IMG/VR virus record: IMGVR_UViG_3300022555_000042
Source: an uncultured virus (IMG/VR IMGVR_UViG_3300022555_000042)
Taxonomy: Duplodnaviria > Heunggongvirae > Uroviricota > Caudoviricetes
Length of the DNA: 20,000 nucleotides
Direction: 5' to 3' (one strand)
In this document: positions 1 to 20,000 of the stretch, piece after piece
Position numbering within the stretch: position 1 is the stretch's first letter
How the letters are laid out: every line of letters begins with the position of its first letter
The notes under the pieces: generated by a model
What the model saw: the letters and a program-made list of their open reading frames with translations, nothing else
Told to the model about the DNA's origin: nothing
Database searches by the model: none
Program-made: the position numbers and the translations under genes

Positions 1-71
1 GGAATTGGCAGACGCGCCGGTCTTAGGAGCCGGTGGTGAAAACCGTGCAGGTTCGACTCCTGCCGGGGGCA
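1..71 (+). tRNA. tRNA-Leu(TAG), 5' end outside window
   Basis: D-loop GGAATTGGCAGACGCG, anticodon arm CCGGT-CTTAGGA-GCCGG, long variable arm, T arm GCAGG-TTCGACT-CCTGC, discriminator A, no CCA. Confidence 0.93.
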
Positions 72-87
72 TTGGGAGGCGTCGGGT

Positions 88-363
88 ATGCATCCGGATA
101 AGGTAAGGATAGTGGCGGTCAAACACGCCAGGATTCTGGATGCCGCCGCCGACCCAACTGCTGAAGATGTCTGCTTCCTGGTGAAGGTTAGGGACGAGGA
201 GGTTCTGGTCAGGCCGGGGATCGAATGGAGAGTGATGGAGGTGTGGCCAAACCTTTACGGAGTCAAGCACGAAGGGCTGGAGGAATTAAGAACAACTTAC
301 GTCGATCGGGCTTGTGCTAGCGTGCGGCGATTCATGAAAGACCACCTTAAAAAGAGCACATGA
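88..363 (+). CDS. hypothetical phage protein
   Basis: 91-aa ORF with GGAGG upstream; ATGA overlap with next ORF. Confidence 0.7.
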   Translation: MHPDKVRIVAVKHARILDAAADPTAEDVCFLVKVRDEEVLVRPGIEWRVMEVWPNLYGVKHEGLEELRTTYVDRACASVRRFMKDHLKKST

Positions 364-995
364 TGCAGAACCATGAGACTATCGCCATCACCACTAAGGA
401 GTTTGATGATCTCCTTGAGTACAGTGCATCATTACCCACCGGAACCACTATTGGGAAACGATGGAAAGCCCATCGGGTGCACGATGGCCTGGACTATTGG
501 CTGATGGGTGAATATACACCCCACCTCGATCCAGAGATGGTTGGAATCAAGTGGCGGAAGATCATCGTCAACGAGATCGAGCAGGTCATCGGAGACTATC
601 AGATCGCAGATATCACGAAAATGTACCAGGGCGTGCCACCCCCCAAGTGCATGCAGGACAGCGTTGATTGGTGGTTTATGATCGGGCAGTTTGTTGCTGA
701 ATATAGCTCCCTTCCCGAGGTGCCGGCTCGGATCATCGTTCATGGATTTATGGCTGTAATGGTGGATTATACTCGTTTCCGAGAGGTCAGGTATGAGTAC
801 GCCAATGGGGATTTGATGCTGCTTGACCGAGAGGATTTGAGGATCACGAACGAGTTCGCCAACAAGAACGCGGTGGTGGCGGCATTGGAGTCGGCGATTG
901 CGAATATGGGATCAGCTCCGCGCATAGAGCTGTTGAAATGGCGTCTTCCTGGCGATGCCAGGGAAAGTGAATCGGGGTTCGAAGAAATTCGTTAG
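360..995 (+). CDS. hypothetical phage protein
   Basis: 211-aa ORF coupled to upstream stop; no recognised domain. Confidence 0.75.
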   Translation: MMQNHETIAITTKEFDDLLEYSASLPTGTTIGKRWKAHRVHDGLDYWLMGEYTPHLDPEMVGIKWRKIIVNEIEQVIGDYQIADITKMYQGVPPPKCMQDSVDWWFMIGQFVAEYSSLPEVPARIIVHGFMAVMVDYTRFREVRYEYANGDLMLLDREDLRITNEFANKNAVVAALESAIANMGSAPRIELLKWRLPGDARESESGFEEIR

Positions 996-1540
996 ACTCT
1001 ATCTAATTTGAAACCGGGAAACCGCAATTCTGGTGTTATGGTAATCTGCTGCACCAGTAGCGATGATGGTATTAGCCACGAGTTCTTATTCTGATCGAAC
1101 AGAAAGAAATAATCGACGTCGTCCAAGCTATATTGCACTTTTTCTCTGGTGCCATTACCCCACTGACGATGGAACACATTGAATATGAAATTGCCGCTGG
1201 GGTTGGCCAAGCCGGACGATTTTATCTGTACTCTCCTCCAGCCAGATCCAAAATCCACTAAGAGGTCATATGGTAGGCTAGCGTGAACTTGCGCCCACTC
1301 GAATCCAGCGAGGTCGCAGCGAAATTTTAAATACGATTCGGCAGCACGATCCAATTTACCATTGCCTCCGAATAGTATTAATGACTTCTCGCCATTTGGG
1401 ACAACCGAAGAGTTGCGTGACAGGCCTAGTCTCATTAACTGCCTGGACACAGTGGCGTGGTGCTTGTAGCCCAATGTTCTCGCTATTTTGCGAGCGCCAA
1501 GCCCCATTTTGAATAATTCGATAATTCGCTGGTCTTGCAT
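992..1540 (-). CDS. free-standing PD-(D/E)XK endonuclease (PDDEXK_5 / I-Ssp6803I-like) with N-terminal HTH
   Basis: HTH IIELFKMGLGARKIARTLG; catalytic pattern AAE...PYDLLVD...RVQIKS...YSLDDVDYF; start moved to MQDQ because the track start at 1576 lies in the tRNA. Confidence 0.82.
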   Translation of the reverse strand: MQDQRIIELFKMGLGARKIARTLGYKHHATVSRQLMRLGLSRNSSVVPNGEKSLILFGGNGKLDRAAESYLKFRCDLAGFEWAQVHASLPYDLLVDFGSGWRRVQIKSSGLANPSGNFIFNVFHRQWGNGTREKVQYSLDDVDYFFLFDQNKNSWLIPSSLLVQQITITPELRFPGFKLDRV

Positions 1541-1568
1541 ACACATTAGATTTGATCGGAATACATTC

Positions 1569-1649
1569 GCTCTCATGGCGGAATTGGCATACGCAGCGGT
1601 TTCAGATACCGTGCCGAATGGCTTGCAGGTTCGACTCCTGCTGAGAGCA
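1569..1649 (+). tRNA. tRNA-Leu(CAG)
   Basis: Acceptor GCTCTCA/TGAGAGC, anticodon arm GCGGT-TTCAGAT-ACCGT, variable arm, GGTTCGACTCC. Confidence 0.95.
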
Positions 1650-2027
1650 TTAGAATTTTTGTTGCTGCATCTGCGTCCTGATATCCCCGAGCCTTAGAAT
1701 GTTCTGATGGAGTTTATCATCAATGACCTTCGGAGGGGTCGGGCGGGCCACTGGTGCCATGGGAATGGTGGTGGGCGGGGTTGGGACCTTGGCGGCTACC
1801 TTCTGTAGTTCATCTTCTTTGGCTTTGAGAGCCTCAAAGGCCGTCTCGATGTCGGAGATGCCCCGGATCATTTGGATCTTGGTATTTGCGACCTCGATGG
1901 AGACGTTCGAGGATTTGAAGAAAACCCACATTAGGCCGCTAGTGACCACCAGGATGGAGAAGCTGACCACATACCAGAAGATCTTGGGGATACCAGTCTC
2001 GGTGAAAGCGTCTTTAATAACACCCAT
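1650..2027 (-). CDS. membrane-anchored hypothetical protein with coiled coil
   Basis: AAGGAG RBS before ATG at 2027; one TM segment (IFWYVVSFSILVVTSGLMWVFF), heptad region, Pro-rich linker. Confidence 0.75.
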   Translation of the reverse strand: MGVIKDAFTETGIPKIFWYVVSFSILVVTSGLMWVFFKSSNVSIEVANTKIQMIRGISDIETAFEALKAKEDELQKVAAKVPTPPTTIPMAPVARPTPPKVIDDKLHQNILRLGDIRTQMQQQKF

Positions 2028-2039
2028 GTTTAACTCCTT

Positions 2040-2113
2040 GCACTCGTAGCACAATTGGATAGTGCTTCTGACTACGAATCAGAGGGTTGCAGGTTCGAGT
2101 CCTGCCGAGTGCA
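2040..2113 (+). tRNA. tRNA-Arg(ACG)
   Basis: Acceptor GCACTCG/CGAGTGC, anticodon arm TCTGA-CTACGAA-TCAGA, GGTTCGAGTCC. Confidence 0.96.
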
Positions 2114-2534
2114 TTTGTGAAGGTTTGTGGAACACATACTCAAAGTTCTCAGCGTAGTCGTGGGCGTGGATGCGGTCCCGCACCAAGAGTGGGTCCCGCA
2201 GAGCCTTTAGAAACTCTTCCTTCCCCAGGCCGACGATGTGGGCGGTGACATCCCAGAAGCTGTCGTCGCCGATGTTCCAGAATCCGTGAGGCTGGCCGAT
2301 GATCTCGGCGTAGGCGTCTAGGGCACCTTGGAGGGTTCGCCGCTTGGTTTTGGCGAAGGCTTCTAGGCGGACAAGTTCTTCTTCGGGGACCCGTTGCTGG
2401 AGGGCGATAGCCAATTCGGTTCGGTCGGCTCCCTTGCACCATCCGATTTCCTTGATGAGATTCCACCAGTAGGCATCCCCACGGGCGTAGGATGGTTGAG
2501 GCACTGGGACAGTTGGAACCGCTATTTCTGACAT
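2079..2534 (-). CDS. DUF4240-like protein
   Basis: YWWNLI...DDSFWDVTAHIVGLGKEEFLKALRDP resembles the DUF4240 pattern as recalled; last codons overlap the tRNA-Arg antisense. Confidence 0.65.
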   Translation of the reverse strand: MSEIAVPTVPVPQPSYARGDAYWWNLIKEIGWCKGADRTELAIALQQRVPEEELVRLEAFAKTKRRTLQGALDAYAEIIGQPHGFWNIGDDSFWDVTAHIVGLGKEEFLKALRDPLLVRDRIHAHDYAENFEYVFHKPSQMHSAGLEPATL

Positions 2535-2535
2535 G

Positions 2536-2865
2536 TTATTCTCCGCCCAATAAGATGATTGCTACGGTGGCGAGTACAAGACCCAACCACTGATACCATT
2601 CTAATTTTTCTCTAAAGACTACAATGCCGATAATGGCGGTGGTGAGAACCGCCAGTACGGACCAGACGATGCCCACCACGGCCAGCTTGTTATATTCTTT
2701 AATGGCAGGAAGCCATAGGACCGAGCAGGCCACGTAGCAGACTACTGCGAGAGGGATGTAATACCATTTGGAGTTATTGGCCCACAATTTGGAGCAGATT
2801 TCGCCGCACGCGAAGGCTGCGGCTGAGGAGAGCAACCACCAGAACCAATGGTATTGTAGGATCAT
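2536..2865 (-). CDS. SMR/DMT-family small membrane transporter (EmrE-like)
   Basis: ~109 aa, four hydrophobic helices, Glu in TM1, C-terminal GIVVFREKL..QWLGLVLA motif. Confidence 0.8.
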   Translation of the reverse strand: MILQYHWFWWLLSSAAAFACGEICSKLWANNSKWYYIPLAVVCYVACSVLWLPAIKEYNKLAVVGIVWSVLAVLTTAIIGIVVFREKLEWYQWLGLVLATVAIILLGGE

Positions 2866-2917
2866 GCGATATTTACCGCCAGGTGCGCCGCGCCACACAA
2901 CACTAATACAGTGAGAT

Positions 2918-3229
2918 ATGGATAGTCGTCACTACATCCTCAAAGGCCACAAGCCCAAAGCTGTAGGTTTGTACGAATGGGCCGAGTGGTTTGAGACCCA
3001 CAAAGTGGAACGAGTGGTGGCTCAGCACACGATCAAGGGGCACTCCGTTTCAACGGTATTCTTGGGCTTAGATCACAATTTCTCGAAGGGTGGCCCTCCC
3101 ATCCTTTTTGAGACGATGATCTTTGGTCCGAAGGGTGAGGAAATGTGTAAGCGGTATGCAACTTGGGAGGAGGCTGAGGAGGGGCATGCTGGTTTGGTGA
3201 TGGCTTTAGAAGGGTGTGATCCAGAGTGA
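2918..3229 (+). CDS. conserved hypothetical phage protein
   Basis: 103 aa with VSTVFLGLDHNF...PILFETMIF motif seen in phage hypotheticals. Confidence 0.8.
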   Translation: MDSRHYILKGHKPKAVGLYEWAEWFETHKVERVVAQHTIKGHSVSTVFLGLDHNFSKGGPPILFETMIFGPKGEEMCKRYATWEEAEEGHAGLVMALEGCDPE

Positions 3230-3230
3230 T

Positions 3231-3254
3231 GCCGCCGTAGCTCAATGGCAGAGC
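3231..3254 (+). pseudogene. 5' fragment of an ancestral tRNA-Thr (acceptor 5' strand plus D arm)
   Basis: GCCGCCGTAGCTCAATGGCAGAGC, 23/24 identical to 3261-3284 but with the canonical D-loop GG. Confidence 0.85.
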
Positions 3255-3260
3255 CGGACT

Positions 3261-3332
3261 GCCGCCGTAGCTCAATAGCAGAGCTCCCGTCTTGTACACG
3301 GGTGGTTGTAGGTGCGAATCCTACCGGTGGCT
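3261..3332 (+). tRNA. tRNA-Thr(TGT), non-canonical A18/G55
   Basis: Acceptor GCCGCCG/CGGTGGC, anticodon arm CCCGT-CTTGTAC-ACGGG, T arm GTAGG-TGCGAAT-CCTAC. Confidence 0.9.
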
Positions 3333-3368
3333 ATTCTATGCAAACATAATGTTTTAATCGAGGGTTCG

Positions 3369-4106
3369 ATGAGTTATGTTAGCACACAACGATGGCGAGT
3401 TAAGGCAAAACAGTGGCTCGTCAAGTACAGTGGGGGTAAATGTCAGTCATGTGGATATGATAAATATCACGGCAACTTTGCATGGCACCATTTGCGAGAT
3501 AAAAAGGCAGCCATGGCTAGGTTGATTAATAAGTGCTCATCGTGGAATGATATTATTGAGGAGGCGGATAAATGCGTGATGGTCTGTCATAATTGTCATG
3601 GTGAGATTCACGCTGGTATTAGGGCATGTCCAGAAGTTAATGTTGATAATCGCAAGGTGGCGATGGCAGCCATTGGGCCTCAGAGACCAATCCCAACTAG
3701 CCATAAATTCACATATTGCCACGAGTGCGGGAGGCCAACCAAGGGCAATAAATTCTGTTCATGGAAATGTCAATGCCAGTATGCCAATAAAATAAAGTGG
3801 CCTGATGACCTCGCTGGCTTGGTTGCGAACGAGACAATAGAAGTAGTCGCCGATAAGATGGGCATATCACCAGTGCTTGTTAACAAACGATTGCACGCCA
3901 AGAGGTGCAGGTGTGGCAAGCTAATGAGGCGTGGGAATACATGCCGCGAGTGTGCCCTTATTAAACGGGAGAAAATTACTTGGCCAGATAATCTCCCAGA
4001 GCTAATAAAGAATTCATCGTATCGGGCTGTCGCAATATCATTGGGTGTTTCAGACAAAGCTGTCGCAAAAAGGATAAAGAACCATTATGGGACGTTACAC
4101 GTATGA
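3369..4106 (+). CDS. HNH homing-type endonuclease with two C-terminal Zn-finger/HTH modules
   Basis: GGKCQSCGYD...WHH...KCVMVCHNCHGEIH; two repeats of Cys cluster + WPDxLxxL...HTH; track start 3312 lies in the tRNA so the ATG at 3369 is used. Confidence 0.88.
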   Translation: MSYVSTQRWRVKAKQWLVKYSGGKCQSCGYDKYHGNFAWHHLRDKKAAMARLINKCSSWNDIIEEADKCVMVCHNCHGEIHAGIRACPEVNVDNRKVAMAAIGPQRPIPTSHKFTYCHECGRPTKGNKFCSWKCQCQYANKIKWPDDLAGLVANETIEVVADKMGISPVLVNKRLHAKRCRCGKLMRRGNTCRECALIKREKITWPDNLPELIKNSSYRAVAISLGVSDKAVAKRIKNHYGTLHV

Positions 4107-4509
4107 GGTTCTAGGGATTGTGGGACTGCGGCCTATGCGTCCGCCGACCATTTTTGATTTAATGACTGACGCAATAACCACAGAACTTGATCGTGAATGC
4201 TTTGCGGGGATCGGTACATTGCCAGACGCATCAGACAAATGGCCGAATAAGTGGTATGTTTCTGATGCTGTGGAATCGCCAGGCAGTAAGCCGGTGTTCC
4301 ATGTCCGGGTTAAACCTGCCACCTGGGCATTTAGTAGAACAGGAACTAGAGAGTTTTTCTACGATGGCAATGGGGTCTATGAGGGTCTATGGGAGCACGG
4401 AATGCTGGTGACTAATCGGTCGTATGTAAAAGTATTCAAGAGCACCCGGAAAGAACTAAAGGAAGCTGTTGATGCTTGGACAAGAGAGCAGAATCTTTCC
4501 CTCGAATGA
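4087..4509 (+). CDS. hypothetical protein
   Basis: 140-aa ORF; true start may be internal. Confidence 0.6.
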   Translation: MGRYTYEVLGIVGLRPMRPPTIFDLMTDAITTELDRECFAGIGTLPDASDKWPNKWYVSDAVESPGSKPVFHVRVKPATWAFSRTGTREFFYDGNGVYEGLWEHGMLVTNRSYVKVFKSTRKELKEAVDAWTREQNLSLE

Positions 4510-4714
4510 ACTCCACTTCGAACTGGGCCAAAAATATCATCGGATGATCCGGGGGAGTATAGACAAGGCCACTTTTGTGGTGATCGTCTCTGAGAAGTTA
4601 CACTCGCCTATTTTAGAGGTGTATACTGTCACTGGGGATGAGTTGCTGGCAAAGTTCGGAGCTGCGATTTGGGGGCGGGCAGAGGTTTTGGCTTACCCCA
4701 ATGGGTTTAAGTAA
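4469..4714 (+). CDS. hypothetical protein (start uncertain)
   Basis: Fills the gap before tRNA-Leu(CAA); no motif. Confidence 0.4.
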   Translation: MMLGQESRIFPSNELHFELGQKYHRMIRGSIDKATFVVIVSEKLHSPILEVYTVTGDELLAKFGAAIWGRAEVLAYPNGFK

Positions 4715-4721
4715 AAATATC

Positions 4722-4803
4722 GCGGGTATGGTGGAATTGGCAGACACGCTAGTCTCAAGAACTAGTGGCGCAAGCCGTGCAGGTTCGACTCCTGCTATCC
4801 GCA
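4722..4803 (+). tRNA. tRNA-Leu(CAA)
   Basis: Acceptor GCGGGTA/TATCCGC, anticodon arm CTAGT-CTCAAGA-ACTAG, variable arm GGC-GCAA-GCC. Confidence 0.96.
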
Positions 4804-4844
4804 TTCCGGGTTATGCGCTGGCCACGAGCGTGATCGTGGCATTC

Positions 4845-4919
4845 GACCTCGTAGCTCAGTTGGATTAGAGCATCTGCCTTCTAAGCAGAGGGTCGTGGGT
4901 TCGAGCCCCACCGGGGTCA
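4845..4919 (+). tRNA. tRNA-Arg(TCT)
   Basis: Acceptor GACCTCG/CGGGGTC, anticodon arm TCTGC-CTTCTAA-GCAGA, GGTTCGAGCCC. Confidence 0.96.
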
Positions 4920-4921
4920 TT

Positions 4922-5209
4922 ATGAAATCAAAGCCCTGTATCAATGGATTTAGCAACCACCTTTACGAGGAGGGAAGGATATGTAAACGATGCGGAACGA
5001 CTAAGCGCGTTTACAAATCTTCATCTAAATGTAATCGCGCCCGTGCTGGGTATGGTCTTGATTATTATGTGCAAGGGTACTACGCATTTGGTAATGGGTT
5101 GAAGCGTGAGGCCAACCCACACCAGGGGGAACGGCGTGAGCAATGGTTTTTAGGGTGGGATGAGGGGAAAGCGGATACGCCCAGGCGTTGGGAAATTAAG
5201 CACCCGTAG
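4922..5209 (+). CDS. small protein with CxxC and Rmf/CrpP-like C-terminal motif
   Basis: YVQGYYAFGNG...NPH....REQWFLGWDEG resembles the ribosome modulation factor fold pattern; stop TAG lies in the tRNA remnant. Confidence 0.6.
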   Translation: MKSKPCINGFSNHLYEEGRICKRCGTTKRVYKSSSKCNRARAGYGLDYYVQGYYAFGNGLKREANPHQGERREQWFLGWDEGKADTPRRWEIKHP

Positions 5210-5227
5210 TCCAATTGGATAGGGCAC
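5200..5227 (+). pseudogene. 5' half of interrupted tRNA-Arg(TCG)
   Basis: GCACCCG-TA-GTCC-AATTGGATA-GGGC-A; GCACCCG pairs perfectly with CGGGTGC at 5972-5978. Confidence 0.85.
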
Positions 5228-5290
5228 ACTTTTCTGGTTCTATCTTAGTGTAGCCCAATTGGATAGAGTACTTAGTGTCAAATATAGTAT

Positions 5291-5872
5291 ATGAAAACAT
5301 GCAAATGTGGCGCTACGTTTCCGAATTGGATGACAATAGATGGCAAGCTCCATAATTTGGGTAGTCGAGTTCGGTGCCTTGATTGTCAGCCATTCAAGTC
5401 GCCCCGCCCCACTTGCTCTGTCGAGAATTTTAGGGCTAGGAAACGTAATAATACCCGCAATTGGCGCGATAAATTTGTAGAGGCGCATGGCGCTGACCCA
5501 GCTAATTTAATCCGAAGTAGGAATCGGCGAGCAATCCTTTGTTTAATTGGGTATAGATGCCAAAAGTGTGGCTATGATAAAACCATAACCAACATTGTGT
5601 TCCATCATCTTAAAGATAAGTCGTTTGAGTTGGGAAATAAAGCGTTTGGGCACCAATTCAAGAAGATTATTGCGGAACTTAGGAAATGTGTCGCTTATTG
5701 CCACAATTGTCATGGTGAATATCACCGTGGCCTAATTGACGATAAGATAGTTATAGATCATAATTGCCAATTAAATAAGGCTATTGATACAATATGTAAT
5801 TGCGGCGATTGGCTTGTGGTTCTTGATAAATTAAAACTTCCGCGAGATTACACTCTCCCTATGCGTCCCTGA
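5291..5872 (+). CDS. HNH homing-type endonuclease
   Basis: N-terminal CxC...CxxC; YRCQKCGYDK...VFHH...KCVAYCHNCHGEYH; same subfamily as 3369..4106. Confidence 0.88.
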   Translation: MKTCKCGATFPNWMTIDGKLHNLGSRVRCLDCQPFKSPRPTCSVENFRARKRNNTRNWRDKFVEAHGADPANLIRSRNRRAILCLIGYRCQKCGYDKTITNIVFHHLKDKSFELGNKAFGHQFKKIIAELRKCVAYCHNCHGEYHRGLIDDKIVIDHNCQLNKAIDTICNCGDWLVVLDKLKLPRDYTLPMRP

Positions 5873-5938
5873 TGCTCAATTGGATGGGCACCACTTTCCG
5901 AAGGTGGTATTTTGTGGGTTCGAATCCCACCAGGGACA
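5865..5938 (+). tRNA. tRNA-Arg(CCG), divergent (A8)
   Basis: Acceptor GTCCCTG/CAGGGAC, anticodon arm CCACT-TTCCGAA-GGTGG, T arm GTGGG-TTCGAAT-CCCAC. Confidence 0.9.
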
Positions 5939-5979
5939 TTCGAAGCTGGGTTGTGCGAGTTCGAGTCTCGCCGGGTGCA
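5939..5979 (+). pseudogene. 3' half of interrupted tRNA-Arg(TCG)
   Basis: T-TCG-AA-GCTGG-GTTGT-GCGAG-TTCGAGT-CTCGC-CGGGTGC-A: anticodon, 3' anticodon strand, complete T arm, acceptor 3' strand. Confidence 0.88.
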
Positions 5980-6219
5980 TTAGACAGTGGGTGAGGGGGC
6001 GGACATTTGGTGGTATTCTTCGTGACGTTTGCGATACCCCTCCGCTCCACCATTCTTAATATAGTATTTAAGGAGGATTTCTGGGTCTGAGACGTTGTAT
6101 CCCATGGCTTGGGAGCAGTACCACCGGTTGACCTCTCCGAGAGCTTCTTCGACTTGCTGCTGTAAGTGGTTTTGAAGTTCTGGCGGCGTCATATTCTCGT
6201 ACAATACGGCGATCTTCAT
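5980..6219 (-). CDS. hypothetical protein
   Basis: MKIAVLYE... 79 aa; stop abuts the tRNA remnant. Confidence 0.65.
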   Translation of the reverse strand: MKIAVLYENMTPPELQNHLQQQVEEALGEVNRWYCSQAMGYNVSDPEILLKYYIKNGGAEGYRKRHEEYHQMSAPSPTV

Positions 6220-6333
6220 ACCGGACTTTTGAATTATGTGGTATTTGCCGCTGCTGCCGCTGGACAGCACGGGCGGCCAGCAGCGAGGTAAGCCCACCGA
6301 TGAATAAATATAAGTAGGAGTTGTTGACTAATC

Positions 6334-6417
6334 GCTCGGGTGGCGAAATTGGCAGACGCGCAAGCTTGAGGTGCTTGTGGCCGCAAGGTCTTGCAGGTTC
6401 GACTCCTGTCCCGAGCA
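6334..6417 (+). tRNA. tRNA-Leu(GAG)
   Basis: Acceptor GCTCGGG/CCCGAGC, anticodon arm CAAGC-TTGAGGT-GCTTG, variable arm. Confidence 0.96.
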
Positions 6418-6431
6418 TTAAGGAGGTTATC

Positions 6432-7055
6432 ATGACTGCCGTATTATCAGAGCCTGTTCTGATCCTGAACCGCAACTATGTGGCGCAAGATTTCGTCACG
6501 GCGCGGAAGGCTGTCAACCTGCTCATGCAGGGTCGGGCCGAGGCCCTAGATATCGAAGGCGAAGAGCCTAATCGCAAGTACTTCACCTACGATTTCGAGT
6601 CCTGGAAGGAGCTGAGTGAGTTCAAGGCTGAGTTCGAGCGGGAGCAGCACATCTGGCTCCGGACCGTCAACCGGCACATCGCAGTCCCCTCCATTCTGCG
6701 GCTGACCCACTATGGGGAGTATCGGCGTCGGAAGGTTAAGCTCAACCGGCACAACCTCTTTGCGCGGGATGGCTTCCGGTGCCAGTACTGCGGCAAGAAG
6801 TTTAAGTCTTCGGATTTGACTTTGGACCACGTTATCCCCAAGAGCCGGGGCGGCAAGCTGGAGTGGCACAACCTGGTTTGTGCATGTGTAGCTTGCAATA
6901 CGCGCAAGTCCGCTCGGACGCCTCGGGAAGCCGGGATGCGGTTGGTGCGGGAGCCGAAGGCTCCGCCTTACCAGTTCCCCATCCCCAGAGTGCAGCGCGC
7001 CTCTTGGGCACATTTTGTGGATGTGGCTTACTGGCTTACGACTCTCCAAGAGTAA
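6432..7055 (+). CDS. HNH endonuclease (McrA-like / COG1403-type, VLILNxxY family)
   Basis: AAGGAGG RBS; VLILNRNY...RHNLFARDGFRCQYCG...LTLDHVIPKSRGG...WHNLVCACVACNTRK. Confidence 0.93.
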   Translation: MTAVLSEPVLILNRNYVAQDFVTARKAVNLLMQGRAEALDIEGEEPNRKYFTYDFESWKELSEFKAEFEREQHIWLRTVNRHIAVPSILRLTHYGEYRRRKVKLNRHNLFARDGFRCQYCGKKFKSSDLTLDHVIPKSRGGKLEWHNLVCACVACNTRKSARTPREAGMRLVREPKAPPYQFPIPRVQRASWAHFVDVAYWLTTLQE

Positions 7056-7091
7056 TTTGTTGATGTGGCATACTGGAATCAAATATAGAGC

Positions 7092-8003
7092 ATGCCTAAA
7101 ATCATAAAGAGTATAGCTTGGGTGGCCTCCGAAGTTACTCGGAGGCCACTCAACGCCATAGCGGAGGAAATAGGTGTTTCAGATGTTGGTTTAGGTCAGT
7201 TCTGTAAACGCCACAATATCCCAGTTTTCAATCCAAGTTACTTCCGCAGACTTGACTCCAAATCTGATGCTGGTGACTGTCCGCAATGCGGCACTAAGCG
7301 CAAAGTCCGTAAGTATATTAATAACTTGTGTGAAAGAGGATTTACCTATTGCAGAATATGTCCAAATTGTCACGCCAATCAGCAGCGTGAGGGGGTTCGC
7401 GGTCGTCGTAAAATAGAGGGCCAGTGCGTGGGGTGCGGTGGTGAGCCACAACCGGGACTATATTATTGTTCAAAATGCCACAATGTCTCAGTTAGCAATA
7501 AAAGGCTGAGAGCCAGATTGAGGAAAGATAAATTAGTTAAGATAATGGGTGGAAAGTGCAGCGAATGCGGTGGGCAGTTCCACAACGCCGCGTATGATTT
7601 TCATCACTTGTCTGATAAATTTAAAAGTATGAGTCACATGTTGGCTGGCAACTCTTGGGAAGCCACGCTGCTTGAGTCCAAGAAATGCCGCCTACTGTGT
7701 GCTGTTTGTCATAGGCTAGGGCATAAGTACCGGCTAATTGGTGATGTTCCATCTGAGTCTGGATTGTATAAGCGAGCATTTGTTCAGAACCGCAAGAAGC
7801 AGCCATGCCAGGACTGTGGCCTCCAATTTCACCCCACAGCGATGGAATTTGACCACCGTGACAGTCTGACCAAGTCATTTAATATATCTAATGTGGCGTG
7901 CCGTAGGTATACCATTGGCGAGTTGACTGCCGAAATAATAAAATGCGACTTAGTGTGTGCCAACTGTCACCGTGTTAGAACTTTCAGCCGGTTTGGCCGC
8001 TAG
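7092..8003 (+). CDS. endonuclease with N-terminal HTH, Zn fingers and two tandem HNH domains
   Basis: GGKCSECG..YDFHH..KCRLLCAVCHRLGH and PCQDCG..MEFDH..KCDLVCANCHRVRT. Confidence 0.88.
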   Translation: MPKIIKSIAWVASEVTRRPLNAIAEEIGVSDVGLGQFCKRHNIPVFNPSYFRRLDSKSDAGDCPQCGTKRKVRKYINNLCERGFTYCRICPNCHANQQREGVRGRRKIEGQCVGCGGEPQPGLYYCSKCHNVSVSNKRLRARLRKDKLVKIMGGKCSECGGQFHNAAYDFHHLSDKFKSMSHMLAGNSWEATLLESKKCRLLCAVCHRLGHKYRLIGDVPSESGLYKRAFVQNRKKQPCQDCGLQFHPTAMEFDHRDSLTKSFNISNVACRRYTIGELTAEIIKCDLVCANCHRVRTFSRFGR

Positions 8004-8079
8004 TTTCACCGTGGGCATTGCTGTATCCAGAGTGGGTCACACGCCGCAAATATACTTATATTGAAATTCATGGGTTGAT

Positions 8080-11000
8080 ATGTCAAATATCCACATAGTT
8101 GGCTTTAAAGAAGTAACCCTAGTGGGCGGGGTGGTCAAAGACCTCACTTCTTTAACTTTTGGGGAAAGGCTCATAGCCACGCGGGAAACGCGCGTGGACG
8201 CAGTCGGATACCCCACCCTAACAAGATATCTCCAGGACGAAGCGGCCAGTGATTTTGTGTTGGCCAAATTCAACACTTCTGCCATAATTACTAAGTTGGC
8301 AGTATCACCCCTGCCTCCTGTCGTTCCCGCCAAGGCCACCACGCCCACCTTTATCTATGACGCCACCACAGTAACGGCCCACGCCACGGCGACGGGCTCT
8401 ACTTCCATGCTGTACAGCTATGATGCTGGCGTAACGTGGGGTGTGGCAACAGCAACCAAGGCGTACGGCACCACCGGCAGTTGCTTGGCTAAGGGGCACA
8501 ATACTGCTGGAGATGGACCGGTCAGTGAAGCGGGGACATGGCTGCAAGTTCCCGCCAAGGCCACTACGCCCACTGTCGTAGCCCTCTTAGATGGCGATAA
8601 GTACGTCTACACTCTGGATGCGACCAGTGTAGGGTCCACCAGTGTGGTCTACGACATCAACGATAGTGGCACGTACACCGCCGCGAAGAAGTTTGCAGGC
8701 GGGGCGGTGAGTGATGGCACAGGATTACATACGCTGTATCCAAACTTGGAGGGATACTACACCATCACTGGCATCTATGGTGGCAAGAAGGTGCTGACAG
8801 GTACACACGGAGTGTTGTGGTGGAATGTTTCCAGTTGGTGGGTTTCGGACGCGGCGGGTAGTGATGTGTGGGCAGCAAATCAAGAGAGCGATTACGGGGC
8901 TGCCGGTCACGGACGCGCATGTTATCCAGCTTCGGAAGTGGAAGGCATTCCGCAAGGGTACATGGATGTGAGTCCCGGTGGTCCCGCTGACTGCATCACC
9001 CTCCTGCTGAACGGTGAGCATACTGCTGCGACTGCGTTTGTGGCGAAGGCTCGCGGTGTCAATGCTGCTGGCAATGGGCCAATAAGCGATCCTCTGACGC
9101 TGTCATGGCTTAGCGATCCTCTAGCTCCCAGTAAGCCGAGTGCCCCGGTGATTGATCCCCTTACCGATTGGTCTAGCGCTAACTGGAATGGTTCAGCGTG
9201 GACCTATGTGATGATGGTGGGGACAATCGACTACGCCGACAGCATGGGAGGGGAGTCGTGGGGATGTCCTCTGGCAAGTGTTGGTAGCTACTTCATAGAC
9301 AGTGGATCTCCCATCGCTCCTAGTGCTGATTTGAGCGGCATCGTTTGCTACGGCGTCAGCGCCATTTACGGGCGTGGCCAACCGTCCGATCCGTCGGACG
9401 CCTCCCAGATCGCAATGGGCAGCCCCCTACCTAATGCTGGTGCCCCCGCTCAGATTCCAAACTTAGATTCTATTAATTGGAACCAAGACTTTACCTGTTG
9501 GGAGATAAATATCTCCTGGTCAGACTATTTTGACGACACCGAAATCTATCGCGAAACACTTTTAGACAGCACAGTTTTCAATACATTTAATTCTTATGTT
9601 TCTGGATATGCCCCCAATGCTCCATATTCAATTTATATAACACACTCTAATGCCTATGGCCCAACTACCTCAGCAGGTACAATTGATGGCACTCTTCCAG
9701 ATACCCCGGCCGGTCCGTATCTCTGGACAAACGCCCTGGCCGATAACGATGGTCTGAATCCGGGCAACTACACGGTCGGAGGCGTGCCGGCGAGCACGAT
9801 CTTTGGGCCTGGCGACACCGTGCAATGGGATTACACGGTGGCTGGCGGAGTTGCTACGAACGCTCCGGTATTCTCGGCCTCCGCAGCATGCGGCAACGCC
9901 GTGATCAACTACACGCTGCTCGACGACTCGGTTCCATCCGGGAGTGCAGCTAGCTTCGCGGCCCTGAGCGCAGGGAACTGCACCGTCAACGCCATGGTCG
10001 CCGGGGCGGTCACAGCGGCTCAATGGTTCACGACGATTCCACCGGCGACGATCACGGGCTCGATCCATGTGACGGCCTCGTCCACGGCCTCGGCGTTTGG
10101 AACCAGTGCGATAGACGTGGTGGGCTGCCAGCTGGCCAGCGGTTTCACCGTCGCCGGCGACGCGTACATCTCCGGCGGAGTGCTGGACACCGCGACCGGC
10201 GGGCTGATCTTCCCCGTGCTGGCGTATGGTGCCGTGGCGGGCGACGTGTACGTAACGGGCGACGTGTTCTACCTGTACAGCACCGCGGTAGGCGGGGTAT
10301 TCCACATCACCGGCAACCTGTCGCGGGTGGATGTGACGAACTGCGGGCTCTCTGTGGCCCAGGTAGACTCGCTATTGGCGGCCGCGGATGCGGGCGGAGT
10401 GTACGGGGGCGCGATCGCATTCACCGGCAACAACGGCTACTCCGACGAGACTTCCTACACTACGCTGGTTGCGCGCGGCTGGACCATCGACGTACCGGAT
10501 AACGCTCCGAACAATCTCCCCGGTCCGGCCACGCTCACCCTGGTCTCGGCGACCTGGAACGGAACGGTCTGGCTGTATCAGCTATCCGCCGTGGCCGACC
10601 CCGGAGCGGGCACGATCACCTCCTACACATGGTATGAGGGCACGATCAGTGGGGATGTCGCCGCGCTCATCGCGGTCGGACCCGGCTATGCTTTCAGTTT
10701 CACCGCCACGGCCACCAGCGAATACGGTGAAGGGCCTGTGGGGGAACCGTTGGTGGGGACGGCGGACCCCGCTCCAACTTTCAGAGGAACGAGCTACATC
10801 ACACACCCGGCACTAACTTTAGGATATGGACTGACTGTCAGTGCCCGAATTTCGTCTGTCTATGATGGGGGAGTCCAGATGATGGCCGAAGCCGACTATT
10901 CTGGGACGCCAACTGGACAGCCCCAGGTGTTTTTGCAATATGACGGTAGATGGCATATTGGGTGTATTGGTTTTGCTGACTTAGACACTCTTGCTTCAAT

Positions 11001-11346
11001 AGATCCTGGAGTGGAGCATTGTTATACGGCTCGTTTTTCTGATGATGGGCTGGGGACTGTCTCTCTAGATTTCTTTGTGGATGGAGTACTGCAGTCAGGC
11101 ACTACTGCATCTGGCTCGATCGCTGGTAATGTACTTTCAACCTTCGCAGCGCGGGGGGCGGGGAGTATTGGCCTAGTTGGCGAGGCCAATAACTACGCAA
11201 TCTGGAGTCGAGCCCTGCTTGACGTAGAGATTGCGGCGGTTGCTGGCGGAGGCTACATTATTCCTGATATCTTCTTACATTGGCCGGATTGCAGTACTGC
11301 GGTTGATACTTCAGGTAATACCAACGATGGGACGCCACACTTGTAA
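8080..11346 (+). CDS. large virion-type adhesin/decoration protein with FN3-like repeats and C-terminal LamG/ConA-like domain
   Basis: 1088 aa, rich in T/S/G/A; modules begin PAKATTPT or PSKPSAP and end AxGxNxAGxGPxS; C-terminus FFVDGV...AIWSRAL..EI...DTSGNTNDGT. Confidence 0.75.
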   Translation: MSNIHIVGFKEVTLVGGVVKDLTSLTFGERLIATRETRVDAVGYPTLTRYLQDEAASDFVLAKFNTSAIITKLAVSPLPPVVPAKATTPTFIYDATTVTAHATATGSTSMLYSYDAGVTWGVATATKAYGTTGSCLAKGHNTAGDGPVSEAGTWLQVPAKATTPTVVALLDGDKYVYTLDATSVGSTSVVYDINDSGTYTAAKKFAGGAVSDGTGLHTLYPNLEGYYTITGIYGGKKVLTGTHGVLWWNVSSWWVSDAAGSDVWAANQESDYGAAGHGRACYPASEVEGIPQGYMDVSPGGPADCITLLLNGEHTAATAFVAKARGVNAAGNGPISDPLTLSWLSDPLAPSKPSAPVIDPLTDWSSANWNGSAWTYVMMVGTIDYADSMGGESWGCPLASVGSYFIDSGSPIAPSADLSGIVCYGVSAIYGRGQPSDPSDASQIAMGSPLPNAGAPAQIPNLDSINWNQDFTCWEINISWSDYFDDTEIYRETLLDSTVFNTFNSYVSGYAPNAPYSIYITHSNAYGPTTSAGTIDGTLPDTPAGPYLWTNALADNDGLNPGNYTVGGVPASTIFGPGDTVQWDYTVAGGVATNAPVFSASAACGNAVINYTLLDDSVPSGSAASFAALSAGNCTVNAMVAGAVTAAQWFTTIPPATITGSIHVTASSTASAFGTSAIDVVGCQLASGFTVAGDAYISGGVLDTATGGLIFPVLAYGAVAGDVYVTGDVFYLYSTAVGGVFHITGNLSRVDVTNCGLSVAQVDSLLAAADAGGVYGGAIAFTGNNGYSDETSYTTLVARGWTIDVPDNAPNNLPGPATLTLVSATWNGTVWLYQLSAVADPGAGTITSYTWYEGTISGDVAALIAVGPGYAFSFTATATSEYGEGPVGEPLVGTADPAPTFRGTSYITHPALTLGYGLTVSARISSVYDGGVQMMAEADYSGTPTGQPQVFLQYDGRWHIGCIGFADLDTLASIDPGVEHCYTARFSDDGLGTVSLDFFVDGVLQSGTTASGSIAGNVLSTFAARGAGSIGLVGEANNYAIWSRALLDVEIAAVAGGGYIIPDIFLHWPDCSTAVDTSGNTNDGTPHL

Positions 11347-11371
11347 GGAATGGTGACGGGAAATATAAAGC

Positions 11372-11863
11372 ATGGCTATACCAGAAAAAGCAACGACCCC
11401 AGCCCTAGCTGCCTCGGTGTGGTGCGAGTCTGGTACACCCATCACTCCCAGTTTACCAGATAAGAATGCTCAATGGATGCTCACCTTCTCGTCGGTGGCG
11501 GATGACGCTAAAGTGTGTAATCGGTGGGGCCACAATCGTTCTGCGGTATTAAGTAACGCTTTAGCTGCGACTCCTAATCCAAATGATTCTAGAGCATACC
11601 TAATTAACCTACTAAAGGGGGATTATCCAGCAGCAGCATTGATTGCTTTTAACCAAGCCAAAGCTGCACCTAATGATGTAGTCTATAAGCAGTGGATTAT
11701 GTATTTGAGCGGTGTAGTCAGGGCTAGTGACCAATGTTATAATGGTAGAGCAGTTGATGTAATTAAATGGGCTAATGGTGATGCGGTCACCAACCCCATT
11801 CCTGACCTTCTACCTGCTTTACAGTTAAAAGCCAAACCGACTAAACCTATTAAGACAAAGTAA
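11372..11863 (+). CDS. hypothetical protein
   Basis: 163 aa; begins IPEKATTP like the modules of the upstream gene. Confidence 0.65.
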   Translation: MAIPEKATTPALAASVWCESGTPITPSLPDKNAQWMLTFSSVADDAKVCNRWGHNRSAVLSNALAATPNPNDSRAYLINLLKGDYPAAALIAFNQAKAAPNDVVYKQWIMYLSGVVRASDQCYNGRAVDVIKWANGDAVTNPIPDLLPALQLKAKPTKPIKTK

Positions 11864-11891
11864 TCAAAAATACTCTTTTAGGAGCTATTCA

Positions 11892-12320
11892 ATGGCGACC
11901 AGACCAGTAACCACTCTTTGCGGCGTAGACATGACAGGCAAGACTGTGCTCCAGGTTGTACAGTTTGCCGACATCAATCTAGAAACTCTTTCAGTTGGGG
12001 CAACACAGCAGCTGATGGCTATTTATACTAGACTGCGTGAAGTAGTCTTTGGCCCAACACTTCTGACTACTGGCAATGCCCCCACTCTGGCTCAACTTCG
12101 CGATGGTGTTGATAACGGCTCTGGTGTACTCCAGGGCGGCATTGAAGATGCTAAGAAGCTAGCCTATGATGGCTTAAAGGCGTATCTTACTGGCACTAAA
12201 CAGCTGTTGCTATCGGTTGTTCCTGCCAAGGTGGCAGTAGCTAAGCCGGATGGCTCCGCAGCCCAGGTTGACAATCCGGCCTACCTGGCCTTGTTTAACG
12301 ATCCAGTACCGCTGGCCTAA
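11892..12320 (+). CDS. hypothetical protein
   Basis: 142 aa with AGGAG RBS. Confidence 0.75.
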   Translation: MATRPVTTLCGVDMTGKTVLQVVQFADINLETLSVGATQQLMAIYTRLREVVFGPTLLTTGNAPTLAQLRDGVDNGSGVLQGGIEDAKKLAYDGLKAYLTGTKQLLLSVVPAKVAVAKPDGSAAQVDNPAYLALFNDPVPLA

Positions 12321-12361
12321 GTCCCGCATGGCACCAGGCAAACCTTTAATAGAGGTGCCAT

Positions 12362-12661
12362 ATGTACCCAGATCCTAAATTAATATCCGAAACCATGGCG
12401 TTACTAGGCGTCGCCGACGAAGCCAAGTCTAGCGATGCCATTCTCCTACGCCAAGCTATTATCGCCGAGCTGGATGCCGCTAGCCTCTATGAACAAATGG
12501 CGGCCAGCACCAAGAACGAGAAGATCAAAAAGGTCTTCTTGGACGTGGCCAAGGAAGAGAAAGTACATGTGGGGGAATTCGAGGCGCTCTTGGGGGAGGC
12601 AGACAAAGAGCACGACAAAGCCATGGAGGATGGCACCTCGGAAGTCGCAAAAGTGAAGTGA
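12362..12661 (+). CDS. ferritin-like / rubrerythrin-family protein (two-helix half-ferritin type)
   Basis: LRQAIIAELDAASLYEQMA...VFLDVAKEEKVHVGEFEALL: ExxA..Y and EExxH diiron motifs; GAGG RBS. Confidence 0.88.
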   Translation: MYPDPKLISETMALLGVADEAKSSDAILLRQAIIAELDAASLYEQMAASTKNEKIKKVFLDVAKEEKVHVGEFEALLGEADKEHDKAMEDGTSEVAKVK

Positions 12662-12683
12662 ATACCGGTCAGATTAAGTATAT

Positions 12684-12755
12684 TCAGGGTGGGGAATTTT
12701 GAGATCCCGGCCTCTCGGTTCCGGACCGAGCGCTCTGCCTCTGAGCTACACCCTG
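12684..12755 (-). tRNA. tRNA-Pro(CGG) with aberrant T arm
   Basis: Reverse complement CAGGGTG-TA-GCTC-AGAGGCA-GAGC-G-CTCGG-TCCGGAA-CCGAG-AGGCC-GGGAT-CTCAAAA-TTCCC-CACCCTG-A. Confidence 0.85.
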
Positions 12756-13085
12756 GGTTATATGGTGAAATAGTCCCTTCTTCATTGGGATTCCAAGTAC
12801 TATGCACCGCTTTGAACTGCTACCACAATCGTGCCGGTAAATCTGGGCGGTGGGGTTCGCACCCACACGAATCTCCGGGTCCCAAACCCGGCGACCTGCT
12901 AAATGGTCCTCGCCCAGGTGGTCCCCGGCGGTGCACGAGTTGGCACTCGTGGCCTCACCTGCCGGGGTATTTTTGTGTTTCTCCACGTACCCGCTGTGTT
13001 CCTGACAGCGGGCTCCCTCTGTGGCTGACCAAGTGGCTACTCCCTTCTTTCCGCACACTTCGCATTTCAGATCGTCCAGCTTCAC
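12684..13085 (-). CDS. small Zn-finger-like protein whose frame runs through both tRNA-Pro genes
   Basis: GTG start overlaps the upstream stop; N-terminal CEVC...C..H; C-terminal part of doubtful function. Confidence 0.45.
   Translation of the reverse strand: MKLDDLKCEVCGKKGVATWSATEGARCQEHSGYVEKHKNTPAGEATSANSCTAGDHLGEDHLAGRRVWDPEIRVGANPTAQIYRHDCGSSSKRCIVLGIPMKKGLFHHITQGVAQRQSARSGTERPGSQNSPP
12842..12917 (-). tRNA. tRNA-Pro(TGG), non-canonical A8 and A18/G55
   Basis: Reverse complement CTGGGCG-AG-GACC-ATTTAGCA-GGTC-G-CCGGG-TTTGGGA-CCCGG-AGATTCGT-GTGGG-TGCGAAC-CCCAC-CGCCCAG-A. Confidence 0.85.
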
Positions 13086-13525
13086 TGCTTCTCCAAAAAC
13101 TTCCCAATGAATTCTTTAATCTGCTGAACAACCCGGTGGCTGAACTGCATGGGATCAGTAGGACTATGTAAAGTCCAGCCTTCGCCCTCACCACCGACAC
13201 CACCGATCATGGAGGTCTCGGCGTTCATTGAGTAGCGCTCTCCATCCTTAGTGAGGCATCCAAAAGTGCCTCCATCTTTGAACTGCACCTCCAGGTATAA
13301 CCAGATCTGGTTTCCGGGGCGATCGCTGGTCTCGTCGGTGAGGAGGACGGCTTTCTGATTGTGGCGTTGGCGTGGGTCGTTGGGGTCGATGGGGGTTAGG
13401 ACCTTGACGATGGAGGCATTAGTTACCTCACCATCTATGATTCCTTCGCGTACGATGCTGACCATCTCGGTGAACATCTGGACGGGGTTGCCGCTTCTAA
13501 TCCATGCCATCTGTCTTCGTTCCAT
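13082..13525 (-). CDS. hypothetical protein
   Basis: 147-aa ORF in the minus-strand gene run. Confidence 0.75.
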   Translation of the reverse strand: MERRQMAWIRSGNPVQMFTEMVSIVREGIIDGEVTNASIVKVLTPIDPNDPRQRHNQKAVLLTDETSDRPGNQIWLYLEVQFKDGGTFGCLTKDGERYSMNAETSMIGGVGGEGEGWTLHSPTDPMQFSHRVVQQIKEFIGKFLEKQ

Positions 13526-13531
13526 AATGAT

Positions 13532-14506
13532 CTAGGCCTTAGTCTTCAGGTGTTTCTTGACGGCCTTGTCTGTCACCCCCAATAAGATACCAATTGCTCT
13601 CATTGAGCTCTGCGCAACCAGCTCGGCCAAATTGCTTGGCCATTTCGTTTTCCGCTTATAGAATGCAGAGCATACTACGCTGCAGTACTTTTTCCTTGCT
13701 GCTTCCCTCTGGTTCTGAAACTCGAATTGCTTTCCGCATTTACACATGCCGTGCCCAAAATTGGTTCTTGTCTTTGTTTTTGGTTGCCTGAACCACAATT
13801 TTTTCAGCCTATCTTGCCATTGGGCGGCCCCGGATTCGAACCGGGGATCTACTGGATGTAGGCCAGTCGGGTTAGCCGCTTCCCTAGCCGCCCGGATTAT
13901 GTGTTTCACTTTGTCTTGGTCCCATGCGATTTCACTCTCCCATATGTCAATTATTATCCACCCATGCTTCTCGAAGTAAATTTTAGCATTTCGATCTTGA
14001 ATCCTATTGTGTTTTTGTGGTTTCGTTAGGTCATCTTGATTTGGATAAAGCAGTGGGTTGGCGTGCCAGTAGTCACCATTTATCCTAAATATGGTTTTAT
14101 GCGTGAGGTCAACGAAGTCGCATAAATACCTTTGGATTGGGTATTGGTAAAATATATCCGCATTGACATCATCGCTTTGTTTGATTATCTCATGCATGCC
14201 GGGCGGAAACTTGACGCCGACGCCGCATTCATTCAGTAATATTCTGAACATTCGCTCTGGTTTTGTCCAAAATTTCCTGCTTGATATCGCCGATTTAATT
14301 GCGTTCGCGCTGCATTGCTCCGATGTCATATTTGCGACTTTGCATATGCCCTTGGAGACCGTCAATCTCCCAGCATCTGATTGTGATCGATGGCCTTTTA
14401 CCAATTTAGATATTCTGGCATTACTAGCGCCGGTCTTTAATGACACTTCTTTATAAGTCAGGCCGCCGTCATACAACTCAATTATTTTATCATCCATCTC
14501 GCTCAT
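13532..14506 (-). CDS. Vsr/DUF559-like endonuclease with N-terminal HTH and C-terminal Zn-finger/HTH, containing an in-frame tRNA-Val
   Basis: WTKPE...QYPIQRYLCDF...INGDYWHANP...QD....FEKHGWIIIDIWESEI; C-terminal KYCSVVC..KWPSNLAELV..LGVTDKAVKK homologous to 3369..4106; GGAG RBS. Confidence 0.88.
   Translation of the reverse strand: MSEMDDKIIELYDGGLTYKEVSLKTGASNARISKLVKGHRSQSDAGRLTVSKGICKVANMTSEQCSANAIKSAISSRKFWTKPERMFRILLNECGVGVKFPPGMHEIIKQSDDVNADIFYQYPIQRYLCDFVDLTHKTIFRINGDYWHANPLLYPNQDDLTKPQKHNRIQDRNAKIYFEKHGWIIIDIWESEIAWDQDKVKHIIRAAREAANPTGLHPVDPRFESGAAQWQDRLKKLWFRQPKTKTRTNFGHGMCKCGKQFEFQNQREAARKKYCSVVCSAFYKRKTKWPSNLAELVAQSSMRAIGILLGVTDKAVKKHLKTKA
13821..13893 (-). tRNA. tRNA-Val(TAC), divergent (C33, 3-bp D stem), nested in CDS
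   Basis: Reverse complement GGGCGGC-TA-GGG-AAGCGGCTAA-CCC-G-ACTGG-CCTACAT-CCAGT-AGATC-CCCGG-TTCGAAT-CCGGG-GCCGCCC-A; acceptor, anticodon and T stems perfectly paired. Confidence 0.88.
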
Positions 14507-14507
14507 A

Positions 14508-14553
14508 GAACCATCTCCAAAGCCATTAGATTATGTTTGGTTGGAGATGGTTC
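14508..14553 (-). promoter_or_regulatory. RBS-sequestering hairpin with putative promoter in the loop
   Basis: Perfect 13-bp inverted repeat GAACCATCTCCAA/TTGGAGATGGTTC covering the GGAG of the endonuclease gene; loop holds CAAACATAAT. Confidence 0.75.
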
Positions 14554-14557
14554 GACT

Positions 14558-14568
14558 GCTAACCGCCC
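14558..14568 (-). pseudogene. probable 5' remnant of ancestral tRNA-Val
   Basis: Reverse complement GGGCGGTTAGC is a typical tRNA-Val 5' end and 8/9 identical to the nested tRNA start; only 11 nt. Confidence 0.55.
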
Positions 14569-14726
14569 TTGAACCAACGAGCCAATTTCTGCCGTAGTGT
14601 TTCGCGTCCCCGCTCGCATCCGCACCAATTCTTGGGTTTCAAATGGCCGGCAGAGACCACTTTCATGCATGGCTGACTAAGGCCGTGTTCATCAATTCTG
14701 TTTTTGCCGCAATAATCACAGATCAT
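14559..14726 (-). CDS. 55-aa Cys-rich protein (not in ORF track)
   Basis: MICDYCGKNRIDEHGLSQPCMKVVSAGHLKPKNWCGCERGRETLRQKLARWFKGG*; ATGA overlap with upstream gene. Confidence 0.65.
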   Translation of the reverse strand: MICDYCGKNRIDEHGLSQPCMKVVSAGHLKPKNWCGCERGRETLRQKLARWFKGG

Positions 14727-14968
14727 GTCCAGCTTCCTACGTGATTTAGCACCGAGAGCAATATGGTTACTAGTACCACTACAGCTGTTAGCAGTGCACC
14801 AATGACGATTATCCCGCAGCCGAGGATGGGAGAGACCATGTCGTATTGACCTTGTTGTTTCCCATGGCGTCTGGCCAGGTTGGTGGTGATTACTACTCCG
14901 AGCACTATTTCGAGGAGGTAAACGACCAGCATCGTTGGAATGTACATGCCCATGCGTCTCGCCTTCAT
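14723..14968 (-). CDS. small membrane protein (2 TM)
   Basis: Two hydrophobic segments; start uncertain (14968/14953/14947). Confidence 0.65.
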   Translation of the reverse strand: MKARRMGMYIPTMLVVYLLEIVLGVVITTNLARRHGKQQGQYDMVSPILGCGIIVIGALLTAVVVLVTILLSVLNHVGSWT

Positions 14969-14983
14969 GCTTTCAAATACTAA

Positions 14984-14999
14984 CGCGCCGAGCAGGACT
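14984..14999 (-). pseudogene. 3' remnant of ancestral tRNA (Trp-like, G73)
   Basis: Reverse complement AGT-CCTGC-TCGGCGC-G; TCGGCGC pairs with GCGCCGG at 15100-15106. Confidence 0.75.
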
Positions 15000-15001
15000 A
15001 A

Positions 15002-15074
15002 CACGGTAGGAGAGGCTCGAACTCTCAAATGCCGGTTTTGGAGACCGGTGCTGTGCCGCTACAGCTTCTACCGT
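15002..15074 (-). tRNA. tRNA-Trp(CCA), divergent (A8/U14)
   Basis: Reverse complement ACGGTAG-AA-GCTG-TAGCGGCA-CAGC-A-CCGGT-CTCCAAA-ACCGG-CATTT-GAGAG-TTCGAGC-CTCTC-CTACCGT-G. Confidence 0.92.
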
Positions 15075-15083
15075 ATATCATTA

Positions 15084-15106
15084 TCTGCCAATTGAGCTAC
15101 CGGCGC
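15084..15106 (-). pseudogene. 5' remnant of ancestral tRNA (Trp-like)
   Basis: Reverse complement GCGCCGG-TA-GCTC-AATTGGCA-GA: canonical acceptor strand plus D arm. Confidence 0.8.
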
Positions 15107-15328
15107 TTATAATCTGCGACCCTTGTGGGAATCGTCGATTTCTTCGATTTTGGTTTCATCTTCCAGGACTGGTTCCTTGGGGACTTCGGTGAGGTACCCA
15201 CTCTCGGCCATTTCCCGTTTGATGATGCCGATGCATTTGGGGCAGTAGGCCATGTGGGGCATGGCGTTGCCGTTGCAGCGGCGGCATTTCATGATCTTGG
15301 AAGCCTTCTTTTTGGGTTTCGGTTTCAT
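15107..15328 (-). CDS. small CxxC-CxxC protein
   Basis: CRRC...CPKC; GGAGG RBS. Confidence 0.7.
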   Translation of the reverse strand: MKPKPKKKASKIMKCRRCNGNAMPHMAYCPKCIGIIKREMAESGYLTEVPKEPVLEDETKIEEIDDSHKGRRL

Positions 15329-15555
15329 ATCATCCTCCGTGGAACGCTGTCAGCCTCACTGGTCCGACGACCTCGGTAGATTACTCTAATCATAGGTTTG
15401 GGTTTGGGGGTTTCTACCGAGGGTGGGGGTGGTGGGGCTTTTCCGGTCCCATTGCAGAGGAGGCATTTGCGGTAGGGCCACCAGCGTAGGATTAGGACCC
15501 AGCCATGACCATGGCAGTATCCGCAGAGTGGTAGTGGTGTGGGGGCTGTGGCCAT
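15325..15555 (-). CDS. small DnaJ-type Zn-finger protein
   Basis: CGYCHGHG...CLLCNGTG repeats; start 15555 or 15591. Confidence 0.65.
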   Translation of the reverse strand: MATAPTPLPLCGYCHGHGWVLILRWWPYRKCLLCNGTGKAPPPPPSVETPKPKPMIRVIYRGRRTSEADSVPRRMI

Positions 15556-15578
15556 GGGGATATTTACTCGTGCAGTAA

Positions 15579-15998
15579 TTAGATTGGCCACGCTTCCAGA
15601 CCTTCAATGTACCTCCTAATGGATGCTCGAAGCATGCTTCTTACGTAGAGGTTTAGGGGGTATGCTTCGAGCATGTCACCAGTGATTTCTTGCACTCTTG
15701 GCGTGTGCGTTACCGGCCATTGGCCTTTGGCGTAGGGGTGTTCTTCGGGGCCGGTGGATCCTTTGATGTAGGCGTAGAGGACGCCATCGGTGACAATTTG
15801 GCCGTAGTAGTTTAGGCTCATGCCCCAGTAGTCGAAGAGGAACCCAATGGTGGGTCTGAGGGCGGCCATGTTGATTACATTTTCGTCAAAGATTGGCTTC
15901 TGGGCCGTTACGATGTGGCCATCATTTACTTGGACCATGTCCACGAGTTCGTAGCTGTTAAACCATTGGGTGTAGTTGTCAGCGAAATGATGTATCAT
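15579..15998 (-). CDS. hypothetical protein
   Basis: ORF from MIHHFAD; upstream extension overlaps the endonuclease relic. Confidence 0.65.
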   Translation of the reverse strand: MIHHFADNYTQWFNSYELVDMVQVNDGHIVTAQKPIFDENVINMAALRPTIGFLFDYWGMSLNYYGQIVTDGVLYAYIKGSTGPEEHPYAKGQWPVTHTPRVQEITGDMLEAYPLNLYVRSMLRASIRRYIEGLEAWPI

Positions 15999-16008
15999 AA
16001 CGCGTCTT

Positions 16009-16290
16009 TTAGCCAATCCATTTTGATGAATCAATTCCAGCGTATGCCCCGATTGCGCCAAATATTCGTTGAGTAATTTCGCAATCGTTTAGCCTAAGAT
16101 AACAAAGGCCTGTTGAGTAATTTGCGGTTGGTTTTGGCGGTCTGGTTTCTATGCTACCCTTTCGTAGATTGTGTGCGCTTAATCCCAATTTCTGCATCCA
16201 ATACTTTTCAACTTCAGCTAACGTAGGGCCAACTAGCGCATGCGACCGGCAGCGAATTGTTATTCTATCATCTATTTTATAGAATTGTCT
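16009..16290 (-). pseudogene. C-terminal remnant of a putative LAGLIDADG-like protein
   Basis: Frame extends upstream of the track ORF as RQFYKIDDRITIRCRSH...EVEKYWMQKLGL...GLCYLRL....QRIFGAI, with no start codon; family recognised from memory only. Confidence 0.5.
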
Positions 16291-16458
16291 ACATGGAATG
16301 GCATATTGAATGAATTAGAAAAGTGTGAGATTAGATGCGCCAATTGCCATAGACGCAGGACGGCAATTGAGCAGGGATGGATTAAGCTGTACCCGGATAG
16401 GACGAAGAAAGTGCGAGACGACGCTAGAAAAGTACGCCCATCACTTCCCTCCGAATAG
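16282..16458 (+). pseudogene. C-terminal remnant of HNH endonuclease
   Basis: STWNGILNELEKCEIRCANCHRRRT matches the C-terminal half of the window's HNH domains; the CxxC...DH half is missing. Confidence 0.8.
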
Positions 16459-16894
16459 TTTTGAGATCAGCCCAGTTGAGGTACACACCGGCGAACTTAG
16501 GGCTTAGCAAGGAAGTGTCCAATACCCCATATCTCCAGCAGTTCCTTAGCAGTAGGATGTCGCCGTCATAATGACCATAATTGTGAACATCAAATGTGAC
16601 ATTCACTGCCAGCATCGGCTTAGATGTTGGGTTTTCAGAGCTTACTAAGATGTGACGCCCCCGTTTTCTGCCTATTCTCTTGAAGCTGCATAGTTCGACC
16701 TCGTCGATATTATCCAGCTTTATCCTTGTAATTCTGTAATTGAATAATCCGAGTATTCCATTGTAGCCATGGAGGACGAAGCTGCTAGGGATTGGAAGCG
16801 GGAGATGCCATTTAATGAAGGCGTGTCTCCCACTGCGCAGCTCTTCTAGTGCTCTGACCGTTGTTGCTGGCATTTTCGCTTCTGATAGGGGCAT
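16424..16894 (-). CDS. hypothetical protein
   Basis: 156-aa ORF, TAATG coupling. Confidence 0.6.
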   Translation of the reverse strand: MPLSEAKMPATTVRALEELRSGRHAFIKWHLPLPIPSSFVLHGYNGILGLFNYRITRIKLDNIDEVELCSFKRIGRKRGRHILVSSENPTSKPMLAVNVTFDVHNYGHYDGDILLLRNCWRYGVLDTSLLSPKFAGVYLNWADLKTIRREVMGVLF

Positions 16895-17163
16895 TACTTT
16901 CGCAGCTTCCGTGCTTTGGTGTACCCCAGATATCGTAGGAAACTGTCGATCACTATGTCCGTAGCCTCGGCCAGGGCGTCCTCGTCCTCCCCAGATTCCA
17001 TGACCTCAATCAGAGCACGATAGTCTCGCTCAGAGATAAATTCGGTGGCCTTGGACTGAACCTCTTCGGTGAAGGCGTCGTCCAGAATGTTGGCGCAGTG
17101 GTTGTGGCCTTTCATTCTTTTGGCGAGGCGGGCGAGAATTGCTCTAGTCTTCTTGGTTCGCAT
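16894..17163 (-). CDS. hypothetical protein
   Basis: 89-aa ORF in coupled run. Confidence 0.7.
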   Translation of the reverse strand: MRTKKTRAILARLAKRMKGHNHCANILDDAFTEEVQSKATEFISERDYRALIEVMESGEDEDALAEATDIVIDSFLRYLGYTKARKLRK

Positions 17164-17542
17164 CTTTGATGCCCTTGCAAGGGAAATCTAGCCCATTGAG
17201 GAAGTGGCCGGCGGCGTGTTCGAGTTCTTCTCTGCCGCATTTAATACAGTGACGGACGGAGTAGAAGCGTTCGGTGCTGCCGGGGCAGCGGATTTCAGTT
17301 CTCCGCTTGCTCATTTTGTGGGAGGGGTGGGGTGCGCTGAGGTGCCGTTTGCCGGTCTCGTCGCAGTAGGGGCAGTCGACGAGATTGCCTTCGTAAGTGA
17401 GGATTTTACCGATGGGGGCTGTTTTGCGCCTCATGACCCCGTCGCTGCACATGCATTTCTGCGTTCGGGGTTTGCCCTTGGGGGCGCAGCATTCGCAGCG
17501 TTTGGTGATTTTGTATCCGGTCACGGGCTTCGCGGTTTTCAT
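17144..17542 (-). CDS. Cys-rich hypothetical protein
   Basis: CECC, CMC, CPYC and CIKC motifs. Confidence 0.7.
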   Translation of the reverse strand: MKTAKPVTGYKITKRCECCAPKGKPRTQKCMCSDGVMRRKTAPIGKILTYEGNLVDCPYCDETGKRHLSAPHPSHKMSKRRTEIRCPGSTERFYSVRHCIKCGREELEHAAGHFLNGLDFPCKGIKDANQED

Positions 17543-17766
17543 GTGAGTCCTGCGATAATCATTTCGTAAAGTTCATCTTCGATCTCGGACCAGTAGGGTT
17601 GCTCCCCGAATTCGGCTGCGAGCATGTGGATCATGTAGTCGGTGGCTTGTGGTGCCTGGTGGGTGTTGTATTCTGGGTATATGCGATGTACCGTGTCGAA
17701 GAGGGTTTCGCCCTCGGCGTTGGTTCTATTGAGTATGGTTTCTTCGTAGAACTGTCTAGCTTCCAC
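17539..17766 (-). CDS. small acidic hypothetical protein
   Basis: 75 aa; ATGA overlap with next gene. Confidence 0.65.
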   Translation of the reverse strand: MEARQFYEETILNRTNAEGETLFDTVHRIYPEYNTHQAPQATDYMIHMLAAEFGEQPYWSEIEDELYEMIIAGLT

Positions 17767-17805
17767 AGCGCGCCGCCTTTCGCTCTGGGGTGCCGCGCCG
17801 CCGCG

Positions 17806-18228
17806 TCACGAGCAATTGCCCCTCAGTTTCGCAGTCCACTCCAGAATCGCGTCGATAATGCGAGTCCGATCCGTTTCATACATCACATGGCCGAGGCAAT
17901 CTTTTAAGGTGACTGGGATCGCGTCGAATACATTAGGCTTATCGGTTGGCCTGCTTCCAACGCCGCCATAGTATACAGTTAAGTAACCCTCTAAGTCAGT
18001 CAAAATGGAATACCTAGTTTTCTCCCACTCCTCTCCCCAGTTGTCCCACCCCATCCCACTGATTAAGAAATATGGGCTTTTACCTGGTATAATGATTTCG
18101 TCATAATATACAATTCCATCTTGCCAGGTAACCAGCTCAACCATATCTATGGTAATTATGGTATTAGCGCCAGTCTTGAACCGGTGGAATTTGGTGCCGA
18201 TTTTCCAGTGGCCACAATTTTCTAGCAT
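17806..18228 (-). CDS. hypothetical protein
   Basis: 140-aa ORF. Confidence 0.65.
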   Translation of the reverse strand: MLENCGHWKIGTKFHRFKTGANTIITIDMVELVTWQDGIVYYDEIIIPGKSPYFLISGMGWDNWGEEWEKTRYSILTDLEGYLTVYYGGVGSRPTDKPNVFDAIPVTLKDCLGHVMYETDRTRIIDAILEWTAKLRGNCS

Positions 18229-18287
18229 GAAGCCCTGTGATCCTGGGCGCTGCGTCCGGAAAATATAGCATAGCAGGTATATAGCAT

Positions 18288-20000
18288 ATGACCGAACTAA
18301 AAAGCGTCAATTACCCCTCATTCTTCTTATTCCCGTATCATACTGACCGAACCGCCTGGCGGCCCTTCGGCCTACCAATGATACTAGTAGTGCCACACAT
18401 CCGCGATTCTACCGGCAAACGAGACGCTGCCGCTGCCGTATCCCAAGTCCGCATCTACATCTCCGAAAAAGGCAATGCTCCCGTGGCAGGGCATGACCAC
18501 GTAGGGATATTTAAGCCAGGATTCGAAGTTTTTAGCATCACCATCCCGCAACTGGATCTAGAGGCCAAACGGGTGCCGCCTAACGTCATGACCTACCTCG
18601 ACGCTAGCGGCAACACAACTACCGCCGATCTTGCCGTATCCATACAGTTCACCAGCGGCAGCGGCATCATTGGCACCATCCCCTATCTTGGCGATGCTGA
18701 GTACTATGACCTGTCCCTGGTGACCATCCCGACAGAGCAACTCCCAGTTAACCATTATATCTTAAACTATGAAGCCACCTACAATCGGCGGATAGTCTCC
18801 GACAATAATGAGCTGTTGTGTGTCGAAAACCATTCAGTTACCTCAACTTATAGTTTCCTGCTGAACCACCCAGGTGAAGTGCTGTTGATGATGGTCAGCG
18901 GTATGCCATCGCTATACTTTGGCACTGGCTCGAGGGCTACCGATAGCACCGTTGCGTTCTTGCGGCCCTTCTCGGAGCCGTTGCAGGATCTCCACGATGA
19001 GCAGAACTATCTCAAGCAGCTCAACTGGGTTTACAATGTGGCCCCGGAGCACGTGCCATACCTTGGATTTCTATTGGGATGGGAGCTGCCGTACTTTCCG
19101 CGATCGGTGGATGGCCTGCGGAAAGCGGTTTTGCGCAATATTGTGAAGTTGCAGCAATTGAAAGGCAGCAAGCGGGCTGTCCGCGAGCTGTTCGACCTAT
19201 TCGGTTTTGTGGTGAACATCGCCAACGTGTGGTGGACTCCAGATGGAAAGCACTTTGTGGCTCCGGGAGAGGCATTGCCGCAAGAGCCGCAATACGAAAT
19301 CGAATCGACCCCCACCATCACTACCGAGCCGCTACTGGCCAATTTCTATCAGGATGGTTTCGGGGAGACTACGGTTCCACTATCCTATCGCCCCATTGTT
19401 AAGAAAGTCACCATTCGCGCGTACGTTGTTCGAGCTGGGTCGGCGGCACACAATTATATCTCCAATCTAACCAATGAGTTATCCAGTGACTTTGCTTTGC
19501 TAGATTATAGCCCTCCCTCTCTGTTCACTACCCTAGATAGTGGCGTCAGCGGGATTGAGAGTCTGAATGGTATGGTGGGGTCTTCGACGGCCCTTGTCGA
19601 TGAAGATGGCTACGTGAGCCAGATCGCTGTGGCGGGTGATGCTCCGATTTTTCGCAATGGCCTCAAGTTGGATTACATTAGTAATGTTCTGAATATCAGC
19701 CTGAGCCGCCACTACCAGTTCACCGAGGACGACACCAGGCTCTATGTCTTTGCTACCTATGACCACGATAAGGTCACTGTTCCGACGCCAATGGCTTCCC
19801 TTCAATCGAACCGCTTCGACGTCGAGATCATTACCAAAGATGGCGATCAGGTAGACCCAGATGTGGTTCTATTCCTGATCGACTTCTTGATGAGTATTAA
19901 GGCTTTCCATTCACTTTTGCGGAAGGTCTTAGTGGCCATTTTCGCCGACGATACTTATCTGGTCACTGATTATAGTGTGGGTGGTCGCACCGAGCAAGAT
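18288..20000 (+). CDS. baseplate wedge / P2 gpI-like tail protein (partial, runs off window; not in ORF track)
   Basis: Manually translated open frame of 571 codons from ATG 18288; VAPEHVPYLGFLLGWELP...LRKAVLRNIVKLQQLKGSKRAVRELFDLFG is the Tail_P2_I pattern; later LMSIKAFHSLL. Confidence 0.85.
   Translation, partial: MTELKSVNYPSFFLFPYHTDRTAWRPFGLPMILVVPHIRDSTGKRDAAAAVSQVRIYISEKGNAPVAGHDHVGIFKPGFEVFSITIPQLDLEAKRVPPNVMTYLDASGNTTTADLAVSIQFTSGSGIIGTIPYLGDAEYYDLSLVTIPTEQLPVNHYILNYEATYNRRIVSDNNELLCVENHSVTSTYSFLLNHPGEVLLMMVSGMPSLYFGTGSRATDSTVAFLRPFSEPLQDLHDEQNYLKQLNWVYNVAPEHVPYLGFLLGWELPYFPRSVDGLRKAVLRNIVKLQQLKGSKRAVRELFDLFGFVVNIANVWWTPDGKHFVAPGEALPQEPQYEIESTPTITTEPLLANFYQDGFGETTVPLSYRPIVKKVTIRAYVVRAGSAAHNYISNLTNELSSDFALLDYSPPSLFTTLDSGVSGIESLNGMVGSSTALVDEDGYVSQIAVAGDAPIFRNGLKLDYISNVLNISLSRHYQFTEDDTRLYVFATYDHDKVTVPTPMASLQSNRFDVEIITKDGDQVDPDVVLFLIDFLMSIKAFHSLLRKVLVAIFADDTYLVTDYSVGGRTEQD

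Follow-up and report, generated by a model that had tools for sequence, protein, structure and literature searches.

The window, that is the whole 20,000-nucleotide stretch of DNA that was analysed, is part of a tRNA gene array (22 tRNAs in 33.6 kb; ARAGORN, Rfam) that is carried by an uncultured freshwater (lake) phage of at least 215 kb and is densely populated by homing-endonuclease genes (HEGs). The window contains six endonuclease genes from several families, and more lie upstream (Pfam, PHROG), with nuclease domains of recognised homing-endonuclease families, namely HNH according to PHROG and Pfam, and I-Bth0305I-like according to the fold. The ORF map places the HEGs as free-standing genes between other genes. 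With E values of up to 10 allowed, Rfam still gave no match to an intron family in the window, and Pfam and PHROG identified no integrase among its 33 ORFs. A GIY-YIG-type HEG is found only upstream, in L001, the units under study being of the HNH or Vsr-fold type. The PD-(D/E)XK gene and tRNA-Leu(CAG), which lie on opposite strands, share 8 nt, and the end of tRNA-Leu(GAG) is separated from the start of the HNH_5 gene by 15 nt (Table 1). Upstream of the window, tRNA-like pieces stand alone, and the C-terminus of a decayed HEG is present.

Table 1. Endonuclease genes, tRNA genes, tRNA stubs and associated features in the window
Feature	Coordinates	Strand	Evidence or remark
PD-(D/E)XK + HTH endonuclease gene	992..1576	-	Pfam PDDEXK_5, E 6.6e-7
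5' stub, tRNA-Thr-like, positions 1 to ~30	3231..3259	+	similarity to tRNA-Thr
Intact tRNA-Thr(UGU)	3261..3332	+	ARAGORN, Rfam 63.9 bits
HNH homing endonuclease gene	3369..4106	+	PHROG HNH families, E down to 6e-18
5' part (positions 1-27) of broken tRNA-Arg(UCG)	5200..5227	+	acceptor pairing, intact D arm
Second, different tRNA 5' stub	5243..5279	+	similarity
HNH homing endonuclease gene	5291..5872	+	PHROG phrog_2255, E 1e-17
Intact tRNA-Arg(CCG), A at position 8	5865..5938	+	ARAGORN, Rfam 49 bits
3' part (positions 33-73) of broken tRNA-Arg(UCG)	5939..5979	+	T arm, similarity 30.2 bits
HNH_5 endonuclease gene	6432..7055	+	Pfam HNH_5, E 6e-19
Gene with two HNH domains	7092..8003	+	PHROG phrog_3106, E 1e-38, two matched stretches
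Homing endonuclease gene	13532..14506	-	AF2 model, Foldseek, family alignment A2
tRNA-Val(UAC), in frame in nuclease ORF, residues 205-229	13821..13893	-	ARAGORN, Rfam 58.9 bits
13-bp hairpin before nuclease start codon	14502..14556	-	3' arm covers GGAG
Claimed Val 5' remnant, 11 nt	14558..14568	-	E 0.42; abuts hairpin before HEG start
3' stub: T stem end, acceptor 3' strand, discriminator G	14984..14998	-	pairing with 5' stub
Intact tRNA-Trp(CCA), A8 and T14	15002..15074	-	ARAGORN, Rfam 51.2 bits
tRNA 5' stub (positions 1-23)	15084..15106	-	34.2 bits (17/17), above all 1500 controls

A preliminary description of this DNA held that at four loci (Thr, Arg, Val and Trp) a resident tRNA gene has been broken and a divergent tRNA for the same amino acid supplied. 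The four new tRNAs, Thr(UGU), Arg(CCG), Val(UAC) and Trp(CCA), are located where it placed them (ARAGORN, Rfam), and real stubs accompany those of the Thr, Arg and Trp loci but not that of the Val locus. Stubs were scored in bits against 603 tRNAs from other loci, with 1500 windows as the control. Chimeric joins between similar tRNA genes might mimic such stubs, tRNA arrays being repetitive and prone to misassembly. Such an artefact is scarcely credible here, since independent contigs from runs of two studies (X1 records 1, 3 and 5; X2 records 9 and 14) span all four loci with 0-10 differences, and all words sampled from the window (100%) recur in viral record G001.

At the Arg locus, a tRNA-Arg(UCG) gene is split at 27/33, with the loss of only 5 nt, by 711 bp that consist of a stub, the HNH gene and tRNA-Arg(CCG). 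The 5' part comprises the 5' acceptor strand and the D arm, which matches that of tRNA-Arg(ACG) at 11 of 11 positions, and its first 10 nt provide the stop codon of ORF 4895-5209. The 3' part, whose first base directly follows the last base of tRNA-Arg(CCG), comprises positions 33-38 of the anticodon loop (TCG), the 3' strand of the anticodon stem, the variable loop, the T arm and the 3' acceptor strand (5972-5978), which forms seven Watson-Crick pairs out of seven with the 5' acceptor strand. Of 23 T-arm-like hairpins that were listed over the 33.6 kb, 20 belong to tRNAs and two are orphans with one loop mismatch, which leaves the 3' part as the sole orphan whose T arm is perfect. The second stub, which lies directly upstream of the HNH start, matches positions 8-24 of tRNA-Arg(ACG) at 16 of 17 nucleotides and scores 28.2 bits against independent tRNAs, beyond the 99th percentile of the controls. 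The HNH ORF has its stop codon inside tRNA-Arg(CCG); besides itself, no near relatives were found among 5.8 billion proteins, and distant tblastn matches occur in large phages. The halves previously proposed to enclose an HNH gene and a new tRNA-Arg are real, and the tRNA gene that they once formed, which served the same amino acid, is interrupted precisely by the coupled HNH-tRNA unit. However, the anticodons of the broken and the supplied gene differ (UCG versus CCG); the replacement is therefore not like for like. A cassette that breaks and replaces a tRNA is well supported at this locus. A functional split or intron-containing tRNA, of which the Arg halves or the Trp stubs would be exons joined after transcription, is very improbable. 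The perfect pairing of the Arg acceptor strands is what such a tRNA would display, and group I introns are known in the anticodon loops of bacterial tRNAs (PMC3984707), but the Arg locus does not match that arrangement: it gives no intron family match, the nucleotides missing from the anticodon stem (positions 28-32) are in neither half, and the putative intron would hold a complete tRNA. Likewise, the stubs around tRNA-Trp lack 34 nt.

At the Thr locus, one nucleotide separates the stub from the stop codon of ORF 2918-3229. Nucleotides 3231-3254 are identical to positions 1-24 of the adjacent tRNA-Thr at 23 of 24 positions (E 1.7e-6), and the next 5 nt match it at none. The stub scores 32.2 bits, above all controls (maximum 28.2), and its top two matches among the 603 tRNAs from other loci are tRNA-Thr; the succession of remnant, new tRNA and HNH gene described earlier is upheld. 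The intact tRNA-Thr(UGU) lacks GG in its D loop and has TGCGAAT as its T loop, which amounts to an 18/55 swap (structure table, covariation survey). It ends 36 nt before the HNH gene, whose product is made up of an HNH domain, a zinc ribbon and an HTH, the ribbon-plus-HTH module being present twice. In the family alignment of this nuclease (A1; 28 homologues, 43-58% identity), 7 of the 28 homologues have ORFs that reach into the T arm of a flanking tRNA, and a tRNA lies within about 1.5 kb at 33 of 77 viral loci of more distant relatives. Eleven tRNA fragments were found in the 127.6 kb within 700 bp of A1-type HNH genes, against 17 in 444.3 kb; examples are L117 and L084, the latter displaying an exact 76-bp repeat (the HNH gene end plus positions 1-37 of tRNA-Tyr) on both sides of its HNH gene.

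The main rival to the cassette reading is a SegB-like process in which HEGs drive duplication locally: the breaks that they induce would be repaired within the same genome, by segmental duplication then collapse or by template switching between paralogous tRNAs, and nothing would be imported or replaced. SegB is described as driving the tandem amplification of 718 bp that comprise tRNA-Tyr and segB, the junction containing a truncated copy (PMC13096335), and the L084 repeat, which brackets an HNH gene, is of the kind expected. The 23/24 identity of the Thr stub to its neighbour is also what local duplication would give, and by analogy with SegB this stub could have arisen in that way. By contrast, the abrupt fall from 23/24 to 0/5 past position 24 indicates a junction of two different alleles, not a diverged copy; the stubs at the Arg and Trp loci are strongly divergent from the tRNAs that lie between them; and every stub is devoid of HEG sequence, whereas part of a HEG is present at the L084 and T6 duplication junctions. 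Local rearrangement is on these grounds unlikely, though a serious contender, and a cassette that breaks and replaces a tRNA is moderately supported at the Thr locus.

At the Trp locus, the 5' stub begins directly past the stop codon of ORF 15107-15328. The similarity of the 3' stub is not significant by itself, but its acceptor strand pairs with that of the 5' stub at seven positions out of seven, one pair being G-T. The two stubs enclose tRNA-Trp, as had been proposed; the Trp identity attributed to the 5' stub finds no support in its best matches, which are Ile, Asn and His tRNAs. No nuclease gene lies between these stubs, and a cassette is only weakly supported here. All stubs might instead be deletion remnants of redundant tRNAs, since arrays gain and lose genes fast. 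With 22 tRNAs and numerous HEGs crowded into 33.6 kb, any stub has HEG and tRNA neighbours through array density alone, and the isolated pieces and decayed HEG C-terminus upstream are compatible with ordinary decay. Against this, both Trp stubs bracket a complete tRNA, the end points of the stubs are clustered at tRNA positions 23-30, and the density of fragments is about twofold higher near HNH genes. Besides, what separates the Arg halves is an insertion whose end coincides with that of a tRNA and which cost only 5 nt, and this is not a deletion. Decay is therefore an improbable explanation.

The Val locus differs in that the tRNA lies inside the nuclease gene. The encoded protein consists, in this order, of an HTH, a nuclease domain with the Vsr/I-Bth0305I fold, a linker encoded by the tRNA-Val sequence, a zinc ribbon and a second HTH, and it shares 42% identity in its C-terminal module with the Thr-locus HNH protein. 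The AF2 model (mean pLDDT 88.2) is confident outside the tRNA-coded linker, pLDDT falling below 50 only at residues 214-225. The top Foldseek match is 3r3p, that is I-Bth0305I (TMt 0.81-0.82, probability 1.00), a homing endonuclease described as having a Vsr-like fold (PMC3239194); Vsr structures, including 1cw0 and 1vsr, come next. In the family alignment A2, the D, W and H columns of a GD[YF]WH motif are invariant, and Pfam DUF559 matches at 19.1 bits (E 0.0012) for a cut-off of 20.6. Judging from the model, the protein would thus be, like I-Bth0305I, a multi-domain phage homing endonuclease with a Vsr-like PD-(D/E)XK fold. Sequence similarity between the two is weak, however; the I-Bth0305I gene resides in a group I intron of recA, whereas the present gene is free-standing in a tRNA array, adds N- and C-terminal HTH/zinc-ribbon modules and encloses a tRNA gene.

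In the window as in L158, a complete sense-strand tRNA-Val lies within an uninterrupted ORF. The L158/L159 DNA carries tRNA-Val(UAC) at the same codon of a nuclease with 43% amino-acid identity; its nested tRNA scores only 30.8 bits in L158, and that of the window has C at position 33. The DNA of the nested tRNA was seen in these two lineages; the linker peptides of the other homologues were back-translated and scanned for a TAC-bearing anticodon arm together with a canonical T arm. This test was positive for 21 of the 31 rows of A2, against 0 of 51,566 control tests, and for 14 of 41 further representatives, against one match outside the linker in 78,814 tests. Reading of the linkers indicates that the nested tRNA is absent from about a third of the further representatives (14/41); it is also absent from A2 rows P0041, P0054, P0064 and P0071. 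As the continuous ORFs were collected via full-length proteins, broken forms are under-represented. Where present, it is read in two frame classes, which correspond to separate clades. The strongest result of this work is that nesting of a tRNA-Val in the interdomain linker is a family trait, seen in DNA in two lineages and predicted from the peptide in the homologues positive in the test; the tRNA is probably the cargo or the target of the nuclease. The candidate Val 5' remnant scored 18.3 bits, which is the control median, and is indistinguishable from chance, so that of the earlier proposal for this locus the tRNA inside the nuclease ORF is confirmed (ARAGORN, Rfam) and the remnant is not.

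The endonuclease gene and the intact tRNA are physically coupled at the Arg, Thr and Val loci, and two of the nuclease families are linked to tRNAs elsewhere too. Together with the Arg unit, this coupling lends partial support to the suggestion that the element lands in a tRNA and resupplies its function; the Val stub is at chance level, and deviation from the consensus, proposed as the mark of the replacements, is present in all four but also in at least four tRNAs that have no stub, namely Pro(UGG), the Pro(CGG)-like gene, Cys and Gln(UUG).

Homing endonucleases have been known in phage tRNA clusters since T4 SegB, and a 2026 paper reportedly shows that they can remodel tRNA loci and thereby defeat tRNA-cutting defences. 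The present data suggest a further step, in which nuclease and tRNA gene move as one unit and the old gene is left as a scar. SegB is a free-standing GIY-YIG homing endonuclease of the T4/T6 tRNA gene cluster that recognises a T-loop motif and cuts inside tRNA genes (PMC2330249; PMC13096335). The nucleases studied here are likewise encoded by free-standing genes between phage tRNA genes, but belong to the HNH, PD-(D/E)XK and Vsr-fold families. SegB is reported to be inherited with neighbouring tRNA genes and to make rearranged tRNA/HEG junctions; the accounts cited, as far as they go, mention neither dead stubs bracketing an imported tRNA nor a tRNA inside the nuclease ORF.

The explanation that I favour, by a modest preference, is that the array has been repeatedly colonised, by a break-and-copy mechanism, by free-standing HEGs, each travelling in physical linkage with a tRNA gene. 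The nucleases would cut tRNA genes in the manner of SegB; repair from a donor would then copy the HEG, together with the tRNA linked to it, into the break; and where the flanks share no homology an illegitimate join would follow, leaving the old gene as dead stubs while the linked tRNA keeps the amino acid covered. Contigs of four runs contained the occupied form only and no empty-site joint, and viral, GenBank-phage and pattern searches returned no relatives of this phage; neither an empty allele nor a HEG-less relative was found, so that the mobility of the HEG-tRNA units is putative. Elements that integrate into tRNA genes bring along a duplicate of the 3' end of the tRNA. The units described here are similar in that a tRNA gene is the insertion site and element-borne sequence preserves its function; they differ by the lack of an integrase, by stubs that are mainly 5' and by the supply of a complete tRNA. 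If nuclease and tRNA do move as one unit, this would explain the shuffling and exchange of tRNA arrays in large phages.

The Val unit represents the extreme form of coupling, the tRNA-Val lying within the linker with nuclease and DNA-binding domains on either side. Its transcript would be tRNA precursor and nuclease mRNA in one, in which case processing by RNases P and Z may limit nuclease synthesis. A bolder and more tentative proposal is that several unrelated HEG families have become tRNA-carrying mobile cassettes that break the resident tRNA and supply their own, possibly a cleavage-resistant allele, and that in the most derived form the ORF is wrapped round the tRNA, which would become inseparable cargo whose processing throttles the nuclease. 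On this proposal, such cassettes would be a main engine of the turnover and horizontal spread of tRNA arrays in large phages and would account for compensated oddities; the 18/55 swap, for one, changes the very motif of the T loop that is read by nucleases of the SegB type. A comparable arrangement is known from Alphaproteobacteria, where selC, the gene for tRNA-Sec, lies within the selB ORF (Mukai 2021, PMC8124441). In both cases, going by that account, a whole tRNA in the sense direction lies in a protein ORF and is conserved among relatives; remnant forms of selC/selB are also reported, and tRNA processing was proposed to limit the full-length protein. However, selC is located in a C-terminal extension of the housekeeping factor that uses that very tRNA, whereas the tRNA-Val occupies the interdomain linker of a selfish nuclease, in two frame classes. 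The Val family would be only the second kind of nested tRNA gene for which I found a description in bacteria or phages, and a compact system of transcript sharing between tRNA processing and translation. The L158 homologue is preceded, like the nuclease gene of the window, by a hairpin, with arms GTCGAACC/GGTTCGAC.

The window carries 12 tRNA genes, 10 found by ARAGORN and two added by Rfam. Together with the adjacent 14 kb upstream (L001) the region amounts to 33.6 kb and 22 tRNAs, and the matching viral record (G001, 44.9 kb) contains 19 tRNA matches. The phage is large, since a protein of the window is also encoded by a contig of 215,405 bases, and its DNA was found in the metagenomes of three studies (freshwater, lake). 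Besides the endonuclease genes of the window (see the table), the upstream stretch has at least three more, one of them of the GIY-YIG type. The preliminary description proposed that at four loci of this array an element, usually with an endonuclease, has broken the resident tRNA gene, leaving dead fragments (stubs), and has supplied a divergent tRNA of the same isotype, which would amount to homing without an intron. Contigs from two studies cross all the loci with 0-10 differences; the remnants are therefore not assembly artefacts. A group I intron is ruled out, no intron family being matched even at E up to 10, as is an integrase-type element, there being no integrase among the window ORFs.

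Features of the tRNA array and its upstream stretch (L001)
Feature	Position	Remark
Cut tRNA-Leu	1-71	Rfam only
PD-(D/E)XK + HTH endonuclease	992-1576(-)	
Thr stub	3231-3259	
tRNA-Thr(UGU)	3261-3332	
HNH gene (Thr locus)	3369-4106	
Ribosome-modulation-factor-like ORF	4895-5209	stop codon within Arg stub
Arg 5' half	5200-5227	
Second 5' stub, Arg insert	5243-5279	28.2 bits
HNH gene (Arg locus)	5291-5872	
Arg 3' half	5939-5979	
HNH_5 gene	6432-7055	
Double HNH gene	7092-8003	
Other small non-nuclease ORFs: DUF4240 and EamA-like (opposite strand), rubrerythrin-like	2079-2898(-), 12362-12661	
Pro(CGG)-like tRNA	12684-12755(-)	Rfam 49.1 bits, missed by ARAGORN; Pro(CGG) anticodon arm, aberrant T loop; 86 nt from tRNA-Pro(UGG)
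tRNA-Pro(UGG)	12842-12917(-)	
DUF559-like nuclease (Val nuclease)	13532-14506(-)	
Hairpin	14502-14556(-)	
Trp 3' stub	14998-14984	15 nt
Trp 5' stub	15106-15084	23 nt
tRNA-Gln(UUG)	L001, window -730 to -642	89 nt; extra arm unusually long for isotype
tRNA-Cys(GCA)	L001, window -1531 to -1448	84 nt; extra arm unusually long for isotype
HTH-motif fragment	L001:3688-3818(-), window ~-3470 to -3340	in 630-nt gap after tRNA-Tyr

The Arg locus is the clearest case. The 5' half consists of an acceptor strand and an intact D arm; the 3' half comprises loop bases reading anticodon TCG, the 3' strand of the anticodon stem, the variable loop, a perfect T arm, which is the sole orphan of its kind in the 33.6 kb, and an acceptor strand complementary to 5200-5206 at 7/7 positions. 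The two halves reported to enclose an HNH gene and a new tRNA-Arg are real. They lie 711 bp apart, lack only positions 28-32 of the old gene, and are separated by the second, different 5' stub, the HNH gene and tRNA-Arg(CCG). The latter contains the HNH stop codon, and the old gene restarts at the base immediately past its final base. It is hard to explain this arrangement otherwise than by insertion of a foreign segment (HNH plus tRNA-Arg) at a break in a resident tRNA-Arg(UCG), within its positions 27-33; the segment would already have borne the stub of an earlier event when it was inserted. Judged from the sequence, breakage and replacement by the nuclease unit would be the best available reading for Arg. 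No close relatives of the Arg HNH were found.

At the Thr locus, 3231-3254 shares 23 of 24 bases with the start (positions 1-24) of the tRNA-Thr next to it (E 1.7e-6), while none of the following five bases matches. Uniform divergence of a copy would not give this pattern, and the junction falls after position 24. When compared with 603 tRNAs of unrelated loci it scored 32.2 bits, exceeding all of the random control windows (1500/1500), and its two top matches are tRNA-Thr, which bears out the existence of a 5' remnant beside the new tRNA-Thr. The locus looks as it would after tRNA-Thr and HNH had been joined illegitimately, on one side, to a gene broken near position 25-30. Another possible origin of the stub is a local duplication, as SegB drives in T6 (PMC13096335). 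For Thr, nuclease-mediated replacement of the resident gene would be plausible.

The Trp remnants are also real, the 5' stub scoring 34.2 bits, over all controls, and the 3' stub pairing with it 7/7, with one G-T; by my own arithmetic, the chance of such pairing in the 20 nt past the tRNA is about 1 in 70. Between them lie 8 nt, a complete tRNA-Trp and 3 nt. What fell is the isotype: the best matches of the stub are Ile, Asn and His, so the label Trp is unsupported. The bracketing is of the same kind, with the nuclease absent from this locus. The nuclease could have acted in trans or been lost later, or a different mechanism could have operated.

Since chance matches reached 28-32 bits in a whole-region BLAST scan, the stubs are judged significant by their register, context and pairing in addition to their scores. 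A loose D-arm motif scan did not discriminate, with 7 orphan matches versus about 5 expected. The stub end points form a cluster at positions 23-30, a hint that breakage may favour this region. That the units are mobile, that they have specific targets and that the new alleles are resistant is what I infer. Literature searches turned up no description of stubs around units of a homing-endonuclease gene and a tRNA, nor of a homing endonuclease with a tRNA nested in it; cases of either kind could be present among the gene-neighbourhood data that supplement PMC13096335.

Empty sites were sought in assembled contigs and none turned up, though rare empty alleles are invisible to this procedure. No phage relatives were detected among viral contigs with the protein 4087-4509, nor among viral contigs and GenBank phages with the 1088-aa protein, and megablast of the whole window gave a stray tRNA match only. 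Pattern searches for exact matches to the Thr stub and to the Arg 3' stub were negative in viral contigs, and tblastn of the Val nuclease against GenBank phages gave no matches. Three apparent joints in the contig comparison were discarded, being tRNA-to-tRNA matches of other organisms with sides of 21-22 nt. A metagenome scan with the alignment of the Thr-locus HNH family showed, among the matches listed, relatives of 26-51% identity and none from the close family.

The cassette finding is real at three of the four sites, and the fourth, Val, hides a stronger phenomenon. The 11-nt match taken for a 5' remnant was rejected: its score equals the control median, and it adjoins a hairpin preceding the nuclease. 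This hairpin, a perfect 13 bp, lies directly ahead of the start codon and covers a GGAG, and the homologue at another locus (L158) is preceded, at the equivalent place, by a hairpin whose arms are T-loop-like. In T4, endonuclease genes are subject to translational masking. By analogy, the hairpin may mask translation of the Val nuclease. The new tRNA inside the nuclease ORF, on the other hand, stood: the frame is uninterrupted through tRNA-Val(UAC), which corresponds to residues 205-229. In an AF2 model of the 324-aa protein (mean pLDDT 88.2), the N-terminal HTH and nuclease (1-209) and the C-terminal zinc ribbon and HTH are predicted confidently, pLDDT dropping below 50 in residues 214-225 only. 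The best structural match of the nuclease domain is the catalytic domain of I-Bth0305I (3r3p, TMt 0.81), followed by Vsr. I know of only one reported case of a tRNA nested in a bacterial ORF. There, selC lies within selB (PMC8124441).

A word-based search gave 30 homologues of the Val nuclease (32-52% identity in the table of matches, 31-54% once aligned; mostly full length), gathered with a bias to continuous ORFs, so that their counts give no rate of broken frames. In their alignment, the linkers resemble translated tRNA, in differing reading frames. The DNA of L158 (= L159; 43% protein identity) contains a tRNA-Val(UAC) (Rfam, 30.8 bits) in an open frame, one base past the equivalent residue; no tRNA occupies that place in 78 viral and 80 genomic loci matching the nuclease domain alone. 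Proteins without DNA were assayed by back-translation, asking whether the peptide can encode an anticodon arm with TAC, a variable loop of 4-5 nt and a canonical T arm. Twenty-one of the 31 rows of the alignment passed, each once and in the linker, compared with 0/51,566 tests outside it. Searching 1.84 billion representatives with a profile retrieved 60 proteins, all with E no higher than 1e-30; from this search, 14 of 41 representatives passed in the linker (elsewhere, 1 match in 78,814 tests), the others having, as read by eye, a long linker that is homologous but does not satisfy the strict T-loop rule (13) or a short linker (14). The two frame classes form separate clades. Since the short-linker proteins P0041 and P0064 fall within tRNA-bearing clades (support at least 96/88), secondary loss of the nested tRNA is suggested. 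Nesting of a tRNA is a trait of the Val-nuclease family. In P0075 and P0088, R or S takes the place of L where the linker coincides with the anticodon, which would be compatible with a nested tRNA-Val with a GAC or CAC anticodon.

The Thr-locus HNH has 28 aligned homologues (43-58% identity) with the layout HNH, zinc ribbon and HTH module, and the zinc-ribbon/HTH module is common to the window's Val nuclease (42% identity). It is present twice in tandem in the window's HNH and once in 28/28 homologues. In 7 of the 28, the ORF runs into a tRNA T arm at its N or C end, the core regions giving 6 matches over far more positions. More distant HNH relatives are accompanied by a tRNA, no more than about 1.5 kb away, at 33 of 77 viral loci, and the 127.6 kb situated up to 700 bp from an HNH match contain 11 tRNA fragments of 15 nt or more, versus 17 in 444.3 kb elsewhere. 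One locus (L117) has a 23-nt tRNA 5' stub directly after a stop codon, 80 nt ahead of such an HNH gene. Another (L084:6380-7144) has an exact 76-bp direct repeat on both sides of a 199-codon HNH gene, made of the last ~40 nt of an HNH gene and positions 1-37 of tRNA-Tyr; its junction resembles that of SegB-driven tandem amplification in T6.

The replacement tRNAs had been described as deviant, and the remnants and the stub-less Leu, Arg(ACG) and Arg(TCT) genes as canonical. All four replacements do deviate: G18-G19 are missing from Thr, whose position 55 is G; Arg(CCG) carries A8; Val combines C33 with a D stem of 3 bp; and Trp carries A8 and T14. But at least 4 of 17 stub-less tRNAs deviate also, namely Pro(UGG), Cys, Gln(UUG) and the Pro(CGG)-like gene; the contrast exists but is blurred. 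Absence of G18-G19 together with G55 is found in three tRNAs, Thr-UGU, Pro-UGG and Cys-GCA. Among 603 tRNAs of other loci, 11 have a T loop beginning with TG, and the D-loop GG is absent in 11/11 of these, versus 35/603 overall, which indicates that loss of G18-G19 with G55 is a compensated tertiary-pair swap recurrent in phage tRNA arrays. The swap changes the T-loop DNA motif GGTTCRANTCC, which SegB recognises (PMC2330249); a Thr-type swap would fit a cleavage-resistant allele.

Finally, the upstream HTH-motif fragment encodes the C-terminal motif of the Val-nuclease family and is followed next by a D-arm-like tRNA piece. The two look like the debris of an older nuclease/tRNA unit.

Follow-up and report, generated by a model that had tools for sequence, protein, structure and literature searches.

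A phage tRNA-Arg(UCG) gene split around an HNH nuclease gene and a complete tRNA-Arg(CCG): a probable homing-endonuclease cassette

Nuclease genes interrupt or accompany other genes in several ways. Group I introns with homing-endonuclease ORFs occur in the anticodon loops of tRNA genes. In the mitochondrial atp6 of Allomyces, a mobile endonuclease ORF brings a replacement copy of its target and the old piece is pushed aside, and in Aeromonas phage Aeh1 the gene nrdA is split by mobE. Nucleases of phage tRNA clusters, of the F-Tfl kind, are reportedly HNH enzymes. SegB is a free-standing GIY-YIG homing endonuclease of the T-even tRNA gene cluster (PMC2330249; PMC13096335). The T4 enzyme cleaves inside tRNA genes and drives the inheritance of itself and the flanking tRNA genes (PMC2330249), and the T6 enzyme amplifies a 718-bp unit that comprises tRNA-Tyr and segB (PMC13096335).

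The locus described here lies in a window of 20,000 nucleotides of an uncultured virus (IMG/VR IMGVR_UViG_3300022555_000042). The source phage is from freshwater, and the locus is located inside its tRNA gene cluster. Two matching halves of a tRNA-Arg(UCG) gene are separated by 712 nt (5227-5938), which accommodate an intact HNH ORF and a complete tRNA-Arg(CCG), the same two genes that the first-pass annotation had placed in the gap. The reading that a free-standing HNH homing-endonuclease cassette with a replacement tRNA was inserted into tRNA-Arg(UCG) has, in our estimate, a probability of roughly two in three. The features of the locus are as follows.

4922-5209, + strand: RMF-like ORF directly upstream (Pfam RMF PF04957, E 1.8e-6, 28.4 bits, cutoff 27.9)
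5200-5226, + strand: 5' remnant of the old tRNA-Arg, made of GCACCCG (5200-5206), UA (5207-5208), the D arm (5209-5225) and A26 (5226)
5227-5243, + strand: 17-nt spacer in the place of the lost 5' strand of the anticodon stem, without a partner for GCTGG
5244-5275, + strand: second, orphan 5' stump of an Arg-like tRNA, with CTTAGTG in the acceptor position, UA, a D arm, A and CTTAG
5291-5872, + strand: HNH endonuclease ORF of 193 aa, open and with an intact motif (phrog_2255, E 1.1e-17)
5865-5938, + strand: complete tRNA-Arg(CCG) (ARAGORN; Rfam tRNA, 49 bits, E 5.9e-9)
5939-5979, + strand: 3' remnant of the old tRNA-Arg(UCG), from U33, anticodon UCG, A37 and A38 to the discriminator A

The anatomy of the outer halves was read directly from the sequence. 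The D arm of the 5' half is GTCC/AATTGGATA/GGGC (5209-5225), which the D-arm scan recovers as well. The 3' half begins with TTCGAA (5939-5944) and GCTGG (5945-5949), the 3' strand of the anticodon stem, and continues through the variable loop GTTGT (5950-5954), the T arm GCGAG/TTCGAGT/CTCGC (5955-5971), also recovered by the T-arm scan, and the acceptor strand CGGGTGC (5972-5978) to the discriminator A 5979. The acceptor strands form seven of seven Watson-Crick pairs across the 712-nt gap, in agreement with the 7-bp stem and the distance of about 710 bp annotated previously. The other outer stems are undamaged as well (D stem 4/4 with one G.U, T stem 5/5). The 5' strand of the anticodon stem is lost: CCAGC, the partner of GCTGG, is missing 3' of the D arm, as had already been noticed, and about six target bases, tRNA positions 27-32, are absent from the old gene. 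The absence of decay in the outer halves fits a recent event or, equally, selection to keep the halves. Because the 5' anticodon-stem strand is missing and no intron model matches the locus (see below), the old tRNA-Arg(UCG) is most likely a disrupted, non-functional gene. The last three codons and the TAG stop of the RMF-like ORF lie inside the old 5' half, in which U8-A9-G10 provide the TAG.

The broken gene appears to be a tRNA-Arg. Each half is Arg-like in sequence, and a stem strand of 5 nt comes after the loop remnant UUCGAA, whose anticodon reads UCG; the BLAST E-values, taken singly, are weak. The 5' half matches 69 records, all across bases 1-27, and among the matches listed 29 of 40 rows are annotated as tRNA-Arg, 11 are unannotated and none has another isotype (E-values 0.6). 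Eight records cover at least 80% of the 3' half; six are tRNA-Arg, one is tRNA-Leu and one is unannotated (E-values 0.01 to 8). Within the window the outer halves are nearest to Arg tRNAs (53, 52 and 48 of 68 positions), and non-Arg tRNAs reach at most 44/68. The halves belong together and are both of the Arg kind, as assigned earlier. The first 10 and last 20 bases of the outer halves also occur exactly in a tRNA-Arg(GCG) at a non-syntenic site of a bacterial-looking metagenome contig.

The insert starts with the spacer and the orphan stump, whose D arm is GCCC/AATTGGATA/GAGT and which ends 15 nt upstream of the HNH start codon. The stump, which the first-pass annotation does not mention, shares 16 of 17 positions of its D-arm region with the old 5' half and likewise with tRNA-Arg(ACG). 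It is flanked by a 7-nt direct repeat, CTTAGTG, and the partner search of the window detected no 3' partner preceded by a T arm. The stump is likely the fossil of an earlier host tRNA that was carried along with the cassette.

The HNH ORF is the only one of the insert ORFs of at least 60 aa with a family match. Its match to the Pfam AI2M-like HNH family (E 0.0014) is below the cutoff; the cysteine pairs C90/C93 and C137/C140 together with H105, H106, H141 and H145 are invariant between it and two paralogs in the window, and it is predicted to contain an intact site-specific nuclease domain. The TGA stop codon of the ORF forms bases 6-8 of tRNA-Arg(CCG) and requires the unusual A8 of this tRNA. 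At its other end, the discriminator A5938 directly adjoins U33 of the old loop without a spacer, which bears out the earlier statement that the insert ends at the discriminator. The tRNA-Arg(CCG) has no close match; rows with at least 80% coverage are 74-76% identical. With the old halves it shares 48 of 68 positions. Therefore, the proposal of the first-pass annotation that the anticodon changed from TCG to CCG has to be reworded: another tRNA now stands in for the old one.

Under the cassette reading, the HNH family nuclease would cut tRNA gene DNA at or near the region of the D arm and anticodon arm, and the break would be repaired from a copy bearing the nuclease gene and an adjacent tRNA, so that HNH and tRNA would arrive as one unit. 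The approximately six bases at positions 27-32, of which the loss itself is seen, would have disappeared during the event. The order of events could be the arrival of a single cassette, or of HNH first and the tRNA later. By standard wobble rules, tRNA-Arg(CCG) and tRNA-Arg(ACG) still read all CGN codons; because this coverage is kept, the loss of the old gene is cheap, and a selfish element can persist. In the 19 ORFs of the window, CGG is the most used Arg codon (54), CGC is just behind (53) and CGA is the rarest (27). Probably, the nuclease gene is transcribed together with the tRNAs, and 5' processing of the tRNA would then trim the nuclease mRNA at the stop codon, by analogy with what has been proposed for T4 segB.

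The association with tRNA genes recurs in the relatives of the HNH protein that were examined. A tblastn search found distant relatives in 166 phage records, all with less than 60% identity and, in the best 40 of 166, with 26-42% identity. Ten loci among these 40 were examined, one per phage group; they were chosen by us, are distant, and two of them showed tRNAs under the match before selection. In all ten loci ARAGORN places a tRNA no farther than about 510 nt from the HNH gene, and in eight no farther than 160 nt; in three of the ten an orphan tRNA 3' piece begins at most 25 nt from the HNH stop codon. In Bacillus phage Anthony, the HNH gene is located between matching 5' and 3' tRNA pieces with the acceptors GGGGATA and TATCCTC; the entire ORF occupies the place of the anticodon arm, and the 5' stump lies right before the HNH start, as does the inner stump 5244-5275. 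Bastille has, in this order, a full tRNA-Asn, the HNH gene and an orphan tRNA-Asn 3' part that starts from its anticodon loop. In Acinetobacter phage Aci05, the orphan 3' piece begins about 10 nt past the HNH stop. Outside the ARAGORN tRNAs, the ten loci contain 20 orphan T arms, of which at least three fall in GenBank-annotated tRNAs missed by ARAGORN, compared with 2.3 +/- 1.5 T-arm motifs in 200 shuffles.

Two further tRNA fragments or nests, a recurrence that the first-pass annotation does not report, are present in the window, which according to Rfam contains 12 tRNAs (10 called by ARAGORN, one missed by it and one cut by the window start).

3231-3260, + strand: Thr-like tRNA 5' stump, 23/24 identical to tRNA-Thr(UGU), a complete gene beginning at the adjoining base, 3261
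14984-15106, - strand: second nested tRNA, a tRNA-Trp(CCA) between the halves of another tRNA

The Thr stump has no 3' partner in the window by the partner search, and an HNH ORF paralogous to that of the insert (3369-4106; paralog identity 31-33%) is located downstream of tRNA-Thr(UGU). In the second nest, the outer 5' piece (15106-15084) consists of GCGCCGG, UA, GCTC, AATTGGCA and GA and is followed by a 9-nt linker, the complete tRNA-Trp(CCA) (15074-15002; Rfam, 51.2 bits), a 2-nt linker and the outer 3' piece (14999-14984) of AGU, CCUGC, UCGGCGC and G. Its outer acceptor strands are paired at 7/7 positions, one of them G.U. The Trp nest contains no nuclease ORF, so a tRNA can become nested in the absence of a resident nuclease gene.

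A bolder extension of the cassette reading, which we put forward tentatively and consider rather doubtful, is that the HNH gene and the tRNA overlapping its stop codon are a self-compensating homing unit. The HNH enzyme would target the anticodon-arm DNA of paralogous tRNA-Arg genes, and its own tRNA would be immune and would make good the loss. Such cassettes would rewrite the anticodons of phages, in this case from UCG to CCG, and stumps nested within one another (5244-5275 inside 5200-5979) would be the traces of a series of hops between tRNA genes. A bolder side reading is that the outer halves may be a tRNA-like scaffold for processing the nuclease transcript.

A relative with an empty, nuclease-less site was not found in the viral, genome and metagenome contigs searched. 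The outer halves, as an exact 30-mer and 27-mer, are absent from the viral contigs, and the gapped pattern of their first 10 and last 20 bases has no hit in viral or genome contigs and one in metagenome contigs, the non-syntenic tRNA-Arg(GCG) mentioned above. Protein scans of the viral contigs yielded one irrelevant partial match for the RMF-like ORF and none for HNH or the neighbouring 1088-aa protein; in a word-based protein search, the latter two matched only the window's own proteins. Only tRNA-sized matches resulted from a blastn search of 4600-6600 against phages. The contigs of public runs all carry the insert, and none skips it or joins across it; the three joints listed are short-sided and derive from other tRNAs. 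Among the public runs listed for the sequence there is no RNA data set.

Among the rival explanations, the one that survives best, though unlikely, is that the nest is a scar of recombination or break repair in the repetitive tRNA array, unrelated to the resident HNH gene, which would be a passenger. The scar could stem from illegitimate recombination between the D and T arms that paralogous tRNA genes have in common, or from cuts made in trans by other nucleases of the phage. The Trp nest, with the same architecture and no nuclease ORF, speaks for this possibility, as do the D loops AATTGGAT(A) common to four Arg-like sequences and the presence of at least four other nuclease-like ORFs in the window (992-1576, 3369-4106, 6429-7055 and 7092-8003). 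However, exchange between homologous arms should yield hybrid tRNAs rather than a complete tRNA nested with non-tRNA linkers, and relatives of the HNH gene occur repeatedly at tRNA break points in other phages.

It is somewhat less probable still that the outer halves have been kept for a role at the RNA level, with their acceptor, D and T arms folded around the insert into a leader-trailer helix or a scaffold resembling a tRNA. Such a structure would guide RNase P and the processing of the 3' end, or would stabilise or limit the nuclease mRNA, and processing could release a 41-nt tRNA 3' half starting at U33. This model is consistent with the intactness of every outer stem, with the complete ORF that replaces the anticodon arm in Bacillus phage Anthony, and with the control of segB via tRNA processing that has been proposed for T4 (PMC2330249). 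A partition-function fold of 5200-5979 gives the seven acceptor pairs probabilities of 0.87-1.0; however, the folded segment was cut exactly at its complementary ends, which favours the acceptor helix. Moreover, an RNase P cut at 5200 would strip the stop codon from the upstream RMF-like ORF, and the hairpin over the HNH start does not stand out from shuffled sequences (z -1.13). The scan for promoters and terminators remained at chance level, and at 5989-6055 a weak tmRNA-like match with a hairpin falls short of significance (E 0.087 when the whole window is searched, z -1.74).

Very improbable is a working interrupted tRNA-Arg(UCG) with the 712-nt insert as an intron that splices itself out or is excised by enzymes of the phage or the host. 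The fully complementary acceptor strands, the intact D and T arms and the known group I introns with nuclease ORFs in anticodon loops are what such a gene would offer. However, the Rfam models of group I and group II introns, including the group I check that had been suggested for the insert, match neither in 4600-6600 at E<=10 nor in the whole window at E<=1; the insert ends in A5938 and not in G, and the ORF and the inner tRNA take up all but 64 nt of it (5227-5290). With introns of up to 1000 nt allowed, ARAGORN reports the inner tRNA only. Since the CCAGC strand is absent, no join rebuilds the cloverleaf. When the halves were joined in a script, ARAGORN called tRNAs only at a relaxed threshold, at nearly any join point and with many anticodons, which makes the joins uninformative. 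A group I intron in the tRNA was therefore rejected for want of a ribozyme core, a restored cloverleaf and a terminal G, and the earlier judgement that the insert is not a spliceable intron holds. The HNH gene sits among tRNA genes and not in a self-splicing intron. An integrative element with att duplication was also rejected, because no insert ORF of at least 60 aa matches an integrase family and the two outer pieces complement each other instead of being repeated directly.

Contigs from four public runs of two studies cross both junctions, which excludes an assembly artefact: that of run X2 spans 4672-5920 and those of run X4 4948-5557 and 5849-6054 (0 differences each), those of run X5 4866-5350 and 5720-6210 (3 differences), and that of run X6, from the second study, 5925-6075. 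On the + strand, the old 3' half is the sole T arm outside a called tRNA, the tRNA cut by the window start aside; D-arm-like motifs have a density of about 1.5 per kb, and a G.U-tolerant pattern for the partner of GCACCCG occurs at seven places in the window, of which 5972 alone follows a T arm. That the split tRNA is a chimera of a repeat-rich, misassembly-prone array or a chance resemblance has an almost negligible probability, given junctions crossed with 0-3 differences and about 1e-4 paired D-arm and T-arm fragments expected within 1 kb (our own arithmetic, at a 7-mer match rate of 6e-5).

Codon usage or escape from host defences that cut tRNAs is the usual explanation for the tRNA sets of phages. 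If cassettes do replace paralogous tRNA genes, a third force, that of selfish elements, would act on phage anticodons, and many of the tRNA fragments and the poorly scored or missed tRNAs of phage arrays would be accounted for. Such fragments mislead automatic annotation. The window is a clean natural example, in which both halves are preserved and two more fossils are nearby. A phage tRNA split around a nuclease gene and a replacement tRNA was not found described in the full-text literature searched, which covers only a minority of the subscription journals.

Rather than a novel type of intron, the split tRNA is a tidy variation on behaviour already known from phage nucleases. In common with the group I introns of tRNA genes, it has a nuclease ORF between tRNA halves with matching acceptors, near the anticodon. 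Unlike them, it has neither a ribozyme core nor a terminal G, it lacks part of the exon, and its insert includes an entire tRNA gene. The likeness to Allomyces atp6 and Aeh1 nrdA is that a selfish element offsets the damage of its insertion, or that the host gene survives in pieces; however, those targets are protein genes, whereas here the target is a tRNA, compensated by a whole tRNA with a different anticodon. The phage tRNA-cluster nucleases cited in PMC2330249 have ORFs within the tRNA cluster, as here. SegB and the HNH protein are likewise both encoded among phage tRNA genes, and SegB cuts inside tRNA genes and mobilises or amplifies itself with an adjacent tRNA, in a manner to which the HNH cassette may be likened. 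The end of the SegB ORF coincides with the start of a tRNA-Arg gene, as does the end of the HNH ORF, so that tRNA processing would clip the SegB mRNA. By contrast, SegB is a GIY-YIG enzyme and the protein here has an HNH (His-Me finger) motif. SegB is described as recognising a T-arm motif and cutting near the 3' ends of tRNAs, whereas the break here is in the region of the D arm and anticodon arm. A target tRNA split around the cassette is not part of the descriptions of SegB considered here; in the phage studied here, the target is split.

The 712-nt insert (5227–5938) in the broken tRNA-Arg(UCG) is best explained as a free-standing homing-endonuclease cassette, a reading backed by an intact nuclease gene that is closely coupled to a complete tRNA, a split target, and a protein family located at tRNA break points. 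The old tRNA retains a 5' half at 5200–5226 (GCACCCG-UA-GUCC-AAUUGGAUA-GGGC-A) and a 3' half at 5939–5979 (UUCGAA-GCUGG-GUUGU-GCGAG-UUCGAGU-CUCGC-CGGGUGC-A). Pairing between the acceptor strands of the two halves is complete (7/7), and neither the D stem nor the T stem is disrupted. With U33 at 5939, as judged from the loop remnant, the old anticodon was UCG. Positions 27–32 (the CCAGC strand together with base 32) have been lost. Both ARAGORN and Rfam place the 3' end of the inner tRNA-Arg(CCG) at 5938; therefore, its discriminator directly touches the old U33. The old 5' half also supplies, as U8-A9-G10, the stop codon of an upstream RMF-like ORF (4922–5209; Pfam RMF E-value 1.8e-6, just above the cutoff). 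Ahead of the complete tRNA, the insert contains:

5227–5243: spacer
5244–5275: 5' stump of a second Arg-like tRNA, absent from the first-pass annotation
5291–5872: HNH ORF, beginning 15 nt past the stump; its TGA stop forms bases 6–8 of tRNA-Arg(CCG), which results in an unusual A8 in this tRNA

The D arm of the stump has 16/17 identity to that of the outer half and to that of tRNA-Arg(ACG), and no 3' partner for the stump was found in the window. A 7-nt direct repeat, CTTAGTG, flanks this D arm.

Judged by sequence comparison, both outer halves are Arg-like. All 69 phage records matching the 5' half align to bases 1–27, and among the 40 matches listed, 29 are annotated as tRNA-Arg and none as another isotype. 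Eight records cover at least 80% of the 3' half (six tRNA-Arg, one tRNA-Leu, one unannotated), with weak E-values of 0.01 to 8. The halves agree with the tRNA-Arg genes of the window in 53/68 (ACG), 52/68 (UCU) and 48/68 (CCG) positions, and with its non-Arg tRNAs in at most 44/68. One metagenome tRNA-Arg(GCG) has its exact first 10 and last 20 bases in common with the halves. The Arg-like matches on both sides uphold the first-pass assignment of the halves to one tRNA family, against which matches to different families would have spoken.

A tblastn search with the HNH protein against 50,697 phage records identified distant relatives in 166, all below 60% identity, with 26–42% identity among the 40 matches listed. 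Ten of these 40 were fetched, chosen across phage groups; for two, tRNAs under the match were evident before the choice was made. All ten lie in tRNA arrays, with the nearest ARAGORN tRNA within about 510 nt in every case and within 160 nt in eight. In Bacillus phage Anthony (locus L007, MF498901.1; 1458–2029), an annotated HNH gene is positioned between matching tRNA pieces with pairing acceptors. On the 5' side, a stump (GGGGATA and D arm) precedes the ribosome-binding site and ATG; on the 3' side lie a T arm and TATCCTC. The ORF stands in place of the whole anticodon arm, and the split tRNA is unannotated in the record. In phage Bastille (locus L008, NC_018856.1; 1305–1975), a full tRNA-Asn precedes the HNH gene, which is followed by an orphan 3' part of tRNA-Asn that begins with the anticodon loop. 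The Bastille tRNA-Asn annotated at 2067–2134 has no ARAGORN call. An orphan 3' piece begins about 10 nt past the HNH stop in Acinetobacter phage Aci05, and the HNH ORF end overlaps tRNA-Gly in Pseudomonas phage M5.1, comparable to the tRNA-Arg overlap in the window. The ten loci contain 20 orphan T arms outside ARAGORN tRNAs, at least three of which fall in GenBank-annotated tRNAs that ARAGORN missed, compared with a shuffled expectation (200 shuffles) of 2.3 ± 1.5 T-arm motifs. Left break points cluster where the D arm ends (positions 23–27, possibly 31); right break points are scattered between the anticodon loop and the T loop. Two huge-phage loci (L009, 2111–2379, minus strand; L011, 1122–1336) each contain a D-arm piece and a T-arm piece, about 230 and about 140 nt apart respectively, whose acceptor strands are fully complementary; these could be intron-bearing or split tRNAs.

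Broken tRNAs recur within the window:

3231–3260: Thr-like tRNA 5' stump of 30 nt, the first 24 bases 23/24 identical to tRNA-Thr(UGU)
15074–15002, minus strand: complete tRNA-Trp(CCA) nested in a broken tRNA (nest 14984–15106)

The complete tRNA-Thr(UGU) begins at 3261, the base right after the Thr-like stump, and a paralogous HNH ORF (3369–4106) follows 36 nt past it; no 3' piece matching the stump was found. The outer 5' piece of the Trp nest (15106–15084) comprises the acceptor strand, half of the D arm, and the D loop. The outer 3' piece (14999–14984) comprises the T-loop end, a CCUGC T-stem strand typical of the tRNAs of this phage, the acceptor strand, and the discriminator. The outer acceptors, GCGCCGG and TCGGCGC, pair in 7/7 positions with one G.U. 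The Trp nest contains no nuclease gene, which favors the alternative that such breaks are repair scars without a link to the resident HNH; this explanation is unlikely, given the support for the cassette from the nuclease family at tRNA break points.

The source of the window is an uncultured freshwater phage, and the public runs that contain the stretch are lake and freshwater metagenomes. Contigs bearing its HNH protein and the 1088-aa neighbor reach up to 215 kb. Rfam matches 12 tRNAs in the 20 kb, ten of which are also found by ARAGORN, and these tRNAs are interspersed with at least five nuclease-like ORFs. Three of the ORFs (3369–4106, 5291–5872, and 7092–8003) are paralogs of one HNH family with 31–33% identity and invariant Cys pairs and His residues. 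Other features are:

1–71: tRNA-Leu(UAG), 5' end lost beyond the edge of the window (Rfam 32 bits)
12362–12661: small rubrerythrin/ferritin-like ORF adjoining the minus-strand tRNA group (Pfam Rubrerythrin E-value 2.3e-10)
12684–12755, minus strand: tRNA missed by ARAGORN (Rfam 49.1 bits)
13532–14506, minus strand: 324-aa ORF with tRNA-Val(UAC) (13821–13893) in frame inside
18288: P2-I-like tail protein (family match)

The tRNA at 12684–12755 has the anticodon loop UCCGGAA, C at position 33 and an odd T loop, and could be read as Pro(CGG) or as a shifted Arg(CCG). The 324-aa ORF has a DUF559-like part on one side of tRNA-Val and a C-terminal HNH PHROG match on the other, and is probably two genes or a chance read-through. 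Just past the old 3' half, 5996–6052 forms an 8-bp GC-rich helix followed by ACCA, weakly tmRNA-like; the match is not significant (E-value 0.087 in a whole-window search, fold z −1.74).

An RNA-level role of the preserved halves is improbable; their ends pair with a probability of 0.87–1.0 in the fold, but the fold was cut at the pairing ends, which makes the test biased. A real intron is very improbable. No group I or II intron was matched at E ≤ 10 locally or at E ≤ 1 across the whole window, and ARAGORN, with introns of up to 1000 nt allowed, identified the inner tRNA only. The last base of the insert is A, only 64 of its 712 nt lie outside the ORF and inner tRNA, and no partner strand for GCUGG was found near either junction. 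The intron reading was rejected on these grounds, as the first-pass annotation had anticipated in describing the insert as not spliceable. From the missing intron match and GCUGG partner, we infer on structural grounds that the old tRNA-Arg(UCG) gene is dead. Least probable of all is an artefact or chance, because contigs of public metagenome runs from two studies (X2, X4 and X5 in the first, X6 in the second) span the left, right, or both junctions with 0–3 differences, none of the matching contigs skips the insert, and the chance expectation for paired D-arm and T-arm fragments within 1 kb is about 1e-4 (arithmetic from motif and partner scans).

As a homing-endonuclease cassette, the HNH would cut tRNA gene DNA near the D or anticodon arm, and repair would copy nuclease and tRNA as a single unit; the stump at 5244–5275 may be a relic of a previous host tRNA that moved with the cassette. 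The cost to the phage of losing the old tRNA is probably small, because tRNA-Arg(ACG) (2040–2113) and the new CCG tRNA cover CGN codons under standard wobble rules. Among Arg codons in the window, CGG is used most, just above CGC, and CGA is the rarest.

Nucleases that reside in and cut phage tRNA genes are already known. Among the papers retrieved by full-text searches, none describes a nuclease plus a complete replacement tRNA nested between the two preserved halves of a paralogous tRNA gene. For phage T4, SegB is described as cutting inside tRNA genes and driving the inheritance of itself and neighboring tRNA genes (PMC2330249), and for phage T6 as amplifying a 718-bp unit of tRNA-Tyr and segB (PMC13096335). 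In the same T4 account, the end of the SegB ORF coincides with the start of tRNA-Arg (PMC2330249); likewise, the end of the HNH ORF in the window overlaps the start of tRNA-Arg(CCG).

Follow-up and report, generated by a model that had tools for sequence, protein, structure and literature searches.

On a 20,000-nt stretch of DNA from an uncultured virus of the Caudoviricetes (IMG/VR record IMGVR_UViG_3300022555_000042; hereafter the window), a large lake phage that is present in lake metagenomes (runs X1-X6), we found a complete tRNA-Val(UAC) gene inside the open reading frame of a putative homing endonuclease. The tRNA lies on the sense strand of this ORF, at the linker between the predicted nuclease domain and a C-terminal DNA-binding module. 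The same arrangement recurs in most of the homologous loci that we collected. Selection acts on both the reading frame and the cloverleaf, and the comparative sequence data indicate that the nesting is a family trait and not a product of chance. The features of the locus are as follows.

13532..14506, minus strand: the single ORF, P0001, 324 codons, with an HTH, a Vsr-like nuclease domain, the tRNA-coded linker and a Zn-ribbon/HTH module
14351..14506, minus strand: N-terminal helix-turn-helix region, about residues 1-52 (from Pfam, homologs and the structure model)
13895..14275, minus strand: Vsr-like (DUF559 / EDxHD-type) nuclease domain, about residues 78-204 (from invariant columns, Foldseek and profiles)
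13821..13893, minus strand: complete tRNA-Val(UAC), 73 nt, on the sense strand of the ORF (ARAGORN Val(tac), Rfam)
13535..13819, minus strand: C-terminal DNA-binding module, about residues 230-324 (W230/W238 motif, CxC...CxxxC Zn-ribbon, HTH)
14508..14553, minus strand: leader hairpin; the Shine-Dalgarno sequence GGAGA is in its 3' arm, which stops 1 nt short of the ATG
14558..14568, minus strand: 11-nt tRNA-Val 5' end, GGGCGGTTAGC, an exact match with a single occurrence in the window

A first-pass annotation had described a paired tRNA-Val(TAC) cloverleaf at 13821-13893, in frame and on the same strand inside a nuclease gene. Both statements hold: ARAGORN calls the tRNA, the Rfam tRNA model (RF00005) scores it at 58.9 bits, well over its gathering score of 29, and the minus-strand ORF runs straight through it. 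The first base of the tRNA is codon position 2, and the gene codes for about residues 205-229 of the protein. These residues read RAAREAANPTGLHPVDPRFESGAAQ, which is the translation that the annotation had given for the segment. The span it proposed for the whole unit, 13532..14568, was right at the start but not for the end of the ORF, which stops at 14506; the remainder is the leader and the 11-nt fragment. The nested tRNA carries the anticodon TAC and the 3' terminal base A. The identity elements of valyl-tRNA synthetase, known from work on E. coli, are the anticodon UAC with A35 and C36, and the discriminator A73. The 44.9-kb record has 20 tRNAs, with no Val(tac) among them other than the nested gene. 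The window DNA is not an assembly artefact, because an independent study (run X4) provides a 217-nt contig that spans 13720-13936 with 0 differences and bridges the tRNA on both sides. There were no RNA runs among the listed sequencing runs containing the stretch.

Another open frame in the window, 6321-7055, also contains a tRNA, a tRNA-Leu(gag). We considered it as a second case of nesting and dropped it, because a Met located 15 nt past the tRNA is the likelier start.

P0001 has 31 homologs at 30-54% identity, mostly over the full length. Its AlphaFold model has a mean pLDDT of 89 and falls below 50 only at residues 214-224, within the tRNA-coded linker. At the N-terminus there are weak Pfam HTH matches (residues 7-43), and the model places helices at residues 3-51. 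The homologs match PF13384/PF13518 in this region, and a profile search against the PDB with it retrieves HTH repeat proteins. The nuclease domain had been annotated as Vsr/DUF559-like, and the fold bears this out. The best PDB match of the model in Foldseek is 3r3p, the catalytic domain of I-Bth0305I (prob 1.00, TM 0.84 on the target), and Vsr 1cw0 (prob 1.00), 3hrl (0.99) and Vsr 1vsr (0.98) were matched as well, all four with E >0.001. The Pfam DUF559 model reaches E 0.0012, short of the Pfam cut-off. The P0001 profile, searched against the PDB, found 3hrl (E 0.0026) and Vsr (E 0.012) and gave no match to 3r3p. Eight residues are invariant in the nuclease domain of 32 aligned sequences (T81, P83, D130, G144, D145, H148, N150, D171), and the profile alignment pairs D130 and H148 with the VDF and QHA motifs of 3hrl. 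In Vsr, the conserved catalytic residues are D51, H69 and D97 (PMC3239194, partial text), for which D130, H148 and D171 are the candidate counterparts. I-Bth0305I and its EDxHD family share with P0001 the Vsr-like fold, a modular HTH-type DNA-binding region joined to the nuclease and, possibly, the conserved Asp/His/Asp-type residues (same partial text). However, I-Bth0305I lies in a group I intron of recA and has its DNA-binding region N-terminal to the nuclease (PMC3239194, partial text), whereas P0001 is free-standing, with binding modules at both ends and a tRNA as linker; the sequence similarity between the two is marginal.

Directly past the tRNA segment, W230 and W238 are near-invariant among the homologs. 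Residues 255-323 match the two tandem C-terminal modules of the ORF at 3312-4106 on the plus strand (BLASTP E 6e-12 with 42% identity, and E 2e-8 with 35%), in agreement with the earlier proposal that the C-terminal domain is homologous to the C-terminus of the HNH endonuclease at 3369..4106. PHROG 15471, 'HNH endonuclease', matches residues 250-322 (E 2.3e-5), and tblastn finds the module at the C-terminal ends of proteins annotated as HNH endonucleases in cultured phages. By these matches, it is one that HNH homing endonucleases also have. We infer that P0001 has nuclease activity and a DNA target. A tblastn search with P0001, P0036 and P0041 against 50,697 GenBank phage records found 0 records in which 80% or more of the query was matched; the matches in these phages comprised the nuclease core or the C-terminal module only. 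A megablast search with the locus gave no match.

We gathered homologous loci by DNA searches seeded on nuclease-domain peptides only, which led to 39 distinct loci. In 33 of them there is again a tRNA-Val-like gene on the same strand, in the same place at the linker and within a single open frame. Twenty-six of these nested copies are called by ARAGORN (24 tac, 1 tat, 1 cac), and the other 7 were found only by the family covariance model R1, with 60-68 bits. Their length varies from 72 to 80 nt. Among 26 relatives, 17 of the 20 consensus stem pairs show compensatory changes. In the cloverleaf alignment 99% of the cells are paired, a percentage that is inflated because the rows were selected by ARAGORN. 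Covariation in the same selected rows amounts to 0.898, compared with 0.238 in shuffled alignments and at most 0.19 when the alignment is slid. A35 and A73 are invariant in the 26 rows of alignment A2, C36 occurs in at least 90% of the rows, and the anticodon loop is kept across the 26 ARAGORN rows. Joint conservation of the frame and covariation of the stems had been proposed as a check on the nesting, and both are found in 33 of the 39 loci. The family comprises 62 clusters at E <=1e-30 among 1.84 billion representatives, and its tree comes from a quick search and is midpoint-rooted. Among 66 family proteins, the linker is long and of the tRNA type in 48 and short in 9, and in the other 9 it could not be assigned. 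A tRNA is missing from all 61 loci of distant Vsr-like relatives (0/61), and the nesting is therefore specific to the P0001 family.

A single tRNA with an open frame proves little. Of 128 free-standing tRNAs, 38%, 43% and 17% were open by chance at the three codon offsets, and with some 40% open at offsets 0 or 1 it is the family evidence that decides. All 33 nested copies are open, and codon offset 2, at which T8-A9-G10 would read TAG, is used by 0 of 33. One clade translates the anticodon as LH. and the other as VYT, with the C-terminal domain in frame in both, and this frame is kept over the whole range of tRNA lengths. In members without a nested tRNA, the same two protein halves are fused directly. 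We found no start codon after the tRNA segment that is conserved in the family, and the frame is open over the parts present in all 39 distinct loci. The protein thus does continue past the tRNA, as the first-pass annotation had it. Among database proteins, P0062 is frameshifted past the linker and P0065 ends shortly after the tRNA part. In P0103 and P0115, the C-terminal part is called as a separate gene by some pipelines.

In the remaining 6 of the 39 loci, the ORF is intact and the nested tRNA is absent, and a tRNA-Val is located just upstream or downstream instead. In L179, L191, L193 and L201, for example, a tRNA-Val(tac) or a nested-type copy adjoins the ORF. The nested copies are also not uniform. 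In one subclade they deviate from the canonical tRNA: G8 occurs in 14 of the 33, the T-loops read ATCGTTA or AGCGTTA, and D-loops lack GG, while all stems are kept. The nested copies of L190 and L183 go unreported by the general Rfam tRNA model, and that of L171 scores 24.5 bits (<29). The copies of these three loci may have lost their decoding function.

Parts of a second tRNA-Val gene surround the ORF in several loci. In the window, this would be the 11-nt 5' end upstream of the leader. A search for GGGCGGTTAGC with at most one mismatch gave at least one match in 64 of 200 shuffles, so that the fragment, taken by itself within the window, has no statistical significance. However, 5' tRNA-Val fragments of 12-37 nt are found at the homologous position in L184, L169, L171, L196, L190 and L183, and 3' parts lie downstream of the ORF in L196, L177 and L189, besides L190. 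Altogether, tRNA-Val fragments flank the ORF in at least 8 loci besides L190. The 11-nt 5' end had been noted before, and the longer fragments at the same place and the 3' halves behind the stop give it substance. A 3' tRNA-Val half was not found at the window locus. The window's fragment is probably the remnant of a resident tRNA-Val gene that was entered by the cassette.

L190 is the one locus in which the two halves rejoin cleanly. Its 5' half (positions 2-33) ends 6 nt ahead of the open frame, and its 3' half (positions 35-73) begins 1 nt past the stop. When they are joined in silico, ARAGORN calls a tRNA-Val(tac), split between positions 34 and 35. The insert of 1073 nt has only 86 nt of non-coding sequence (92% ORF) and its last base is an A. 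As judged from this sequence, the L190 cassette lies within its putative target gene, in the anticodon loop after U34. In L196 the halves had to be extended before they could be rejoined, and the product was Val(gac). Upstream in L183, L169 and L171, the fragments are nearer to the nested type than to the canonical tRNA-Val; for these, serial invasions or the decay of duplicates fit as well as a single insertion. We searched viral contigs for an endonuclease-free allele in two ways. A protein search with the downstream neighbour (13082-13525) found no relative, and an exact search for the L190 5' tRNA half gave no match.

The leader between the fragment and the ORF is predicted to be structured. 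The RNA of 14508-14553 folds with -24.7 kcal/mol (z -3.2), and 0 of 200 shuffles were as stable. The base of the stem is a family-wide pair, TCGAACC / GGTTCGA. Among relatives, 21 of 29 leaders have z <-2, and positions -20 to -1 are paired with a median of 75%. The conserved hairpin is thus predicted to cover the ribosome-binding site. Hairpins of this kind have been reported for I-TevI-III, segB and mobE (PMC2988022, partial text). A promoter and terminator scan of 12600-15300 gave counts no higher than in shuffles.

We think it probable, with considerable room for doubt, that this is a free-standing homing-endonuclease cassette that is specialised on the tRNA-Val(UAC) gene in the tRNA arrays of large phages and carries a spare copy of it in its own linker. 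The cassette, a structured leader with one ORF, would enter the resident tRNA-Val(UAC) gene and split its anticodon loop. As it has no intron or intein to mend the split, the nested gene would provide the replacement tRNA. We regard the nested gene as a replacement copy because the resident tRNA-Val(UAC) gene would be destroyed by the cassette lying within it; we propose that invasion would therefore be cheap for the phage. In support of this, there is one tRNA-Val(UAC) per locus, which is either the nested one, as in the 44.9-kb record, or a copy beside the ORF. The cassette would be transcribed together with the tRNA array, which has the same orientation. Release of the tRNA by RNase P and 3' processing would cut the nuclease message in two. 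Full-length enzyme would be made only from rare unprocessed transcripts with an open leader hairpin, and the toxic nuclease would be kept low. Both the maturation and charging of the nested tRNA and a competition between processing and translation are implied, and one transcript would yield either the tRNA or the enzyme. It is also possible, and we offer this tentatively, that the enzyme makes up for breaking its target gene with a full working copy that serves as its protein linker, in place of splicing of RNA or protein, that the mutual exclusion of tRNA maturation and translation works as an expression switch, and that the odd D- and T-loops of many nested copies make the spare immune to the nuclease that it accompanies.

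The first-pass annotation had explained the arrangement by retention: a beneficial tRNA between the two halves would make a clean deletion of the selfish gene unlikely. This idea is compatible with a replacement copy, and it resembles the essential promoters that are embedded in the seg/mob genes of T4. These promoters, too, are host-needed elements inside endonuclease ORFs, and they favour the keeping of the endonuclease genes (PMC2988022, partial text), although they are short DNA signals, whereas the element here is an entire gene for a structured RNA that also codes for protein. Retention would agree with the frame being open over the parts present in 39 of 39 loci and with the nested gene being the sole Val(tac) of its record. 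However, six of the loci have lost the nested tRNA and kept the ORF, so the linkage can be undone, and in the nuclease-keeping direction. With a tRNA-Val adjoining these intact ORFs, the claim that the nuclease could not be deleted without losing tRNA-Val is weakened. Point mutations could moreover inactivate the enzyme and leave the tRNA unharmed, and the broken flanking halves are not explained. We therefore consider retention by cargo rather unlikely.

A different view is that the nested element is an RNA processing or regulatory structure, or the fossil of a linker, in which cleavage by RNase P/Z limits the nuclease and decoding is irrelevant. The G8 subclade invites this view, with its D-loops without GG, T-loops such as AGCGTTA and copies that fail or fall below the Rfam tRNA model while all stems are kept. 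However, the copy in the window is canonical (58.9 bits), and the anticodon loop and the discriminator A73 are kept across 26 rows. The bias towards Val(UAC), with 24 of 26 ARAGORN calls, and the tRNA-Val beside the ORF in loci without a nested copy argue that the decoding function is conserved. A pure processing structure is thus unlikely.

T4/T6 SegB, a GIY-YIG free-standing homing endonuclease within a phage tRNA gene cluster (PMC2330249, PMC13096335; partial texts), resembles the cassette in being a selfish nuclease gene inside a phage tRNA array and in having an RBS-sequestering hairpin (PMC2988022, partial text). SegB recognises tRNA-gene DNA and is co-inherited with the neighbouring tRNA genes (PMC2330249, PMC13096335; partial texts), to which we liken the cassette. 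The two differ in that SegB is a GIY-YIG enzyme encoded between tRNA genes, whereas P0001 is Vsr-like, has a tRNA as in-frame linker and belongs to a cassette that interrupts a tRNA gene. A tRNA inside the frame of SegB is not described in the available parts of PMC2330249 or PMC13096335. Like T6 SegB, P0001 could be a domesticated nuclease that helps the phage against host defences directed at tRNAs, by driving the amplification or exchange of tRNA genes, instead of homing selfishly. SegB is enriched near tRNAs and amplifies a unit of tRNA-Tyr and truncated segB, escaping Septu (PMC13096335, partial text), and tRNA-Val duplicates and partial copies do flank members of our family. However, the loci showed no tandem amplification units, the junctions of L190 resemble a simple insertion into a gene, and there is no defence context in the window. 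Domestication therefore seems improbable.

Group I introns with homing endonucleases occur in tRNA anticodon loops, and some integrating elements rebuild the tRNA gene that they invade. As with these, the cassette would use a tRNA gene as landing site and compensate the damage; unlike them, it would do so with a complete second gene within its coding sequence, not by splicing or with a duplicated gene end. That a group I (or other) intron in the tRNA-Val anticodon loop carries the ORF, with the flanking halves as exons of a spliced tRNA, is very improbable. The L190 insertion after U34 does fall at the classical place of bacterial tRNA group I introns. However, Rfam intron families were absent from the window at the gathering score and from L190, L196, L183 and L171 at E <=1. 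Group I introns end with G, whereas the L190 insert ends with A and has just 86 of its 1073 nt to spare as non-coding sequence, and most loci have truncated halves or none.

Finally, an annotation artefact, in which two separate genes surround a tRNA that happens to be open, would fit the roughly 40% of free tRNAs that are open at offsets 0 or 1 and the separate C-terminal calls (P0103, P0115), but it is hardly credible and already contradicted by the comparative sequence data, with 33 of 33 nested copies open, the C-domain frame kept over lengths of 72-80 nt and two anticodon phases, no conserved start past the tRNA and direct fusions in tRNA-less members.

Our literature search for a structured RNA gene on the sense strand that is dual-coded with protein in bacteria or phages found one bioinformatic case, selC in selB. 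There, selC (tRNA-Sec) is nested in the selB ORF of Alphaproteobacteria (Mukai 2021, PMC8124441, partial text). As in the cassette, a whole sense-strand tRNA gene lies inside an ORF and is kept among relatives, with remnant and tRNA-free forms, and it was hypothesised that folding and processing of the tRNA repress the full-length protein (same partial text), as we propose here. The selC gene occupies an extension at the C-terminus of SelB, a cellular translation factor that is functionally tied to that tRNA (PMC8124441, partial text), whereas the tRNA in P0001 forms an inter-domain linker of a mobile nuclease and would replace a disrupted gene. Both cases are bioinformatic only.

Dual coding of this kind is almost unknown in bacteria and phages, and here a whole family has visibly kept both constraints. 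The family offers a natural system in which RNase P processing and the ribosome would compete for one RNA. It also points to a blind spot of annotation, as these genes come out split or truncated from pipelines that bar an ORF from crossing a tRNA, as in P0103 and P0115. The finding bears on the shuffling and retention of phage tRNA arrays. If our explanation is true, bringing a spare of the broken gene would be a third route to a harmless selfish nuclease, beside introns and inteins.

The 324-codon P0001 ORF (13532..14506) stays open through an entire tRNA-Val(tac) gene, whose first base is codon position 2 and which encodes approximately residues 205-229 of the protein. The first-pass annotation had described an in-frame, same-strand tRNA-Val inside a nuclease ORF, and the P0001 frame does read through 13821-13893. 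The 20-kb window has 10 tRNA genes by ARAGORN and 12 by Rfam. The ORF and the tRNAs surrounding it all lie on the minus strand:

15001-15075, minus strand: tRNA-Trp
13532..14506, minus strand: P0001 ORF
13821-13893, minus strand: tRNA-Val(tac) (ARAGORN; Rfam, 58.9 bits)
12842-12917, minus strand: tRNA-Pro
12684-12755, minus strand: tRNA found by Rfam only

The 44.9-kb viral record, which is rated 18% complete and contains 100% of the window's sampled words, carries 20 tRNAs. The nested gene is its only Val(tac), while Val(gac) and Val(cac) are located elsewhere in the record. The stretch is present in independent lake and freshwater metagenomes (6 DNA runs from 3 studies), and a contig from an independent study spans the nested tRNA on both sides with 0 differences to the window. 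A 1088-codon ORF amid the tRNA region (8080-11346, plus strand) had no Pfam or PHROG matches.

An AlphaFold2 model of P0001 (32 aligned sequences) had a mean pLDDT of 89; pLDDT was below 50 only at residues 214-224, midway through the tRNA-encoded stretch. The protein is organized as follows:

Residues 1-52: helix-turn-helix
Residues ~78-204: Vsr-like nuclease (PDB fold matches and family profile)
Residues 230-324: C-terminal module, opening with the W...LWF motif (near-invariant), then a Cys4 ribbon and an HTH

The top PDB match of the nuclease was 3r3p, the catalytic domain of the homing endonuclease I-Bth0305I (probability 1.00, TM 0.84 on the target), followed by Vsr and the DUF559-like 3hrl; the Foldseek E-values of all P0001 matches exceeded 0.001. 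A comparison of the family profile with the PDB gave 3hrl (E 0.0026) and Vsr (E 0.012), and D130, H148 and D171 are invariant in the family alignment. Two tandem copies of the C-terminal module, detected at E 6e-12 and 2e-8, close the HNH gene 3312-4106, and the module also matches the C-termini of HNH homing endonucleases from cultured phages. The predicted succession of a nuclease, a linker and a Zn-finger/HTH part akin to an HNH C-terminus was therefore right, and the nested tRNA does occupy the flexible inter-domain linker. The Zn-ribbon/HTH module itself is found in tandem and is mobile between nucleases of the Vsr-like and HNH kinds (downstream of the ORF in loci L196 and L198, in the family protein P0006 and at 3312-4106 of the window); in a profile search, single proteins carried as many as 16 repeats of it and were as long as 1312 aa (P0104).

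A single open tRNA could be due to chance, since 38%, 43% and 17% of 128 free-standing tRNAs from related loci are open at codon offsets 0, 1 and 2, respectively, and it is the comparative data that decide. A word-indexed protein search yielded 31 P0001 homologs with 30-54% identity, the majority covering 97-99% of the query, and in the protein alignment their linkers resemble translated tRNAs. Homologous DNA was fetched by searches seeded on nuclease-domain peptides only, so that the choice of loci was independent of the C-terminal part being in frame. The 47 loci obtained represent 39 distinct ones, including the window's own DNA (L164). ARAGORN detected a same-strand tRNA at the homologous place, in a single open frame, in 26 of the 39; these tRNAs are 72-80 nt long and comprise 24 Val(tac), one Ile(tat) and one Val(cac). 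R1, a covariance model derived from those 26 sequences, gave a full-length match (60-68 bits) at the same place in seven further loci, whereas neither ARAGORN nor R1 found a nested tRNA in the remaining 6 of the 39.

The frame is open through all 33 nested copies, with 30 at offset 1, three at offset 0 and none at offset 2, where U8-A9-G10 would be read as TAG. The anticodon is read as L-H in one clade and as V-Y-T in the other; thus it is the frame of the downstream domain that is conserved, not the linker peptide. The tRNA part contains no stop or frameshift in any locus that the fetched DNA covers completely. A few database proteins are short forms: P0103 and P0115 result from alternative gene calling of the C-terminal part at loci whose DNA is continuous, P0062 has a frameshift after the linker, and P0065 terminates right after the tRNA part. 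A profile search gave 62 family clusters at E up to 1e-30, and the long linker of the tRNA type was present in roughly three quarters of the 66 members scored. The family is absent from GenBank phage records. We conclude that the cassette contains a single ORF whose linker is encoded by a tRNA gene.

The tRNA is also conserved as an RNA. RNAalifold recovered the cloverleaf from the 26 ARAGORN-called copies (mean column identity 62%), with compensatory changes at 17 of 20 pairs. The covariation score was 0.898, against 0.238 for shuffled alignments (none of 500 reached it) and 0.19 or less after sliding the partners. Of the 520 cells 99.0% are paired, a percentage inflated by ARAGORN having picked the rows for pairing; what is informative is how many and how varied the double changes are at 62% identity. 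A35, U55, C56 and A73 are invariant, and the seven copies found by R1 only retain 19-20 of the 20 pairs. Frame and stem covariation, which the first-pass annotation had proposed to examine jointly in homologs, are hence both preserved, and selection acts on both readings, tRNA and protein.

The window's own nested tRNA is canonical. Departures from the tRNA canon are common to the seven R1-only and some ARAGORN-positive copies: G8 (14 of 33), D-loops lacking GG, and T-loops reading ATCGTTA or AGCGTTA. The general Rfam tRNA model did not report the copies of L190 and L183 and gave that of L171 only 24.5 bits. One subclade combines these features with intact stems throughout (L170, L173-L175, L178, L180, L181, L183, L185, L190, L194 and L205), and they recur in L193 (3393-3465) and L201 (3582-3654). 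We take the changed positions to be partners of the tertiary pairs 8-14, 18-55 and 54-58. Either a relaxation of function or evasion of the nuclease that travels with them may explain these departures.

Where the nested tRNA is missing (six loci), a tRNA-Val mostly lies beside the ORF:

L179, L191: Val(tac) directly upstream of the ORF
L193, L201: nested-type copy 7-8 nt past the stop
L195: Val(gac) and Ile(tat) upstream
L204: cut at the 5' end

Compared with the nested tRNAs in the closest relatives by protein, these neighbouring tRNAs show 69-77% identity. L165 has a nested Val(tac) and a second one (3474-3547) starting within the ORF stop codon, a layout that may be intermediate between nested and adjacent. 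In a quick tree of 34 rows (midpoint-rooted, not fully searched, omitting the short loci L203, L205, L209, L210 and L211), the best-supported deep split has tRNA-bearing members on either side, and tRNA-less members are scattered, requiring five changes as drawn, of which at least two are forced by well-supported branches. Nesting therefore looks ancestral, with repeated loss.

Fragments of tRNA-Val flank the ORF in several of the 39 loci, as revealed by an HMM of the nested tRNAs and short-word BLAST with complete tRNAs masked. The 5' fragments all begin at tRNA position 1 or 2, 6-130 nt ahead of the frame, and the 3' fragments behind the stop extend to the discriminator:

L183, upstream: positions 1-37
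L190, upstream: positions 2-33
L171 and L196, upstream: positions 1-30
L169, upstream: positions 1-23
L184, upstream: positions 1-12
Window, upstream: positions 1-11
L190, downstream: positions 35-73, beginning 1 nt past the stop
L196 and L177, downstream: positions 35-73
L189, downstream: positions 25-74

When the L190 halves were joined computationally, ARAGORN recognized a tRNA-Val(tac); thus a 1073-bp insert, consisting of an 86-nt leader and the entire ORF with its nested element, sits between positions 34 and 35 of the resident gene. Splicing is unlikely, since Rfam found no intron at E up to 1 in the fragment-flanked loci examined and the insert ends in A. A resident tRNA-Val gene has thus taken up the cassette in at least one locus. 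Fragment lengths differ between loci, and fragments are frequently missing, the pattern that decay of a dead gene would give.

A structured leader precedes the ORF. In the window, the 46 nt upstream of the ATG form a hairpin (-24.7 kcal/mol, z -3.2) with the Shine-Dalgarno sequence inside its 3' arm:

14508-14553, minus strand: TCGAACC ... GGTTCGA hairpin pair (RNA fold), common to relatives

The relatives' leaders share this stem base, and their extensions differ yet are mutually complementary; z is below -2 in 21 of 29 leaders, and a median of 75% of the last 20 nt is paired. The Edgell review (PMC2988022) reports sequestration of the RBS for I-TevI-III, segB and mobE, and describes an operator for I-TevI on its own gene. 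The GGTTCGA arm is the T-arm motif of tRNA genes, which is also the core of the SegB recognition site according to PMC2330249. The pair could be a hairpin only, or also a putative binding site of the nuclease on its own gene; an operator role of the GGTTCGA arm here is speculation.

At least four further homing-endonuclease-like genes were identified in the window by Pfam and PHROG, one PD-(D/E)XK nuclease with HTH and three HNH:

992-1576, minus strand
3312-4106, plus strand
6321-7055, plus strand
7092-8003, plus strand

Three catalytic types are represented among the selfish nucleases that densely populate the tRNA array. A whole tRNA-Leu(gag) (6334-6417) lies on the same strand near the 5' end of the HNH frame 6321-7055; a Met 15 nt past it is the likelier start, so the open frame over this tRNA may be chance read-through. 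Further tRNAs accompany 33 of the 39 family loci, against none at the 61 loci from distant Vsr-like relatives, and the association is limited to tRNA-Val(UAC) and tRNA arrays.

The protein would be a homing endonuclease whose targets are intact tRNA-Val(UAC) genes in competing phages. The cassette would be copied into the cut gene during repair, and the nested copy would substitute for the lost tRNA. Processing of the array transcript would sever the nuclease message, so that little enzyme would be made. The proposal that the nuclease is retained because of its cargo is compatible with the data and has a precedent in the promoters embedded in seg and mob genes (PMC2988022), but the nested tRNA was lost from intact ORFs six times in our sample. 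The observation in the first-pass annotation thus stands, and its interpretation is supported in part only.

The P0001 family is closest to SegB in lifestyle, to I-Bth0305I in fold and, in gene layout, to selC inside selB, which Mukai 2021 (PMC8124441) presents as the first case of a tRNA gene nested within an ORF of bacteria. Full-text searches of literature outside the subscription journals brought up neither a tRNA within the ORF of a homing endonuclease nor an endonuclease that brings along a spare copy of its target. The cassette combines a free-standing homing endonuclease with a nested tRNA gene, each of a kind already known. The dual coding of tRNA and protein is conserved family-wide, and the logic of the spare copy is directly testable.
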